Below are positions 1 to 64,000 of a DNA stretch of 64,000 bases, one piece after another. This DNA is from a virus (taxonomy: Duplodnaviria > Heunggongvirae > Uroviricota > Caudoviricetes), in IMG/VR virus record IMGVR_UViG_3300023214_000389; one strand, given 5' to 3'. The translations under genes were made by a program, and so were the position numbers. A model generated the notes under the pieces. The model was not told the DNA's origin. It did no database searches and saw only the letters and a list, made by a program, of their open reading frames with translations. Every line of letters starts with the position of its first letter. Within the stretch, counting starts at the first letter, position 1.

Positions 1-4
1 AAAA

Positions 5-568
5 ATGCTAATCGTTGATATTGAATGTACTTGTTTTCGTGATAGTGATGAGGATAAGCCTGAAAAATGGACTGTTAATACACATCAAGAAATTATTGAA
101 ATTGGTTGCACTCTAGTAAACCTTCCAGAACGTCAAATAGAATGTGTTAAATCGTTTTTAGTTAGGCCGGAAGGTCCAATGGGGGAATTTTGCACAGAAT
201 TAACTACCTTAACATTTTCTGATGTTAAAAATTCTCCCCCTCTGCGCTTTGCTTTAGAGGATTTGAAAAAATGGAGCAAAGATAACAAGTTTGACATCGG
301 ACAAATGCCTTGGGCATCTTGGGGAGACTATGATAGAGTTCAGTTTTTCCGGGAATGTGCTCGTAAGGGGATTAATTATCCGTTTGGGAGATCTCACTTC
401 AATGTGAAAGGTCTATTCTCTATAATGACAGGTCGTAAAAAAGGATTTTCTGTTGGAGATGCTTCTGAGATCATAGGAAGACCTTTTGTTGGAACACTCC
501 ATCGGGGAGTAGACGATGCCAAAAATATCGCAGAAATATTTCTTCACCTCTTAAGAGGATGTCGATGA
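5..568 (+). CDS. 3'-5' exonuclease, DEDDh (DnaQ-like) family
   Basis: N-terminal 'IVDIECTC' DxE motif, later 'HRGVDDAKNI' H-x4-D motif typical of DEDDh exonucleases; 187 aa; stop overlaps next start. Confidence 0.5.
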   Translation: MLIVDIECTCFRDSDEDKPEKWTVNTHQEIIEIGCTLVNLPERQIECVKSFLVRPEGPMGEFCTELTTLTFSDVKNSPPLRFALEDLKKWSKDNKFDIGQMPWASWGDYDRVQFFRECARKGINYPFGRSHFNVKGLFSIMTGRKKGFSVGDASEIIGRPFVGTLHRGVDDAKNIAEIFLHLLRGCR

Positions 569-1680
569 ATATAGTAATTGAAACCGAATCCTATTTGAAG
601 GCTATAGACACGTTATCAAGACTCATAGGCTCTGAAGTAGATTGTGCTCTAAGGGTCAAAGAAGGTAAAATTATACTAGAATCATCAAATGATGAAGCTT
701 GGATTCAAGTTCCCTTAAAATCTGAATCTATAAACGGAGAAGGTAAAGTTTTTACTAAGCTTCAATATCTAAAGGTTATAAGACCTAACCTTAAAACCAA
801 GACTATAGAAATGCTATTTAACGGAGAAGATCACATAAGTGTCAAGTGGGGTAGAGTAAAAGGAGTTATTAGATTAATAGATGAAGAAGACGCCATAATA
901 CAAAGGCCAGAATCTCCAGTCAAAATTAGCGCTATGGTGCCTGAAAAAATGGTTCGCTTTGCAACAGGGGCTACAGCTTTTAAGCCTCTTTTGGATTCTA
1001 GCAGCCCAGACGCAATAATAGAAATAAATAACAAAGAATTCAACATTAGCTCCTATGACAACTATATCGGTACTCATTACGGAACTACGGACGAGCAAAT
1101 TAAAACAAAAGATCAATTTGATCTACTAGTAGAGATGAATTATTGGCGCTCTATTGTCTCTAGAATGGGTGCAGATGAAACTATAAAAATTGGGGCAGAT
1201 GAACACAACTTTAGAATAAAAACTAAAAATTTTGATCTCTACCACGCTGTGATCCAAGAAGACACTCAGGACGTAAAGGAGGTGATTACAACTATTCGTT
1301 CCGAGAGTGATGTTCGCGCCGTGGTAGAGTTCGATGGCAATGCGGTAACTGAAGCTATAGATGCCGCTAAGGGAATTATAAGGTCCGCAGAAAAGAACGA
1401 GTCTTGTTTTTACTTGACTTTTAAACCTAACGGAACAGCCATACTATTTGCTGAGAGTGAGACTGGAGAAATGGAAACAGAATTCGATATATATGGTTTT
1501 GATGGTGATGAGGAGGTTGAATTTAAAGTAAGTTCCCACGTATTTGCGGATACATTAAAGCTAACTCGGGATGAGGCTTTAAAGTACGGTCCCGTCAAAA
1601 TGACTGTCACAGGAGAATACGTAATTCTTGAAAGTCTCAAGGTTCCTGCGTCTTCTCTGGCTCCTGTTTTGGGGGATTAA
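559..1680 (+). CDS. possible DNA polymerase sliding clamp (beta-clamp-like), otherwise hypothetical
   Basis: 373 aa, size and N-terminal residue pattern loosely resembling DnaN domain I; translationally coupled to the exonuclease gene; weak. Confidence 0.3.
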   Translation: MSMNIVIETESYLKAIDTLSRLIGSEVDCALRVKEGKIILESSNDEAWIQVPLKSESINGEGKVFTKLQYLKVIRPNLKTKTIEMLFNGEDHISVKWGRVKGVIRLIDEEDAIIQRPESPVKISAMVPEKMVRFATGATAFKPLLDSSSPDAIIEINNKEFNISSYDNYIGTHYGTTDEQIKTKDQFDLLVEMNYWRSIVSRMGADETIKIGADEHNFRIKTKNFDLYHAVIQEDTQDVKEVITTIRSESDVRAVVEFDGNAVTEAIDAAKGIIRSAEKNESCFYLTFKPNGTAILFAESETGEMETEFDIYGFDGDEEVEFKVSSHVFADTLKLTRDEALKYGPVKMTVTGEYVILESLKVPASSLAPVLGD

Positions 1681-2057
1681 TGTCCAAAATAGATTGGAAT
1701 GTCTATCCAATAGGAATTATTTTAAAATCTAAAAGAAATAGCTACATACTGAGAACCAAGAAAATTGTATCTGATTCAGAACCAGATAGTGAAAAGATTT
1801 TTTCGGATAGTTTGATTACTATTACGGGTTTCTACAACAGAAAAGGTATGGTCATAGGCTACGAGATAAACTACAAAAATAGCCCCACTATTCTGGAAGA
1901 TAGCTTTTATTTAGTCCTTAATTATGTTAACAAGGGTGATTATCCTAAAGAGTTAATGTATCCAAAGTTATATTCCAAAGATTCTTCCATAAATCTAGTA
2001 AAATTTGGAAAGAGCTTAGCTAATAGAATGTACATATTCATTTACCGGAGAAAATAG
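1680..2057 (+). CDS. hypothetical protein
   Basis: 125-aa ORF, start overlaps upstream stop (TAATG). Confidence 0.3.
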   Translation: MSKIDWNVYPIGIILKSKRNSYILRTKKIVSDSEPDSEKIFSDSLITITGFYNRKGMVIGYEINYKNSPTILEDSFYLVLNYVNKGDYPKELMYPKLYSKDSSINLVKFGKSLANRMYIFIYRRK

Positions 2058-2606
2058 ATGGCTGATGCTGAGAATATATTTTCAGAAACTCAGGGAGACA
2101 CTAAAGTAAAAAAGTACAACGATAGAGCTAGATTACAGAAATTTAGTGTTGATAAATCCTTGCAGAAGGAAATACAAAAATTCGTTATATTTGCAAATGC
2201 TACTCGAAAAGCATTTGAGCCAAACTCTCCTGAGGATCTAAGAAGCTTGATTGACTCTATGGAGCAAACTCAAGCTTATAGGGACAGATTAACATTAATC
2301 TCTATACAGGCTTCGATAGCCATAGACGAGTTAGAAATTCTTCTAAAATCAGGAGAAGCATATTTGTTCACTGAATATCCTCACTTAATGAAAAAGTGCG
2401 GCAATAAGGAAACAAGAGAAGCTGCTGTTACATTTGTATATGGGCCAATAGTTAGAGCCTTAGCTCAATGGAAAAGCTTAAGAAGCATAGCCGAAACTGC
2501 ACACGTAAACCTCAACAACACCTATTTTGCTCTAAGAGAAATTGGAGAAAACGGTAGAACTATCTTAGAAAACAGAAAGGTTAGGAGGTCTTTCGATGCC
2601 GCGTAG
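2058..2606 (+). CDS. hypothetical protein
   Basis: 182-aa ORF in tightly packed same-strand array. Confidence 0.3.
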   Translation: MADAENIFSETQGDTKVKKYNDRARLQKFSVDKSLQKEIQKFVIFANATRKAFEPNSPEDLRSLIDSMEQTQAYRDRLTLISIQASIAIDELEILLKSGEAYLFTEYPHLMKKCGNKETREAAVTFVYGPIVRALAQWKSLRSIAETAHVNLNNTYFALREIGENGRTILENRKVRRSFDAA

Positions 2607-3159
2607 GTTTCTAGGAACTGTTCATGGCAAATCAACAGATGTTAAATCTTTAAGAGATAAAATTATCAATGAAGCCAAAGACAAGTTAGACAGGTTGGAA
2701 GAAGAGGAAGAAGAAGAAGAAGTATCAAGACAAAACGACCAATCGGATGGAAACTCTAGAGAAGGGCTTCCCGTAATGGCAGAATCTGTGTATACAGAAG
2801 AAGGGAAGGTGAAAAGAAATCACAAAATCTATATTAATTACTTTAGGTGCTTGGATGATATAATTTCTGATTCTTACGAGAAACAAAAAGCTTCTTATGA
2901 AATAGTCAGAGCAGTAACCCAGCTATTCGAGTCCCGAGGCCAAGATGTCCCTTTTGATGAAGTACGATTCGAGCGAGCGGCTAAGAACCTAGCCATGTGT
3001 CAAATGATGAGAGAAATGTCTTGGTTGTTTGGGTTAAGCCCGGCTCATACTGATCGTATCGTTGACCACACAATAGATCGTCTTTTTGGTAATCCAAAAG
3101 TTTCATTACCTCCAACATCTAAAAACGAAAACAGCAATCCGTATAAAAGGAAAGAATAA
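2596..3159 (+). CDS. hypothetical protein with poly-Glu tract
   Basis: 187 aa; (GAA/GAG)n run at 2698-2732 encodes EEEEEEEEE. Confidence 0.3.
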   Translation: MPRRFLGTVHGKSTDVKSLRDKIINEAKDKLDRLEEEEEEEEVSRQNDQSDGNSREGLPVMAESVYTEEGKVKRNHKIYINYFRCLDDIISDSYEKQKASYEIVRAVTQLFESRGQDVPFDEVRFERAAKNLAMCQMMREMSWLFGLSPAHTDRIVDHTIDRLFGNPKVSLPPTSKNENSNPYKRKE

Positions 3160-3692
3160 TGTTTATTTTCCTACACTACAGTGGAGGAGAACCCAGGTGG
3201 GCCTCTGAACTGGTAAAAGCAGGTTTCCCTGTATACAGCCCTGCCAGACCAATAAAGGATCAATTAGCTAGATTAGAACCAGTTTTAGAGGGGGTAAAGC
3301 CCAATGTGAATGCATATGAGTATGCGGATGCTTTTAAGCTTGGGAAAGAAATATGGAAACCTATATCCCAAGTCAAGCAAGTTCTAGTAGATGCCGATAA
3401 ATTTGTAAGCACAGAACACTGTATATGGCGAGATCAATGGCTATTGAGCAGATCTGATATTCTCTTAACAGAAAACGGAGCTAGCCTGGATATACCAGTT
3501 TTGGCTTACTTGTTGGACATAAGAACTGTCTCTATCTCATTTATACCTACTTGGATAAGCCCTTGGCTGGCGAAAGCTTCTCAAATTACCATAAATAACC
3601 CACAAAGTGTGGAAGAAATAATTTCTGTTTTGAACGCAATAGGAAGCACAGAAGAAAAGAAAGAACCAGCTCCTGATGCTACAGAAAATTAG
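3159..3692 (+). CDS. hypothetical protein
   Basis: 177-aa ORF; ATG overlaps previous stop. Confidence 0.3.
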   Translation: MFIFLHYSGGEPRWASELVKAGFPVYSPARPIKDQLARLEPVLEGVKPNVNAYEYADAFKLGKEIWKPISQVKQVLVDADKFVSTEHCIWRDQWLLSRSDILLTENGASLDIPVLAYLLDIRTVSISFIPTWISPWLAKASQITINNPQSVEEIISVLNAIGSTEEKKEPAPDATEN

Positions 3693-3737
3693 ATTATATT
3701 CTTAGAAGAAGAATTATCAGCAGCATCAGGAACATAA

Positions 3738-6700
3738 ATGTCTAAGAGACCAACCCAGAAGACTGGCAATAGAGAGGTTAGCAGTTTAACCAATCTAGAG
3801 GGCGTGCAGCCAGTCGATCCCAAAGGCGCCGAAGTTCTTCCCCAGGGGAATAATCCCAATGAAAAGGGGTTAATTATCTCCACACCTGGGGGCACTGTGG
3901 TACGGGCCACTCACCCGGGCCGTGTCAGTAAAATAGAAAAGCAAGCTGACAGCACTATAGTGGTTGAAGTTGTTGCTACTAAAAGTGTTCTTAATCTACA
4001 GACAAGAAGAGATGCCCCCTTCACCAGATATTCCGGTCTAGGAAACACAGAAGTAGCATTAGGGCAAGTTATTGGGGCAGGTCAACAGATAGGCGCTGTT
4101 GCATTTATTTCTAATCGTGAAGCAGGAGGAGGAACTGGTCTCAAATATCAGGTGTTTGCGAACGGCTCGGGGACCAAAGCATCGGAAAGATTTCCCTCTA
4201 GTGAAGAGGGAAAGTCTATAATCAGAAAAGCACAGCCTGACGGACAAGTTCCCAACCCAGAAATACGGAGTAAAGAAGCTCCTCCTGAGGCAGCAGACGG
4301 AGACGCCCCTCTCAACCCAAGAGCGGGGGATCAAGCAACATTAGATAATGTTGGACCAACTAATGCCCCATACGTAACTAGACCACAAGTTAAGTTCTTG
4401 GAGCAAAAAAATCAAGTTTTTTCTCACGATTTTCTTGTTTTCATTAACGGAGTTGATGTAACTCAATATGTTACTGGAACACTGTCTATAAACTTGGTTG
4501 ATCGAGACGGGTGGAACGAAGCTAACCTTACTCTCAATAATGCTTCCAACAATTTTGTAATAACTCTAGAAAACATAGGTATAAACGGAGATCTAAAAGG
4601 AAAATTCAGAACTCAAGATATCCCAGGTGAGGAAAAATATAGCGAAAGAGCGAAAAAGCAAATAATTGAGTATAAAAATGACCAAGGTAGGAACCCTTTT
4701 GTGGATGTATCTACGATGGGGTTAATACAAGCAGGAACTACCACTGGAGTAGAGAATGTAGCCCCCCTTGGGAGACAGGAGGAACTAGCTAGCCAACAAC
4801 CAAATTCTGTATCTGATTCCGCCATAGCCACTAGAAGAGATAGGGGACGAGATAAGGCCACTACTTCTAGCGACGGAGCTGTGGACAGAAGATGGCAGCT
4901 AGGGTTTCAATCAACAGTATTTCATAAACACGACCCCATTAGAATATTTAGGAAAAATCCTATTAGGGAAACTAACGAGTGGATGCCTGCGTTTGCTGGA
5001 TATTTAAACCAGATCAGTTACGATACGAACTATGTAAACGGATTATCAACCGTGAAAATATCGTGCTACGATATTCGGGCTTTAGCTCAAAAAATGAGAG
5101 TTCAAACAACGGCCATAACTGGAATTACCAACCCAAGGGCCATTTTCAGGGGTAGAGAAGAAGCAGGAAGCCAATCCCTTTTTACAGATTTACTAGATCC
5201 AACAATTGTTGGTTCTCCGCTAGCCGGGAAAAGATTTGAAGATGTTATGGAGTTTCTTATTACAGGTTCCACGACATCAGATAGCAATATAAACGATGCT
5301 TTTGGGGAGTCTAAATTCAAAAGAGGGATAGGAGATTTTACCGTAGGGGATAAGATATTCCATTCTCCCGGAGATTCTGATGCTGGGATATCCCCGGATC
5401 CTTTGGAACATTGGCATGCTCTATGTTTGTTTGGGATGGACGGACAAACAGTTAGGAGAGGAGACCAAACAGTTAATGTTACAGGGGGGTCAGCTAAGCG
5501 AACTCTAAACGCTGAAATGAACAGAAGATGGTTAACTCGCGATGAAGCTGTTAACATAGGTAAGAATACAACACATGACGGAGTATGGTCCCCCCACAAA
5601 CAATTTGTTCATTTGTTATTGCCTGCTGCTGGAACTGGTGCCAAAAATCTAATAGACTTTGATGCTGCAAATGTCAACAGTAACCAGTTAGATTTTCGAT
5701 CTAGGTTGGATATAATGCAAGACTTTTGCAATAGAATTGATTATCAATTTTGGGTTACACCTATAGGGGATATAGTTATAGAGTTCCCTATGTATGATTT
5801 TCTACCAGAAGATTATCAAGAATACAAAACAGTATTTCAAGTAGATAAGCATCTTCGTAGCGATAATATTCAAGACGAAGCAGGGGAAATGGTTACTGCG
5901 ATTATTGCTAACGGACGTATCAGAGCAGAAAGAGATGCTAATGTGGGAGCAGCACAGTTTCAGCCCAAAGCTGTGGTTGTGTCTCCTATGATGATGATGA
6001 GATATGGAGTTATAGAGCACGATCTTACTCTACCATTCATAACCAATCCAGATTCCTTGGCTAGGATAGCACAGATAGAGTTCCAAAAGAAACTTGCAGA
6101 ATCCAATAAAATGGAAATAGAGTTCGATTATCGTCCATTTATTCTACCAAATCGACCCATAGAGCATATGGAACGAAAAAGAATGGGACTCACGACAGCA
6201 GTTAGAAACGATTTAATAGTCTTTAAGTCGGGAAGCACATCTATAACTACTAGATATGTTCGGAGGCAAACTTTCAGAAGAGATGGAAGTGTTGCTTATA
6301 CCTTCATATTTAGTGGGAGTTCCATGCCTATTTCCTACAGAGAAATATACGAACCTGGCACCATAAATCCAGTTAGTGCGCCAGCCGCAGGTGGTGTTAA
6401 CCTTCGTGTTAACAGTTTAACTGCGGATCTGGAAAGCAATTCCGCCGCCCCGGTAACTGACCCAGTTATAACCCAGGCTACAATTGAAACTGCTTCTATA
6501 ACCAAGCAAATAGGTTCCGCCGCTGCAAGTCCAACCCCTCCTTTAGAGCAAGTTGGAAGATTCATGGCTCTAGCTCAAGTTTCTAGTGGCTGGAATCCAG
6601 CTAACAGAGGGGAGGATGGAAGCTTCGGTTTGTTTGGACTCTCTAAAGGGTTGAGAGATTTCAGCAATATAGGTGATACAACAGACATTACCTCACAAGT

Positions 6701-7151
6701 AAATGTCGCCAATGACTATTTTCGTGGACTTGTATCAAAATACAAAGGAGATCTAAACATGGCTGTAGCTGAATTCAAGCTTGGAGCAGAAAAAGTTCGA
6801 AATGCCGATATAGTTGCTGAATTTCAAAGAGGTACCGGAGCTGTAATCAAAGAACTAGGAAAAAAATATGAAGAAATAGCCCAGCCACTTGTTGATGGAT
6901 TTGATAAATTGTTTCCCGGAGAAAAAGAACCTCAGAACCTTATCAATGAAAACCTGGGAGAAGCCGCTAGAGCAGAACTAAAAGCCGTAGAAGAAGCTGG
7001 GCCACTACCGTCTTCAGCCGGGTTTCAAAATAATGTTGGAATATTAGTATTCGATAATAGAGAAAAACAAGCACGCAGAAGTACAGAAGCCTCTGCCCAA
7101 CAAGTGCAGGCGAGTCAAAATCTATTAAGAAGGTCTGGAAATAATGGCTAG
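3738..7151 (+). CDS. large virion/baseplate-associated protein with M23-peptidase-like (degenerate) N-terminal domain and SLT lytic-transglycosylase-like C-terminal motif
   Basis: 1137 aa; residues ~47-125 'GTVVRATHPGRVSKIE...ALGQVIGAGQQIGAV' resemble LytM/M23 barrel but lack HxH; near C-terminus 'SGWNPANRGEDGSFGLFGLSKG' resembles the SLT motif ES..N.....GA.GLMQ; immediately upstream of the spike and wedge genes. Confidence 0.4.
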   Translation: MSKRPTQKTGNREVSSLTNLEGVQPVDPKGAEVLPQGNNPNEKGLIISTPGGTVVRATHPGRVSKIEKQADSTIVVEVVATKSVLNLQTRRDAPFTRYSGLGNTEVALGQVIGAGQQIGAVAFISNREAGGGTGLKYQVFANGSGTKASERFPSSEEGKSIIRKAQPDGQVPNPEIRSKEAPPEAADGDAPLNPRAGDQATLDNVGPTNAPYVTRPQVKFLEQKNQVFSHDFLVFINGVDVTQYVTGTLSINLVDRDGWNEANLTLNNASNNFVITLENIGINGDLKGKFRTQDIPGEEKYSERAKKQIIEYKNDQGRNPFVDVSTMGLIQAGTTTGVENVAPLGRQEELASQQPNSVSDSAIATRRDRGRDKATTSSDGAVDRRWQLGFQSTVFHKHDPIRIFRKNPIRETNEWMPAFAGYLNQISYDTNYVNGLSTVKISCYDIRALAQKMRVQTTAITGITNPRAIFRGREEAGSQSLFTDLLDPTIVGSPLAGKRFEDVMEFLITGSTTSDSNINDAFGESKFKRGIGDFTVGDKIFHSPGDSDAGISPDPLEHWHALCLFGMDGQTVRRGDQTVNVTGGSAKRTLNAEMNRRWLTRDEAVNIGKNTTHDGVWSPHKQFVHLLLPAAGTGAKNLIDFDAANVNSNQLDFRSRLDIMQDFCNRIDYQFWVTPIGDIVIEFPMYDFLPEDYQEYKTVFQVDKHLRSDNIQDEAGEMVTAIIANGRIRAERDANVGAAQFQPKAVVVSPMMMMRYGVIEHDLTLPFITNPDSLARIAQIEFQKKLAESNKMEIEFDYRPFILPNRPIEHMERKRMGLTTAVRNDLIVFKSGSTSITTRYVRRQTFRRDGSVAYTFIFSGSSMPISYREIYEPGTINPVSAPAAGGVNLRVNSLTADLESNSAAPVTDPVITQATIETASITKQIGSAAASPTPPLEQVGRFMALAQVSSGWNPANRGEDGSFGLFGLSKGLRDFSNIGDTTDITSQVNVANDYFRGLVSKYKGDLNMAVAEFKLGAEKVRNADIVAEFQRGTGAVIKELGKKYEEIAQPLVDGFDKLFPGEKEPQNLINENLGEAARAELKAVEEAGPLPSSAGFQNNVGILVFDNREKQARRSTEASAQQVQASQNLLRRSGNNG

Positions 7152-8565
7152 ATCAGCGGAAACAAAGACTCAGTTATTGAGGAAAGCCAAGCTTCAACAT
7201 AAGGGGAAAATTCAGGGCCGTTATGATCCTTATTTCGGATTCGTTCAATCTTATGCCGCTGATTCAGAAAATGTCTTAGTGGACAGCCACGGCGGTCGGC
7301 GCACCATGTTTTCTCCGCAGCCACACCTTGGTCAAACAGCCTGGATGAGAGCCGCTCCGGAAGGAGGTATGGGCTCTCTTATGATTACTAGAAGCGATTC
7401 TGAAGAACCCGAGGTTATGAGATGGTGGCACACAGATACAGCACAACGCTTACAGCTTTACAGATTAAGTGTAGAAAGTTTGTCCGGAGGGAGTGGAACT
7501 CCAGCCTCGGATGAAGCATTTCGCCCTATTGAAAGCGGGGAAATAGATATTCAATCTAGAGGGGGCGCGGCCATTTACATGGGAAGCCGTCCTCACATGG
7601 ATATGAGAGCCGGAATTATTCGTCTTATAATGGACCAAGATGAAGCAGAGTTTGTGAGTAAAGCCCCCCTCCACATACGAAGAGGTCATAAAAACACAGA
7701 AAACGAAATACGAGACGAGGAAAGATTCGGCACAGTTAGGAGAATGAGAGCGGGTAGTTTTGTAGATAGATTTTTTCCGTCAGCGAATGGACAAGAAGGG
7801 AACAGAAGTAACGGGTTTGCCAAAGAATATTTGATGAAACTTTCCAATGGGTCTAACAATGCTCCATCTACTTTGTTTGATAGGCGATTTGGAAATGTAA
7901 TAGATGACACAGGGAAACCCGTGACGTTAGACGTGACAGGTTTGAATTTAAGAGTTCGTGAAGAGTATTTTACTGCATCTGAAACATCTTCATTGTATCA
8001 GTTAGATGAAAATGGAAATTTTAAGCTTGAATATCCATTAGAAGCTACTTACGGTGGGTTATTTATTCTCCCGTCTGGAACCATGAGAGCAAGAGTAGGG
8101 GTGGATTTTACTAGAGAAATTGGAAGAAATGAGACAATTTCTATTGGTATAGATAAAATTCAATCCATTGGTAATAATGATACAAAAATCGTAGGATCAA
8201 ATAGGGCTCTTACTGTAAGAAAAAATGAAACCAAGAACGTAGAGACAAATTCGGATGAAACTGTAGGTGGAAATAAGACTATTAAGGTAGATGGGACAAT
8301 CAAAATACAAGCAGGTGATAACATAATCGGGTTAAGTTCTGTGGGATCGTCTGTTGAGACGCAAGTGTTGAGTATTGCAGCTACTCAGGAAATCATTTTC
8401 GAAGCCCCTAAAATCACATTTAATACCCCCGAAGCCAGTTTTACAGGAATGGTAAAGTCTGAAGGACCTGTAGCAAGCAATAGTGCTGTTAATGCGCCAA
8501 CTGTGGGGGCGGGAAGAGCAGGTGCCATAGTCCCAACTCCAGCTCTTAAAACGGATCCAATATAA
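7144..8565 (+). CDS. baseplate central spike protein (gpV / VgrG / gp5-like beta-helix)
   Basis: 473 aa; C-terminal region rich in repeating V.G/T.K beta-helix pattern ('TVRKNETKNVETNSDETVGGNKTIKVDGTIKIQAGDNIIGL...'); position before gp25-like and J-like genes. Confidence 0.45.
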   Translation: MARSAETKTQLLRKAKLQHKGKIQGRYDPYFGFVQSYAADSENVLVDSHGGRRTMFSPQPHLGQTAWMRAAPEGGMGSLMITRSDSEEPEVMRWWHTDTAQRLQLYRLSVESLSGGSGTPASDEAFRPIESGEIDIQSRGGAAIYMGSRPHMDMRAGIIRLIMDQDEAEFVSKAPLHIRRGHKNTENEIRDEERFGTVRRMRAGSFVDRFFPSANGQEGNRSNGFAKEYLMKLSNGSNNAPSTLFDRRFGNVIDDTGKPVTLDVTGLNLRVREEYFTASETSSLYQLDENGNFKLEYPLEATYGGLFILPSGTMRARVGVDFTREIGRNETISIGIDKIQSIGNNDTKIVGSNRALTVRKNETKNVETNSDETVGGNKTIKVDGTIKIQAGDNIIGLSSVGSSVETQVLSIAATQEIIFEAPKITFNTPEASFTGMVKSEGPVASNSAVNAPTVGAGRAGAIVPTPALKTDPI

Positions 8566-10655
8566 TGGCTGTTTCTGTTAAAGAAGCGTCTTCCTTGGTT
8601 AAGGAAGAGGTAGGAGAAACGTTAGAATCGGTTCTTGGTCAAATATCTTTACTTGATTTGGATGTAAGTAATCTTAATTCATTGCTGGAGAAATACAACT
8701 TAATATCTAGAGATGTGCTTGGGTTAAGTTATGAAAATCTAGTTGATACTAGAAAACTTCCTCCAATTAACCCAACCGTACTATTTGATCAAAAAAGAAT
8801 AGGGTTTTCTGATATTACAGTATTAGGGAATATATTTTTTCCTTCTTTGCCTACTTCTAATAATTTAGAAGCTACCCAAATCTTTTACCTAAGTGTGGGG
8901 AATAAACTTTCTATTGTCGAATCTCAGCTATCAGAACATCCCCCGGGAAACAGTGAAAACAATACCTTTACCAACGCTTCTAGTAAATTTTCTGTTAAAT
9001 CAGTTTCATCTAGGGATTCTAGAGGTGTTTTGAAGACCAAAGATGAGATTTCTAGGGAATTAGGCATAGACTCTTTTGAACTTTTTACTTTCCCTGATCT
9101 TCCTCAAACGTCTTTTGCTGTTTACATGGACTTCATTAGCGTGAACGAACCGATGTCCAGTATTAGCAGAAGGTTGAATTTACCGATAAATCAAATTGTA
9201 AATAAAATTAACTGGTTTGGGAGTGTAAACGCTAATTCCAATAATTTTTCTAAGATGAGAGTAAATTTAGGTTTACCTTCTATACAAATCAGATCTGCAT
9301 CTTTTGGGGATGATATTGGTGTAGCAAGCTCAAAGTTTTTTGATGATCTGTTAGAGGAAATGATAGATCAGTTTAATTTTGTTGATGGATCGATTCCAAG
9401 TCCTTCTGCCCTTTTGAATATTTTAAACGTTGTTCAACAAAATGCTCTAGAATTCTTAGCTCAGTTTAGTTTTGAAACTATAGTCCTAACTGATACATTT
9501 ATATTGGAGAAAACAAGAAAAGCAGGAGTAAGTGACAAAGAATTAGAGTTTTCATTGAAAAACAGAAAAGATATCAACTTCACTGGGGCAGACTTGGAAG
9601 CCAACTCTCTTTTAACTACAGTTTTTCCTCCAACCAGCAACTCTTCTGATAGAGTAGCTCTAGCTTCTATCCTCCAACAAGATTCTGATACCCCTAGATA
9701 CACTAACAGGGCATTGAACATTCCTGTAGATAGAAGAGAAATAGTTTCCGTTGCAGCAAAGAAGCTTATTGCAGGAATAAATGCTAGAAGTTTGATACTA
9801 AAAAGAGCCGATATTGACAACTCAACTATAGCTAATGTGATGTCTAATGTTTTAGCAGACTTAAACGAGCTACAATTAGCATATTCTGAATATTTGACTC
9901 CACCGGAAACTGTTACTAGAAAAGAAGGCACCCGTACAACTGAATCAGCAAATATTACCATAACTAGAGTTTCTAATTTAGTAAAAACTCTAAGAATTTC
10001 TGATCAAATAACAAATTTTCCCTTGGGCTTCGATAATAATATAAATCCCGATATTCAAGAAATTCTAAGCTCCTTGTTGGTAATGACTACAGCCATAGAA
10101 ACATATCTAAACACCTATAGAAAAGGTCAGGTTAGAGATTTTCTAGCTTTTGCTATTTCCATATCTAGCGTGACAAATATTTTGTTCTCCGACGGGGAGC
10201 CTTTTAGAAATGTTATTGTTAAAGAGACACCAGAGGTCACCAGTAGACTGAAGCAATCTATAACAAAAAATATACTTAATGATGAGGAAAGTATTGATTT
10301 TTACAGAGGAGTATCTTTACAGGTAGGGGAACTTACCTCCGTTTTAAGGGGAACAACGGAAGATGACCCCGTAGGGAAGTTGTTAGATATGCCGTTAGCC
10401 TTATTGGATTCAGTTTTACCTTCTCAATCCGTTGTATCTTCGTTTAGCGTAGACTTGGAGGGTGACCAAGAACCAGCTCTACGGCAAATAAGAAACAGCT
10501 TTGACGTTCTTAGAAGAACTGTTTCTTCAACAATTCGAGACCTTAATGTGCTATCCGTTAACTTTGGGTGCGCTTTTACAGATGCAGAATTCTTAGTTTC
10601 TAGGTTATCCGGGGATTCTGTGAGTAACCTTATTACAGCCTTAAGGCAGAATTAA
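8565..10655 (+). CDS. hypothetical baseplate-module protein
   Basis: 696-aa ORF between spike and wedge genes, ATG overlaps upstream stop. Confidence 0.3.
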   Translation: MAVSVKEASSLVKEEVGETLESVLGQISLLDLDVSNLNSLLEKYNLISRDVLGLSYENLVDTRKLPPINPTVLFDQKRIGFSDITVLGNIFFPSLPTSNNLEATQIFYLSVGNKLSIVESQLSEHPPGNSENNTFTNASSKFSVKSVSSRDSRGVLKTKDEISRELGIDSFELFTFPDLPQTSFAVYMDFISVNEPMSSISRRLNLPINQIVNKINWFGSVNANSNNFSKMRVNLGLPSIQIRSASFGDDIGVASSKFFDDLLEEMIDQFNFVDGSIPSPSALLNILNVVQQNALEFLAQFSFETIVLTDTFILEKTRKAGVSDKELEFSLKNRKDINFTGADLEANSLLTTVFPPTSNSSDRVALASILQQDSDTPRYTNRALNIPVDRREIVSVAAKKLIAGINARSLILKRADIDNSTIANVMSNVLADLNELQLAYSEYLTPPETVTRKEGTRTTESANITITRVSNLVKTLRISDQITNFPLGFDNNINPDIQEILSSLLVMTTAIETYLNTYRKGQVRDFLAFAISISSVTNILFSDGEPFRNVIVKETPEVTSRLKQSITKNILNDEESIDFYRGVSLQVGELTSVLRGTTEDDPVGKLLDMPLALLDSVLPSQSVVSSFSVDLEGDQEPALRQIRNSFDVLRRTVSSTIRDLNVLSVNFGCAFTDAEFLVSRLSGDSVSNLITALRQN

Positions 10656-10656
10656 T

Positions 10657-11340
10657 ATGCCAATTGACACATTTTTATCCACTGACCTTTTTGACAATCT
10701 TACGGACGAAGAAAGAATCAAAGTTCAGAGATTCCAAGTAGTAAGACCCATAGACCTTCCTAAATACTTTAACGCTGGGACCCAAAGCTTAGGAGAAGAG
10801 CCTCAAGAGACTATTTCTAGATCTTTTGAAGCGTTTTTGATACTCCAAGCTATTAAAAATCCGGATGTTCTATCAGATGCTAATATTTGGTTTAGCGAAG
10901 CAGCTACTCTCCAACTCCGAAGAGCAGACAGAGATGACCTCTTAGAAGAAGCATTTGAATTAGAAAAAAGAGATGCTTTAGCTAAAGTGCAAGAGATAAG
11001 AGGAAGAACAGAAAGATTCAATAGATTCAGATCTACATTCCAAACAATAGAAGTAGGGCCAAATTATGATCCCTTAAGTTACCCACCATCTAGATTTAGC
11101 GGTATACCGGAAATAGGTCTCATAATGAGAGATTCACAAGCAGCTATGGGTGAAATTGCTTTTGATCAGAGAAGAGAAGAGCATAGACTGGTAGAAACTG
11201 AGGTTTTGGATATAGATAGAATAACTAGAAGAAGGTCTCAAGATAGTGTCAGTGGAATTGCTGATGATAGAATTGCCGAGGAGCTTTTATCTTGGAGGGA
11301 TGTAATTTCTTCTATGCAGGCTAGAGTTACGGGAGCATAA
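10657..11340 (+). CDS. hypothetical baseplate-module protein
   Basis: 227-aa ORF in baseplate gene array. Confidence 0.3.
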   Translation: MPIDTFLSTDLFDNLTDEERIKVQRFQVVRPIDLPKYFNAGTQSLGEEPQETISRSFEAFLILQAIKNPDVLSDANIWFSEAATLQLRRADRDDLLEEAFELEKRDALAKVQEIRGRTERFNRFRSTFQTIEVGPNYDPLSYPPSRFSGIPEIGLIMRDSQAAMGEIAFDQRREEHRLVETEVLDIDRITRRRSQDSVSGIADDRIAEELLSWRDVISSMQARVTGA

Positions 11341-11341
11341 A

Positions 11342-11857
11342 ATGGCATCCACTTTTAGAATGGTTGATGGAGATTTGTTCTTTGACATTAATGGAAGATT
11401 AAATCAAATTGAAGGTTTTGACAAGGTTAGCCAAGATATTGCAGAGATACTATTAACGGAATTTGATCCAGATAGAGATTATGGAAGTGAGCTAGCTTTG
11501 ACCGATTCGTCGCCGGTGTTTAACGTATCAGAGGCTCAAGTATCTTCATACGTGCTTGATGCTGTGGAAAGACTTCGAAACCTGCAAAGAACTAACCCGA
11601 CAACAACTTTGCAGGAAGAAATAGCTTCAATTGATCAAATTCAAGTCTTTAAAAACGACCAAACAGAGGTAACGTTTGGGTTAGCTGTTACTACGTCAGC
11701 AGGGCCAAGAATTGAATCAGGGATAGCGTTAGCAACTAAGCCTGTTGCCCTTAATCATCTGCTACCCCCATCGAAGACTCAACAAGATCAAGAGTTTGAA
11801 AGAAAAATAAGTCGCAGAAGTGGCTCTATTACGGGAGAAATAAATAATGGCTCGTAG
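11342..11857 (+). CDS. baseplate wedge protein, gp25/GPW-like
   Basis: 171 aa; 'VSQDIAEILLTEFDPDRDYGSELAL' matches the GPW_gp25 core (I..IL.T..GER...P.FG); directly precedes a J-like gene as in P2/Mu/T4 baseplate operons. Confidence 0.5.
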   Translation: MASTFRMVDGDLFFDINGRLNQIEGFDKVSQDIAEILLTEFDPDRDYGSELALTDSSPVFNVSEAQVSSYVLDAVERLRNLQRTNPTTTLQEEIASIDQIQVFKNDQTEVTFGLAVTTSAGPRIESGIALATKPVALNHLLPPSKTQQDQEFERKISRRSGSITGEINNGS

Positions 11858-13247
11858 TATAGAAGATGTCACAGCTTCTATTCAGCAGTCTGTAGAAGCT
11901 TCTGACCCTACAATTGAATCCCGTAGTGGGCCAGTTTTTAATATAATGGTCCAGCCTGTGGCAAACGAAGTTGCTAGAATCGAGGCAGAGCAAGAACGAA
12001 TTGGGGCTCTGTATTCGTTACAGTTTCAAAATGTAGCTACATCAGAGGAAACTGAAGCTTTAGCCACTAATTTTGGAATACAAAGGGCGCCAGGAACCAG
12101 AGCTTCTACACCTGTGTTCTTTTTTAGATTTACAAGGCCCCAAGAACCTGCTTTAGTTCGTCGCGGATCTCTTATCAGTAATCTAGACGGTACTCTTCAA
12201 TATATAGTGCAGGAAGACGCCGTAATTGATCCAGATAATGCTGATGCATTTTTTAACGCTGCTAGAAGAACGTATGAGGTTCAAGTAAACGCAGAAGCTG
12301 TTTCTCCGGGAGGGAGATATAATGTACCTGCGTTTAGAATCCAAACTTTGGTCACACCCAATACAGATTTTGACGGTGTTGAAAATAGAGCACCAGTAGA
12401 TGGTGGGTCAGAAGAGGAAACGCAAGCACAAGAAGTTACCAGAATTAGAGAAAGGTTCTCTGGGCTGAACACTGGTTCTGTAGATGGAGTCAAGTTTATA
12501 GCTTCGAACTCTTTTCCGGAATTCATAAGAGATGTTGCCGTTATTCAGCCAAGTAGCACTTTATTTAAGAGAACACCGAGTACACCTGCTATAGATATTT
12601 ACATAGCAGGAAGCAATGTTGAAGCGGTTAGACAAAACTATGTCGCTTTAGGTGGAGAAGACACTATAGTAATAGCCAGCCCCCCGTCTATTGCTTCTTC
12701 CTTATCATTAAGTATAAATGGGGTTATGACATCTAATGCTTCCATAGTGAATGATTCTGGAGTATTAGCGGGAAGCATAAGAGCAACCGACACAGTGCAT
12801 TTACAAAGCCCTCTTTCTGCCGGAGATGTGGTAACTTTTGCTTATACCTTCAATAGATTGGTCTTAGACGTACAAAATGAGTATGAGCCAACAAACATTG
12901 GAGACTCTCTGCTGTTTGGGACTGATATACTGGTTTATGAGGCTAAACAGGCTCCCATTACAATTCAAATGTCTATAAGAGTTGCTTCATCTTTTGATGT
13001 CCCGAGAACTACAGATCAGGTACAAAATGTAACGTTGGATTACATAGAAAGAAATGAATTTGGGGCCATACTTTTCCCAGAAGAGCTTAGAACAAACATT
13101 TTGACATCAGTTCAAGGTGTTACTTCACTAGATCTAAATCAGTTTAGAAGGACAGATAAATCGTCTAGAGATGTAGAAATCATAGAGATAGATGATAATG
13201 AAATATCAGTTATTGATGATGCTGCCTTTCAACTGAACGTCAGATAA
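11847..13247 (+). CDS. baseplate J-like protein (gp6 / gpJ family)
   Basis: 466 aa; N-terminal region and size typical of Baseplate_J family; gene order gp25-like then J-like then large protein. Confidence 0.5.
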   Translation: MARSIEDVTASIQQSVEASDPTIESRSGPVFNIMVQPVANEVARIEAEQERIGALYSLQFQNVATSEETEALATNFGIQRAPGTRASTPVFFFRFTRPQEPALVRRGSLISNLDGTLQYIVQEDAVIDPDNADAFFNAARRTYEVQVNAEAVSPGGRYNVPAFRIQTLVTPNTDFDGVENRAPVDGGSEEETQAQEVTRIRERFSGLNTGSVDGVKFIASNSFPEFIRDVAVIQPSSTLFKRTPSTPAIDIYIAGSNVEAVRQNYVALGGEDTIVIASPPSIASSLSLSINGVMTSNASIVNDSGVLAGSIRATDTVHLQSPLSAGDVVTFAYTFNRLVLDVQNEYEPTNIGDSLLFGTDILVYEAKQAPITIQMSIRVASSFDVPRTTDQVQNVTLDYIERNEFGAILFPEELRTNILTSVQGVTSLDLNQFRRTDKSSRDVEIIEIDDNEISVIDDAAFQLNVR

Positions 13248-13248
13248 A

Positions 13249-16200
13249 ATGTCAATTTCAATAGAACTACAAGAACAGGTATATCAAGAAAACCTCGATA
13301 ATCTATTGAGGGGAAGTAATAGCCCAACTTTGGGGTCTTACAAAGGTGTTCCTCGTGGGAATTTTACTCATTTGGACGGCCCTATAACACAATTTTCTGT
13401 CATAGAAACCCCATTCAAAATTGTAACAGATAGCCCTGGGGAAATACACACAATAAGATCTGAATTAATCAGTAACGCTACAGAAGCAAATATCTTAGCT
13501 ATTAGGAATAGGGTCACTGAAAAGACTTTTGTACCTGTAAACAACGTAGTAACAGTTACAGTACCTCTTCTAAAAGGTGAGAATCAAATAACGATTAGCA
13601 CAGTTAATGACAGGTCATTCACTTCCGTTATTGCAACACATTTTGGAACATTTTTAACTACTTATGCTCGTGAAATATTTAATAGTACACAGAATCCTCT
13701 TAATGAGCAAAATCGTGCATTGTTTAGTAATTTTTCATCTAGGATCACAGAAACACTGATCCCGTTTCAAGACCTGTATGCAGATCCAAAGTCTCTCAGA
13801 ACACTAATCAGTAGATTTGTAACCAGAGCTTACATGACAAAGAATGGATCTACCGATGGGGTTCGAGATTTTACAGCAGCTTTACTAGGTACCACGCCCA
13901 TCTTTATTCCAACTAAAACAGATCAAAACCTGTTCGAGCCTGATGTAGTTCCTCTCTTTAAGAGTCAACTAGAATTTGGAGGTTATGAAGCTCATACGTG
14001 GATTCCAAATTTTGAAATAACACATTGGTTAGCTTTTTTGAGATTGATAAACAGCTCCAGACACTTTTACTCTATAGAGGAAGTCGGAGAGAATGAAATA
14101 CTAGTAAACGCCAACGGATTTCCTGAGATTCATAGATTCGATTTTGATGACCCTACGTCTACTGCGTATAGCGAATTCAATTTTACAGAGTTTAGAATAG
14201 TAGTGGAGGTGCTAACCAAACTAAATATTAGGTTCTGTGCAGTTGGGTATCCTTTTGATTTATTTGTATCGGAAAGCAACCCGTTAGGGACTAAAAGAAT
14301 AGCTCTAGATTCAAATATTCCTCTAGATTCTGGGGAAGCTTTTGATGCCCCTTCGATAGACCCAGGGGACGATGGGTGGATAGGTTTAACCCTATCTGGT
14401 AGATTTGAGGATTTTTCTTTGAACCACAACCCTATTCAATTAGCCTTGGATTCCTTGTTCATAACCCCTTCTTTTGAATCCGGGTTACCAGACTGTGTGT
14501 ACGAAGGATTCTTTACACAACAAATATCTACCTTAAGTGGAGAGATAGATATAAATTCTGAGTTTGATAGTGAGGGTAGCTTATCCAGTGAACTAGAAGA
14601 ACAAACTATAGAGAGTTTCGAAGTTGATACCACAATTGAAGATTTCAGCAATATATCGGACTGGTCAATTACTGGATCCTCACCCGGAACAATAGAAAGT
14701 AGCGATGAAATAGTTATTGCGGGGACATCTTCAATTAAACACGTACAACCGGCAGGAAGTGGTTCCTTCCCTATTATTATCAAATCCTACAATACCCCCA
14801 TTGATCTTTCTGAGGCAGGTGGAAAGATATTGTACTTCACAGTTTACCTAGGTAATCAAGCAATACCAGAATCCATAGAGGGTATTCCCTCACATCCGGG
14901 GAATTTATGGTATCTTAATATTGCTCTAGTTGACGGGGATGGAAACCAAAGAAGCTACTCATACTACAAAGAAGATTTGAAAAAAGGATTAAACATACTC
15001 CCAATAATGTTGGAGTACCCATCTAGTGTATCTGCTAACGGTGAGGATTGGGACATTTCCTCTATATCGGAAATACGTATAAGCCCTAGACCGGTTCCAA
15101 ATCATGCAGGATGGAATGATATTTATTTAGGTCGTCTTCATTTGCTGCACCCTCAAGCTTACTTCAGGCCAGCAAGAGCAAAAATAGAATTTGAAGACAT
15201 AGATAACATAGCTCCTGATTCTCTTTTGGGAAGTGAACTAGTTTTTACTGATAGATTTGGAAACACTCAAACATTCAAAGGAGACGATTCCTACAATACT
15301 TTGGATAAACAAGCAGGATTCGCAGACACAGAAACAGTGTATTTTCCTGGGTTGTACAAAATACAATCCACAAGTGGAATAGGAACAGAAGGTTTTAACC
15401 GATATATCACAGCTCTTAATCTACAAAGAGAGATGGGAAGACAATTACACGAAAAATCTAACGTAATTGCTGCCCCACAACAAATAGTAGGGCTCCCGGA
15501 TACCGATGAAGAAGTTTTTGTAAATATATTTAGCAAGCAATTTTCACCCACGGGTAATAAAAGAACTATAAATCTTGTTAATCCTAATCCCTATTCAGAT
15601 CTTATAGACTTTACAGGGTTTTCAGGAGGAACATTAGGTTTTAGTGAAAGGCTTCTAGGGATCCCTGGATCAGCCCTAGCGCAGCAATTCACTTCCGCCG
15701 GACCCCTGACAGCTAGGTTCTTAGAAATATTCTTGTATAGAGTTGGAGACCCTGTTGGAAGCATAACAGCTTCTATTCATGAGGACGATTCTGGAAAGCC
15801 CGGAACACTTTTGGAAAGAGCAGAAAACGTTATTGCCAGAAATATCACAGACGGAATACCCGGATATACGCTATTTAGACTTCTAGATGATATAAATCTA
15901 TCAGCGGCTACAGATTATTGGATTGTAGTTTCTGGTAATCCTGAATATTTTGAAGGTATAAATTTTTTTGAATCAGATTTCGATGAGCCCTTTCCATCCG
16001 ATACTAGTGGTTCTTCTTTTAGTTCAACATTCAACAATCCAAAGTTCGTATGGGTTCCAAAAGAAGGAAACCCCGCGGGAAGTAACTCCGGTATCATAAA
16101 TGGATCAGACAATTTAAGACTCGAATGGATGACTGGGCATTCCGGTGTAATACAATCTAGACTTTTGCCATTAATTACTTTTTCGGAATTCGAATTAGAA

Positions 16201-16653
16201 ATCCAATACAGTAATCTAGTCGCGTCGAACAATACTGGCCCGTTTGTTTCCCCTGACTCAACAGTATTAGTTGGTTTATCGTGGTATGATACAAATGATC
16301 AATTCATGAACACTGTTGGTTTAACATTTTTACCTGCGGGGAATCCATCCCCAGCAATTATAGATTTATCAGTGGTCGGTGCTCCCCCGATAGGAGCTGT
16401 TGGGTTTAGAATAGACTTTTTAAGCGTTGATCCTGATGGGGCGGCTACTTTCGAAGGGCTAGAAATTAGAAGAAAAGGGGATGTACTAAAGGGTGCTGAC
16501 GCAAAAGATCATGTAGTTTGGGCCAAACAAAGCGGGGGCTATCCCAACCCTAGAGCGTCTACCAATTCTGGCTTGTCTTTTTCTGGGGCAAATGGATTCT
16601 GGTCCATTGAATCCGGTGAGCATCATTATTTCAAAATCATAGGAGCTTCCTAA
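13249..16653 (+). CDS. large baseplate wedge / fiber-attachment protein (gpI position)
   Basis: 1134-aa ORF immediately following J-like gene; no recognisable enzymatic motif. Confidence 0.35.
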   Translation: MSISIELQEQVYQENLDNLLRGSNSPTLGSYKGVPRGNFTHLDGPITQFSVIETPFKIVTDSPGEIHTIRSELISNATEANILAIRNRVTEKTFVPVNNVVTVTVPLLKGENQITISTVNDRSFTSVIATHFGTFLTTYAREIFNSTQNPLNEQNRALFSNFSSRITETLIPFQDLYADPKSLRTLISRFVTRAYMTKNGSTDGVRDFTAALLGTTPIFIPTKTDQNLFEPDVVPLFKSQLEFGGYEAHTWIPNFEITHWLAFLRLINSSRHFYSIEEVGENEILVNANGFPEIHRFDFDDPTSTAYSEFNFTEFRIVVEVLTKLNIRFCAVGYPFDLFVSESNPLGTKRIALDSNIPLDSGEAFDAPSIDPGDDGWIGLTLSGRFEDFSLNHNPIQLALDSLFITPSFESGLPDCVYEGFFTQQISTLSGEIDINSEFDSEGSLSSELEEQTIESFEVDTTIEDFSNISDWSITGSSPGTIESSDEIVIAGTSSIKHVQPAGSGSFPIIIKSYNTPIDLSEAGGKILYFTVYLGNQAIPESIEGIPSHPGNLWYLNIALVDGDGNQRSYSYYKEDLKKGLNILPIMLEYPSSVSANGEDWDISSISEIRISPRPVPNHAGWNDIYLGRLHLLHPQAYFRPARAKIEFEDIDNIAPDSLLGSELVFTDRFGNTQTFKGDDSYNTLDKQAGFADTETVYFPGLYKIQSTSGIGTEGFNRYITALNLQREMGRQLHEKSNVIAAPQQIVGLPDTDEEVFVNIFSKQFSPTGNKRTINLVNPNPYSDLIDFTGFSGGTLGFSERLLGIPGSALAQQFTSAGPLTARFLEIFLYRVGDPVGSITASIHEDDSGKPGTLLERAENVIARNITDGIPGYTLFRLLDDINLSAATDYWIVVSGNPEYFEGINFFESDFDEPFPSDTSGSSFSSTFNNPKFVWVPKEGNPAGSNSGIINGSDNLRLEWMTGHSGVIQSRLLPLITFSEFELEIQYSNLVASNNTGPFVSPDSTVLVGLSWYDTNDQFMNTVGLTFLPAGNPSPAIIDLSVVGAPPIGAVGFRIDFLSVDPDGAATFEGLEIRRKGDVLKGADAKDHVVWAKQSGGYPNPRASTNSGLSFSGANGFWSIESGEHHYFKIIGAS

Positions 16654-16673
16654 AAGGACGTTATCTCTTAAAG

Positions 16674-16988
16674 GTGAGCTTTATAGGGCCAAACAGGGAG
16701 GGAAACGTGCGACTTTTCGTACTAGATACAGAGTATAAAGCAGTAATGGGTCAACAAACTCGTTTTTATTCCCTAGACGAGGCCATTGAAGCTGCTAGCA
16801 AATATACCAAGGTCAGGAATAGACCTTTAAAGGTATGGGAATATCGTGAAGGTGTTCGAGCTTTGGCTGGTTGTGTTTTGCCAGATGGAACCCTAGTTAA
16901 ACCCCCAAAAGAAATCATTTCTGTAGTGGAAGCTCTAGTAGAGCGGGGGCATGAGGATCTTGCTGACGATTTGCTAAACCAAAAGTAG
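16674..16988 (+). CDS. hypothetical protein
   Basis: 104-aa ORF. Confidence 0.3.
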   Translation: MSFIGPNREGNVRLFVLDTEYKAVMGQQTRFYSLDEAIEAASKYTKVRNRPLKVWEYREGVRALAGCVLPDGTLVKPPKEIISVVEALVERGHEDLADDLLNQK

Positions 16989-17003
16989 CATTAGGAGTAA
17001 AAG

Positions 17004-17441
17004 ATGGCAATTACTATTAGCGCTGCGATTACAGATCGTGGTCGCGCCGCATTTGCAGACCAAACAGTTAAAGGCACCTCTTTTATTGTAAATCAATTTG
17101 AAGTAGGTAACGGTGGTCACGACGTTGGAAATCCTATTGTTGCTCTTACACCTGACACATCCTTAGCAGATCTTCCTGGCGTTACTTTTGGGCCCGAGCC
17201 TATCGATGAGTCGGGTCTTCCTAACGATCTATTTACACCTGAATTCCTCTGTGCTCTGCAACAAAATGAGGCTGTTGGAGAACTTTCCAATATAGGTCTC
17301 ATTGCTACCTATACGGATAGCGCTGAAAACGTAGCTGACGGTGTAGCTGGAACTCAATTTTTGTTCGCTATCGGTAATTTCCCGCTAAGAGTCAAAGTAG
17401 ACACAGAAGTAGTAGAATTTTTAGTATCAATTATATTCTAA
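17004..17441 (+). CDS. small protein with tail-fiber N-terminal-like domain
   Basis: 145 aa; 'ITDRGRAAFADQTVKGTSFIVNQFEVGNGGHD' resembles conserved N-terminus of P2 gpH / Mu-type tail fibers (ITnaG.aa.a....G..i.i..iavGdG). Confidence 0.3.
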   Translation: MAITISAAITDRGRAAFADQTVKGTSFIVNQFEVGNGGHDVGNPIVALTPDTSLADLPGVTFGPEPIDESGLPNDLFTPEFLCALQQNEAVGELSNIGLIATYTDSAENVADGVAGTQFLFAIGNFPLRVKVDTEVVEFLVSIIF

Positions 17442-17451
17442 GGGGGAAACT

Positions 17452-20199
17452 TTGGCTCTTAGACCGCTTTTACGGTTTCAAAACGCAGACAGCACTAAGG
17501 ATCTAAATGATAGATTCTTAGTTTTTAATAAAGGTGTTTTTTCTGGGGGAGATGTTCAACCAGTTCCTGCTAGTTTGACTGTCAGACTTACTAGATTTGC
17601 TGCTGTGGGCGCTGACGGAATGTTTGTCCGCGAAGATGACGAAGAAAATATACTTTCAGTAGTAGACGGTGAAAAGAATTACATTGTTCTTCGTTCTCGA
17701 TATTTAAATAACTCAGAACCAATAGTTTCTATAGAATCTCTTATCGAGTCCGATTATCTTAGTGACTCAGAGCTTCAATACCTGATATTGTTTGCCGTAG
17801 TAGACGTACCTGCGTCCTCTGTAGCTGTTACACAGAGTATGATAGACTACACGGATCGAGACGAAGTTGATCCTCTAGGACGCTTAACTTTTAGAGGCAG
17901 AGTTACTAATACCGGGGCACTTCCGTTACCCAGCTCCAATATTTCTCGACCCGGTGATTTTTACGTTGTTACAGACGGAGTAGGCGATTTTCCAGAAATA
18001 TGGGCATTTAACGGGGTTGAATTCAAAAACATTACTCAAGCCCAGACTATGATAAGTCTTCTAAATGATCACATTAATAATCTAACTAATAATAGAAAGC
18101 ATCTAACTAATCTACAATTCGAGGCTGTGTTAGGGACCACAGGAACTCCCAGTGATGGCAATAGATTCGTTACCAATCTAGACGCTCGTGTTCCTTCCCA
18201 AAATGAAAATGATGCTCTCCAACCAGATCCTACGAATCTATCTGGGGGAGTTCCTCCAAGCGACTCTAACCGTTTCGTTGCTGCTTCAAAGGTATTCGCT
18301 ATTCCTGCTGAAAAGGCGTTTAACGGGAATGCCACTATAGAACTTACTGATGCTGATGGCCCTATTTACGTAGGTGAGGGAGGACCCTCAACAGCTCAAG
18401 TATATTTTAACATTATGATGAGTGACACAACCGGAGAAAATTCGGATAAGGAATTAATCAATAGTCAATTCCAAAGTGTCAGAGTCACTGGAGTATTTAC
18501 AGAGGCTAGCTTAACTAACGAGCTTAACCCGGCAGCTAATGGTCAAGTTGACGGACTAGGGTTTTTCTCAGGAGGATCTCTGTTTTTAGAGGTAAGCGAT
18601 AAAGAAGCAACTCGACAAGCTGATGTCAACTTTAGAATTGTTTACGCTAAAAGAACGTCTTTGGGTGATCTTCTACCAGAATCTTTCATTAAGAGAGGGC
18701 CACAATTTGGTCAAGTAGACCATCGTGTTAACAAGCTTTTATCTGCGAATGTTAATGCACAGTTTCCAGATTCTATATGGGATGCAGGAACCTCTCCGGG
18801 TGACGTAATAGCTTTTAACGGATCTCAATTTGTTCAACATAACATTGGATTAGGTCTGTTCCCTGTAGGAGTTAGGGGAAATTCTAATAATTTGATAATG
18901 GAAGGTCTTTATATATTTCCCGCACCGACTACTTTTGGGGCAGGGAATGCAGTTTACGCCAGTAGCACTTCTCCGGGTGCCTTGTCAACTTCATCCAATG
19001 ATAGGTTTATAGGAACTTTTATTTCTGATACTCAGTTACTTGTGAATATGAATGGGATTGGCATTTCTCCTTCGTCTTTTGTTCCCGGAATTTCTTTCCC
19101 TGCCAGTATGTTCGATGCAGCACTTCTTCCTGGCGAAGTTTGTGCATTTAACAATGTTACTTCTGAATTTGAAAGATGGGATTTTTCTAACCCCACAAGT
19201 TCTACTCCTTGGCCTTTGGGAATTCGAGGAAATAGCAATAACGTTATACAAGTTGGACTTTACACCGCCCCCGGCAACATATATGTGCAAGGAGTCCCAC
19301 ACTACGCCAGCACTTCTGTAGACGGGCAAATAACAACAGCAGCTAACGATTATCTAGTTGGGCACGCTTTGTCTCCTACTTCCTTAATGGTTAACATGAT
19401 AGGACAACCAAATTGGACTGGAGCAAGACAAGCATTTAGTGCTGAGCACAGTGATTCCAGTGGGGCTCATTCCGAGGGATCTGCTAGAACTTTTGTTGGG
19501 GTTTCTTCTGAAGCAGGTTCCGCAACTTCCGGAAGCCTTGCATCGTCTACTGGTATGGTGTTATTCGCTACAGATACTGGGCAAGTGTTCTTATGTACAG
19601 ATGGATCAGCAGATACATGGGTGGAAATCAGCAGGTTTTCTGGACCTCTAGAAATTACCAACAGTTTAACAGTTAACGGAAATTTACGACTTCCTACCGG
19701 CATAATTGATGATACAAGCGGAGATACCTTTAACGTGTTTTCGCATGCTGCTAGACATCTTGCCGGAGGAGAAGACCCTATATCTGGAGTTATAGGACAA
19801 CTTCATTTAGATTTAGATAACGGAACTCAAGCTTTAAATAGCATAATAACAAATTTGTCAGCTCATATGTCTGTGAATTTTGATTTCACAGGTAGGTCAT
19901 CTTTTTCCAGAATTGTGTGGATGGCTGTCGCTAATGTATCAAAAACTGGTGCAGCAGGTTCTCGAACTTATAGAGCTTCTACATTCATTGATGGAGCAGT
20001 CCAATCCGGTCCTTACACATCCGAGATTAACGAAATAGAATTGGCTAACGAAGAAGAAAACGGACAAGTAATTGTAATCGGGTCTAGAAGTAACTTAACC
20101 GCTGGACCACATACTTTGGATATTCGAATGGCATCTGATGGAAGTGATGCCTCTACTCAAGACAGAATTCTTATAGTTCTTGACCTTGGACCTAACTAA
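17452..20199 (+). CDS. tail fiber protein (paralog A)
   Basis: 915 aa, TTG start preceded by AGGGGGAAA; N-terminal ~100 aa clearly homologous to next gene; internal repeated 'PLGIRGNSNNVIQVGLY'-type segments. Confidence 0.5.
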   Translation: MALRPLLRFQNADSTKDLNDRFLVFNKGVFSGGDVQPVPASLTVRLTRFAAVGADGMFVREDDEENILSVVDGEKNYIVLRSRYLNNSEPIVSIESLIESDYLSDSELQYLILFAVVDVPASSVAVTQSMIDYTDRDEVDPLGRLTFRGRVTNTGALPLPSSNISRPGDFYVVTDGVGDFPEIWAFNGVEFKNITQAQTMISLLNDHINNLTNNRKHLTNLQFEAVLGTTGTPSDGNRFVTNLDARVPSQNENDALQPDPTNLSGGVPPSDSNRFVAASKVFAIPAEKAFNGNATIELTDADGPIYVGEGGPSTAQVYFNIMMSDTTGENSDKELINSQFQSVRVTGVFTEASLTNELNPAANGQVDGLGFFSGGSLFLEVSDKEATRQADVNFRIVYAKRTSLGDLLPESFIKRGPQFGQVDHRVNKLLSANVNAQFPDSIWDAGTSPGDVIAFNGSQFVQHNIGLGLFPVGVRGNSNNLIMEGLYIFPAPTTFGAGNAVYASSTSPGALSTSSNDRFIGTFISDTQLLVNMNGIGISPSSFVPGISFPASMFDAALLPGEVCAFNNVTSEFERWDFSNPTSSTPWPLGIRGNSNNVIQVGLYTAPGNIYVQGVPHYASTSVDGQITTAANDYLVGHALSPTSLMVNMIGQPNWTGARQAFSAEHSDSSGAHSEGSARTFVGVSSEAGSATSGSLASSTGMVLFATDTGQVFLCTDGSADTWVEISRFSGPLEITNSLTVNGNLRLPTGIIDDTSGDTFNVFSHAARHLAGGEDPISGVIGQLHLDLDNGTQALNSIITNLSAHMSVNFDFTGRSSFSRIVWMAVANVSKTGAAGSRTYRASTFIDGAVQSGPYTSEINEIELANEEENGQVIVIGSRSNLTAGPHTLDIRMASDGSDASTQDRILIVLDLGPN

Positions 20200-23048
20200 T
20201 GCCTAAGAGAGCCCTATTAAAATTTAGAAATCCAGACTCCACGAAAGACATCAACGATCGCTTTAGCGGTCTTTTCAACAAAGGTGTGTTTTTGGGGGGA
20301 CAGGTTACCCCAGTACCGGGAGTCCTTCGTGTAGACGTAGCTCCATTTGCTACTGTTGGATCCGACGGGATGTTTGTTCGTGAGGATTCAGAGATAACAA
20401 GATTGGATGTATCTGCCGGAACTAAAAACTACATTGTAATAAGACAAGAATACATCGCAAATGGGGATCCAGTTGTATCTGTTGAATCTTTAACTGAGAT
20501 AGAATTCAATGGTGATGGGGCTCCTGGGTTGCAAGGAGTCAATAACCCATCTCTTATAGTATTCGCTACTGTCAATGTCCCGATGGGGGCTAATTCTGTT
20601 GATTCCTCTCACATTTCGACAGTAGAGCGTAATTCAATTGATACATTAGGTCGTCTTGAGTTCAGAGGTGCAGTTGATGATGAAGTTGACCTCCCAGGAT
20701 CTGGATTAAATGTAAACAGAGAGAACGATTTCTATATAGTAAGAAATGGGCCAAATAACGAGCCAGCACTTTACGCCTGGGATGGTGCAGATTGGTTTAA
20801 TATGACCAATACTGGAGAAGTGCTTACCCTTCTTAACAATCATCAGGCCAACATACTCGAAGACCAAAAACATTTAACCGATATCCAAGCTGACTCTATG
20901 GCTTCCACAACCGGAGACGGTTCAGAAGCTGTTACTACTTCTGAAATTCCATTTTCTCTGCCCTTGGCTGAAGTTCTTATTTCCTACGATTCTCAAATAA
21001 GCGAGTTTGATATAGGAGAAGTTGTTAGTGGAGGTACAAGCAATGCTGAAGGAACAGTAGCATTTGATAGTACATCTGCAATAGGTGATGGTGTTATAGC
21101 TCTAAAAAATGTCACTGGAACCTTTCTAGACGGGGAACAAATTCTATCGGGGATAGATATTAGAGCCACTGTTAACGGGGATCAGATTCAGAATAGAGTG
21201 GTTTCTCAGCAAGACCCAAGAATACCCACACAAGATGAAAATGATGCTCTGTTGGGAAATTTTGTTAACTCCGACAGCCTTGAACCAGAGACACCCAGCG
21301 ATACAAATAGATTCATATCTTCTTCAAAGATATTCGCAGCTCCCACAGAAATCTCTTTCCCAACAGCTCCCGCCAATATAGAGCTTGATGACACCGCAGG
21401 TCCTTATTTTGTAGGAAATGGGGCACAAGGGACAGCGCAGAGGTGGTTTAATCTGTATTCTTCTGATGTTTCTGAAGATTCTGAATACATAAATTCTGAA
21501 TTTGGGCAGGTTATAATTACTCGTGTTTTAACTGGACCCAAAGGAGGGCCGCCCAGCGCAAACGAATTAAACCCATCTACAGATGGTAATGTAGATGCTC
21601 TAGGTTTTTACAATTCCTCTCCATCTACAAGTTTATTCCTTGAAACAGATGAACCTGTTGATACAGCATTTAGAGTTTCATATGGAAAAAGGACTAGACT
21701 TGGAGATCTGCTGCCAGAATTACTCATGTCTAGAGGTCCTGATGGTGGTCAAATAGATACTAAGCTAGCTAGACTTTTGCTTGGAACTCCAAATGCCATG
21801 TTTGGGGAATCTATCTTTGATGCTTCTATCTCCCCCGGAGAAGTTGTAGCTTGGAATGGATCTCAATTTGTTCTAGCTGACCCAAATATAGGGTTGACTC
21901 CGATCGGAGTTAGAGGAAATTACAACAATTTAATCCAAGAAGGTCTATTTGTTTCTACTAACCCCGGAGCCTTTAGCCCGGGGCCACTTTATGCCGACAA
22001 AACCAACCTTGGTCAATTGACCACAACCCCTAATGAATGGTTTATAGGGGTTGCTATCTCACAAACAAGCTTGCTGGTTAACATGAACTCTATCCCTCTT
22101 CAAGCAAGTGGGGCAGTTGTTACGCCGGTAGCTTTTCCTTCAAGTATGTTCGATCCTACTTTGCAGCCTGGAAGAACTGTTTCCTACAATAGTGCAAACA
22201 TGAGATTCGAGTTTGCAGATCCGGATGATCCATCAAGAATTCCTCTCGGTATTAGAGGAAACAACAATAACGTCATACAAAGTGGAGTTTATGTTTCTTC
22301 ATCAGGAAATCCATTTACTCCCGGAACTAGATACTATTTTGGGCGCAGTTCCGAAGCAACTGCCGGAGTATTCACAACAGTTGAAAATGATTGGCCTCTC
22401 GGGGTCGCTATTGCTACAAATCAATTGCTAGTAAATTCCACAAACTTCCCCATCCCGTCAAAATGGGATTCTGAGCACGATCCCGATTCTGGGTTTCACA
22501 CGTTCGCTTCAGGTAATCAAGCCGCCCGAGACGGAATTTCTGGACCACAGGAAGGGCAAATCTTCATTAGAACAGATACCAATCCTCCTAGAATTGATTA
22601 TTACAACGGAGCAGCATGGGAAGAAGCAACATCAGATAGAATAGATGTACCATCTGGAACCAAAATGATGTTTGTTCAAAATTTTGTCCCCACAGGTTGG
22701 ACACTAGATGCTACTTTGAACGATAGGGCTGTAATGATAACCAATGTAGAAGCGTCAGGTGGTAACACTGGCGGACAATGGATTATTACAGGTCTAACTG
22801 GTGATCCCCATGCCCTTACAATAAATCAGATGCCAGAGCACAACCATCCTATCATTGGTGGAGGTGGAGGAGAATTCAATTTCCCGTATAACACAAGCAA
22901 TGTAGGTCCAACTACTGGTTTAGTCCCGTCAGATTTAGGGAGGCCCACTGAAAACGAAGGCGGCGGAGAATCCCATTCACACGGGGTAACCAGTGATGGT
23001 ACTTGGAGACCAAGTTTTGTCAATGTAATTGTATGCATTAAAAACTAA
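20199..23048 (+). CDS. tail fiber protein (paralog B) with C-terminal phage tail-collar / gp12-like receptor-binding domain
   Basis: 949 aa; N-terminus paralogous to upstream gene; C-terminus 'MMFVQNFVPTGW...INQMPEHNHPI...GGGESHSHG' matches tail collar domain with HxH metal site as in T4 gp12. Confidence 0.55.
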   Translation: MPKRALLKFRNPDSTKDINDRFSGLFNKGVFLGGQVTPVPGVLRVDVAPFATVGSDGMFVREDSEITRLDVSAGTKNYIVIRQEYIANGDPVVSVESLTEIEFNGDGAPGLQGVNNPSLIVFATVNVPMGANSVDSSHISTVERNSIDTLGRLEFRGAVDDEVDLPGSGLNVNRENDFYIVRNGPNNEPALYAWDGADWFNMTNTGEVLTLLNNHQANILEDQKHLTDIQADSMASTTGDGSEAVTTSEIPFSLPLAEVLISYDSQISEFDIGEVVSGGTSNAEGTVAFDSTSAIGDGVIALKNVTGTFLDGEQILSGIDIRATVNGDQIQNRVVSQQDPRIPTQDENDALLGNFVNSDSLEPETPSDTNRFISSSKIFAAPTEISFPTAPANIELDDTAGPYFVGNGAQGTAQRWFNLYSSDVSEDSEYINSEFGQVIITRVLTGPKGGPPSANELNPSTDGNVDALGFYNSSPSTSLFLETDEPVDTAFRVSYGKRTRLGDLLPELLMSRGPDGGQIDTKLARLLLGTPNAMFGESIFDASISPGEVVAWNGSQFVLADPNIGLTPIGVRGNYNNLIQEGLFVSTNPGAFSPGPLYADKTNLGQLTTTPNEWFIGVAISQTSLLVNMNSIPLQASGAVVTPVAFPSSMFDPTLQPGRTVSYNSANMRFEFADPDDPSRIPLGIRGNNNNVIQSGVYVSSSGNPFTPGTRYYFGRSSEATAGVFTTVENDWPLGVAIATNQLLVNSTNFPIPSKWDSEHDPDSGFHTFASGNQAARDGISGPQEGQIFIRTDTNPPRIDYYNGAAWEEATSDRIDVPSGTKMMFVQNFVPTGWTLDATLNDRAVMITNVEASGGNTGGQWIITGLTGDPHALTINQMPEHNHPIIGGGGGEFNFPYNTSNVGPTTGLVPSDLGRPTENEGGGESHSHGVTSDGTWRPSFVNVIVCIKN

Positions 23049-23065
23049 TACACGGATTAATATTA

Positions 23066-23398
23066 ATGGCTGAAAAATACAAAAATGCTTGGAAATGTCA
23101 CAAATGTCCTAGGTCTAACGATGAGAACGGATGCCCGGCTTGGAATGAAATCGTGATGACCGAAACCTCTACGGGGGAGCAAAAAATAGTCAAAGGATGC
23201 CACTTTCAACTTATGCCGTGGATAATGACCGAAGCAATAAAAGCAACGACAGTGGCAACAGGAACTGCTTCAGACATCAAAAATGAAATAGCTAGGGGTT
23301 ACTCTTTAATAGCTAAGGTGATACCCGGGTTTGTAAAAGCTGTAGCAGAAGATGTCGAAAAAGATTCTAAGCTGATAACACCGGGAGAAGATGAATAA
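23066..23398 (+). CDS. small Cys-rich protein (possible Zn-binding), function unknown
   Basis: 110 aa; 'CHKCP...GCPAW...GCHF' cysteine/histidine cluster; follows fiber genes. Confidence 0.3.
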   Translation: MAEKYKNAWKCHKCPRSNDENGCPAWNEIVMTETSTGEQKIVKGCHFQLMPWIMTEAIKATTVATGTASDIKNEIARGYSLIAKVIPGFVKAVAEDVEKDSKLITPGEDE

Positions 23399-24537
23399 TG
23401 GGTTACTTACCTCCTGATTCAGATGTTCCTGTAGCGCAATTAACTAAAGCAGGAAGAAGCCTTTTAGCTCGATCTATAGTTCCTAGATCTCAGCTTACTG
23501 GGTCAGAACCTGATCGTTCTTTGGTTACATTTCGTCTATCGGGGTTTGCCTTTGGTGATGGTGGCTACAGTCTAAGTTTACCGTTGGACGTAAACCCTAT
23601 CAATGACACTACAGAACAAGCAAAAGCAACAGTTGCTGTACTAGATAATAGATTCGACGTAAATGATTCCTTAGTTATTAACGGTGTACCGTTTCCGGCA
23701 GGCATAGAAATTATAGCTTCTGGCGCAGCCAATGGTGGGACGGAGGCAGGTGGCCCTAATGGCGGTGGAACCCTTACAATATCTTCCGGATCCTTGGGTA
23801 TTAATTCTTTCGTAGGGTCTAGGTTAAGGCTAACAGGGGGAACTCTTGCTGGGCTAGATGAAGTAATTATATCTAATGATAGTAACTCTTTCGAGATAGG
23901 AATTCCCCCCAACACAGGAAAAACTTGGACCCAGGCTGGTGGAGGGGGAGCAACACCAGACATTACAACGCAGTGGCAGGTTATCACCAATAGCCCTGGT
24001 GGAGTAACTTGGGTTCCAGGCGAAAATGAAGAAGAAACAGCTCAAAATATAGCTGACGCAATAAATGCTTCAACTAATCCGTTGGTACAGAATGTCGTAA
24101 GGGCAACGGTAGAAAACGCTATAATTACTGTCTCTGCGGTCGCTTCCGGAGATTTAGGTAATTTGAACACTTTGGTTGAATTCGATGAAGGAGGTTTAGC
24201 TGTAAATAATTTTGGAATTATTCCGGGAACAGGATTTTTAGATGGAGGGGCTAATCCAAATCTCGAAAACCCGGTATTTCCACCTGCTGCCCCTGGAACT
24301 ATAGAAGATTTCTTAGATATAGAATTCCCTAACCCTCAAGCTACTTCTCTTGTATGTAGGGCAGGGCAATCTGAAGGAAATTTTGGTCTTGGAGAGGTTG
24401 GTATTTACGTCGATATAATTGATTCTGTAAACCCACAGGAAATAGGTAAACGAATATTGTACGCTATAGGGCATTTTCCAATAGTGTCAAAAAACTCTAA
24501 AAGTGTATTCGTAACGAGGGTTATTACTCAATACTAA
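23398..24537 (+). CDS. hypothetical Gly-rich structural protein
   Basis: 379-aa ORF, ATGA overlap with upstream gene. Confidence 0.3.
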   Translation: MGYLPPDSDVPVAQLTKAGRSLLARSIVPRSQLTGSEPDRSLVTFRLSGFAFGDGGYSLSLPLDVNPINDTTEQAKATVAVLDNRFDVNDSLVINGVPFPAGIEIIASGAANGGTEAGGPNGGGTLTISSGSLGINSFVGSRLRLTGGTLAGLDEVIISNDSNSFEIGIPPNTGKTWTQAGGGGATPDITTQWQVITNSPGGVTWVPGENEEETAQNIADAINASTNPLVQNVVRATVENAIITVSAVASGDLGNLNTLVEFDEGGLAVNNFGIIPGTGFLDGGANPNLENPVFPPAAPGTIEDFLDIEFPNPQATSLVCRAGQSEGNFGLGEVGIYVDIIDSVNPQEIGKRILYAIGHFPIVSKNSKSVFVTRVITQY

Positions 24538-25007
24538 TGGATATTACCACGATACTTTCAGATCTTCTTGTTATTGCGGATTCTCTTGAGCGAGAGGGAT
24601 TTAAAGATGTAAGTGCAGATATAGATGCTGCATTATTTATCATGTCACAAGAAACTTCTTTGCCTCAAAATAAATCCTTGTCTTCAGTAGTGAAAGAAAA
24701 TAAAGCCTCTCTAGAAAACGAAACAGATGAACAGCTTGAGAAGATAGCAATAAAATCAGCTATAGAAATTAAAAGCCTAATGGAATCCGTACTACAACTA
24801 GATTCTGTAACAATGGCTGCTATCTTAAAAAGTGCATCCCAAAGCATCAGGTCAGTGCTAGACCCAAATGGAGCGTTATCTCCAGAGGTAATAAAAGCTA
24901 GTGTTGAACTTCTTTCGGAAGCAGAAAAAAAATTACTTCAAAACGACGAATTAAATGGAGCTGGTTATCGAATTGAAATGATTCGAGGCCAAATAGAAAA
25001 TGGCTAG
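24537..25007 (+). CDS. hypothetical protein
   Basis: 156-aa ORF. Confidence 0.3.
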   Translation: MDITTILSDLLVIADSLEREGFKDVSADIDAALFIMSQETSLPQNKSLSSVVKENKASLENETDEQLEKIAIKSAIEIKSLMESVLQLDSVTMAAILKSASQSIRSVLDPNGALSPEVIKASVELLSEAEKKLLQNDELNGAGYRIEMIRGQIENG

Positions 25008-26424
25008 AGGTCGTCTCACAAGATATCAACAGTTAGTTAGCGGTATTACTCCACACCATACGAATGTGGTAGTACAGCCAAGAGGGTTTCCTATATTCTC
25101 GGATCCTCTTTTGAAAGGGCAAGTTAGGTTTGCTAGAAAAACAGGAGCAGATTTTGCTCTTATCAATCCCGATAACGAAATCCTTTTATCGGCTTCTGCT
25201 CCTAAAAACACGCAAATTCTACAGTTAGACAGACCTAACAGGTGGATTGAGCTTGGAGCTATACTTTCCATAGGACCAGACGAAGAATTTGCAAAAATAA
25301 AAGATTTTAGCAATTCTACAATAACTTTGACTAAACCCCTTACTGGAAATTTTACTGCTGAGAATAGAGTTCATTTGCTCGCTACCCCAATAGAACCTGG
25401 GCAGGACGTATCGGAAGGTTCTTCTACATTTGTAGTCAGAAGCAGATACCACATACTTGCTGGTGACAGGATTTCTATCGAAACAACACCAGGGCTTCTA
25501 ACTAGCTTACTTGATTTTAAAGTATCTAAGTCAAGGTTGTTAGATATAGTAGAAGGTTTTTCTCCATTTAGTCAATTTTTTGAAATCGAGCTGGAAACCC
25601 CCGTAACAATCGACTTGGTAGAGGGTGGTGCAAATCTATATCTTAAGGCACAACCCAGTTATTTAAGCAATCAAATATTTATTCCACAAGTTCCTGGCCA
25701 ACCTGACGATATAGGTCCGTTTTTATTAGATTACGTATCGGGGGTACTTTTTGATCGTCCTAAGGTAGAAGAACAACTTTCAATAGAGGTTTTTGATAAA
25801 TTAGGCAACTCAATTGTTAACGATGGGGGTTTTCCTTCAAAAATATCTAAAAATTTTCCTATTTCTGAAATGCCTATTATGGCTGATTCTATTGTTCTAT
25901 GGCAGGTTGCTGATGGATCCATGACGTTTAGTAAACGAGGAACCACTCAAGAAATTTTAGCAATTTCTATATGTGATTCTAATGGTCAATTTCAGACGAC
26001 TCAAGAAGTTGTTCCGTTTTTACCTCCGGGAACGGAATGGAATGTTCCAGTAGTGTCTACCACACCTTGTACTGTAAAGGTAACATTTGTACCAAACAAA
26101 TCACGAGAGTTTCAATTAGCTGCTAGGTCTCCAAGACAAATTCGTATAGGTACGGAACCTGATGAGCTTCCTACAGAGAGAATTGAAATAATAGTTATTG
26201 GAACTTCGGAAACTGAGGTTGAATTTGGCAATTGGATTCCTACCCAAAATCAAGCTTTCTCTATGGTATACGGCTTAACAGCTAATGTTTTTGGTGACGC
26301 CCAATGGCAAGCTACAAATACCTTTCAAAAGCCTTATTTTTTAAATTTTGCTATGGGCTTGAAAGGAAGATTCGACTCTAACAGAACACCAAACCGCTTT
26401 GATGGCGGAATGCTTTATCTTTAA
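25000..26424 (+). CDS. hypothetical structural protein
   Basis: 474-aa ORF in structural array. Confidence 0.3.
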   Translation: MARGRLTRYQQLVSGITPHHTNVVVQPRGFPIFSDPLLKGQVRFARKTGADFALINPDNEILLSASAPKNTQILQLDRPNRWIELGAILSIGPDEEFAKIKDFSNSTITLTKPLTGNFTAENRVHLLATPIEPGQDVSEGSSTFVVRSRYHILAGDRISIETTPGLLTSLLDFKVSKSRLLDIVEGFSPFSQFFEIELETPVTIDLVEGGANLYLKAQPSYLSNQIFIPQVPGQPDDIGPFLLDYVSGVLFDRPKVEEQLSIEVFDKLGNSIVNDGGFPSKISKNFPISEMPIMADSIVLWQVADGSMTFSKRGTTQEILAISICDSNGQFQTTQEVVPFLPPGTEWNVPVVSTTPCTVKVTFVPNKSREFQLAARSPRQIRIGTEPDELPTERIEIIVIGTSETEVEFGNWIPTQNQAFSMVYGLTANVFGDAQWQATNTFQKPYFLNFAMGLKGRFDSNRTPNRFDGGMLYL

Positions 26425-26438
26425 GGTAGGACAGAATT

Positions 26439-29400
26439 ATGACAGAAAGACTTCCTGGCGTAAACTATCAAGCTCCATTAGCCACTGACGATCTGGAATT
26501 CCAGCAAAACAGCAATGGTGAGGAGATACAAGAGAGAACTCGTCTTATTATGTCGGGGTCCTTTGGTATTGTAGACTCTGCAAATCCAAGAGATGTAGCT
26601 ACTACAGATCTTAGCCGCCCGTTAAATGTTCTCCCATCCACCGACCCGTTAAGGGTAGATATTACACCCGGAACTGCTGTTACCGAAAACGGTAACTGGG
26701 TTAGTCTGGATAGCAAAATATTCCTGCTAAGTCTAGCTTCCACTGTCGTCGGGGCAGTAAATGTAGTTTACATAGAATACTTTCTAGAACCAGGGACTGA
26801 CAGAAGAATAAACAAGTTCAATGTAGATGTGGCTGTAAGACAGCAAAGGCCAGAAGACAATGACTCTGTAATTGGTGTTTCTACCTTAACCAATTTCCTT
26901 GATACATCCCAGTTCCCACCTAGTCGAAGAAAAGATATAGTTGTTTTAGGGGTTGTTACAGTTAATCAGCTCGCTGATTCTACTTTAGATATCACTATTG
27001 ACTTGGGTGATAATAACTTTAGCTTTAATAGGCCGTGGTTCAGCCCAGTTGATATTGAACACAGAAATATGACAGGAACGGCTACTCCAACGGATACGAA
27101 TCCTCATGGAACTAGCCTTAACGATCTAGCCGCTGCGCAACTAACTCTATATCAACAAGAAGTTTCTCATGGTATAGTTCTATCAAAAGATGTAAGTATT
27201 CCAAAAGCCCCAGGCATAAAAATAATTGAAGTTATTCAAGCTGCTAGTTTTCAAGTAGATGGGGATGGATCTATTACAGGTCGAGATTACTTATATGGTG
27301 GCTCCGGAGCCCAATGGGCAAATCTACAACACTTTCCAATCAGCCTAGGAAGTGTGTATGAGACAGGAAAGCCAGCTATCCAATTAGCGGCAAGTTTTAT
27401 CCAAGATGACAATATTATTGTAATACCTGAAAATGAACCCATTCCTGATGCTGGTGTTACTATAGAATATTTGTACGTTCAAGCAGGAGAAGCCCCAGTA
27501 GACCCAGCTACAAATGACTTAACTTTCACACAACCTGCTGAATCTGAGCTAATCATAGCTGATGGAATCGCAGTTTCGGAAATACCTACACCTCTCATAT
27601 CTTTTGACGGTTCTGGGCCTATACCAAGAGATTTTAGAGTTCTTATCGATTCTGACGGTGATCTTATTTCCACTCCTCAAATCTTACTACCTGCTATTAA
27701 ACTGGATGCTATTGGGTTAAACGTACCTCAAACAATTACTAGAGGTATGATGGGAGACGCGCCCATAGAAATAGGCATGACTAGAGCTGCTAATGTTTCT
27801 GGTATGCAGGTAGAAATATTAATTTCTGGAACTGGCACTGATGATCTCCCATTATCTGAGACCCTGACTTTTGAATTTGGAATTTACCAAGACTCAGCTA
27901 TTCCTGCCTCAGAAGAAGAACAGGATCAATTTGTTAGATCTTCTAGCTTGTTTAGAACGTTAGAGAGTGTCACGATACTTAATCGTGTTAATGATGGAAA
28001 TGATTCTACAATTATAGTATATGCTGATCAAGAAGCTGCCATTACAGATACTTTCAAAGAAAAATGCCCATTAGCCGATGTATTTTGGGACGGATTGGCA
28101 GTTGATTTTGTACTAGATGCTAGACCTGTTTCTTCGGAGCTTAGATTGCCGAAAACACCGATTTTTAATGGTGTGGGCGGGATGTTTCTCGGGGCACGAC
28201 CATGGGTGTATGAAGATCTAAGAGGACCAAGATATATAGATTCCTTCGAGGGTGATGAAAATGCTAACCCAGCAGAAGGATCTATTATCATAAATGATAA
28301 CTCCCTAATAGCAGACGGGGATACAATAGATTTAGGTAGTGGAAAAGTTTTAACTGCTATGGCCCCCGTCCAAGCAACGGGAATATTGTCGGCTCTTAAT
28401 TTCGGAATAAACATTTCTGTGGGTTTCAATACATTCACAGTTAACGAGGGGCCCTCAGGAGGTGGTGTAATAAATGTTAACATCTCAAATGGGGTAAAAA
28501 CGCCTCAACAAATTGCTATACAGTTAGCTTCAGCGCTAACAGCCTCTTCAGGAGCTGGGTTAACTTATAATGGAAATGCAACTCCAAACAGAGAAATTAC
28601 AATTTCTGCTACCGGGAATTTCAATATAGTGTCCAGCCCTTTGGGTGGGGTAATAGGATTGAACGGTGGCTCGGGAACTAACGCCTATACCGGTTCTTCC
28701 AATACAGGATTGGCTGATGGTGACCTATTTACTTTAAATGATGGAACAAATGAAGTAACTTTTGAATTCGACACGGGAAGCGGCCTAAATAACGGATCTC
28801 ATGTACCGATAATACCCGCTGGCGGCGATTTAGCTCTTTCCGGGGCCGTTCAAACAGCCATGGTTAATGCTATAAACGGGGCACCTATAGACATAACTGC
28901 TAGCGCAGGTACAGGAGCCAACGTAAATCTAGTGAACGATACTCCCGGATCCCAAGGTAACGAACCCATAATTGAATCTATTAGCACAGGGTCAACTTTA
29001 AACCCTAACGGGATGTCAAATGGATCGGATGGTGGAGCTGATGTATCTATAGGGGAGTTCAATCTTGGCTTAAGTGCTGATGCAGATACAACAGTTGACA
29101 ACATTATTGCAACCCTAGCCGACCCTACATTCGATTCTGGGATAGCAGGAACATCAACTGAGATAAATAGTTTACCTGCTGTTCAATTGGTTAAAAACGA
29201 TCCCGGTTTAAGCAATGATCAGATAATAGGTACATTTTTCAATTCTCCTGATCCTGTCACATTGGATGGTTTTTCAAAAGGTACCAACAGATACAGAGGT
29301 GTGTCTCCTGATTCCTTTGCTGAGGGTCTTAGAACTAGAATACCAGAAATCGGTACAGATTTGGACAGCATAAGAAAGAAGTATAGATCTAGAGCTGTGG

Positions 29401-30008
29401 CTAAGCCAATAAGTTTTGTAGATCCTGTGCAAAAGGCATCTGTCATTCTTCATAATCCCGGTAACGTTAGTGCTTTTTCAGTGCGTGTACGTGCTGCTTT
29501 TGAATCTAACCCAGGAAATTGGCAAGGCTATGATTTCATGCCTCTGATAGAAGCTAACCCTAGCTTCATTAGGTTTGAAAAAGATTTCGGATCAAATGTG
29601 CAAAAAGTTCAACTTGAAATGTTTGGAAAGTTTTCGGATTTTGCACTTATAGATGTAACTGATGTTGGGGTTGTAGGGATAGGTCCTACTGGACCTACTG
29701 GTCCTATAGCCCCCGCTGGGGCTACTGGTCCTGCTGGGGCTACTGGTCCTGCTGGAACCGACGGCACGGAAGGAGCTACTGGCGCAACCGGCCCTTCCGC
29801 CGATATCTTCGAGAGTGCTATTATTTCGTCTCAATCTACATGGACTGTTAACCACAACCTCAATACAGATGCAGTTGTTTGGGCTATATATGATAACAAC
29901 AATAATGCTATCATACCTTCTAATGTCGAAATATTGAGTGCAAACACCATAGAAATTACATGGGCTACACCCACTACAGGCAAAGTGGTAGTAGTAGGAG
30001 TTAGCTAA
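26439..30008 (+). CDS. large fiber-like protein with collagen-like Gly-X-Y segment
   Basis: 1189 aa; 'GPTGPTGPIAPAGATGPAGATGPAGTDGTEGATGATGPS' collagen-like repeat near C-terminus followed by a ~70-aa terminal domain. Confidence 0.45.
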   Translation: MTERLPGVNYQAPLATDDLEFQQNSNGEEIQERTRLIMSGSFGIVDSANPRDVATTDLSRPLNVLPSTDPLRVDITPGTAVTENGNWVSLDSKIFLLSLASTVVGAVNVVYIEYFLEPGTDRRINKFNVDVAVRQQRPEDNDSVIGVSTLTNFLDTSQFPPSRRKDIVVLGVVTVNQLADSTLDITIDLGDNNFSFNRPWFSPVDIEHRNMTGTATPTDTNPHGTSLNDLAAAQLTLYQQEVSHGIVLSKDVSIPKAPGIKIIEVIQAASFQVDGDGSITGRDYLYGGSGAQWANLQHFPISLGSVYETGKPAIQLAASFIQDDNIIVIPENEPIPDAGVTIEYLYVQAGEAPVDPATNDLTFTQPAESELIIADGIAVSEIPTPLISFDGSGPIPRDFRVLIDSDGDLISTPQILLPAIKLDAIGLNVPQTITRGMMGDAPIEIGMTRAANVSGMQVEILISGTGTDDLPLSETLTFEFGIYQDSAIPASEEEQDQFVRSSSLFRTLESVTILNRVNDGNDSTIIVYADQEAAITDTFKEKCPLADVFWDGLAVDFVLDARPVSSELRLPKTPIFNGVGGMFLGARPWVYEDLRGPRYIDSFEGDENANPAEGSIIINDNSLIADGDTIDLGSGKVLTAMAPVQATGILSALNFGINISVGFNTFTVNEGPSGGGVINVNISNGVKTPQQIAIQLASALTASSGAGLTYNGNATPNREITISATGNFNIVSSPLGGVIGLNGGSGTNAYTGSSNTGLADGDLFTLNDGTNEVTFEFDTGSGLNNGSHVPIIPAGGDLALSGAVQTAMVNAINGAPIDITASAGTGANVNLVNDTPGSQGNEPIIESISTGSTLNPNGMSNGSDGGADVSIGEFNLGLSADADTTVDNIIATLADPTFDSGIAGTSTEINSLPAVQLVKNDPGLSNDQIIGTFFNSPDPVTLDGFSKGTNRYRGVSPDSFAEGLRTRIPEIGTDLDSIRKKYRSRAVAKPISFVDPVQKASVILHNPGNVSAFSVRVRAAFESNPGNWQGYDFMPLIEANPSFIRFEKDFGSNVQKVQLEMFGKFSDFALIDVTDVGVVGIGPTGPTGPIAPAGATGPAGATGPAGTDGTEGATGATGPSADIFESAIISSQSTWTVNHNLNTDAVVWAIYDNNNNAIIPSNVEILSANTIEITWATPTTGKVVVVGVS

Positions 30009-30634
30009 TGAGACACGATAATCCTGAGTTTCAAATAGGCCCTGGTGCTGCACCGGGATTTCCACTAAGGGGGAGGGTTCTTCTACAAGAAGAAATCGTT
30101 TTATCGGCACAGGGAGATGTTGTTCTGGACCTTATAGAGAACGTTCCGGGATCTGACCCAATTCGGCAATTCAAGAGATATGTAGTTGAAATAGAGGATT
30201 GGGCACCAACAAACGATCAAGTAGCCCCGGCTTATCAACTAGGTATTAATGGTGCGATACGGGCAGGTTCTAGCGATTATCAATATAACGTAAGTGTTTT
30301 TCCCTCTAATACTGGTATTAGCAATGATTTTGCCGATATTGATGAACATATACGTATGACTAGGGATGATGGTACAGTGACAGCGGGAAATGAGGCTGAT
30401 GAAGCTTTCGATTTCACAGTAACTTTGATTCCTGGCGAGGACGCTAATACTCTCCCTAAGTCATGGTTTCAGGGAGCTGGCATAAACGACAGCAACAGGT
30501 TAATGGGAGTTTGGGGAGCTGGAGCCTATAGGGGCGTAACTGCTCTAGAATATGGAAGAGCCGATCAAATTAGGTTTTTCTTCGAATCCAACACAATTGC
30601 AAGAGGAATTTTCCGACTATACGGAACGGAGTAG
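30008..30634 (+). CDS. hypothetical protein
   Basis: 208-aa ORF, TAATG overlap with upstream gene. Confidence 0.3.
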   Translation: MRHDNPEFQIGPGAAPGFPLRGRVLLQEEIVLSAQGDVVLDLIENVPGSDPIRQFKRYVVEIEDWAPTNDQVAPAYQLGINGAIRAGSSDYQYNVSVFPSNTGISNDFADIDEHIRMTRDDGTVTAGNEADEAFDFTVTLIPGEDANTLPKSWFQGAGINDSNRLMGVWGAGAYRGVTALEYGRADQIRFFFESNTIARGIFRLYGTE

Positions 30635-30638
30635 CATT

Positions 30639-31562
30639 ATGGCACAAAACAGATTTATCAATTTCGGAGATACAGTTTTAGCTAGACGAATAAACGAAAT
30701 CTCTACTGCCATTGTCTCAAAGGGAGTTTTGGAGGGTGGTTCGTTTTCTGTAGGACTAACTAGTAATACTTTGAGAGTTGGGCCCAACAAAGCAATGTTA
30801 GATGAATTACTATTAGTTGAAAATGGAAATACAGATCTAATGTTGGGGTTTGGAACTCCACCAACCTTGCCACAAGACTCTACGGACTGGACAATTGTTT
30901 ACGAACATATAAACCAAAATGTTCAAGGAGGGGTTCCAGCTACAATGTTGGCACTGGAGGGACTATTTGGTTTTGAGGATCTCGAAAACACAACTGTTTT
31001 AGGGTGGGTACGTTATCCGGGTGGAGGAGTTCCATTAAACCCCACAATGTTTGTTGAAGCCCCTAAACTTCAATTAAGCAACCCTACTGAATTCTCATCT
31101 AATGTAAAAGTTCCTCCTTTTGTTCCTAACATATACATTCAATCAGAATCTCCATCCGTAGGCGCTATTAGCGCGTCAGATGAATACGATGTTGTAAATT
31201 TGAAAGCATTTATGGAATTAGAGAATACTGCTGCTGCTATTAATACAATTCAACACTATGTTCCATTTGTAGCTGGAGTTAGGGCCCCTAATAGAATACT
31301 ACTGGAAGCTAGTGTGGATTTGGGGGCGTCAGTTAAAGCTGCTTTGGTTTCTGAAGATGGAACTGTATTTCCTGCTGAAAACGATACTATTACTAATACC
31401 TCTAATGTCTTTGTTTCTAGAGAAATGACAATTGTTAATGTTGATGTTACTAAGTTTCAACAAAACAGACCTTATTTTGTGTCAATAACAACCCAACTTA
31501 ACCCAGGAAAAAGAGCATTCCTATCTATTGTAGGAACCTCTTCTAATTTCCTACCATTTTAG
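30639..31562 (+). CDS. hypothetical protein
   Basis: ORF track starts at 30552 (83-nt overlap); internal ATG at 30639 with GGAG 10 nt upstream gives non-overlapping 307-aa product. Confidence 0.3.
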   Translation: MAQNRFINFGDTVLARRINEISTAIVSKGVLEGGSFSVGLTSNTLRVGPNKAMLDELLLVENGNTDLMLGFGTPPTLPQDSTDWTIVYEHINQNVQGGVPATMLALEGLFGFEDLENTTVLGWVRYPGGGVPLNPTMFVEAPKLQLSNPTEFSSNVKVPPFVPNIYIQSESPSVGAISASDEYDVVNLKAFMELENTAAAINTIQHYVPFVAGVRAPNRILLEASVDLGASVKAALVSEDGTVFPAENDTITNTSNVFVSREMTIVNVDVTKFQQNRPYFVSITTQLNPGKRAFLSIVGTSSNFLPF

Positions 31563-31568
31563 TGAGAT

Positions 31569-32009
31569 ATGTCAACAATTACCGGATTACGAACAGTAGT
31601 AAAATTTTTTAACAACGTTCAACACCCAAGCGGTGGGACAATTGGTGGAAAGCCAAAAATACACAACCATCTAATAACTCGTACCTTAGGCAAATTGGGG
31701 GTCATAGATTCCAAGTGGGATCCCGAAGGTGGGCCAACCCCAGAGGATGGAGAATTTTGGCTTGTAGAAATACTCAAGGAAACTAGCCCAGCTAAGGCTC
31801 AAGGTGTTTTTATACTTAGCCCAATTAGGCCAGTAGAGACAAATGAGGTTCAGCGTCTCGCGCCTGGAATGTATGACGAAGAAGATAAAGAAGGAACAGT
31901 CATAATAACTCCCAGACTGAGAGAAGATTTTTATTGGATGCTCCCACTTTCTCTTAGGAAGGCTATGAATAACGCCAACGCTGTTGTTGTCAAGTATTTA
32001 TGGGACTGA
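31569..32009 (+). CDS. hypothetical protein
   Basis: 146-aa ORF. Confidence 0.3.
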   Translation: MSTITGLRTVVKFFNNVQHPSGGTIGGKPKIHNHLITRTLGKLGVIDSKWDPEGGPTPEDGEFWLVEILKETSPAKAQGVFILSPIRPVETNEVQRLAPGMYDEEDKEGTVIITPRLREDFYWMLPLSLRKAMNNANAVVVKYLWD

Positions 32010-32049
32010 TTACTGTAATTTAATACCTCACCTACCCTAAAGAGTATTC

Positions 32050-35000
32050 ATGGAATCTGGGGTATTATCCTTCGACTGTAAGCAATCTCAATGCCCGGCC
32101 TACGATAGATGTGATTTGGTACCTACCCAAGTCAGGGTCATCAAAGGTACCGAACGCCCAGATGAAGTCATACTTTTCATCGGAGACTCGGTAGGAAAAC
32201 ACGAGTCTGCAAATAGTTTACCGTTTCAGGGCCGAGGCGGAGATCTACTTCGCAAAACCATACGTAAACTAAACGTTAGAAAACTGACTATAGCTTACAC
32301 CTCCATCACTCGCTATTGGCCAAGAAATGAAAATGGCGAAAGGTGTGAACCAGATCCCGAAGCTGTATCTTCCTGCATGACACACTTGCTGCGTGATGTA
32401 GAGCATCTTAAACCTAGCAAAATAGTAGCTCTAGGTTCCAAAGCACTCAAGATTCTGTTTCCCGACGCCCCAGGAATCTTGAAATCACGAGGCAAACATT
32501 TCGACCACCCGCAATTAGGTCAGATCTTTGTAACTTACGATCCTGGGTTAATGCTTAAAAAGCAAAATCTCTTCTATCAGTGGGAAGCAGATTTGCAATT
32601 AATGCTCAGTAGCGACAAACTAGTATCAAAGAGTAATAAATGGTCAAAACCATACGAATGGAGACTTCTTTCTTCTGTAGATGAAATAGAAGAATATGTG
32701 GAAGAGCTTATCAACAACAAAAAACTAAAGATAATTGCTCTAGACACAGAGACAAAAAACCTTAACGCAAGATATGACAATACACTAGGAACTCTTCAAT
32801 TCTCTGAGGACGGTAAAAGGGGCACAGTTATACCCTACCACCACCCCAAAGCGGGATGGTGGCCAGATGAGCTTAAAAGAATAGACAATGCACTGATAAA
32901 GCTTTTCACCACACCTAACCCGCCGTGGAAGTATTGGGTATTCCATAACGCTGGGTTCGATTATAGAATGATATTCAATTTTGCCTTAGGGGTCACAAAT
33001 TTCAATCGACCACTAATGGACACTGGCATGATGGCATATAGCCAGGACGAGAACAGAGGCAAGTCGGGTATAGATAAGCCCTACAGTTTAGATTCTTTGC
33101 TTAGAGACTATCTGAAAGTTGAAAAGTATGAAGACAAAGAAATTGAGCAACTAAAGAAGCAAGGAAAGTTACTAGAAATTGAAATTGATCGACTAGCTAA
33201 ATACGGTGCTAGTGATTCTGTGTACACATTTCGTCTTTTCTTCTATATTCTTGAACGAGCTAAAAGAGAGGGATATAAAGACAAGCTTCTGAAATTGTGT
33301 AAACATTGGTTTGAGCCAGTAAGTAGAATGAATTCCATTATGCAATCCAATGGGTTCTGGGTAGATGAGCACCAACTTAGGGTTCTAGGAAATAATAAAA
33401 CCTCTCCCATAGTAAAGAGAATGGAAGAGATAGAAAAAGGTTGGAGAAGTAACGCTAATGCTATTGAAGCCAATAAACGCTTAGTTGAATCGAGTCTAGG
33501 TGGTAAGATGGCTTCAGCATTTGGGGGAGGAAAAGGCTCCTGGGAATTCAGCATAGACAAAATGGAGCATAAGAGGTGCTTGTTTTTTGATGTTATGAAT
33601 CTAGAGCCTCTGGATTACGGAAAGGGCACCAGAATTCCTTTGGTAGAGGCCCCGGAAGGAAAAGAGGTAGCACCCACACCCGTAGGTAAATTGGATAGGG
33701 CTTTTCAAGATAGATATAGTGATCTAGAGGAAGTAGCTTTGTATCATGAGTGGCAGGGATTAAAGAAGCTAAAAACTTCATATGTCACTAGCATTGAATC
33801 ATTCCTAGACCCAAGAAACGGAAAAGAAGGTGCCAAGGATAGTCGCGTGCGTCCTACTTTCTGGGTAACTACAACCGACACCGGAAGATCTTCCTGCACC
33901 AACCCCAACCTACAACAGGTCCCTAGAGCAGATAACTGGGCTAAAAAAGAAATCAAAAACATGTTCGCTGCGGAGCCTGGGTGTGCTTTGATTCAGCTAG
34001 ACTTCATGACATCAGAGGTGCGTTGGTGGGGAATTCTTGCTCAGTGTCCAGCCCTAGCAAAGGCGTTTGAGAACGGAAAAATAGCTAGGGAGGATTACAA
34101 GACCCAAAGTGAGAATTACTCAAGAAAGCACCCTAAGCTGAGGTATGAGGTAGTTATGGCTGCTGAGAAGATGATTACAGATAAGTTTGAGATGAAGAAA
34201 AACAGTGAATTAAACGAACTTAAAGGAAAATTCCCTACAAAGGCACTAAAACTAGCTTACCGTTTAATGAAAAATGATATTGAGTTTTTTAATTTGATCA
34301 AGACCAAAGTCTGGTCCAGTGTTGCTGGAGACCTCCATAAAAACACCGCTAGTCAGATGTATAGTGTACCTCTGCTAGAAGTTAACAAATCCATGCGTAA
34401 CGATACAAAAGCTATTGTATTTGGTACTATGTTTGGTCGAGGACCTAAAGCTATTGCGCAACAGCTAAAAATTGCAGACATAAACGATGTACAACAAAAA
34501 ATTAGAAACTTCTTTGACCAGTTTCCAGACGCGGAAGCTTGGATGTACGATTCTGAGAAATTTGGAGAACGAAATGCTTATGTGGAGAGCCCCATAGGTC
34601 GTCGTAGACGTTTGTTAACTTTTCAGATGGGGTTTGGAGACGAAGGAGAGATTGCTAGAGCCAAAAGGATCGCAAGAAATTCTCCCATCCAGGGTATATC
34701 CTCGGATGGCGCCTTCTTAGGTGCGTCCATGTTCTCAGAGTGGCTGATCGAGGAAGGTAAATGGCATGTCCACCCGGACAAAAAATGTTGGCTCCTTCAA
34801 GATGTGGTTCACGACTCCTTGGTACTTCAGGTTCCGATTGAAGATGTGCCGGAAGCGCTACAGGCAGTCGAACCCTTTTTTTCCACCAAGCTCATGGAGC
34901 GAATGGAAAATGTATGGGACATAAATTTTAACATAGAACTCGAAGTTGATTTCGAAATAGGTCTTAAATGGGGAGATCTGGTGAGCTGGGACGGAACCAA

Positions 35001-35070
35001 TCTACACTTAGATTACCTTATGAATCAGTTACGTAAGCAAGAATCAGAAAGACAAAATAAGGCAGCTTAA
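32050..35070 (+). CDS. family A DNA polymerase with 3'-5' proofreading domain and N-terminal family-4 UDG-like domain
   Basis: UDG-like: 'C..C...C' cluster then 'FIGDSVGKHESANSLPFQGRGGDLL' (cf. GEaPG..E...G.PF.G.AG.LL); exo motifs 'LDTETKNL', 'HNAGFDY', 'YGASDSVY'; pol motifs 'TDTGRSSCTNPNLQQVP', 'LDFMTSEVRW' (motif A), 'RNDTKAIVFGTMFG' (motif B), 'VHDSLVLQVP' (motif C). Confidence 0.85.
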   Translation: MESGVLSFDCKQSQCPAYDRCDLVPTQVRVIKGTERPDEVILFIGDSVGKHESANSLPFQGRGGDLLRKTIRKLNVRKLTIAYTSITRYWPRNENGERCEPDPEAVSSCMTHLLRDVEHLKPSKIVALGSKALKILFPDAPGILKSRGKHFDHPQLGQIFVTYDPGLMLKKQNLFYQWEADLQLMLSSDKLVSKSNKWSKPYEWRLLSSVDEIEEYVEELINNKKLKIIALDTETKNLNARYDNTLGTLQFSEDGKRGTVIPYHHPKAGWWPDELKRIDNALIKLFTTPNPPWKYWVFHNAGFDYRMIFNFALGVTNFNRPLMDTGMMAYSQDENRGKSGIDKPYSLDSLLRDYLKVEKYEDKEIEQLKKQGKLLEIEIDRLAKYGASDSVYTFRLFFYILERAKREGYKDKLLKLCKHWFEPVSRMNSIMQSNGFWVDEHQLRVLGNNKTSPIVKRMEEIEKGWRSNANAIEANKRLVESSLGGKMASAFGGGKGSWEFSIDKMEHKRCLFFDVMNLEPLDYGKGTRIPLVEAPEGKEVAPTPVGKLDRAFQDRYSDLEEVALYHEWQGLKKLKTSYVTSIESFLDPRNGKEGAKDSRVRPTFWVTTTDTGRSSCTNPNLQQVPRADNWAKKEIKNMFAAEPGCALIQLDFMTSEVRWWGILAQCPALAKAFENGKIAREDYKTQSENYSRKHPKLRYEVVMAAEKMITDKFEMKKNSELNELKGKFPTKALKLAYRLMKNDIEFFNLIKTKVWSSVAGDLHKNTASQMYSVPLLEVNKSMRNDTKAIVFGTMFGRGPKAIAQQLKIADINDVQQKIRNFFDQFPDAEAWMYDSEKFGERNAYVESPIGRRRRLLTFQMGFGDEGEIARAKRIARNSPIQGISSDGAFLGASMFSEWLIEEGKWHVHPDKKCWLLQDVVHDSLVLQVPIEDVPEALQAVEPFFSTKLMERMENVWDINFNIELEVDFEIGLKWGDLVSWDGTNLHLDYLMNQLRKQESERQNKAA

Positions 35071-35237
35071 TGAGATTGTTCTGGTGGATAATCGGAACCA
35101 TAGGAACCGTTTTCCACGGTACTTTCTTCCTATTTTGTATTTTTGAAGGTATGTGGAAAGAATCCTTCCCCTTCGGCCTCTTTTTAGCTTGTTGTGTGTT
35201 CACACTCTGGAAGTATAGACTAAAGGGGACATCATGA
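35070..35237 (+). CDS. small hydrophobic (two-TM) protein, not in ORF track
   Basis: ATG overlaps polymerase stop (TAATG) and its stop overlaps next gene's ATG; translation 'MRLFWWIIGTIGTVFHGTFFLFCIFEGMWKESFPFGLFLACCVFTLWKYRLKGTS'. Confidence 0.3.
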   Translation: MRLFWWIIGTIGTVFHGTFFLFCIFEGMWKESFPFGLFLACCVFTLWKYRLKGTS

Positions 35238-35725
35238 GCAGATTCGTATATCTAGTAGGACCTATCACTGGGACCAGTTGGGTGGAAACTACTAACTGGA
35301 GAGAATATGCCAGAGATAGATTCAATCCAGGGATTGTAGGTCTTTCCCCCCTACGTGGGAAAGATTACCTTCAGCATGAAACATCCCTTGCTGACTCCTA
35401 TAAACAGCATGTTCTCAGCACCACCAGGGGCATTATGGTACGAGACGAATTCGACTGCCGCAATGCGGATGTGATTCTCGCCAATTTTTTGGGTGCAACA
35501 AGGGTTTCCATCGGATCTGTCATGGAAATCGCCTGGGCCTACATGTCCAAAAAACCAATCATTACTGTGATGGAGGCTGGAGGAGAAGACTTCACTGGTA
35601 AGAAGCTCTCTACCGGAAACTGTCACGAACACGCTATGCTGAACGAAGCTACTTCCTACAAAGTAGATACCCTAGACGCGGGAATTTTTGTAGTAAACTC
35701 AATACTGACTGGATATACCGAATGA
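35234..35725 (+). CDS. nucleoside 2-deoxyribosyltransferase-like / dNMP N-glycosidase (Rcl/DNPH1)-like protein
   Basis: 163 aa; 'VYLVGPITG' N-terminus and 'IGSVMEIAWAYMSKKPII' match Nuc_deoxyrib_tr fold signature (YLAGP...GTafElGyA.a.gKPv) including the conserved Glu. Confidence 0.5.
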   Translation: MSRFVYLVGPITGTSWVETTNWREYARDRFNPGIVGLSPLRGKDYLQHETSLADSYKQHVLSTTRGIMVRDEFDCRNADVILANFLGATRVSIGSVMEIAWAYMSKKPIITVMEAGGEDFTGKKLSTGNCHEHAMLNEATSYKVDTLDAGIFVVNSILTGYTE

Positions 35726-36642
35726 GCAATCGCAAGGCCGAAAATGTAGAAGTTGGTGAGGAACTCCGATGGAAGAACTTCCCGGTAGGGTCCGGGGGAT
35801 CTATTTGTCTAGTGGATTGGATGGGAGAAGACTATTCCATTGTAGAGGCTGCCAGAGTATCCTATGGTGAAGGAACCAGACATGTGTCTGATGATCGCAC
35901 TTTGATTAGATATCTTATGAGGCATTCTCACAGCACCCCACTAGAAATGGCAGAGCTAAAGTTTCGTATCCGGGTTCCGATGGATGTATGGAGACAGTGG
36001 ATAAGACATAGAACAGCCTCGGTAAACGAGTATTCGACGCGATATTCTGTAGCTATTGATGAATGTGTAACTACTTTGCCTGGAGAATGGAGATTACAGG
36101 CTAAGCACAATAAACAAGGCTCAGACGGGTACCTACCTATCACAGAAGGGGGAGAAATGCTTTCCTCCCGTGAGGCAGATTTTCACAAACAGGCCCGTGA
36201 GCTTTATGATGAAAGATTGGAATATGGTGTAGCTCGCGAACAAGCTAGAAAGGATCTTCCCCTCTCCAATTACACAGAGGCATTTTGGAAAATCGATCTA
36301 CACAATCTTTTTCATTTTTTGAGACTTCGAATGGATTCCCACTCTCAAAAAGAAATTAGAGATTTTGCCACTATTATCGGAGAAGAAATTGTCTCTAAGT
36401 TGTTTCCGGTATCCTGGGAAGCTTTTGTAGATTATAAACTTGAATCCTTGAATCTTACTAGATTAGATATTGAAGTAATTCGAAAAATAATGGTCTTATC
36501 GAATACGAATCGTACAGATACTTTGGAAGATCACTTCAATAACTCTCAACCTGAAGAATGGGCAAATCTAACGAGATGTCGTGAACGAGACGAGTGCAGA
36601 AATAAACTAAAAATTCTCGGGGTATTGACTAATGGCGAGTAA
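35722..36642 (+). CDS. thyX: flavin-dependent thymidylate synthase ThyX
   Basis: 306 aa; canonical ThyX signature 'RHRTASVNEYSTRYS' (RHR-x7-S.RY). Confidence 0.85.
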   Translation: MSNRKAENVEVGEELRWKNFPVGSGGSICLVDWMGEDYSIVEAARVSYGEGTRHVSDDRTLIRYLMRHSHSTPLEMAELKFRIRVPMDVWRQWIRHRTASVNEYSTRYSVAIDECVTTLPGEWRLQAKHNKQGSDGYLPITEGGEMLSSREADFHKQARELYDERLEYGVAREQARKDLPLSNYTEAFWKIDLHNLFHFLRLRMDSHSQKEIRDFATIIGEEIVSKLFPVSWEAFVDYKLESLNLTRLDIEVIRKIMVLSNTNRTDTLEDHFNNSQPEEWANLTRCRERDECRNKLKILGVLTNGE

Positions 36643-36823
36643 ATTGGTAAAGTACGAAGCAAAGGATGGGTTTCGTTGGAGATTTGTAGCCTCCAATGGA
36701 AAAATCATAGCAGAAGGCGGAGAAGCGTATTCCAGCAAGTTCTCTCTAAACAGAGCTGTAAAAACAGTTGTTTCTGAACTTTCCGGGGACTTCTTGGAAG
36801 AAGAAAAGTACGATGTCTCCTAG
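36632..36823 (+). CDS. DUF1508 (YegP-like) domain protein
   Basis: 63 aa; 'KDGFRWRFVASNGKIIAEGGEAYSSK' matches YegP/DUF1508 repeat (G.wrwrL.a.NGe.ia.se.Y.sk). Confidence 0.5.
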   Translation: MASKLVKYEAKDGFRWRFVASNGKIIAEGGEAYSSKFSLNRAVKTVVSELSGDFLEEEKYDVS

Positions 36824-37199
36824 ATTTTTAATGGGTGAAGAAGAAGCTAATAAAGCACTCGCTGATACTTTACATTACAAACTATATGACTTAAGGGAAA
36901 GTAAAGCAATAGGAAAAATACATCTACCTACACCAGAAGAAGGTGGGGTAGTTTTACTCATGGTAAATGAAAGGGATTACATTGAATTATACCAACAGCT
37001 AGTTGATCTATGTTTTTATGAAGGTGCTGAATGGATGACAGCAAAAATCACCAGGGCACAAGAGCAAAGCGCGGAATCAACTAGCGATCTAATTCCTTTA
37101 GCAAATTACATATTGATCGCACACATGAATTTAGTAAAAGAAGATACTTATGACTTTTTAAGAAGGTTGACACATTTGCAGGAATGGTTACCAAACTGA
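36813..37199 (+). CDS. hypothetical protein
   Basis: ORF track starts at 36768 (TTG-type); ATG at 36813 (MSPRFLMGEEE...) gives short overlap with upstream stop. Confidence 0.3.
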   Translation: MSPRFLMGEEEANKALADTLHYKLYDLRESKAIGKIHLPTPEEGGVVLLMVNERDYIELYQQLVDLCFYEGAEWMTAKITRAQEQSAESTSDLIPLANYILIAHMNLVKEDTYDFLRRLTHLQEWLPN

Positions 37200-37292
37200 T
37201 CTTTCCAGTAAGACTGGTTGTCTTTCTGGGTAGAAAGAGGACATTAAGTCCATAACTTAACAAGGCTGAATGCCATAAAATAGGAGAAAGAG

Positions 37293-38069
37293 ATGCGCTC
37301 TTTCATTATTTTGCTGATTGCTGTAGCGGGGATGGTCCTCGCATCACCGTCTTACGCCATTTTTGATGGCGGAGATGACAACTCCACCAATAGCACCGCC
37401 CAGGCTACTGGGGTAGGCGTGGGTGTTGCTGGTTCGGACGCAGCGGCGAATGCTGGTGTGTCTAAATCTGGCAATAGTGCCAATCTCAACAAGAACAAAA
37501 ACACTGCTGTTTCTGGTTCCGGTGTTTTTGGGTCTGGTAATAGCAAGTCTACTGCTATTAACGGCCCGAACACCGCTGTTACTGGTCCATCTATTTCAGA
37601 TGCCTCTGCTTTCTCGGGGGTTGATTTCGAAGACGCCAGTTTCGGAAATAGCCGAAACGAAAACACCCTTGTAGGCAAGCAGAGTCAACATCAGGGGCAA
37701 AGTCAGAATCAAGGTCAGGTTACTGACACAGATCAGAAGAATAAGCAGGAAACCGATCTAAGTGTAGATGCATCCGATAGGTCTACCACTCTAGTGCAGG
37801 ATACTCGCGATCCTGTTGCTTCGGCTGCTCCTGTTTTTGCTTCTGCTTGTTCGGCTGGAGTTTCTGCCCAAAGCTACGGCTTTGGTGGTGCTCTAGCTAG
37901 TACCAATCCCATGTGTGATCTTGCCCTTGCGGTCGAGCTTGCTTTGAAGGTTGGTAACACCGAGCTTGCTAATGAGCTAACCGAGCGTGCGGCTTCTTTC
38001 TCTAAGAACCGCACGAACCCGGTTCGAGTATATGGCCAGTGGATTCCTTTCTTCGGACAGCTATTCTAG
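37293..38069 (+). CDS. secreted low-complexity Gly/Ser/Asn/Thr-rich protein ending in aromatic residue
   Basis: 258 aa; signal peptide 'MRSFIILLIAVAGMVLASPSYA'; many NST/NSA sequons and SG repeats; C-terminal '...GQWIPFFGQLF'; higher GC than flanks; GGAG RBS upstream. Confidence 0.45.
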   Translation: MRSFIILLIAVAGMVLASPSYAIFDGGDDNSTNSTAQATGVGVGVAGSDAAANAGVSKSGNSANLNKNKNTAVSGSGVFGSGNSKSTAINGPNTAVTGPSISDASAFSGVDFEDASFGNSRNENTLVGKQSQHQGQSQNQGQVTDTDQKNKQETDLSVDASDRSTTLVQDTRDPVASAAPVFASACSAGVSAQSYGFGGALASTNPMCDLALAVELALKVGNTELANELTERAASFSKNRTNPVRVYGQWIPFFGQLF

Positions 38070-38088
38070 TAGCTATTGAGGAATGTTG

Positions 38089-38112
38089 GGGCGGGGTTTA
38101 TCCCCGCCCCCT
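38089..38112 (+). other. GC-rich stem-loop (GGGGCGGGG-TTTAT-CCCCGCCCC) without U-tract
   Basis: perfect 9-bp inverted repeat between secreted-protein gene and OmpA-like gene; followed by AAGGAG RBS and ATG at 38132. Confidence 0.4.
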
Positions 38113-38131
38113 TGGACAAAAGGAGTCTACT

Positions 38132-38809
38132 ATGCAAAAAAATAGATCTGTTTTCTGGATTCTACTGATCGTAGCTTTCCTGCTTGCTTGGGGCGGCAAA
38201 TCTACCGCTGATACCAAGGTTCATGGTTTTAATATCCCAACGGCAGAAAGTTCCACGGATCCGCATATCGCGGTGTGCGGAGCTACCTCTTCTGGGACTA
38301 TTGAGGGGGGAGTTCAAGGGCGTCTCGCTGATCGTCGCATGTCTGGTACAGACAGCCGAACGTATGGCGTAGCGTACTGCTTTCCTGCACAAAGAGTCTC
38401 CGGTCCTAGGGAAGTATCCGTACCGGATCCGGTGACCGAAGCTATCGAAGTTGTAGAACACAAACTGGTAACCTTTTTTGATCACGACTCTGCGGATTTC
38501 TCAGATCTAAAAGCAGAGGAGGCAATTAAGGTTATTGTTGATTGGTTACGGACTACGCCAAGTGCTGGTCTCGTAGTCAAAGGGCATACGGATTCAACCG
38601 GAGATCCCGACTACAATATGGCTTTATCAGTTCAGCGTGCTGAAACTGTTAAAATGTTGTTTGTAGAAGCTGGAGTTTCACCCGATCGTATCAAATCTGT
38701 TGGATATGGTGAGACATCTCTATTAGTAAATGTACTAGGGAGAAACCAAGAAAATCGCCGAGTTGAAATCGAAGTTTTCCAGATTGAAGAAGTTCTTGTT
38801 CAAGAGTAA
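38132..38809 (+). CDS. OmpA-family peptidoglycan-binding protein with N-terminal signal/TM segment
   Basis: start moved from track's 38039 to ATG 38132 (AAGGAG 6 nt upstream; the region upstream contains a hairpin); C-terminal 'VVKGHTDSTGDPDYNMALSVQRAETVKMLF...GYGETSLLV...NRRVEIEV' is the OmpA_C signature. Confidence 0.6.
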   Translation: MQKNRSVFWILLIVAFLLAWGGKSTADTKVHGFNIPTAESSTDPHIAVCGATSSGTIEGGVQGRLADRRMSGTDSRTYGVAYCFPAQRVSGPREVSVPDPVTEAIEVVEHKLVTFFDHDSADFSDLKAEEAIKVIVDWLRTTPSAGLVVKGHTDSTGDPDYNMALSVQRAETVKMLFVEAGVSPDRIKSVGYGETSLLVNVLGRNQENRRVEIEVFQIEEVLVQE

Positions 38810-38818
38810 AGGAAGTAA

Positions 38819-38851
38819 GGGAGGGGCTTAAATGCCCCTCCCTTAGGTTTT
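38819..38851 (+). terminator. rho-independent terminator
   Basis: GGGAGGGGC-TTAAAT-GCCCCTCCC stem-loop followed by TTAGGTTTT, 10 nt after OmpA-like stop. Confidence 0.55.
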
Positions 38852-38861
38852 GGAGACTACT

Positions 38862-40007
38862 TTGAAGAAAGTGCTCGTAACATCTTGCCCATCGCTTCAC
38901 AATGTTGTTCAACTAGAACCTACCCTAGAAGCGATATATTACGAACATTTTCCTTGCGAATTAACCCTCCGAACATGGGAAGGTTACATTCCATTTTTTG
39001 AAAACCATCCTTTGATAGAAAATGTAATTACCAAAGACTCCAAAATCGATTTTATTCCCGAAGTAGAAATAATAGAAATATCAGATCTAGAATCGTGGGA
39101 CGCACCAGTAGCAACTGTAGATAAATTTGCTATATCCGCCAAAGTACAACTTCTACGTAAAACTCCAAAGATTTTCTTAAACCCTTTCCCTCCCGATAGA
39201 AACATAGTTGTCCAAGCTGATGTCCCTCACTTGTTAGATTCTTGGCATTTTCCAAATAATATAAAATCTTTCAAAGAAATCCCGATTGTAAGGCTTGAGC
39301 AACCTAAAAACAATGATTATCTAAGACTTCAATTAACGGTTTTAGCTTCTTCAGCTTTGGTGGTAGGTCCTGACAGTTGGATGACTCAAGCGGCAGCAGC
39401 ATTAGACGCCCGAGTAGTGATGGGCTTAGACTCTCCGCATAAAGAACCATTACGCGCCCCTATAAATGTTACTGTATCTAACAAAGATAAAGATAGCATT
39501 TTCAATACAGTGCAGGATGTTTTATATGAAAAACGATATCCAGATTTTCTAAACTGCGGTAACGCGGCTGAATTCATAAAAAACAAAGCTAAGATGTACA
39601 TGAAGTCAAATTTTATTGATGTGGGGTGCAGTAACTGGCCTATACCAAATGGAATTCCTGTTGATACGCACAATAGAGAAATTATAGAAAAAGCTCCTGA
39701 TAATTATTTTTCAGGAGTTTTTTCCTCACATTGCTTAGAACACATCCGAGATTGGAAGAAAGAGTTAAAATTATGGCATAGGGTTACCAGAAATGGAGGA
39801 TACATATTCATGTATCTACCTCACCCCCGTGCAGAAGTTTGGCATGCTTTTACCGGATCCTGGGTAGGTGACAACCATGTCTGGAATCCAGAACCTGTTA
39901 CTTTGGTAAAGTTCCTTAAAGAAGAATTAGGGATGAACATAATCGAATATACTTCTCGACGAGATTCTTTGTGGAGTTACTACATAATAGCGAGAAAATA
40001 TGACTAG
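38862..40007 (+). CDS. GT9 heptosyltransferase-like domain fused to class I SAM-dependent methyltransferase-like domain
   Basis: GT9 N-terminal motif 'KVLVTSCPSLHNVVQLEPTLEAIYYEHFPCEL' and 'LVVGPDSWMTQAAAALDARVVMGL' (cf. DSGpmHlAaAlg.P.v.lfG); MTase motifs 'IDVGCSNWP' and 'SSHCLEHIRDWKKELKLWHRVTRNGGYIF'; start chosen at TTG 38862 (GGAG 6 nt upstream) because track start 38850 lies in the terminator T-tract; GTG 38871 also possible. Confidence 0.5.
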   Translation: MKKVLVTSCPSLHNVVQLEPTLEAIYYEHFPCELTLRTWEGYIPFFENHPLIENVITKDSKIDFIPEVEIIEISDLESWDAPVATVDKFAISAKVQLLRKTPKIFLNPFPPDRNIVVQADVPHLLDSWHFPNNIKSFKEIPIVRLEQPKNNDYLRLQLTVLASSALVVGPDSWMTQAAAALDARVVMGLDSPHKEPLRAPINVTVSNKDKDSIFNTVQDVLYEKRYPDFLNCGNAAEFIKNKAKMYMKSNFIDVGCSNWPIPNGIPVDTHNREIIEKAPDNYFSGVFSSHCLEHIRDWKKELKLWHRVTRNGGYIFMYLPHPRAEVWHAFTGSWVGDNHVWNPEPVTLVKFLKEELGMNIIEYTSRRDSLWSYYIIARKYD

Positions 40008-40070
40008 AAATGGGTCGTTGCTGCTATTCCATAGAGGGACGAAACTTACAAGAAGCAGTGGAATTTTAAT

Positions 40071-40481
40071 ATGATGAAGAAAACCGATTCTGGGCCTTTG
40101 ATAGAGACTGAGGCTTCTCCTGAGAAGAAACTGGAAGCTACTTCCGAAGAACAGGTTGATACCAGCGCGTGGGATAACATCATCGAGCTTATCCTAAATC
40201 TGGACCCTGATAAGTACGGTAAGCCTTTCTCCGATGTTGAGCTTCAGAAGATGTGTGAGATCGTCTCTGCGGGCAGGGGGAAATTTCCTAAGAAAGTCAT
40301 CCCCTATGTGGAGCTTATGCGCAAGTTCCTTTTCGCAAACTATCAGCTCATCGCTTTGGCCGCTTTAGCTCACAAAACAGCCCAGGATAAATCCAAAGAA
40401 GAGAAACAGCTTGTCAAGCCGGCTAACTTCTCTGACCTGGGGAAGATAGAAGCCGAGAAGCTGAAGAATCAAGGTAGCTGA
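40071..40481 (+). CDS. small acidic hypothetical protein
   Basis: 136 aa, between the two GT9-like paralogs; ATGATGA overlap with next gene. Confidence 0.3.
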   Translation: MMKKTDSGPLIETEASPEKKLEATSEEQVDTSAWDNIIELILNLDPDKYGKPFSDVELQKMCEIVSAGRGKFPKKVIPYVELMRKFLFANYQLIALAALAHKTAQDKSKEEKQLVKPANFSDLGKIEAEKLKNQGS

Positions 40482-41617
40482 TGATGAACGTCACGAAGGT
40501 GCTAGTAACGAGATACGGCGGTGCCGGTGACATGATTATGATGGAACCGGTTTTAGAGGCATTGTACTACAAGTTCACGCCCGCAGAGATCCATCTTCGC
40601 ACGCATTTCCACTACACAGATCTTCATGAGTTCCACCCCCTGATTCAAAATATTGTTCCGGGTGTTCTAACAGCCAATCCGCAAGAGATGGCCAAAGGCA
40701 TTCTAAGCGACGAGAAGAAGCCTCAAGGGTTCGACTATTTCTATAACACAACCGGTAGCGTGGAAATGAACCGAGGCATACATGGTATAGATAGTTTTGC
40801 CTTTGCGTGCAGCGCAATCCCGTTCCGTAGAACCCCAGTGATGTATCTAGACCCCTCCGTCCCCGTAGAGTCCAGAGACATCGTGATCCATACCCCCAAA
40901 AAGACAGACAAGAGCCCACGAAACAACGACTTCAGAACGTTCGGAGCGTCGGCTGTGACCAAGTTTTTAGACCAGCAAGGTATAAAGTATGATTCTATTG
41001 TCGATATTGGGTCTGAACCAGAGACAGAAGACGCTCTACAAAATTTCGCCAGAACAATTGCCGGAGCCAAGCTGTTCATAGGCCCAGATTCGGCCGGGGC
41101 TCACATCGCCTCGGCGCTCAGCGTGCCAAGAATTGTAGCCGCATACACGGATTATTTCCCCGCAGGGATTAGAGCGTACCCAAACACTACAATCCCTGTT
41201 CGAGACAACAACATTGATGGCTTACTGAGTGCCGTTGAAACAGCCTACACAAGCCTACACAAGCCTCTACCAGATCCTCTAGTATCCCTGCTCGTAAAAT
41301 CACAGAAGTACGCTTACGGGAGAACCTGCGGCCCCCAGGATAAGGCAAATCAGTCGGGTTACGATCTGATCCAAAGGCTCCAAATAACTTTTGAAGAAAA
41401 CTGGAGACATGAGGTTTTTGATTTGATGGAAAGATTGTCCCCTAGGGGAATATTGTACTTGTACGAGAAGCACCCTAGGTTCGGTGGGACAGAAGATCCC
41501 ATAATGATCGCTAAATATCTAATCCAAACTTGTGGAATGGAAATTGTGGAATATTCTGCCACAGCAGACGAATATGGCCATTTTTTCGTCGAAGCTAGAA
41601 AGCTGGATCGTTCTTGA
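40481..41617 (+). CDS. GT9 heptosyltransferase-like protein (paralog of 38862..40007) with degenerate methyltransferase-like C-terminus
   Basis: 'KVLVTRYGGAGDMIMMEPVLEALYYKFTPAEIHL' and 'LFIGPDSAGAHIASALSVPRIVAAY' GT9 motifs; C-terminus 'RGILYLYEKHP...IVEYSATADEYGHFFVEARKLD' aligns with paralog C-terminus. Confidence 0.5.
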   Translation: MMNVTKVLVTRYGGAGDMIMMEPVLEALYYKFTPAEIHLRTHFHYTDLHEFHPLIQNIVPGVLTANPQEMAKGILSDEKKPQGFDYFYNTTGSVEMNRGIHGIDSFAFACSAIPFRRTPVMYLDPSVPVESRDIVIHTPKKTDKSPRNNDFRTFGASAVTKFLDQQGIKYDSIVDIGSEPETEDALQNFARTIAGAKLFIGPDSAGAHIASALSVPRIVAAYTDYFPAGIRAYPNTTIPVRDNNIDGLLSAVETAYTSLHKPLPDPLVSLLVKSQKYAYGRTCGPQDKANQSGYDLIQRLQITFEENWRHEVFDLMERLSPRGILYLYEKHPRFGGTEDPIMIAKYLIQTCGMEIVEYSATADEYGHFFVEARKLDRS

Positions 41618-41652
41618 CAATCCATATAACTTAAAACTCGGAGTATAAGATT

Positions 41653-41895
41653 TTGGAAACTGAATTAACTGGACCTTTTTCTAAATCTCGACAATGGCTT
41701 TTGAATTACCTATCAACAGCTAAATTTAGAAATGAAATTATACAAGGGTCATTAAAAGCTGATTGGTCTGAGGTGGAGCACGCACGTGCCGCCTATTTAC
41801 TGGGATGTCTTTGGGGGCGTTTGAGACAAGTAGATTCTTCCCTTGAGAATGCTACTGAATATGGAGCATTAGTAATAGAGGAGCTAAATGAATAA
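41653..41895 (+). CDS. hypothetical protein
   Basis: 80 aa, TTG start per ORF track; stop overlaps next ATG. Confidence 0.25.
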   Translation: METELTGPFSKSRQWLLNYLSTAKFRNEIIQGSLKADWSEVEHARAAYLLGCLWGRLRQVDSSLENATEYGALVIEELNE

Positions 41896-42527
41896 TGCAA
41901 GACTTCATAGTTTTAGACAATTGGCTTCCAATAGGGCAAGCAGAGGAAATTGCATCCAAAATTAGCAGAATACAAAATTGGGATGTTAGAATATGTGACA
42001 AAGACGGGGGCCCAAGAGTTGTAAAAAATGAGAGTCTCAAAAGTTTGGGAATAACAGCAGAGGAGTATGCTAAAGACTATCCAGAAAGTTTGGCCCAATT
42101 AGCCCGTGGCGGAACAATGGCTTACTTGTTCTTTGTCAAACATCTTTCTGAATTTGACCCTATCCTTCTAAATTGGTTTAATACAGAATTCTTGTCTACG
42201 GCTAATATGATTACTGAACAAGAGAATAACTATACAGAAGAGCCCCAGGTAACTATGTATTCATCTGGGTGCTTTCTTGGGCAACATAGTGATGGAGTCG
42301 GCTCTAGGCAGGTTGCCTTTATTGCAAATTTCACACGCAATTGGCAACCTGATTTTGGTGGGTGTCTTACTATTCTTACACAAGGCAAGTGGCAGGTAAT
42401 ACCTCCAAAATTCAATTCGATTGTTTTTATGAATGTTAGATCAGCAAATTGTCACTATGTTAGTCAAGTTTCGAGCTGGGTACAAAACAACAGAACCGCC
42501 ATTACAGGGTGGATAGGTAGAAGATAA
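41895..42527 (+). CDS. 2OG-Fe(II) oxygenase, prolyl 4-hydroxylase-like (2OG-FeII_Oxy_3-type)
   Basis: 210 aa; 'FLGQHSDGVG' (HxD), 'NWQPDFGGCLTIL' and C-terminal 'CHYVSQVS...NRTAITGWI' (H...R.S/TGW) match P4H-like dioxygenase core. Confidence 0.55.
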   Translation: MQDFIVLDNWLPIGQAEEIASKISRIQNWDVRICDKDGGPRVVKNESLKSLGITAEEYAKDYPESLAQLARGGTMAYLFFVKHLSEFDPILLNWFNTEFLSTANMITEQENNYTEEPQVTMYSSGCFLGQHSDGVGSRQVAFIANFTRNWQPDFGGCLTILTQGKWQVIPPKFNSIVFMNVRSANCHYVSQVSSWVQNNRTAITGWIGRR

Positions 42528-42528
42528 A

Positions 42529-43224
42529 ATGCCAAAACCAAAGCAACAAAAGCGCCTCCTAGTAGGTATTGCGCTTGACAGAAGTAGCTCTATGAACAGT
42601 GTTAAAGCTGAAACCATAAGCGGAACTAACGAACAATTTTCTGCTTTACGAGATTCTGATGATGCTGAAAATACCTTTGTTGCATTCGTTACATTTAATC
42701 AAATGGTTTTTCCTGTGTTTAACGATGGAGACATAAACAATCGAAAACCAATTCTCGTTCCATGCTCCAACCTTAAAGATATAGGGGATAATGATTACTT
42801 CCCAAGCGGTACTACTGCCATGAGAGATGGCGTTTTAGAATTGATTGAGTTTTTCGAAAATGAAGCTAAACCAATTGATGACGTATTAATTATTGTTATT
42901 TCTGACGGCATGGAAAACGCATCAAAGAGGATTTCTTCAGAAGAACTAGCTTCCAGGGTTAAAGAGCTTCAAGATGCGGGATGGAATTTTACCTATATTG
43001 GGGCTAACCAAGACCTTACCCAAGTAGCAGCAGAAACAGGAATTCATGCGGGTAATATACTTAAATGGACAGCAGATTCAGTAGGAACAAGTGAAGCACA
43101 TTATACAGTTTCTAATGCTGTACGTGCTTACACTTTAAGTCGTTCAGAATCTATTAAAAATGGTAATATGGACAGAGTTTCAACTAATTGTTTATACAGT
43201 GATTCTACTAGAGATGAAAACTAA
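42529..43224 (+). CDS. von Willebrand factor A (vWA) domain protein
   Basis: 231 aa; MIDAS 'DRSSSM', downstream 'T' and 'ISDGMEN' elements in typical spacing. Confidence 0.55.
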   Translation: MPKPKQQKRLLVGIALDRSSSMNSVKAETISGTNEQFSALRDSDDAENTFVAFVTFNQMVFPVFNDGDINNRKPILVPCSNLKDIGDNDYFPSGTTAMRDGVLELIEFFENEAKPIDDVLIIVISDGMENASKRISSEELASRVKELQDAGWNFTYIGANQDLTQVAAETGIHAGNILKWTADSVGTSEAHYTVSNAVRAYTLSRSESIKNGNMDRVSTNCLYSDSTRDEN

Positions 43225-44540
43225 TGGAGGAATTAAGTTTAGAACAAAAAGAATGCTTTGATGCTGCTATGAGCGATCGGAATGTATTTATTTCCGGAGC
43301 CGGAGGAGTTGGAAAATCTTTCTTAGTTAATGAAATCATAAAAGAATTCAAAGCTAGAGAAAGAAATTGTAGTGTCACAGCTTCCACTGGCGTTGCAGCT
43401 CTCAACGTAGGCGGGGTTACCATTCATTCTTTTTTAGGTACTGCAATAGCAGGGAATATAGAAGAGGCGAAAGTTAAATTAGGAACAAAAGCTCACCATT
43501 TTGCTATTGATAGGCTAAGAAGCGTACATTCTGTTATTGTTGATGAAATCTCCATGTTATCAGGAGATTATTTAACAATGATGGATTTCTGGATGCGTCA
43601 GTTAAGAGGTAACAATGAGCAGCCGTTTGGCGGATGTCAGGTAATCCTAGTAGGTGACTTTCTTCAGTTGCCTCCTGTTGAGAGAGATAGAAAGCCTCAA
43701 TATCGCTATGCATTTAATTCTCCCTCATGGGAAGAAGCCAACTTCGAAACTTTTGATCTAACTAGATCATTTAGACAGCAGGACCAAACTTTCATAAATG
43801 CTTTAAATAGAATTAGATTTGGCGATTATTCCAAAGAAGTTCGAAAAGTTTTTCGTCCATGCGTTGGAAGAGAGCTGGAAGATCCAACGTTCTTGGTATC
43901 AACTAACAAGGAAGCATCGGACATCAACGGCAGTAAGTTCATGATGCACCCTGGAGAGACATTTTCTGCAAAACCTTTGTTTTCAATGTCAGAAAATTTC
44001 AAATATGTGTTTAAGAAAAACAAAGATTTCTGGAAAGATATAAAAGGAAAACTGTCGAAAAATAGTTTAACAGATTGCCCATTAAGGTTGAAAATAGGAG
44101 TTCCTGTTCTTGTACTAAAGAATAACAGAATTAAAGGTTACGTTAACGGACAAAGAGGCTTGGTATCTGACATTCAAGTTACACCAAACAAAGAAATTAC
44201 AAGTGTTACAGTTGAGTTTCTTGACGGAAACTCTGTTTCTATCGAAAGAGAATCTTGGGATTGGCTGGACCCTAACAGATCTGTAATGGGTACAATGCAT
44301 CATTTTCCCCTAAGGCTAGGGTGGTCTATAACTATCCATAAAAGCCAAGGTCTTACGCTAGATAATGTAGAAGTGGACCTAAGTAAAGGATTTGCTGCTG
44401 GGCAAGCTTATGTAGCCCTATCTAGAATGAAGTCCCTAGAAGGTCTTGCCCTAACTGATGCAATAAACCCAGGAATAGTAAAAGCAGACAAAGAAATCAT
44501 CGACTTTTATGACAAGTCTAGGATAGCTAGAGAATCCTAA
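43224..44540 (+). CDS. SF1B DNA helicase, Pif1/RecD/Dda-like
   Basis: 438 aa; Walker A 'SGAGGVGKSFL', 'VIVDEISML', 'VILVGDFLQLPPV', C-terminal 'HKSQGLTLDNVEV...AYVALSRMKSLEGL' (UvrD_C_2-like). Confidence 0.7.
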   Translation: MEELSLEQKECFDAAMSDRNVFISGAGGVGKSFLVNEIIKEFKARERNCSVTASTGVAALNVGGVTIHSFLGTAIAGNIEEAKVKLGTKAHHFAIDRLRSVHSVIVDEISMLSGDYLTMMDFWMRQLRGNNEQPFGGCQVILVGDFLQLPPVERDRKPQYRYAFNSPSWEEANFETFDLTRSFRQQDQTFINALNRIRFGDYSKEVRKVFRPCVGRELEDPTFLVSTNKEASDINGSKFMMHPGETFSAKPLFSMSENFKYVFKKNKDFWKDIKGKLSKNSLTDCPLRLKIGVPVLVLKNNRIKGYVNGQRGLVSDIQVTPNKEITSVTVEFLDGNSVSIERESWDWLDPNRSVMGTMHHFPLRLGWSITIHKSQGLTLDNVEVDLSKGFAAGQAYVALSRMKSLEGLALTDAINPGIVKADKEIIDFYDKSRIARES

Positions 44541-44728
44541 TGTCTGGACCCAACGTTTCTAAAGGCTCTGAATGTTGGGGAGGGATAAAAACAGCCTGGA
44601 GATGTAAGGTTACAGGGTTTTCAAAGCATAACTGTGTTCAAATTATACGGCTAAATGGTCCCCTGGAGGGAAGGCCAGCTCTCGTCCCTAAAGAAACATT
44701 GAGTAGAACTCAAGGAAAGAGGGGTTAG
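44540..44728 (+). CDS. hypothetical protein
   Basis: 62-aa ORF, ATG overlaps helicase stop. Confidence 0.2.
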   Translation: MSGPNVSKGSECWGGIKTAWRCKVTGFSKHNCVQIIRLNGPLEGRPALVPKETLSRTQGKRG

Positions 44729-44764
44729 AAGTCTAAAGAGACTGTAAGAGAGATTATCTCTTAA

Positions 44765-47308
44765 TTGAGCCTGCACTGGGAGAGTTTTGTGTCGGATACC
44801 CAGAAGTGCCCCCACTGTGGAAGTGATTCACTTCAAAAACGTGGACTTACCAGATCAGAAGAACCAAAGCAGCAATATGCTTGCAATGAATGTGGACGCT
44901 GGTCTTTAATATCTATAGTTGAATTAAAAAGTGGTCCTGAATTCTTTCTTGATAAAAAGAAAGTAGCTGAGTTAGAACGTAAAGAAAGATATTTCATAAC
45001 TAGCTCACAAAATAACACTCATATAGACAGAAATTTCTGGAAAGCCATCAAACACTATACTAAGGAAAATGGCTCAGAACTTCTAATCCTCCCTATTCGT
45101 TACAAGAATCCTACATCTTACCTTCAGCCGCAAGATGATGACGATGCTGTATGGTGGCCTGAAGAAGTTCTAGATTATCTTGTTGAAAATAAGTTAAAAA
45201 TACACCCAGAACTGTGGATTATGGGGAACATGAGAATCCAAGCCACAATGGTAAACCCCCTATCTGGTTTGGAGGGCATGAGCCAGTATGCTTCTGCTAT
45301 CTACGGTCACGGGCAGCTTCAGATGAAGACAGTCCCTACTCCGCAGAATGCTCTTCCTAAGATACTTCACACTACTGGATCGTGTAGTGTTAAAAATTAT
45401 AGTAAAACCAAAGCAGGAGTTAAAGGTGAGTTTCACCACTCCAAAGCCGGACTAGTTGTGGAAAAGAAAGGAAAGAAATTCCACCTTAGACAAGTCATTT
45501 GGGATGGGGAATGCTTTTACGATTTAGATAAAAAGTACACCGCCAATGGAGTTACAAGAAACCACAGAATAGATGCCTTAGTAACCGGTGACGAACACGT
45601 TCTATTTAACGATCCGGAAGTAAAAGCTGCTACATACACTGACAATGGTTCTATAGCTAACACATTAAAACCGAAAGTTATAGTCCGTCATGATGTTTTT
45701 GACGGATACAGTATATCTCACCATCACAGAAACAATCCAGTTACTCAATACATAAAATGGAGAGAAAACATAAACAAAGTTGAAGATGAGTTGCAAGCCA
45801 CTATAAACTTCATAGAAGAAACCACCCCCCAAAATGCAACAAACATAATAGTTTCTTCAAACCATAATGAGCATCTGTATAGATGGTTAAGAGAAGTAGA
45901 TTGGAAAGCAGAGCCATGGAATGCCAAAATATATCACTGGTTTTGGTATAATATGCTAAATGAAGCTGAATTTGGGGAGTCTGGAGCTTTTACTTTCGAC
46001 CCATTCGCGTATTGGGCAGAACAGAACATGGACTCTAATTGCCCCATCAAATTCCTGGGGCGCGATGAGTCTTTCGTGGTAAACAAAATTGAGTTGTCTT
46101 TGCACGGAGACCTGGGTCCAAATGGTAGCAGGGGTTCTGCGGTCAACCTGAACAAAATTGGTATTCGGTCTGTAATCGGGCATTGCCTTACAGGAGACCA
46201 CGACGTACTAACGAGATCTGGATGGAAAAGCATAGCCGATGTTCCTTCTGGAAGTGAAATTCTTACTACAAAAGATGGTCATAACATTTGGTCTAAAACA
46301 ACAGAAAAACAAGAATATCTATATAGCGGAAAATTAGTTAACTTAAACCATTTAGGGCAGACTGTTACGCCAAATCACAGGATGGCTATGTCGGACGGAT
46401 CTTTAGTTCCTGTGTGTGAAGCTATTATGACAAGGAAAGCTAACGAGGTACCTATTTCTGCCGCTCCTTGCTCTGAAGGTATAATCTCTATACCAGAAAT
46501 GCCTTTGCGAAGACTTGTAGCTGCGTGTGCTGATGGCAGCTTTTACAAAAATAGTCTGTCTTTCAACCTAAAAAAGAATCGTAAGCACGAAAGGCTGAAG
46601 TTCTTGTTCGGTGATTCCCTTCGTGACAAAGGATCTGTCAAAGGCAACGGAGCAATTCGAAGAACAGTATCTATGGGTTCTGAACCCTACAAAGAAATCA
46701 TCAAGTATATAAATCCAACCACAGAATGTAAAAGACTACCTCATTGGTTTATAGACTTATCGGAAGAATGCCGATCAATAGTCATTGACGAACTAGTATA
46801 CTGGGATGGCACAGGAAGAGATTGCGAAGCAGGAAAACAGTTCTCGACTTCAAAAGAGGACGAAGCTAATATAGTTGCAGCTTTGTGTACTTTACAAGGA
46901 TACCGTACAATCTTCTTAGAAAGGGTAGACCACGGACGCACAGAGTATTTGGTTACTTGGACACAAGGCGAGCCAGCACACAGCACTGATCAAGAGCATG
47001 ACGAAGCGCGTATAGGAGCTTGGCAGGCAAATACTATAAATGTCGAGAATGAGGCCGTATATTGTTTCACAGTTCCCGAAACCCATTGTTTTTGGGTAAG
47101 GGACAAGAAAAAGGGAAAGGTCTCGTTAACTGGAAATTCCCACAGCCCTTGTATAGAAAAGGGCGTCGTGCAAGTAGGAACCAGCTCCTACCTGAAGCTG
47201 GAGTACAACCCAGGTCCCAGCTCGTGGATGAATTCTCATTGTGTTGTATATAAGAATGGAAAACGAGCCCTACTCAACGTACTCGACGGCGGAGAATGGC
47301 GCGGGTAG
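44765..47308 (+). CDS. Zn-ribbon + calcineurin-like metallophosphoesterase-like protein interrupted by an intein
   Basis: N-terminal 'CPHCGS...CNECGRW' zinc ribbon; phosphoesterase-like motifs 'VTGDEHV', 'HDVFDG', 'SSNHNEH', 'LHGD', and 'VIGH|...|SHSP' (GH.H split by intein); TTG start per track. Confidence 0.5.
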   Translation: MSLHWESFVSDTQKCPHCGSDSLQKRGLTRSEEPKQQYACNECGRWSLISIVELKSGPEFFLDKKKVAELERKERYFITSSQNNTHIDRNFWKAIKHYTKENGSELLILPIRYKNPTSYLQPQDDDDAVWWPEEVLDYLVENKLKIHPELWIMGNMRIQATMVNPLSGLEGMSQYASAIYGHGQLQMKTVPTPQNALPKILHTTGSCSVKNYSKTKAGVKGEFHHSKAGLVVEKKGKKFHLRQVIWDGECFYDLDKKYTANGVTRNHRIDALVTGDEHVLFNDPEVKAATYTDNGSIANTLKPKVIVRHDVFDGYSISHHHRNNPVTQYIKWRENINKVEDELQATINFIEETTPQNATNIIVSSNHNEHLYRWLREVDWKAEPWNAKIYHWFWYNMLNEAEFGESGAFTFDPFAYWAEQNMDSNCPIKFLGRDESFVVNKIELSLHGDLGPNGSRGSAVNLNKIGIRSVIGHCLTGDHDVLTRSGWKSIADVPSGSEILTTKDGHNIWSKTTEKQEYLYSGKLVNLNHLGQTVTPNHRMAMSDGSLVPVCEAIMTRKANEVPISAAPCSEGIISIPEMPLRRLVAACADGSFYKNSLSFNLKKNRKHERLKFLFGDSLRDKGSVKGNGAIRRTVSMGSEPYKEIIKYINPTTECKRLPHWFIDLSEECRSIVIDELVYWDGTGRDCEAGKQFSTSKEDEANIVAALCTLQGYRTIFLERVDHGRTEYLVTWTQGEPAHSTDQEHDEARIGAWQANTINVENEAVYCFTVPETHCFWVRDKKKGKVSLTGNSHSPCIEKGVVQVGTSSYLKLEYNPGPSSWMNSHCVVYKNGKRALLNVLDGGEWRG
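46184..47137 (+). other. intein with LAGLIDADG homing-endonuclease domain (318 aa)
   Basis: Block A 'CLTGDHDVLT', block B 'GQTVTPNHRM' (TxxH), LAGLIDADG-like 'LVAACADGSFY' and 'IDELVYWDGTG', block F 'VYCFTVPETHCFWV', C-terminal 'SLTGN' followed by +1 Ser; penultimate Gly instead of His. Confidence 0.6.
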
Positions 47309-47361
47309 CGGCACCGAGAAAACCCTCCGACCCATGAATCGAAATATCCAACCCCAGTTGC

Positions 47362-47375
47362 TCTTTCGGTGGGTT
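47362..47375 (+). repeat. 14-bp direct repeat GGGTTAGACTAAAG (copy 1)
   Basis: exact copy also at 48636..48649; the two copies bracket the lipoprotein and SPFH genes. Confidence 0.8.
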
Positions 47376-47453
47376 AGACTAAAGGCTGTATAGAGCCGGG
47401 AACTCTCAGTAAACTCGCCCTGGTCGGGAACTCCTTTGTGAGTTGCACCCCGT

Positions 47454-47482
47454 GAGGCCCGGAAGTCTGTCTTCCGGGCCTC
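47454..47482 (+). terminator. terminator-like hairpin
   Basis: GAGGCCCGGAAG-TCTGT-CTTCCGGGCCTC perfect 12-bp stem followed by ATTTG; 146 nt after the intein-containing gene. Confidence 0.45.
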
Positions 47483-47504
47483 ATTTGCAAGAGATGGAGA
47501 ATGA

Positions 47505-47822
47505 ATGTTAGAAAGAGTTACTGTAGCTGGATTTGCTCTGATTCTTTTTCTTTCTGGATGTGCTTCCCCGTTGGAATGCTACAAAATTGAATCAGCAGAT
47601 ACATGGGTATCTGGTGGGCCCCAAAGTTGGGAATCTGATTCAGAGTCCAATAACCGACGAGGAAGAACAACAGATCAAACTAGGTCTAATGGGGATGGTT
47701 GGAGTGTTGACGTTGGCTTGAACTTACATTGGGGTGCAAATTCCTGTGACTGGGTTTATGTAGATGAAGAAAAAAGCCCACCTCCGGGAAACCAGAAGCC
47801 TGGGAGATCTACTCCAGATTAG
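47505..47822 (+). CDS. small lipoprotein
   Basis: 105 aa; signal peptide with lipobox 'LFLSGC'; GGAG RBS upstream. Confidence 0.5.
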   Translation: MLERVTVAGFALILFLSGCASPLECYKIESADTWVSGGPQSWESDSESNNRRGRTTDQTRSNGDGWSVDVGLNLHWGANSCDWVYVDEEKSPPPGNQKPGRSTPD

Positions 47823-48384
47823 GAATACCTTTGGATCCTATAGACCCATCTCCTACGATAGATATTACTTGAGTTGGGGCAAAAGTAGTTAATCTAGCAA
47901 TTTCAACATTTACTCCAAAATTCTTTACAGCATTTTGAACTTCTCTCGTCAATCTGTTGTCTATTTTTGCCCTGCCTTCATTGATATCTTGAACTGTCTC
48001 TGCTAACACTGCTTTCCTGATTCCTGTTTGCGCGGCCTCAGACATAGAATCAGCAGCGTCATAGTTTTCAACCATAAACATATACAAATCAGTAATTGAA
48101 TATATTACAACTCCGCCCACAACAACGTTAGTGTTCCCATTAGGCGACGTATCATCTTTACAAACCACTGTTTGTCTGGGAAGCTCCATGACTTGTCTTA
48201 CGACCGGGTATATCTCTAGCTGCGTTGTTATAGGCCAATAGACATGAATTCCCGGCTCAACTACCTTAGCTTTATCTCTTACGAATTTTATGGCCTTTTC
48301 TGTGGCTCTAACATGAAATATTTGCGGAATCCAATTAGCAAACCACGTTACTAGTTCTCCTATCCACCCAAGAGCTGCATCCAT
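47809..48384 (-). CDS. SPFH / band-7 (stomatin-prohibitin-like) membrane protein
   Basis: 191 aa; hydrophobic N-terminus then '...EPGIHVYWPITTQLEIYPVVRQ...TSPNGNTNVVVGGVVIYSITDLYMFMVENYD...EAAQTGIRKAVLAETVQDINEGRAKI...GVNVEIARLTTF' consistent with SPFH core. Confidence 0.5.
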   Translation of the reverse strand: MDAALGWIGELVTWFANWIPQIFHVRATEKAIKFVRDKAKVVEPGIHVYWPITTQLEIYPVVRQVMELPRQTVVCKDDTSPNGNTNVVVGGVVIYSITDLYMFMVENYDAADSMSEAAQTGIRKAVLAETVQDINEGRAKIDNRLTREVQNAVKNFGVNVEIARLTTFAPTQVISIVGDGSIGSKGIPNLE

Positions 48385-48635
48385 GCGAAGTAACCTCCTG
48401 TATAAAGATAACTTGGGATACTTTAGGAGAGCAGCTTATGTTTTCCCGTAGGGAAATTCCCCCTTTAGGAATAAAGGATCCAAAATCGCTTCTATAGCAA
48501 TATTATTATGTACTATAGTCAATATAAATTAGAGCCGTATTAGCGTATCTAGACCTACATTTTAGGGGACTATATCCATGCTATATAGGCACAGACCACG
48601 ATAGAGCCAGTTTATAGGCAAATAGGGTTATATTT

Positions 48636-48649
48636 GGGTTAGACTAAAG
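48636..48649 (+). repeat. 14-bp direct repeat GGGTTAGACTAAAG (copy 2)
   Basis: exact match to 47362..47375. Confidence 0.8.
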
Positions 48650-48685
48650 TCTTCACATCCTCAGGCAGTCTCACCTTACATCCTG

Positions 48686-48715
48686 CTGTCCGGCAGGGGT
48701 GGCCGCGCCGGACAG
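48686..48715 (+). other. GC-rich hairpin (CTGTCCGGC ... GCCGGACAG)
   Basis: 9-bp perfect inverted repeat with 12-nt loop in 390-bp intergenic region. Confidence 0.4.
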
Positions 48716-48743
48716 ATCTCATCCCACAGAGCCGCACGGGCTC

Positions 48744-48764
48744 GCGCTGTCCGGCGCGGTTTTG
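48744..48764 (+). terminator. plus-strand terminator-like hairpin (CGCGC-TGTCCG-GCGCG + GTTTT)
   Basis: GC stem followed by T-tract on plus strand only; located between two minus-strand genes. Confidence 0.3.
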
Positions 48765-48776
48765 GCCTGGGTTGTA

Positions 48777-49457
48777 CTATATTTTCTCTAGGATAACTGA
48801 AGTTGCATTTGCGTCGAAAGTTTGTCCATGAGTAAATTCTCTTCCTGAGATGGTCCCTATTCCAATCTCAAGCTCGTAGGCTATAAAACTACCGTTCGGA
48901 TTTCCACCGTCTCCTTGGGCAGCTTCGTGTTGAACTGCCTCAATCAGTGGAGAAGTCGCCGTAAACGAGCTAGCAAAGCTAACAAGAGCCTTTCCAGACA
49001 AAACTACTAGAGCTGCCCCGCTCGAAGAAGAGTCCACTGAGGGGGCTGTCATTGGGTTTGAAGAGGGTAACGTAGTAGCTGCTACATCTCCAACGGAAGC
49101 ATTTCTAAAAACTGCTATACAAGCGGACCTTCCTGTATCTGTAGCACCATTCCATGTATAAGAAGCTGGCTCCGATCCACCAGCGGTTCGACTATAGACA
49201 AATTTTCCTGTCCCTGGGTTAGCTATTTGAGTCCAGCCCCCGGGGGGAGTCACAGGAGATGCACTTGCCCACCTAACCATGACCAACATTATGTCCCCCG
49301 CTTGGGTTGCAGGAGGTACAGGAATAACTACAGTATCCCCATCTTCTGTAGCTTGGTCGGCAGGGAAAGAAGCTTGAGAAGCCCCAATAAACTCAACCTG
49401 GGTTGAGACAGCTTCCTCTCCGAACAAAGTTCCTAACAATAATCCTCTGGTTGCCAT
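48777..49457 (-). CDS. hypothetical protein (markedly higher GC than surrounding genes)
   Basis: 226-aa ORF, Ala/Gly/Ser/Thr-rich; no recognisable motif. Confidence 0.35.
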   Translation of the reverse strand: MATRGLLLGTLFGEEAVSTQVEFIGASQASFPADQATEDGDTVVIPVPPATQAGDIMLVMVRWASASPVTPPGGWTQIANPGTGKFVYSRTAGGSEPASYTWNGATDTGRSACIAVFRNASVGDVAATTLPSSNPMTAPSVDSSSSGAALVVLSGKALVSFASSFTATSPLIEAVQHEAAQGDGGNPNGSFIAYELEIGIGTISGREFTHGQTFDANATSVILEKI

Positions 49458-49465
49458 AACAATAA

Positions 49466-49672
49466 CTATTCTTGATCATCTATGTTTCTGGCGTCTTCAG
49501 AAGGCGGGGCTGGGCGATCTGCGTCCCAGTGTAAGAGGGGGGCAAGAGACCACTTCTTTTGACCCTCTTCGCTCTTGTTTCTATCTTCCGGAAGGGTTCT
49601 AAATTGCTCTCTGTCCTTAGTTCCTGCCCCAGATTGGGGTAAAGGGTTACCTTCTTTTTCTTTAGCCATCAT
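49466..49672 (-). CDS. hypothetical protein
   Basis: track ORF 49466..49699 overlaps upstream gene by 38 nt; internal ATG (MAKEKEG...) at 49672 reduces overlap. Confidence 0.2.
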   Translation of the reverse strand: MMAKEKEGNPLPQSGAGTKDREQFRTLPEDRNKSEEGQKKWSLAPLLHWDADRPAPPSEDARNIDDQE

Positions 49673-49856
49673 TGGACTCCTGTATGTTTTGTTTACCATA
49701 GAAGCTTCCCAAGACAGCCCATTTATCGTCTTGGATCTCCTCCAAAGTCATTCCTGAGGCATTTAGACTCTTTTGTACTTGAATAGGATCAAACCCCTCA
49801 TAACCGACCCAAAGTAAAGTTTTATCATTTTTAATTTTAGTTATCATCAATGCCAT
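49662..49856 (-). CDS. hypothetical protein
   Basis: 64-aa ORF immediately downstream of HNH gene. Confidence 0.25.
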   Translation of the reverse strand: MALMITKIKNDKTLLWVGYEGFDPIQVQKSLNASGMTLEEIQDDKWAVLGSFYGKQNIQESNDG

Positions 49857-50314
49857 TAAATTTTCTCCACATTAGGGTATTTGTTTCTTATATGATCTTC
49901 TATAATTTTTCTAGTGTAATGGGCCATAGACATACCTCTATCTCTGGCTATTAATTGAAGAGCATCTCTATAGGTTTTATTTAGTTTTAAACCTATTCCT
50001 ATTTCCCTGTCGGGATTTGCTTGAGCCCTATCTCTTTCAAGGAGACCGCTTTTCACAACTAATTGGGCCAACTCCATGCATCTTTTTTGGGATGAACCAT
50101 CAATAAACATTTGTTGAACTGAGCTTCTTACTTCCCCAACTCTTTTAGGGTTTCTCATCATTCTAGCGATAACGTGCATATCTTGGTGACACCCGGAGCA
50201 AAGACTAACTAAATTAGCAGGATCATCCGATCCTCCAAGAGACTTTGGTATTTTATGGTGTTTATTCACAAAATCCAAAGGCTTCTCAGATTCACAAATG
50301 TAACATCTAAACAT
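49856..50314 (-). CDS. HNH endonuclease
   Basis: 152 aa; 'CYICE...HHKIPKSLGGSDDPANLVSLCSGCHQDMH' canonical HNH/Zn-finger motif. Confidence 0.7.
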   Translation of the reverse strand: MFRCYICESEKPLDFVNKHHKIPKSLGGSDDPANLVSLCSGCHQDMHVIARMMRNPKRVGEVRSSVQQMFIDGSSQKRCMELAQLVVKSGLLERDRAQANPDREIGIGLKLNKTYRDALQLIARDRGMSMAHYTRKIIEDHIRNKYPNVEKI

Positions 50315-50528
50315 TATTCTTCTGGGCCTTCTTAAGTAAAATACCTGCCAACCCTAACCCACCTACAACAAATGCAGCAATGACTTCAGAAGAGAAAAAC
50401 CCTTTGTCTTCTGGAATGTTAACTACTACTCTAGGATCTATAATTTGCTGTTGTGGTGGCCCACCAGATAAAGCAACAACTGGTAACAGCAGAAGAAAAG
50501 TTGCTATCAATAATCTAATCTTCATCAT
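50307..50528 (-). CDS. small membrane protein (N-terminal signal/TM and C-terminal TM with basic tail)
   Basis: 73 aa; 'LLIATFLLLLPVVALSGG' and 'VIAAFVVGGLGLAGILLKKAQK'. Confidence 0.35.
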   Translation of the reverse strand: MMKIRLLIATFLLLLPVVALSGGPPQQQIIDPRVVVNIPEDKGFFSSEVIAAFVVGGLGLAGILLKKAQKNNV

Positions 50529-50536
50529 TAGATCCT

Positions 50537-50800
50537 CTATACCACTTCAAGGACGCCCTGCTGTATTAAGTTGGTTAGGTTTGATTGCTTAATGGCAGCA
50601 GCATCTACTTCCCTTCTTTGGAATAGGTTAATAACCTTACCATGTGAAATTCTAACGGGGGAAATAGTTACTGAATATCTATTTCCATCGTCGTCAGTTT
50701 TTTGTACGGGATTGCGAAAAACAATAATTGCCTCACCAGAAGCAACTTTTCTAATGCTCACATTTCCCGAAGCTAATGATCTACTAAGTGCTACAGACAT
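50537..50800 (-). CDS. hypothetical protein
   Basis: 87-aa ORF downstream of tape measure gene. Confidence 0.3.
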   Translation of the reverse strand: MSVALSRSLASGNVSIRKVASGEAIIVFRNPVQKTDDDGNRYSVTISPVRISHGKVINLFQRREVDAAAIKQSNLTNLIQQGVLEVV

Positions 50801-50815
50801 TTTATCCTCCTATGA

Positions 50816-53302
50816 TTAGCTTTCTGATCCAATCAAGTTATGCTGAGTTTGGGCAAAAACATCCTCCCAGTTGTTTACTTCCAAAATAAGGCTGCCTCCG
50901 GACATAGAAGCCGCAGCGGTAGCTGGGCCTTTGGCTCCGGTGGTAATTCCTGCTTCCGTAGCTCCAACAGGAGCTTGGTCGGAAGGTCTAGTTTGGGGTC
51001 TGGATGCTGCTGCTTGAACTTTAGCTCTGCTAGCTGCTGCAACTGCTTCTGCTGGCTTAACAGTGCTTCGCATCCTTTTGTATTCTTCAAACGAGAGAGG
51101 CTCCTCTCCTTTTGCAGCTCTTCTTTTCTTATGAAACTCATATTGAGCTTTTATATCTTCTTCTTTGGATCTAGGTGCATTAACGTCTGTATCGTCTTCA
51201 AAAGGCTTCCAAGCAACATCATAAGCCCATTTTTGAAGAGCAGTTTCCCCTTTTGCCACAGCAGCAGCATCTACTATACCCATTGTAATAGTAGAAATAG
51301 CAGATCCTAGACCCGCAGCTACTCTTTCCCATTTACTGGGATCTTGTTTTCCTAATATATCAGAAGCGTTAACAATTCCGTAAGCAAATCCCCCTATTGC
51401 AGCGATTCCAGCTCCGATAAGGCCAGCTTTAGCTCCGGCTTTCGCTAGACCACCCATTCCCCTGGACGGGGAACCTATCATACCTGCTGCACCTGTTCCC
51501 CTAGTTGCAATGTTGCCTAGCATCCTCCCCAGAGGGCCTCTAAGCATCAAACCTCCCATAACACCTGCTAGAGCTATAGGAACTTCCCCTAGAAGGCTCT
51601 TGATTGCACTCAGAGAATTAGTAATACCTGCGAACCATGTCCCACCTTTACCTTCAACTGTATCTACGTACTCCTTCCACGCTTCTCCTGGGGGTTTTCC
51701 AACTTGGTCCTCAACAGCAGCCTCTGCCATTTTCTGACCAGCTCCTCCCATCTTGTAAAACATGGAAAGCATTTGAGTCTGGGAAAGAGGTTTATCTCTT
51801 TCTTTTCGCAATTCGCTAATAAGTTGCTTAGTTTCTTCTCCTCTTTCTGCTGTATCCCCGAATAGCGTTCTAGTAACACCCCTATCCCCCGCAGCTACCT
51901 TGGCCAAATTGTCAGCTATTGCTCTAGATTCCTCCACCAAGAGCATGGCTTCCCCAAACTTTATTCCCTTTGCCAACAGAGCATTTGGACCAGCAAGGGC
52001 TTGAACTCTGATATCTTCCATCATAGCAGCCCGAAGCTCAGTAGATTGTTTAACAGCCTCTTGAAATGCGAACAAACCCCCACCGGTCATTAAGGACCCT
52101 CTTTCAAGCATGCTCGCTATAGTTCTCCCTTGATCACCGAATCTTTCCTGCAATCCAGCTAGGAATTGCTGTTGATCTTCCGCATTTTTATAGGCCCTCT
52201 GAATTTCAGACCTAAACTCTGTTATACCAACAATATTTACCTTGCCTGCCATTTCGAGGTTTTTCTGAGCTTTTTGAACAGCAGCTTCTCGCGATCTCCC
52301 TAGGGCAAGCTGCATCTGGACCTCTCTAGACAATGCTTCAATAACCAATCTAGTGTTTTGGTTATAGAATCCCTTGCTATACGCTAATGTATTTACAGAT
52401 TTAGCAAATTCTCTGGTATTTACGGAGCCCTCTCCAAATCTTTGATTTAGCTCTTGAGTAACTTTGGTCATAGCCACAACGTTATCCATAGTGGTATCAA
52501 CAGACTCACCAAGCCTTCTAAATCCTTGATCAGCGAGAGCTGCCACATCAGCCATACCTAGGCCGCTCATGCGGGCAAGGGTGGCCATTCCTCTCCATCT
52601 ATCCCCTAAATTTGCTACAACTTCTTCAGATCCCCCAAACGTCTCGGTCAATCTCAAAAATGCTGCGTTGGATTCTTTAGCCTCTACTCCCAAGGTTGCA
52701 GCGTTAAGCATGGCAATACGCATCTCACCAGAAAATTTTGCTGTAGCTCCGGCTAATTCTCCAAATGTCATCTCACCAGCCGCACCTTGGCGTGCTAACA
52801 CATTGAATTGTTTATTCATGTCCCCAAGAACTATATTAGCATCGTGAAGAGCTGCTGTAAAAATGGACATGCCTTTGTGTTTAGCCACATCATCAAGAGT
52901 ATTCTTGAAACGTCCAAGCATTCCTTTTTGTTCGTTTAATTCCCTATTGGCTGATTCTACCTCTTTTCTAGCCTTCTTTTGGGCTTCGGATACTCTGCGA
53001 TAGGCTTTTGCCCTATCGGCTATGGATGCATTAGCATCTTTTATAAGACGATTCAATTCCTTTTGGGCTTTTGCTAAATTTTGAGTTGCAGCAGTGGCCT
53101 TAATTATAGGTTCTCGTTTGGCATAATCTTTCCACCCAGCTTTCCCTGTGCGAATTAAGTCATTAATTCCCTTTATCTGTTTTTTCATTTTCTCTAGCTC
53201 TTCAGCGGATCCAGCATCAAATGCAGGTAACCTAACAGGGGGTGCTTGCCTCTGTTGGTTGCTTCCCTGGAGAGTTCTAAGAATGTCTAATGGTCCTGGC
53301 AT
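50816..53302 (-). CDS. tail tape measure protein
   Basis: 828 aa; long predicted coiled-coil N-terminal half, Gly/Ala-rich hydrophobic segments 'GLAKAGAKAGLIGAGIAAIGGFAYGIV'; preceded by frameshift chaperone pair; downstream of sheath and tube. Confidence 0.55.
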   Translation of the reverse strand: MPGPLDILRTLQGSNQQRQAPPVRLPAFDAGSAEELEKMKKQIKGINDLIRTGKAGWKDYAKREPIIKATAATQNLAKAQKELNRLIKDANASIADRAKAYRRVSEAQKKARKEVESANRELNEQKGMLGRFKNTLDDVAKHKGMSIFTAALHDANIVLGDMNKQFNVLARQGAAGEMTFGELAGATAKFSGEMRIAMLNAATLGVEAKESNAAFLRLTETFGGSEEVVANLGDRWRGMATLARMSGLGMADVAALADQGFRRLGESVDTTMDNVVAMTKVTQELNQRFGEGSVNTREFAKSVNTLAYSKGFYNQNTRLVIEALSREVQMQLALGRSREAAVQKAQKNLEMAGKVNIVGITEFRSEIQRAYKNAEDQQQFLAGLQERFGDQGRTIASMLERGSLMTGGGLFAFQEAVKQSTELRAAMMEDIRVQALAGPNALLAKGIKFGEAMLLVEESRAIADNLAKVAAGDRGVTRTLFGDTAERGEETKQLISELRKERDKPLSQTQMLSMFYKMGGAGQKMAEAAVEDQVGKPPGEAWKEYVDTVEGKGGTWFAGITNSLSAIKSLLGEVPIALAGVMGGLMLRGPLGRMLGNIATRGTGAAGMIGSPSRGMGGLAKAGAKAGLIGAGIAAIGGFAYGIVNASDILGKQDPSKWERVAAGLGSAISTITMGIVDAAAVAKGETALQKWAYDVAWKPFEDDTDVNAPRSKEEDIKAQYEFHKKRRAAKGEEPLSFEEYKRMRSTVKPAEAVAAASRAKVQAAASRPQTRPSDQAPVGATEAGITTGAKGPATAAASMSGGSLILEVNNWEDVFAQTQHNLIGSES

Positions 53303-53820
53303 TTATTTTTCGTAGTAGCTAGACCTGCATTAGCAATAAGTCCAAAAAATTCTTCCTTAGGAAGATTAGACATATTAATTACTTCTGCGTCAGAAGGTAG
53401 TGGCATGTCAGTATTTAGCCCGTCCCCAAGAGAAGAGCTAGGAGGATTTGTTATAGGTCTACCTGCCGGGGTTTCCGGTTTCTTACCTAACAACGCATTA
53501 GGAAGCTCAGGGTTCATTACTAGAGATAATGGTACGAATATACTGGGATTTTCCGTTGAAGATCCGCCCGGCTTACTTGCCAAAATCTCCAGAGATTCTC
53601 TATCCCAGACGGTACCTAGGTGGGAAGCAAATCTATCCCAATATTCTTCTTTTTCTTTGTGAATATAGTGATAGGCAAATAATAGATGTTCCTCTGGAAG
53701 TTCGTTAATGTAATCCAGAGTCCATCCTGTGCGGGCTAGTACGAAGCCTCGGATCGCTAAGTCAGGATCCTCTTCCGAGGCTTTTAGGGCAAAGGGAGGT
53801 CTTCTGGCTCCCCATCCCCC
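53287..53820 (-). other. -1 frame extension (T segment) predicted to be expressed as G-T fusion by programmed frameshift
   Basis: -1 frame open from 53820 to stop at 53287 with no ATG for ~165 codons; candidate slippery heptamer C_CCT_TTG (minus strand; plus coords 53790..53796) two codons before the G stop; extension ends overlapping TMP start. Confidence 0.45.
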
Positions 53821-54698
53821 TCAGAAGTAACACGTTCTACTATGGATTTAAGGGAACCCTTTGGATCAACTTTTTCTCCGTAAGCTTCCCATAAGCTATC
53901 TACCAAGGCTGGGGATGCTTCAGCCCCTAAAAATTCCATCAATTGTGTACAAGCTTGGATTCTAATACCATGAGGGGGTTTCATAGGATGGAATATTGGG
54001 CGAGATTCCCCCTCCACAGTTACCATATCAGAATCATCTGGTTTTACATCAAAAATCTTCCAAAGAGGTTCCCCATCAATAGCTTGTACGGAGAAAGCAA
54101 CACAGGCTATTTGCATGTTAAGTGCTTGCTCCCCAGAACTCATGGATAAATTTTCCGAGAATCTCATAGCCATCGCAACTAGCTCCGTAGTAAGAATTCT
54201 CATGGTAAAAACCATATTTCCAATTTTAACTTCCTCAAGGGATATTTTGTCTATACCAAAATCCTCCCTAAGCTTAGACAAAATTGGATTTGTGCTATCG
54301 GTAGGTGTATAGGACGCTGTGGAATGGCTATTCGAGGCCACAGGTTGCTCTGTAACGGTCTCTTTGGGTAGCCTGTGTTCCACAGGGGCGTAAGGAACTT
54401 CCGCCTGTCCTGGGTCAACCTGTAACCCAGTTGCCTGCGGGGAATTTTGAGGTTCTGCCCTTGGAGGCATATCTGTTTGGGGCATAGGGCTGGGAGGCGT
54501 TGCTTGGGGGATGTTCTTTCGAACCCTTTGCATTCTGTCTCCCATTCCTGCATAGGCTGGATCAGTTAAAACACCTTGTTCTGCGGACCCTTGAATTCTT
54601 TCTTCATGTTCCGCTTTTAATCTCTCGTATCTGGGATTCCCGTCTCTAGGCGGCATCATGGCATCTATAGGGTTTTTAGGATCTCTTTCACCAGCCAT
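53784..54698 (-). CDS. putative tail assembly chaperone (G-like, frame 0 product)
   Basis: 304-aa ORF immediately upstream of tape measure gene; its last 12 codons overlap a 178-codon open -1 frame that runs into the TMP start. Confidence 0.4.
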   Translation of the reverse strand: MAGERDPKNPIDAMMPPRDGNPRYERLKAEHEERIQGSAEQGVLTDPAYAGMGDRMQRVRKNIPQATPPSPMPQTDMPPRAEPQNSPQATGLQVDPGQAEVPYAPVEHRLPKETVTEQPVASNSHSTASYTPTDSTNPILSKLREDFGIDKISLEEVKIGNMVFTMRILTTELVAMAMRFSENLSMSSGEQALNMQIACVAFSVQAIDGEPLWKIFDVKPDDSDMVTVEGESRPIFHPMKPPHGIRIQACTQLMEFLGAEASPALVDSLWEAYGEKVDPKGSLKSIVERVTSEGDGEPEDLPLP

Positions 54699-54725
54699 TC
54701 CAACTCTCCTTAATCCAAGTTAACA

Positions 54726-54962
54726 TTAATGAATTATCTCTTCATACCAATCTTCGATTCCTTTCAAATCAGATCGAAGAACTTGTAACATGGTAATCAT
54801 ATCCTCTTCTCCACAAACTCCTTGTGATAATATATTCTTGCCTTTAAGCAAAAACCAGTTAAAAGCTGGGATATAATCACTTATTGCATTAAAAACACAG
54901 TGATAAAGTCCTGGCTTACCATTTTCTATTACAGGGAGAGTGTAGATACTCTTACCGTCCAT
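54726..54962 (-). CDS. hypothetical protein
   Basis: 78-aa ORF. Confidence 0.25.
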   Translation of the reverse strand: MDGKSIYTLPVIENGKPGLYHCVFNAISDYIPAFNWFLLKGKNILSQGVCGEEDMITMLQVLRSDLKGIEDWYEEIIH

Positions 54963-54976
54963 AAGACTACTTTACA

Positions 54977-55618
54977 CTAGTAGCCCTTAACGGGAGGTTG
55001 ACCGGGAAGGGAGAGGTAATCCCAGTCGAAATTCTCTGGATTGTCCATAGGGTTGGATGGGCCTAGATCATTAGCGACACCTTCTCCTTCAACCCCACGG
55101 CCTGCACGACGCTTTAAAGCAGCTTTTTTGTGAGGATCAGGAGCTGGAGGGGAAACGGGAGAAGAGTTTTCATCACCTTCGATACCTCTCCCAGCGCGAC
55201 GTTTAAGAGCTGCTTTTTTATGAGGATCCATAGCAGGTTCTTGGGAAGAAGGTTGAGAAGAGGGTTGAGGGTTTCCCCCAGGACCGGTAGATTTAGGAGG
55301 ATTCTGAGCCTTAGACATTTCGTCTAAGGAAGGTATACCCATTTGCTCAGCAGCTTGTTTTGATTTTAGAGGATTTATAGGTGTGCCATCTGTGGGTACA
55401 CCTGCTGTATCCAATAGAGCATCCCAATTAGTTGCGTGAGCTAAAAATCCCGAGTAACTATGATCTCTAGGATCTCCAGCACTATCTTCACCGTTACATA
55501 CGGCATGGTCATGCTCCTGGGGATCACTAGTCAAGCTATTAGGCAAAGACTCTTTGGAGAAGGTAGCCCAACAAAGATGATGAGCAATATGAGTTTTCTT
55601 TTTGCCTTGCCAAGACAT
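54977..55618 (-). CDS. hypothetical low-complexity protein with duplicated basic motif
   Basis: 213 aa; 'DPHKKAALKRRAGRG(I/V)EG' occurs twice (DNA repeats 55101..55138 and 55190..55230). Confidence 0.3.
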   Translation of the reverse strand: MSWQGKKKTHIAHHLCWATFSKESLPNSLTSDPQEHDHAVCNGEDSAGDPRDHSYSGFLAHATNWDALLDTAGVPTDGTPINPLKSKQAAEQMGIPSLDEMSKAQNPPKSTGPGGNPQPSSQPSSQEPAMDPHKKAALKRRAGRGIEGDENSSPVSPPAPDPHKKAALKRRAGRGVEGEGVANDLGPSNPMDNPENFDWDYLSLPGQPPVKGY

Positions 55619-55621
55619 ATA

Positions 55622-56143
55622 TTACCCAGCTACACGAATTCGGGATACGTAAGCCATTTCGCATTCTACGGTTACAACAGCATCTCCACCAGATTCCCAG
55701 TTATTGTTATTCTTGGTCTGGAACCAGCAACCACTATATTGCCATAGTTTGTTAAGCTCCGTTCCACGGAATAGGTATTCCTGTGTTACCCAAGGACGAG
55801 TCTGATCCATCAAGTCGTCAAACACTGCTCCGAACCCTAGGGTAAGTTCAAGCTCTTGATTCCATACTTCCACTCGTGTGAAGGAGATAGTGTATCCAGT
55901 AGCCTGACCCGGAACGTAATCAATTGGGCGACCCCATGTTACATGGGATAGCTCTCTGATGTGATTACCTTCTCGTGTATAAGCATTGGGCTGCCACGAC
56001 TGAATACGTCCAACAATGTTCCCGTCTACAACAATAGAAAGACCGTGATAAGTTTTGGTCGTAGGGGCACCAGCAGCCCCTTGCTCTAAGGGCTGAACTG
56101 TAACGTCAAAACTATTCGTGGCAAAAGGCGAGGGATTTGGCAT
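55622..56143 (-). CDS. putative tail tube protein
   Basis: 173 aa, size and position (directly after sheath-side genes, before chaperones/TMP) typical of contractile-tail tube; no strong motif. Confidence 0.4.
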   Translation of the reverse strand: MPNPSPFATNSFDVTVQPLEQGAAGAPTTKTYHGLSIVVDGNIVGRIQSWQPNAYTREGNHIRELSHVTWGRPIDYVPGQATGYTISFTRVEVWNQELELTLGFGAVFDDLMDQTRPWVTQEYLFRGTELNKLWQYSGCWFQTKNNNNWESGGDAVVTVECEMAYVSRIRVAG

Positions 56144-56168
56144 AATTTAAACTCCCGAACTATCCTAC

Positions 56169-56293
56169 TTAGTAGGCTAGTGCTCCTCTAATGGAGCCCC
56201 TGCCTACCTTAAATATAATAGAAAGCTCTTTTGGGGTTGCTCCTTGTTCTTTTAATACTTTAATTTTTTCTATATCCTCGAAAGACAGTTTCA
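56169..56293 (-). CDS. small HTH protein resembling serine-recombinase C-terminal HTH (not in ORF track)
   Basis: 41 aa 'MKLSFEDIEKIKVLKEQGATPKELSIIFKVGRGSIRGALAY'; cf. Hin/resolvase HTH '...G.s..q.A.if.v..sTlYr'; stop lies inside palindrome CCTACTTAGTAGG (56164..56176). Confidence 0.3.
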
Positions 56294-56318
56294 TCGTATA
56301 TTTTACCGTAAGACAATT

Positions 56319-56702
56319 TTAGGCCCCAAAAGAATTTCTTATATCGCGAGCAAGTACAAACTCCCCTCGATTTTCCAATTCTACAGCAGTAGCTTCAACC
56401 TGAGAAAGCATATCGCTCTTAGGCTCTGGGCCTCTTTCTGTTGGGTTATCGAGGAAAGGATCACGCTTAGTCTGATAATCGGCATGAGGGACATCTTCAC
56501 CGAAATCCCCTACCTTAAAATCATCTGCTCCATTAACACCAAAGCCAAAGAATTCTCTAAGAAGCTTTTTGCCTTCTGGCGACAGATCTACTTGCTTTGC
56601 AAGCACCTCATAGATCTGAGCAGCAAGAGCATGCTTACCGACTTTTTCAGAATCAAGATGGGCAGCGATCCTGCACAGTGTAACCAATTTAGATCCTTGC
56701 AT
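56319..56702 (-). CDS. hypothetical protein
   Basis: 127-aa ORF between sheath and tube genes. Confidence 0.3.
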   Translation of the reverse strand: MQGSKLVTLCRIAAHLDSEKVGKHALAAQIYEVLAKQVDLSPEGKKLLREFFGFGVNGADDFKVGDFGEDVPHADYQTKRDPFLDNPTERGPEPKSDMLSQVEATAVELENRGEFVLARDIRNSFGA

Positions 56703-56719
56703 TGTTTAGCTCCTCGCTA

Positions 56720-59700
56720 TTACGGGTTGCCTGAGCCAATCCCGAAGTCGTTTGTGTTGACCGTGAAAAGACCAAACACTCTCTTAATAGGTAATCGTAG
56801 GAAGTAAGCATAAAACATGTGATATAGAGTCGGATCTGCCGTGTCTCTAAACACCACAACATCTGCTTGTGGATCAAACTTCCTTACATTTTGATTGTCA
56901 TCCTCATACTGGCCAATAATTCCTCGACCCAAAAGTCCTAGAAGAATTCCGCTAAGAGTTGCTCGTATCACACCAACGCCAGCCTCAGCACTAGGGACAA
57001 CTAGGGAGACAACTGAGTTTTCCATCTCGCGTCGTACTACCTTTGTAACAAACTGCTTTTGAGTCATAGCTGAAATGAGGTAGAAATCGATGGAGAAAGT
57101 GTCAACTGTAGTGTCTTCTTCTATTCGAACGACTCCGTTCCCAAGATCCGTAAAATAAACTATTGCCGAATCCCCCAGTAGAGCATTTTCTTTAGGAGTA
57201 TACGTCTGTACTGATCGGAATCCCGAGAGATTCTTTTTCAAGACAGTGTTAGCTGGGTCGGAAAAAGATGCAGTTAAAGATGCCAAAGCCGCTGCAACAA
57301 AGGATCCGTCAACAGTTACTTGAACCGTATCTCCACTCTGAAGAACAACATTTACAGTTGCCGACGTTGGACCAACTAGGATTCTAGTACCATGAGAAGG
57401 AGATTGTCCAAATACTCTTAATGTATTGTCAGCAATGTATCGAAGTGTATCTGGTGTCTGTCTATCCCCTATTGGAGTTCCAATTGGAGCGCCAAACCAA
57501 TCCAAAGATTCTCGTCTAGAGAAGGGATCATTGGCTCTTTCGTTAACAGCAAGCTGATCTCCCCAGGCATCTTGCCTGGATAGAACGATGCGATCTGTAA
57601 TAGCCTCTACATCTTCCGTAGCAAGAAGAGCTGTCTTGAAATCAGTCTGCTGGAATACCCCGTCTTCGTCAGCATCAGAAACTTGGACATAGTAAGCTCC
57701 GAAAACATTGTTATCGAAAGCAAGTTCGTTAACAATGTGTAGATGGTTGTCTATGCTTGGAGGACCTAAAAGGGTTCTACCTTCATCTCTGTCTAGGACT
57801 AGAACAGGATTATTGTACAGCTCGCTTCCTCGCAGGAAGTTACCGGTAAAAAAGTATAGCTGGCCTGGGTCTGGCTCATCTCCACGAGTTTCGTAGTTTA
57901 CAGTAAATGCTTCTGTTGGTGGAACAGGCAAAGCTACGAAAGCCGTTCCGGTCACTTCCACAGAAGCGACGGGAACCTGCCCAGAAGTAGTCTCAACAGT
58001 AACAGAAGCAGGCTCATAAATATCATTTGTAATGATGTAGGATTGGCCGGGAGTTCCGGTTACAGTTCCATTAGTATCAACGATGATATCATCAACTTCA
58101 AATTCCTGTTCTCGTCTAGCTACTAGAGACCAATCTACCTTGTTCTCATCTACGGCTGTAAATGTGAACTCGTCTCCGCCCTGATGACGATTACCAGAAG
58201 CTCCATCACCTCTAGTCATATTTCGGAAAGCCATTCTAACGTTGTCAGGAAACAAGAAATGGCCAGTTTGTTCATCTGGATTCAAAGGATCATAGTAGTT
58301 TTGCTGACGAACTAGGTATGTTCCAAACCCTCCCTCGGGAGTATTTGTGCTGTATTCTCCTTCAACAACTCCTACTACCTGATTTCCGGTCAGGGTTCCA
58401 CTTCCATCTGGATTAGTGTCTCCCGGAACTAGATTGCTAGTGGAGCCGTGTAGAAGTTCGTAAGCTCGGTTATCTTTGCCGGAATACAGAAGCCTAGGTG
58501 CTCTGGCAATGAAGGCAAATTCGTCACCTACTCCGAAGTTAGAAGAGCCAAAATCAAGATCTATATCAACACCAAAAGCCAAGCTCTCAGTCAGGGAAGC
58601 AGGAGTAGCCTCATTTATAGTAAAGCTTCCATTTGGTCCCAATTCGATAAAAGTAGACCAAACAAAAGTAGCAGTTCTATTTGGGGAAGAACCAGAAATA
58701 CCTATACATCTAATAGAGAACCCAGTGTTGAAATTTCTGTTAAATTCAGAGCTAGTTGCTATGGATACTGATCCAGTTCCCGTGTTATCGTCACCAACAA
58801 CAATACCAGTAATCTCTGGGAATTGGTTAGTGTTGTCGTATCTGTCATCTTTCTCAACTAGGCTTGGACCAAACCCGTGGAAAGAGAAAACATCTGCAAC
58901 TGCAAAGTTCTCAGGGGATCCGGAACCAGGGAAAAAGAAATCAAGCTCTATTCCTAATTCAATTTCAACGTTGAATTGCGATACAGAACCCGCCGGAGGA
59001 GAAGGGTGCCCAACTTCGTGTACAGTAATAGTTGGGCTTGATTCTAGAGAATTTAAAGGGCGGGGAGGAAGAGCATCGTTACCACCAGTAACTGGTGTGC
59101 TAGTATAAGAGAACGAAGCAACACGATTTCCACCTGCAATAGTTCCGCTAGCTGCAATACATTCGAATTCGTAGTATCTATTGTAATTGTGATCAAATTG
59201 AGAAGAGCTTCCCTGGGTGATAACTCCCGCACCTGTGTTGCCGGGATCTGGGGAAGGGGCAGTCAATACTGAATCAGTATTGACATTCCCAGAATCAGCC
59301 ACAGGAGAAGTAACATCGGTTACAATAAAAAAATCCGTGTTTTCTCGAAATTGTGGAGAATCCTCGGATAAACCAACATTGACTACTGCTCTCAGCTCCT
59401 CTACGGGAATAACATCCTGAGGAGTTCTTTCCACAGATTGATAATCTATTACATATGTTGCTGTTGGGTCAAAATTTTCTGAAGAAATAGTGATTTGGTC
59501 AAAAACACCCGATCCAGGCACGCTCTCATTAAAGAACCAAAAATCATTTCTAACTACGGTTCCATCTTGCTTTCTCAGTTGTATACCCGGAGCGTTTTGA
59601 TCCTGATCAGCATCAAAATCTAGTTGAGCACGATGTGGTGCTACTTGAGTGAATGCGAGAGTTTCCTCAAAAATGAATGATCGGCGAATAGAGATGTTTT

Positions 59701-59851
59701 TGCCTTCTGCAAGTCTGTTACCTACTCCAACAAAACATGGAATCCTAGCGTCTGCCGTAAGATTAACTGGGCGCGGAATAATTAGCTGCCCGATATAGAC
59801 CCCGGGCGGAACATATCTAGTATTCACCAATCGAAAACTTGGGTTAGCCAT
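56720..59851 (-). CDS. tail sheath protein (unusually large)
   Basis: 1043 aa; N-terminus 'YVPPGVYIGQLI...IPCFVGVGNR' matches conserved sheath start (..PGVY.eE.....i.gv.t...gfvG); GGGGA RBS; followed by tube gene. Confidence 0.55.
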   Translation of the reverse strand: MANPSFRLVNTRYVPPGVYIGQLIIPRPVNLTADARIPCFVGVGNRLAEGKNISIRRSFIFEETLAFTQVAPHRAQLDFDADQDQNAPGIQLRKQDGTVVRNDFWFFNESVPGSGVFDQITISSENFDPTATYVIDYQSVERTPQDVIPVEELRAVVNVGLSEDSPQFRENTDFFIVTDVTSPVADSGNVNTDSVLTAPSPDPGNTGAGVITQGSSSQFDHNYNRYYEFECIAASGTIAGGNRVASFSYTSTPVTGGNDALPPRPLNSLESSPTITVHEVGHPSPPAGSVSQFNVEIELGIELDFFFPGSGSPENFAVADVFSFHGFGPSLVEKDDRYDNTNQFPEITGIVVGDDNTGTGSVSIATSSEFNRNFNTGFSIRCIGISGSSPNRTATFVWSTFIELGPNGSFTINEATPASLTESLAFGVDIDLDFGSSNFGVGDEFAFIARAPRLLYSGKDNRAYELLHGSTSNLVPGDTNPDGSGTLTGNQVVGVVEGEYSTNTPEGGFGTYLVRQQNYYDPLNPDEQTGHFLFPDNVRMAFRNMTRGDGASGNRHQGGDEFTFTAVDENKVDWSLVARREQEFEVDDIIVDTNGTVTGTPGQSYIITNDIYEPASVTVETTSGQVPVASVEVTGTAFVALPVPPTEAFTVNYETRGDEPDPGQLYFFTGNFLRGSELYNNPVLVLDRDEGRTLLGPPSIDNHLHIVNELAFDNNVFGAYYVQVSDADEDGVFQQTDFKTALLATEDVEAITDRIVLSRQDAWGDQLAVNERANDPFSRRESLDWFGAPIGTPIGDRQTPDTLRYIADNTLRVFGQSPSHGTRILVGPTSATVNVVLQSGDTVQVTVDGSFVAAALASLTASFSDPANTVLKKNLSGFRSVQTYTPKENALLGDSAIVYFTDLGNGVVRIEEDTTVDTFSIDFYLISAMTQKQFVTKVVRREMENSVVSLVVPSAEAGVGVIRATLSGILLGLLGRGIIGQYEDDNQNVRKFDPQADVVVFRDTADPTLYHMFYAYFLRLPIKRVFGLFTVNTNDFGIGSGNP

Positions 59852-59956
59852 GTATGCGGTCCCCTCAAATAGAGCTTGCGTCTTTTAATTCAGCGCCCGA
59901 GTGAGTGTCCGGCGACGTAAACCTGTTCTACTATGATATAAGAGGGTAATAACTTC

Positions 59957-60997
59957 TTATAGAATCACATTTACAGATTTTGATGCAACAACCTCTGGAG
60001 CTAACGCAGCCCCAGAAGGCTGTCTATGCCGACGATCGAATACTTGAATCTCAAATTTTCCAAGTCTGCGGGCAGTTACAATTAATGTTTCTGGATCAAA
60101 AACAGCAATTTTACCATCAGATAAAGCCACTCTCTGGCCATCTTGAAAATTTCTAACACGTATTTGATTTGTTTTATTTAATTTTATTTCATCGGGGAAT
60201 TCAATAACTGGCTTCAAAGTACCGCCAGGGCCCCCAAGATTAGGATCTCCTACCTCCTGCCCCAAAGGAAAAGTTGCAGAAGACATTTCTTGTTGAAGAA
60301 TTATTCTGTCTTCAAATTGTACCAGCATATCAATAGTCATAGCCCAAACAGAATCTTTGGGGTCATCGTTTATACTACTATTGGTAGTAGGAGACGGCAC
60401 AAAACTAAGAGGTAATCTAACTTCCCAGGTATCTCCCTTATCATCCCGACCAGTAATTCTTTGACCCCCTCCGATATTTCTCAAAGGTCCGAAAATGAGA
60501 GTTAGAAACGACCCAAGAGCGTCTGCGGACTCCTGATCTTGGGCAGCAGATACAATTGTTATAGGTATATTGTAAGTCAAAGGAAACTGACCTTGCCACA
60601 TAAGAGGGTTACCCAACTCGCCCCTGTTCCCAAGATGGGTAGCATGATCTAAAACATTTAGCCCTGGGTCTACATATTCCATTCCAGAATCAATTATTAA
60701 AATTGCTGGGAGTCTTTCTTTTATATCATTGTAATATCTTGCTAGTTGAGTTGGCCTAAGAGTAGGATCTGTAGTTAAAGAGTCTGTGTCAGTTATGAAT
60801 AATTTTGACAAAGAACCAACCGCTTCTGTAATAGACCTCTTAACCCCATCTGTATCCATAAACTGTTGTATATAGTGCTGAAGTGCTTGTTTAGTTATAG
60901 ATTTAATTCTATCGTGACTAGCACGAGAAACAGCTTCCTGAACTGACTGAGGGGCAGCACGAAATATGTAGCCAGGATTAAGATTCTGATCCGACAC
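59957..60997 (-). CDS. hypothetical tail-associated protein
   Basis: 346-aa ORF immediately upstream of sheath gene. Confidence 0.3.
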   Translation of the reverse strand: MSDQNLNPGYIFRAAPQSVQEAVSRASHDRIKSITKQALQHYIQQFMDTDGVKRSITEAVGSLSKLFITDTDSLTTDPTLRPTQLARYYNDIKERLPAILIIDSGMEYVDPGLNVLDHATHLGNRGELGNPLMWQGQFPLTYNIPITIVSAAQDQESADALGSFLTLIFGPLRNIGGGQRITGRDDKGDTWEVRLPLSFVPSPTTNSSINDDPKDSVWAMTIDMLVQFEDRIILQQEMSSATFPLGQEVGDPNLGGPGGTLKPVIEFPDEIKLNKTNQIRVRNFQDGQRVALSDGKIAVFDPETLIVTARRLGKFEIQVFDRRHRQPSGAALAPEVVASKSVNVIL

Positions 60998-61427
60998 GCA
61001 ACTTCCTTCCTGGCAAAATTAGTAAGTCTCTAGGGTCAGGTACGTTTACGCCATTTTCTCTACATGCTTTTTCAACTTCGGGAAGAAGCTCTTCCATCTG
61101 GGCCATAATTTCTTCTGAAGTTTTAGCCCCCTCAGGGATTATAGGGCTCAAGTCTTCTGCAAAATGCCATTCTGGGTACACCACAGGTGGATCAAATCTC
61201 CATATTGCAGAGCCCATATGTGCTTCTTGTAATATAGCTTTCTGCTCTCCATCATAAAAATATGGGATATTCTTAGGACGTTTTTCTACTGGTCCGTATG
61301 ATTCTTCTTCGCATTTTTCACACATAACTCTGGGACAGCTATGCCCATCTATAATTCTATCAAAAAATGGAAAAAAGAACCCATGCTTACCGCATGTATA
61401 TTTTGATTCAACCTTTTTATCTAACAT
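60978..61427 (-). CDS. Cys-rich hypothetical protein (possible Zn-binding)
   Basis: 149 aa; 'CGKHG...HSCPRVMCEKCEE'. Confidence 0.3.
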   Translation of the reverse strand: MLDKKVESKYTCGKHGFFFPFFDRIIDGHSCPRVMCEKCEEESYGPVEKRPKNIPYFYDGEQKAILQEAHMGSAIWRFDPPVVYPEWHFAEDLSPIIPEGAKTSEEIMAQMEELLPEVEKACRENGVNVPDPRDLLILPGRKLRVGSES

Positions 61428-61454
61428 AAATCATTTCACTTTTTAATATATTAA

Positions 61455-61712
61455 CTATTTATTGATCTTATGTTCATCACATTTATCTGAGGTTAAAAGG
61501 GCATTAGCCTTATTTAGAGCAGTTCTTTTAAGAGGGTATTTTCCTATAAATTTTGTTCCCATATACAGCTCCCAACCACCATCAACAGCATCAATGCGCA
61601 CACGTTGCCCATTAGGGCACACACCTTCGTATCGACCCTTTTTAAGTCTTCTCATTAATCGTTTTTGGGTATAAGAAGATGATATGTTCCAGTTAAGTTC
61701 GCTAGCTAACAT
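61455..61712 (-). CDS. hypothetical protein
   Basis: 85-aa ORF. Confidence 0.25.
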   Translation of the reverse strand: MLASELNWNISSSYTQKRLMRRLKKGRYEGVCPNGQRVRIDAVDGGWELYMGTKFIGKYPLKRTALNKANALLTSDKCDEHKINK

Positions 61713-61739
61713 TAGGATACCCCAAGAAATAAATAAACC

Positions 61740-61976
61740 CTAGCTTAATGTGTTTATCCCCTGCTGAAGCGCTAAATCAACATAACTAATAAGGACTTTT
61801 AGCTCACAGCGGCATGTTGTGTCTTTCTTAGAAATATCACGCAAATTATTAGCCATCCATCTCAAATCTCTTCTTTTAGTTACAGGAACATTAATTGCTT
61901 TAGCTAGCTTTTCAATTTCTTGAATTAAGGTATTCCCTGCGGATTTTTCTTTCCAATTTAGATCTCGAATATCCAT
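61740..61976 (-). CDS. hypothetical protein
   Basis: 78-aa ORF. Confidence 0.25.
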   Translation of the reverse strand: MDIRDLNWKEKSAGNTLIQEIEKLAKAINVPVTKRRDLRWMANNLRDISKKDTTCRCELKVLISYVDLALQQGINTLS

Positions 61977-61990
61977 TAGTTACTATCCTG

Positions 61991-62155
61991 TTAAGAGGGA
62001 TTTTTGTTTACAACATTTTCCTCCGTCATACATGCTTCCAATCTAGGAACCAATTCCCTAACTTGATTGAATGGCAAAGAAGACAAAGTTTCTATAGCTA
62101 CTCTCAATACTGCGTAAGGTACTGCGAATTCAGTTTCTCCAACTATTTTAGACAT
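61991..62155 (-). CDS. small hypothetical protein (not in ORF track)
   Basis: 54-aa ORF 'MSKIVGETEFAVPYAVLRVAIETLSSLPFNQVRELVPRLEACMTEENVVNKNPS' starting 6 nt after fiber stop, GGAG upstream, ends 15 nt before next gene. Confidence 0.2.
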   Translation of the reverse strand: MSKIVGETEFAVPYAVLRVAIETLSSLPFNQVRELVPRLEACMTEENVVNKNPS

Positions 62156-62161
62156 CTTCAA

Positions 62162-64000
<1,839 letters not shown>

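Follow-up and report, generated by a model that had tools for sequence, protein, structure and literature searches.

A conserved phage gene block with two reciprocally degenerated GT9-like/methyltransferase paralogs

Gene content and composition of the locus

The locus lies in a 64,000-nucleotide stretch of DNA from a virus of the Caudoviricetes (IMG/VR record IMGVR_UViG_3300023214_000389), which is referred to here as the window. All five plus-strand open reading frames (ORFs) of the original prediction were recovered at their coordinates. Gene A (37293..38069) encodes a secreted protein, and gene B (38132..38809) a protein with a signal peptide and an OmpA_C domain. Gene C (38862..40007) encodes a compact GT9-like domain joined to a class-I SAM-dependent methyltransferase, gene D (40071..40481) a protein of 136 residues, and gene E (40481..41617) a compact GT9 domain followed by a degenerate, truncated methyltransferase-like domain. 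Two further plus-strand genes complete the picture, one for an 80-residue protein recognized by synteny (p80; 41653..41895) and, as context, one for a 2OG-Fe(II) oxygenase (41895..42527; PF13661/PF13640). The most likely start codon of B is the ATG at position 38132, and that of C is the TTG at 38862, which is preceded by a GGAG ribosome binding site at 38852 and yields an MKKVLVT sequence that fits the N-terminus of the family. It should be noted here that residues of C are numbered according to the 385-residue ORF that starts at 38850.

The block had been described as GC-richer than the remainder of the phage. With a GC fraction of 0.453 it does rank first among all 4.3-kb blocks of the window (mean 0.418, standard deviation 0.018), but the enrichment is uneven, as genes A (0.50), B (0.47), D (0.47) and E (0.48) stand against gene C, which at 0.38 is below the average. 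A promoter scan was uninformative (9 sites where 10 were expected).

Protein A consists of a signal peptide, a linker rich in Gly, Asn, Ser, Gln and Ala, and a C-terminal domain of about 90 residues with two invariant Cys residues and an aromatic C-terminus. This domain is the only conserved part of the protein, the low-complexity linker being hypervariable in both length and composition, with Ser and Thr together making up only 12-20%. The description of A as almost entirely Gly, Ser, Asn and Thr with many N-x-S/T sequons does not fit: these four residues add up to 38%, the commonest residue is Ala, and there are 3 sequons in A and 0-5 in its homologues, none at a conserved position. A had no match in Pfam, PHROGs, NCBIfam or the PDB, and its homologues, which fall into 21 clusters, are exclusively metagenomic, with none in cultured phages. 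For protein B the OmpA_C assignment was confirmed by Pfam (PF00691, E=1e-16, 61.5 bits against a cut-off of 27.2, residues 146-230 of the 256-residue ORF). Since all its NCBIfam matches, to YiaD/Pal/OmpA-like families, score below the equivalog cut-offs, B has no specific orthology. Seven nucleotides past the stop codon of B, direct reading of the sequence identified a hairpin (38816..38845, no strand assigned) with a perfect 12-bp GC-rich stem followed by the T-run GGTTTTGG, which is likely to be an intrinsic terminator that closes the A-B unit.

Conservation of C, D and E and variability of A and B

Genes C, D and E form a conserved core block of a clade of uncultured myophages of approximately 185-270 kb. 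The block is located between the PolA/ThyX and PIF1 helicase genes, and C, D and E occur in the same order in the relatives L001, L002, L005 and L085. Genes A and B, in contrast, are a separate and variable two-gene insert that occupies one slot upstream of C. A is always accompanied by B, and the two are adjacent in L002 and L085-L089; in L001, L005 and L006 this slot is empty or occupied by gyrB, L001 and L005 retaining C, D and E without A-B, and L006 retaining C without A-B. The locus had originally been regarded as an accessory cassette, a label that does not hold, since only A and B are variable. We rejected a mobile cassette, as there are no notable direct or inverted repeats flanking the block, searches gave no tRNA and no Rfam match, and C-D-E keeps its synteny throughout the clade.

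These observations bear on the original proposal that A is heptosylated and methylated in the cytoplasm, exported, and then anchored by B, which was built on a gene order of Ser-rich substrate, anchor and glycosyltransferases. As A and B are separate and variable, and several relatives have C-D-E without them, A is not an obligate substrate; conservation without a Ser-rich partner was in fact found for C-D-E in L001 and L005. No A homologue was recorded on the C/E-bearing contigs of 187, 266, 194 and 129 kb. The hypervariable linker with its low Ser and Thr content, the terminator-like hairpin between B and C, the lack of any Pfam match that would make A an autotransporter, and the lack of TibC-specific similarity or an invariant Cys in the E family all speak against this proposal as well, and we consider it improbable. 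In the reading preferred here, A and B constitute a separate periplasmic or peptidoglycan-anchored module, which just happens to sit in the variable upstream slot.

Protein D is kept between C and E in every relative examined, and its homologues in L001, L002 and L005 are 40-57% identical (BLASTP). It had been called a small acidic protein, but with a pI of 5.9 and 22 Asp and Glu against 21 Lys and Arg residues it is hardly acidic. Protein p80 is likewise kept downstream of E in relatives, either adjacent or up to about 700 nucleotides away, and is a possible accessory factor. Neither protein matched PHROGs, NCBIfam or PDB sequences, and D had no Pfam family either. At the DNA level the search against 50,697 phage records gave no match. 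In tblastn searches of cultured phages E and A had no match, and C was matched through its methyltransferase domain only, by cyanophage genes annotated as 'methyltransferase type 11'. The PolA of this phage is only 25-28% identical to those of cultured jumbo phages of Proteobacteria.

Paralogy and reciprocal degeneration of C and E

C and E are paralogs over their full length (BLASTP E=7e-25, 23% identity; hhalign E=9e-48), and the two-domain architecture originally proposed for them holds by sequence, profile and fold. Each combines a GT9 fold with a class-I methyltransferase fold, and the GT-B part can be superimposed on WaaC/WaaF-type structures. The GT9-like domain comprises approximately residues 1-225 of C and residues 1-250 of E, and the methyltransferase part approximately residues 226-385 and residues 251-378, respectively. 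C matches Methyltransf_11 (PF08241) with 28.0 bits against a gathering score of 21.2. The corresponding domain of E is, as suspected, a degenerate copy in which motif I and FSSHCLEH are absent; the motif I region is unconserved and the Pfam profile search returned no methyltransferase match. For Glyco_transf_9 (PF01075) the situation is reversed: E scores 24.1 bits, just above the cut-off of 22 and over residues 186-235 only, whereas C has no match at E<=1. Precomputed PF01075 matches are present in most members of the E family and absent from most members of the C family.

The new finding of this analysis is a reciprocal degeneration of the two paralogs: C has a conserved methyltransferase and an eroded GT9 domain, and E the reverse. 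The mean pairwise identity is 0.46 for the GT9 domain and 0.70 for the methyltransferase domain within the C family, compared to 0.71 and 0.45 within the E family. Invariant in the E family are the motifs GGAGD, HTPK...PRNxDFR and GPDSxGxH and the residues D17, K140, R147 and D203; GPDSxGxH, and with it D203, aligns to the region of WaaC D261. Judged by motif position, E also has putative equivalents of WaaC Asp13, which like Asp261 is a catalytic-type acidic residue, and of Lys192. The motifs DVGxS and FSSHCLEH are missing from E. In the C family, D257, G259, S261 and D272, which represent the Gly-rich motif I and the acidic residue after strand 2 of the methyltransferase, show little or no variation, and FSSHCLEH and LPHP are invariant, while the HTPK/PRNxDFR motif is absent. 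Position 18 is Asp in 28 of 31 C-family members and Asn in the phage of the window, and the equivalent of D175 is kept in 31 of 32. With both residues largely kept, the GT9 domain of the C family may be active with another specificity instead of dead. Single-copy fusions of other jumbo phages (L008-L013 and P0052) retain both motif sets, and an HMM of their N-terminal domain finds E more readily, at 1e-30 to 1e-35, than C, at 1e-14 to 1e-20.

The methyltransferase family of C belongs to glycan synthesis, as seen from fusions and gene neighbourhoods. Elsewhere its members are fused to GT2, GT4/GT1, GT9 and FkbM domains, and P0173 is a one-chain fusion of what L008 encodes as neighbouring genes. 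In GTDB genomes the flanking genes encode GT9 (38 of 112), GT2 (19), GT1/4 (8), Wzt (6) and FkbM (4) proteins, and no full-length match to C occurs among the 80 best genome loci of 265. In viral contigs the family adjoins genes for FkbM, O-methyltransferases, GT8, GT10 and NDP-sugar enzymes. A viral-contig family of 14 loci contains standalone homologues in the virion module, with head-tail adaptor genes on one side and neck/tail-terminator genes on the other, and the L008 cluster includes a GT2-methyltransferase protein with TPRs. Recurrent unannotated neighbours of 265 and 225 residues next to standalone methyltransferase genes were considered as compact GT9 proteins and rejected with three HMMs. 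These fusions and neighbourhoods strengthen the general idea of a phage-borne glycosylation and methylation system, and they are what lead us to infer that the methyl acceptor of C is a sugar.

Possible acceptors and relation to known systems

We propose, with roughly even chances of being right, that C and E are a subfunctionalised pair of a glycosyltransferase, probably a heptosyltransferase, and a sugar O-methyltransferase. The two would have arisen by duplication of a bifunctional compact GT9-methyltransferase protein. E would be the working glycosyltransferase, with a methyltransferase domain that decayed to a structural remnant, and since E is of the GT9 type its donor would by default be ADP-heptose, taken from a Gram-negative host. 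A point against the proposal is that no sugar-nucleotide biosynthesis genes were found in the subset of larger window ORFs that was scanned. C would be the working SAM-dependent methyltransferase, in which the GT9 domain drifted and lost its nucleotide-phosphate motif, and in which, in this phage, the catalytic-type Asp is replaced by Asn. E would thus place a sugar on the acceptor and C would then O-methylate it. As the domain that is presumably dead in each paralog has still been kept, C and E probably act as a heteromeric complex, possibly joined by D and p80.

Three kinds of acceptor can be weighed. The location of C-D-E in a replication and nucleotide-metabolism module with an oxygenase gene nearby, and of an L008 homologue near UvrD and dNMP kinase genes, would suit hypermodification of DNA, in which E would add a sugar to a hydroxymethylated base and this sugar would then be methylated by C. 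Phage GT-B enzymes are indeed able to put heptose on 5hmC (bioRxiv 10.1101/2023.12.21.572611). However, the DNA glycosyltransferases known to date belong to the T4 beta-GT-like or GT-A enzymes and not to GT9, and the methyltransferase family is consistently tied to polysaccharide and glycan genes in cells, and in phages to modules for the virion or for NDP-sugars. The window yielded neither a hydroxymethylase nor an enzyme of the TET/JBP type, and the oxygenase, which is of the PF13640/PF13661 type, is present in the A-B-bearing relatives L002 and L085 but not in L001 and L005, although these two have C-D-E. DNA is therefore a highly improbable acceptor.

Alternatively, the same enzyme pair could modify a glycan of the host envelope (LPS core, O-antigen or another lipid-linked polysaccharide). 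The infected cell would thereby receive an altered surface that could, for instance, prevent superinfection or keep progeny off debris. The A-B envelope module would fit the same theme, but it is dispensable for the clade. The phage also has the look of a lytic jumbo myophage, lysogeny genes were not found in the window, and standalone methyltransferase homologues of other phages lie in virion modules. Furthermore, the phage GT9 domain of about 225-250 residues lacks about 100 residues that LPS enzymes have, so its acceptor site would differ from that of LPS-core enzymes. This reading is possible, though we would not bet on it. We weakly and slightly favour a phage-made protein, presumably of the virion, over a host envelope glycan, based on the standalone homologues in virion modules, the TPR-bearing GT2-methyltransferase of L008, the shortened GT9 domain and viral precedents. 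Against a virion protein stands the position of C-D-E among replication and nucleotide-metabolism genes, outside the structural module. To our knowledge, all characterised GT9 enzymes other than Aah/TibC act on LPS. As the bacterial methyltransferase-GT9 pairs are moreover located in polysaccharide and O-antigen-type clusters, these points speak for a glycolipid acceptor no less than for a protein. The most specific form of the proposal, a phage-specific heteromer of two reciprocal half-pseudoenzymes that installs O-methylated heptose on virion proteins of this jumbo-phage clade, is accordingly a speculative one that we regard as doubtful.

Glycan-building enzymes of viruses are well studied in giant eukaryotic viruses; for phages they were demonstrated only recently, and in few cases. 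The present data define a phage-restricted compact GT9-methyltransferase module. Some jumbo phages carry it as one bifunctional gene, and another clade as a pair of genes that degenerated reciprocally. The data also connect glycan methylation with a widespread, unannotated family of small phage methyltransferases, present on 488 viral contigs. The pair is a tidy test case for the splitting of bifunctional enzymes into pseudoenzyme-containing complexes. Decoration of virions, if true, would have consequences for host range, for immune recognition and for the engineering of phages. Installation of O-methyl-heptose on virions by such a heteromer would provide the first viral protein known to carry a GT9-type glycosylation, and C and E would be a clean example from nature of a bifunctional enzyme that was subfunctionalised into two obligate partners. 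Remodelling of host LPS, if true, would mean that large lytic phages are able to edit receptors.

Several known systems can be compared to C and E. The LPS inner-core heptosyltransferases WaaC/WaaF and other GT9 structures (PDB 2h1f, 1psw, 3tov) comprise about 320-350 residues, and the phage domain differs from them in lacking roughly 100 residues between the two conserved blocks, in its fusion to a methyltransferase, and in being phage-encoded. Bacterial gene pairs in Nitrospira, Hydrogenedentota, Opitutaceae, Acidobacteriota and other MAGs place the same methyltransferase family, with 35-45% identity to the domain of C, next to GT9 genes, but as separate genes and with full-size GT9 enzymes. 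Aah and TibC heptosylate AIDA-I and TibA in the cytoplasm, and a Cys-coordinated iron site and a dodecamer are features of their family (BAHT). The originally suspected affinity to these enzymes was not borne out: TibC (PDB 4rap) scores below LPS-type GT9 structures and is no closer to the phage domain than these, no Cys that could form a TibC-like iron site is invariant in the E family, and no autotransporter adjoins C/E. Virion glycosylation in mycobacteriophages is a precedent for the favoured acceptor by analogy, the host being Gram-positive-like and the glycosyltransferases belonging to other families; we know of no GT9-methyltransferase fusion reported there. These phage-encoded glycosyltransferases are reported to decorate virion proteins (Freeman et al. 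2023, as cited in PMC12582341). The closest functional analogy is A064R of Chlorovirus PBCV-1, a virus-encoded multidomain enzyme with two glycosyltransferase domains and a methyltransferase domain that builds the capsid N-glycan by adding a sugar that is then O-methylated (PMC7826918). The likeness is one of function: the host of PBCV-1 is a eukaryote, the glycosyltransferase domains of A064R are rhamnosyltransferases of other folds and families than GT9, and all of its domains are active in one polypeptide, whereas C and E are two reciprocally degenerated paralogs.

A compact GT9-methyltransferase module in two paralogs

Five open reading frames, all in the same orientation, were called at 37293-41617. 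Genes A (37293-38069, +), which encodes a secreted protein, and D (40071-40481, +), which encodes a protein of 136 aa, had no Pfam match, and B (38039-38809, +; start most likely ATG 38132) matched OmpA with 61.5 bits. The match of C (38850-40007, +) to Methyltransf_11 (28.0 bits versus a cut-off of 21.2) covers only the distal half of that model, and that of E (40481-41617, +) to Glyco_transf_9 (24.1 bits versus 22) is a stretch of only 50 residues. Translation of C most likely starts at TTG 38862, which is preceded by the ribosome-binding site GGAG and gives a protein beginning with MKKVLVT, in agreement with the N-terminus of the family. All minus-strand ORFs in this region are short, and searches of it for RNA families, tRNAs and significant repeats found none.

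C and E are paralogous over their full length (BLASTP E=7e-25; family-versus-family hhalign E=9e-48). AlphaFold models built from the family alignments were confident for both C (pLDDT 87.3, pTM 0.88) and E (pLDDT 87.8, pTM 0.88); the fold figures for E are 19.9, 18.0, 17.4 and 16.6. The originally predicted architecture, a GT9-like domain followed by a methyltransferase (MT) domain that is degenerate in the second paralog, is therefore correct. TibC is no more closely related to them than the LPS enzymes are.

The C family (52 clusters at 90% identity, nearly all of about 380 aa) and the E family (40 clusters) are mirror images in their domain-by-domain conservation: the mean pairwise identity is 0.46 for the GT9 and 0.70 for the MT domain in the C family, and 0.71 and 0.45, respectively, in the E family. 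Invariant in the E family are GGAGD, HTPK...PRNxDFR and GPDSxGxH, the last of which aligns to the WaaC D261 region, and both MT motif I and FSSHCLEH are absent. Invariant in the C family are DVGCS, the acidic D272, FSSHCLEH and LPHP, and the HTPK/PRNxDFR motif is lacking; the C protein of the window has Asn at a site that is Asp in 28 of 31 relatives. Both motif sets occur together in single-copy fusions of about 400 aa that are encoded by further jumbo phages (contigs L008-L013, the longest of 313 kb; the proteins P0052 and P0114; and others), and the GT9 HMM of these fusions is nearer to E than to C. The simplest history is that a bifunctional enzyme was duplicated and then subfunctionalised. 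Because each copy still has the other's decayed domain, the data suggest that C and E would still work together physically. What is new here is a compact, phage-restricted GT9-MT module, and its division into two reciprocally half-degenerate paralogs.

Genomic setting and the variable slot upstream of C

The window is part of a 210-kb contig of an uncultured myophage, with baseplate and tail-fibre genes upstream. Its DNA polymerase A (32050-35070) has an N-terminal uracil-DNA-glycosylase-like domain and is only 25-28% identical to that of Erwinia and Pseudomonas jumbo phages; the UDG, exonuclease and polymerase architecture was read from Pfam marks on homologs in L001 and L003. Relatives of 184-267 kb share the order PolA(UDG-exo-pol) - [NDT] - ThyX - DUF1508 - p143 - [slot] - C - (small ORFs) - D - E - p80 - [2OG oxygenase] - VWA - PIF1, where p143 is the gene upstream of the slot and p80 encodes a protein of 80 aa. 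Thus, C-D-E is a conserved core block and not the accessory cassette that it had been taken for. Between PolA and ThyX, the gene at 35234-35725 has a sub-gathering nucleoside 2-deoxyribosyltransferase-like match (25.3 versus 28.8 bits) and a raised GC3 (z 2.1). The ThyX gene of the 184-kb relative L002 is split by an intein that carries an HNH/NUMOD4 homing endonuclease (5857-7656). A SPFH/Band-7 domain protein is encoded at 47809-48384 (-).

The block had also been described as GC-richer. Its GC content of 0.453 is indeed the highest of all 4.3-kb blocks in the window, but C itself lies below average, the increase coming from A, B, D and E. GC3 reaches 0.57 in D and 0.52 in E (window mean 0.33; z 3.0-3.9), values that match the genome-wide 0.50-0.58 of the relatives L001, L002 and L005, while the neighbouring C is typical (0.32). 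Because of this, D-E may have been acquired recently by allelic exchange within the clade, from a phage of higher GC content, rather than being foreign.

The slot upstream of C holds A and B in the window, L002 and L085-L089, gyrB in L001 and L006, and is empty in L005. A-B is a tight pair limited to this phage clade (21 clusters), and no A homolog was recorded on contigs of 187, 266, 194 and 129 kb that carry C/E homologs. These co-occurrence data speak against A as the dedicated acceptor of the enzyme pair, a reading that we disfavour. The original prediction was largely right in what it observed, and its architecture is confirmed, but its story of a Ser-rich substrate, an anchor and modifying enzymes is unsupported, the slot lacking A and B in L001, L005 and L006. 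Nor is A made almost entirely of Gly, Ser, Asn and Thr, which together account for 38% of its residues, the commonest being Ala; the supposedly many N-x-S/T sequons number three and are not conserved in homologs. A is secreted, and its C-terminal domain, of a disulfide type, is carried on a disordered tether. The linker is hypervariable, and conservation is confined to the last ~90 aa, in which two Cys are invariant. Searches of cultured phages and the PDB found no relative of A. B, also secreted, is an OmpA_C protein of the peptidoglycan-binding type. That A-B might serve in stabilising the envelope or in exclusion is a guess, and adjacency is the pair's sole tie to C and E. The stop codon of B is immediately followed, at 38816-38845, by a GC-rich hairpin with a perfect 12-bp stem, TAAGGGAGGGGC...GCCCCTCCCTTA, and then by the T-run GGTTTTGG. 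This element is probably an intrinsic terminator, and it overlaps TTG 38850, the start that automatic ORF calling had assigned to C. Downstream of E, a 2OG-Fe(II) oxygenase (PF13661/PF13640; 41895-42527) is present in three A-B genomes (window, L002, L085) and absent from two without A-B (L001, L005), a co-occurrence that may reflect shared ancestry only.

The methyltransferase family and candidate acceptors of the enzyme pair

A search for fusions among 1.84 billion representative proteins showed the MT domain of C joined elsewhere to GT2, GT4/GT1, full-size GT9 and FkbM methyltransferase domains, the fused proteins being 600-1700 aa long. P0173 (1205 aa; L091 1173-4790) combines compact GT9-MT, FkbM and GT2 in one chain, and the domains joined there are separate neighbouring genes in the 313-kb jumbo phage locus L008. 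In that locus, a UvrD helicase adjoining the single-copy GT9-MT shows an intein-splicing signature (4223-6961), and GIY-YIG/NUMOD3 endonucleases lie on the flanks of the cluster. Like P0173, P0161 (1707 aa; L090 2326-7449) is a giant glycan enzyme of several domains; it contains MT, GT9 and GT2, and its gene adjoins others for an SDR, a hexapeptide acyltransferase and a PIG-L deacetylase. MT relatives were found on 488 viral contigs, where most of them are separate proteins with a length of about 160 aa. One viral family has MT clustered with NDP-sugar dehydratase/epimerases, a DegT aminotransferase, FkbM, and GT10- and GT8-like genes. Among bacterial and archaeal genomes, 265 loci have the MT domain alone (35-45% identity), and none of the best 80 of these gave a full-length match to C; the 112 immediately flanking genes include GT9 (38), GT2 (19), GT1/4 (8), Wzt-type ABC transporters (6) and FkbM (4). 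Because domain fusions, viral clusters and bacterial and archaeal flanking genes agree, the family is strongly tied to glycosyltransferases, GT9 above all, independently of the phage fusion. The most economical inference is that the methyl acceptor is a sugar or glycan, and a widespread family of small phage methyltransferases is hereby newly assigned to glycan modification.

Four acceptors were weighed, and we place a phage (virion) protein slightly above a host envelope glycan, and both well above A and DNA. DNA would fit the location of C-D-E in the replication module and the occurrence of heptosyl-5hmC in phage (bioRxiv 10.1101/2023.12.21.572611), but the phage 5hmC enzymes are T4 beta-GT-like or GT-A, no hydroxymethylating enzyme is evident in the window, and all other associations of the MT family are with glycan synthesis. 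A host glycan agrees with the canonical role of GT9, with the polysaccharide clusters in which the MT-GT9 pairs of bacteria lie, and with A-B being envelope-themed. In favour of a phage protein are the stand-alone MT homologs in the structural module, the TPR-bearing GT2-MT of the L008 cluster, and the absence from the phage GT9 domain of about 100 aa that LPS-type GT9 enzymes possess. In a 14-locus siphophage family (L015 1696-4202 and 13 similar loci), MT lies inside the virion module, within an insert of 4-5 genes that has the head-tail adaptor on one side and the neck/tail-terminator genes on the other. Besides the small MT, this candidate virion-decoration cassette encodes a weak MptE/Maf-like protein and members of two families without annotation, of 265 and 225 aa; further methyltransferases flank MT in related loci. 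Viral precedents for a phage-protein acceptor are PBCV-1 A064R (PMC7826918) and mycobacteriophage virion glycosylation, as cited in PMC12582341.

A collagen triple-helix repeat protein (PF01391, E=2e-20) is encoded at 62162-63853 (-); it is possibly a fibre and conceivably a glycosylation target. Hydroxylysine glycosylation is found in Mimivirus, and by analogy the window, with its oxygenase next to a glycosyltransferase and its collagen-repeat proteins, may recall that system. C-D-E would belong with the virus-encoded glycan-modifying enzymes, which are already known as a kind.

Follow-up and report, generated by a model that had tools for sequence, protein, structure and literature searches.

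A predicted OGFOD1/Tpa1-like oxygenase is an accessory gene in the replication block of large uncultivated phages

Genes at the locus

The window—the whole 64,000-nucleotide stretch of caudoviricete phage DNA analysed here (IMG/VR record IMGVR_UViG_3300023214_000389)—carries myovirus baseplate and fibre genes upstream of a DNA polymerase A (PolA) gene, and the 2OG-Fe(II) oxygenase of interest sits among replication genes (PolA–Ndt–ThyX…vWA–Pif1). The genes concerned are:

32050-35070: DNA polymerase A with an N-terminal family-4 uracil-DNA glycosylase (UDG)-like domain (NCBIfam Arch_udg, 1.4e-20)
35234-35725: Ndt-like protein (Pfam below threshold)
35722-36642: ThyX
37293-38069: low-complexity protein with a signal-peptide-like N-terminus
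38039-38809: OmpA-domain protein (PF00691, 1e-16)
38850..40007, plus strand: GT9 (heptosyltransferase)-like and SAM-methyltransferase-like protein, paralogue A
40481..41617, plus strand: GT9 (heptosyltransferase)-like protein, paralogue B
41653..41895, plus strand: conserved 80-aa ORF
41895..42527, plus strand: single-domain 2OG-Fe(II) oxygenase, 210 aa, prolyl-hydroxylase (PH)-like, OGFOD1/Tpa1-type
42529..43224, plus strand: vWA-domain protein, 231 aa, with a complete MIDAS (phrog_7371, 2e-31)
43224..44540, plus strand: Pif1/Dda-like SF1 helicase (PF05970, 7e-40; phrog_325, 1e-73)

The oxygenase ORF and the adjoining vWA ORF, which ends at 43224, lie exactly where an earlier reading of the window, made without database searches (the sequence-only reading), had placed them. 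The genes are co-directional and tightly packed: the TAA stop of the 80-aa ORF and the ATG of the oxygenase have one base in common, the vWA gene starts 2 nt past the oxygenase, and the start of the Pif1 helicase overlaps the vWA stop codon by one base. The MIDAS (DxSxS) that had been read in the vWA protein is complete (D17-x-S19-x-S21, T96 and D126), and the Rossmann-like vWA fold is present. The N-terminal part of both GT9-like paralogues, each of about 380 aa, resembles GT9 (LPS heptosyltransferase), and in at least paralogue A a SAM-methyltransferase-like C-terminal part follows.

Several other features of the region were recorded. Envelope-directed genes (window 37293-38809) lie between ThyX and the GT9-like genes, within the replication block; in one relative (L004), an additional OMP beta-barrel protein is found at the position of the low-complexity and OmpA genes. 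A perfect 12-bp GC-rich inverted repeat (38816-38845; TAAGGGAGGGGC...GCCCCTCCCTTA) lies between the OmpA-like gene and the first GT9-like gene, which are 40 nt apart, and may be a terminator or regulatory hairpin; promoter and terminator scans gave results at or below chance. Downstream, a T5 A1-like 'DNA transfer' protein (ORF 44765-47308, plus strand; phrog_1745, 7e-134) has 847 aa compared with 519-522 aa in relatives, and global alignment with the orthologue in L012 places a 318-aa insertion at residues 474-791 (window 46184-47137), with the edges ...VIGH|CLTGDHDV and ...SLTGN|SHSP. From its sequence, this insertion resembles an intein whose core has the size of a homing endonuclease. In L013, the TopoIV/GyrA-like gene, not the T5 A1-like gene, bears a Hint/LAGLIDADG insertion. 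The alignment of an 828-aa downstream protein is poorly conserved.

Active site and family of the oxygenase

The predicted model of the oxygenase is a double-stranded beta-helix (DSBH), and Pfam assigns the protein to PF13661 (68.8 bits) and PF13640 (48.2 bits), both above the gathering threshold of 27. The active site is intact, in the HxD...H...R arrangement that had been read from the letters, with H131, D133 and H187 as Fe ligands and R200 as the 2OG-binding residue. All 20 orthologues share the three ligands, as do the 15 sequences in an alignment of distant homologues. R200 is invariant, and in HMMER alignments the C-terminal R200-x-x-I-x-G-W206 pairs with the R-L-S-I-x-G-W motif of Tpa1 and OGFOD1; by its position on the strand after the distal His, R200 would be the basic residue for the 2OG C5 carboxylate, a feature of the superfamily. 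By eye, no signal peptide is visible at the N-terminus (MQDFIVLDNW...).

All prolyl hydroxylases have an Arg at the mouth of the active site that binds the carbonyl of the substrate proline (R322 in PHD2, R161 in CrP4H), and all 4-hydroxylases also have a Tyr at position -3 relative to the first His (PHD2 Y310, CrP4H Y140); a 'PHD-like' L152Y variant of OGFOD1 has been made, which indicates a Leu at the comparable site in that enzyme (PMC4396695). In the phage oxygenase, R138, L128 and W206 correspond to the OGFOD1 substrate-groove residues R162, L152 and W236. HMMER aligns the phage segment G-C-F-L128-G-Q-H131-S-D133-G-V-G-S-R138 with G-C-H-L-L-T-H-D-D-V-I-G-S-R of Tpa1 and, from L128 to R138, with ...L-L-C-H-D-D-E-L-E-G-R of OGFOD1. 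R138, which pairs with the Arg of OGFOD1 HDDELEGR (R162 in the numbering of PMC4396695) and of Tpa1 G-S-R, is invariant in the phage clade, and its equivalent is missing in 2 of 15 distant homologues. Leu128, three residues before the first His, is likewise invariant in the clade and nearly so in the distant homologues. The oxygenase is PH-like; within that clade its residues are arranged as in OGFOD1/Tpa1, and the Tyr of P4Hs is absent.

The model also contains a conserved 14-residue hairpin (residues 30-43; W29, R32, C34, D35, P40 and R41 invariant) and a short helix (193-197). The invariant motif W-x-x-R-I-C-D-x-x-x-x-P-R (residues 29-41; window 41979-42017) is confined to the phage clade and the outgroups closest to it (P0023-P0025), and the hairpin may correspond to the beta2-beta3 substrate 'finger' of PHs.

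Sequence searches point the same way. With the single sequence, the only significant PDB matches were Tpa1 and OGFOD1 (E ~1e-5). A profile built from 20 orthologues and run against all PDB sequences at E<=10 retrieved OGFOD1 (5.8e-9), Tpa1 (1.3e-6), PHD2 (~0.03) and PPHD (0.12), and no C-P4H, CrP4H, vCPH or B. anthracis P4H. In structure comparison, the top figures belonged to P. putida PPHD (15.7), Trichoplax PHD (15.3), PHD2 (15.1), OGFOD1 (15.0) and Tpa1 (13.7), followed by the collagen-type enzymes PBCV-1 vCPH (13.3), CrP4H (12.8), and human C-P4H-II and B. anthracis P4H (both 11.6), and by ALKBH7 (11.5), NgTET (11.4) and AlkB (10.5). A fold closer to AlkB, TET or JBP, the outcome that the sequence-only reading had named as speaking against it, is not what we found, because the oxygenase is PH-like: neither a PF13532 or PF12851 signature nor a closest fold of the AlkB or TET-JBP kind was seen. 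The oxygenase is thus a member of the prolyl-hydroxylase-like clade and not of the AlkB/TET group; the earlier label, P4H-type, holds for the superfamily, and with Leu128 in place of Tyr and no collagen P4H among the profile matches, membership of the collagen P4Hs is not supported.

The oxygenase had no PHROG match at E<=0.01 and one weak tblastn match among 50,697 phage records, an NCBIfam search returned nothing for it or for the vWA protein, and the only PADLOC match was a generic CRISPR-associated '2OG' model. Of the predicted viral structures, the closest was that of a giant-virus protein labelled 'TPA1/OFD1 N-terminal domain' (9.6e-10, TMq 0.74), with cyanophage 2OG oxygenases next (~6e-6), about four orders of magnitude weaker. 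The nearest outgroup clusters carry hypothetical labels or the COG label 'Rps23 Pro-64 3,4-dihydroxylase Tpa1-like'. A clade-motif scan of 185,579 species genomes found no relative, and a metagenome scan yielded only fragments and three distant low-GC loci. One candidate from an exhaustive search, the repeat adhesin P0028 (2911 aa, 12 stretches matched), was rejected as a spurious additive match on a 'DGPPRV' repeat.

Proteobacterial homologues of about 30% identity occur in Roseateles, Lysobacterales, Shewanella, Alteromonas, Novosphingobium and others (L022-L101). A co-directional TonB-dependent receptor (TBDR) gene lies directly upstream in 34 of these 80 loci, and TPR-2OG-FeII_Oxy_5 and TPR-sulfotransferase proteins recur nearby; the TBDR-linked oxygenases are an uncharacterised family.

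Presence and absence among related phages

No GenBank phage is a near relative of the window. Orthologues of the oxygenase with 55-75% identity were found on metagenomic contigs that share its gene order: PolA (with N-terminal family-4 UDG), Ndt-like, ThyX, (GyrB), secreted protein, OmpA-like, two GT9-like genes, small ORFs, oxygenase, vWA, Pif1, (TopoIV/GyrA), T5 A1-like and ClpP. One relative is a 184-kb IMG/VR contig, and the clade consists of uncultivated phages of ~185-270 kb whose baseplate genes are of the myovirus type, sampled in metagenomes of marine sediment and other sources. Among the relatives, IMGVR_UViG_3300037755_000305 carries the oxygenase, and SDBT01000019.1, SDBU01000030.1 and IMGVR_UViG_3300005253_001115 are oxygenase-negative. 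The PolA–UDG fusion is kept in relatives. Relatives' PolA loci were retrieved by scanning with a five-sequence PolA alignment; a two-sequence alignment had found only an unrelated phage. In IMG/VR, single-protein queries with PolA, with the 1189-aa fibre protein and with the C-terminal domain of the (GST)n protein (the latter two described below) gave no match.

Close homologues of the vWA protein outnumber those of the oxygenase, and several lie on contigs of 129-267 kb without a listed oxygenase homologue. We inspected five oxygenase-negative relatives (L012, L013, L014 (the same phage as L019), L020 and L021), the gene tables of all of which hold the 80-aa ORF. In each, this ORF directly abuts the vWA gene, with the oxygenase absent at exactly this site, so the 80-aa ORF marks the left edge of the insertion site. 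All five keep the GT9-like genes, the small ORFs, the 80-aa ORF and the vWA gene, then Pif1 directly or after one small inserted gene; the oxygenase is therefore an accessory insertion and not half of a pair with vWA. The Pif1 helicase adjoins or is near the vWA gene in all relatives, and the vWA protein is a conserved partner of this downstream helicase, not of the oxygenase. An additional Ndt-like gene lies between oxygenase and vWA in L001, and an HNH endonuclease between vWA and Pif1 in L021; as these and the oxygenase come and go there, the junction is a hot spot for optional genes. We found no description of a phage vWA–Pif1 module in the literature. Distantly related vWA proteins turn up in 208 phage records of GenBank, and in Otagovirus COT4 and Caulobacter phage Cr30 the homologue lies among replication genes, with no adjoining gene annotated as an oxygenase.

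In the phages that carry it, the oxygenase is better conserved (60-73%) than the genes around it (57-62%), and its GC and GC3 equal theirs. The gene is under purifying conservation and, given also its absence in some relatives, it is functional and long-resident but dispensable.

Proposed function and alternatives

The best explanation as a whole, which we hold tentatively and at a little less than even confidence, is that the gene encodes an intact cytoplasmic PH-type 2OG/Fe(II) hydroxylase of OGFOD1/Tpa1 architecture, accessory to the phage and acting on non-collagen protein. Inserted between the conserved 80-aa ORF and the vWA–Pif1 pair, in a block for replication and nucleotide metabolism, the gene would be co-expressed with replication genes; the predicted enzyme would use O2 and 2-oxoglutarate to hydroxylate a prolyl residue of a non-collagen protein, with a geometry that is probably of the C-3 type rather than the collagen-type C-4. 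Analogy with OGFOD1/Tpa1 and PPHD makes the host translation apparatus (the decoding-loop proline of uS12, or EF-Tu) the likeliest candidate class of target; another cytoplasmic protein of host or phage is a possible alternative target. Bacterial uS12 has an equivalent decoding-loop proline, in the KKPNSA loop, the counterpart of eukaryotic Pro62. The known substrates are the decoding-loop proline of uS12 for OGFOD1 and Tpa1, and switch I of EF-Tu for PPHD (PMC4396695, PMC4682802). The specific proposal that, during infection, a phage single-domain OGFOD1/Tpa1-type enzyme hydroxylates a proline of the host translation machinery, in the uS12 loop or in EF-Tu switch I, is an argument by analogy and, taken by itself, unlikely. 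If true, it would amount to O2-, Fe- and 2OG-dependent retuning of decoding accuracy or elongation by a phage enzyme, and to the first case in bacteria of a viral hydroxylase for the ribosome or a translation factor. Within the window, no uS12-loop-like (PNSA) or EF-Tu-like motif lies in a real ORF, the sole occurrence being an antisense artefact. Being compact and well conserved, and naturally present in some relatives and absent from others, this OGFOD1/Tpa1-like enzyme is a tractable candidate for hydroxylation of host translation proteins by phages.

Together with the secreted, OmpA-like and GT9 heptosyltransferase-like neighbours, the oxygenase might act on a different substrate: a small molecule or envelope component (a siderophore or uptake compound, or an LPS-core sugar or lipid), hydroxylated by an auxiliary gene for host-surface remodelling or nutrients. 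We regard this as possible but doubtful. Most relatives have the GT9-like and OmpA genes irrespective of the oxygenase, so that these genes and the oxygenase do not co-vary; R138 and W206, which in PHs contact the prolyl backbone of the substrate, are conserved; no Pfam match to families of the LpxO or Kdo-hydroxylase type was obtained; and the TonB-linked homologues are distant.

Oxidation of nucleic acids or nucleotides, in DNA repair or base modification within the replication module (PolA–UDG, Ndt-like, ThyX, Pif1), is considerably less probable still. The replication and nucleotide-metabolism context in all relatives and the Ndt-like gene inserted directly beside the oxygenase in L001 are in its favour, and Tpa1 was formerly proposed for repair of alkylated DNA, against which PMC6746446 reports.

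Collagen-like tracts and the oxygenase

The sequence-only reading had proposed that the oxygenase hydroxylates prolines of collagen-like fibres of the virion and, with the vWA and GT9-like genes, forms a module for post-translational modification of fibres. The window holds two Gly-X-Y tracts:

29718..29798, plus strand: short tract of nine uninterrupted triplets, with three Pro in X and none in Y
63443..64000, minus strand: stalk of at least 62 triplets, with two Pro in X and none in Y

The first lies near the C-terminus of a 1189-aa tail-fibre-like protein (26439..30008; Pfam Collagen 0.0023, below threshold), the second is the N-terminal part of a fibre- or spike-like gene (62162..>64000, minus strand) that leaves the window. 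The two collagen-like genes of the proposal thus exist, with Pro in X, but the 1189-aa protein has only its nine triplets and the second gene, on the minus strand, is almost proline-free and of (GST)n type. The fibre-derived peptide reads GPTGPTGPIAPAGATGPAG, and the stalk repeats are (GST)n/(GET)n. Together the tracts have about five to seven Pro in X across more than 70 triplets and none in Y, so neither contains an X-Pro-Gly site.

At the DNA level, the stalk is a near-perfect 9-bp repeat (63858-64000, 94% matches) with higher-order units of 36 and 99 bp, and the C-terminal domain of its protein weakly matches the C-terminal beta-sandwich of phage depolymerases. None of 21 homologues of this domain has Gly-X-Y repeats, which makes the stalk a lineage-specific addition, one that seems recent and repeat-driven. 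As a same-genome co-occurrence test, these homologues, which lie on unrelated phages, were set aside.

Three PolA-centred loci that span the fibre gene and the oxygenase site were used for the comparison (the L018 contig ends before the site):

L017: oxygenase present; fibre tract of 13 triplets with 2 Pro
L018: contig stops short of the oxygenase site; two tracts of 7 and 10 triplets with 3 Pro, all in X
L019: oxygenase absent at the site; fibre tract of 10 triplets with 3 Pro

Each of the three loci encodes an orthologue of the 1189-aa protein that retains a short Gly-X-Y tract towards its C-terminus. Taken together, the tracts of these orthologues have a single Pro in Y, and Pro content is not higher where the oxygenase is present. 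Because L019 keeps the tract without the oxygenase at this site, the tract is independent of the oxygenase. No co-occurrence of oxygenase and collagen-like tract was seen, the fibre locus having been compared in one oxygenase-negative genome (L019) with absence scored at this site only.

The lack of X-Pro-Gly, the absent P4H Tyr, the lack of a detectable relationship to collagen P4Hs and the position inside the replication block, at distances of ~12 kb to the gene of the 1189-aa fibre protein and ~20 kb to that of the (GST)n protein on the minus strand, make hydroxylation of the fibres unlikely, and the vWA and GT9-like genes supposed to complete the module remain where the oxygenase is absent. 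Bacterial and phage collagen-like proteins usually fold without hydroxyproline, and a literature search found no characterised phage collagen P4H. We conclude that the oxygenase is very probably not a virion collagen hydroxylase or part of a dedicated fibre-modification module, the least probable of the readings weighed here, and that an attractive but unsupported story of bacteriophage collagen hydroxylation can be removed.

Comparison with known systems

OGFOD1, Tpa1 and Ofd1 (uS12/Rps23 prolyl 3- or 3,4-hydroxylases; PF13661), which gave the best PDB sequence and profile matches, share with the phage oxygenase the spacing H-x-D-x-[VI/L]-x-G/S-R, with Leu at His-3, Arg at Asp+5 and Trp at Arg+6 (PMC4396695). 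They have a second, non-catalytic DSBH-like domain (Ofd1_CTDD), whereas the phage-encoded enzyme is the catalytic DSBH alone, ending at residue 210 directly after the catalytic domain and with no PF10637 match; because this second domain is absent, we do not file it as an OGFOD1 orthologue. To Pseudomonas PPHD (an EF-Tu prolyl 4-hydroxylase) and animal PHD/EGLN, profile similarity is marginal (E 0.03-0.12); the Tyr conserved in those enzymes is Leu in the phage oxygenase, and the spacing of the Arg after HxD differs from PHD2.

The collagen-type P4Hs (human C-P4H, Chlamydomonas CrP4H, PBCV-1 vCPH and Bacillus anthracis P4H), by contrast, are lower-ranking structural matches that escape profile detection. 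The phage oxygenase differs from them in lacking the conserved Tyr and any peptide-substrate-binding or TPR domain, in candidate substrates without X-Pro-Gly and in the lack of co-occurrence with collagen-like tracts; the mimivirus L230 collagen lysyl hydroxylase is grouped with these enzymes. The nearest characterised relatives of the phage oxygenase are therefore OGFOD1/Tpa1 and the PHD/PPHD group, not collagen P4Hs.

PH-like 2OG oxygenases are widespread in marine phages and functionally uncharacterised, and the 2OG-Fe(II) oxygenases of cyanophages and marine phages form PHROG 61 and are EGLN3-like (PMC12774648). Like the oxygenase described here, these are small, PH-like, phage-borne and viewed as auxiliary genes; it is set apart from them by the missing PHROG match, the one weak tblastn match and the much weaker fold matches. 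The finding helps annotation and is not surprising: in a large uncultivated phage clade, this gene is a new, rare, OGFOD1/Tpa1-like addition to the already known phage PH-like 2OG oxygenases.
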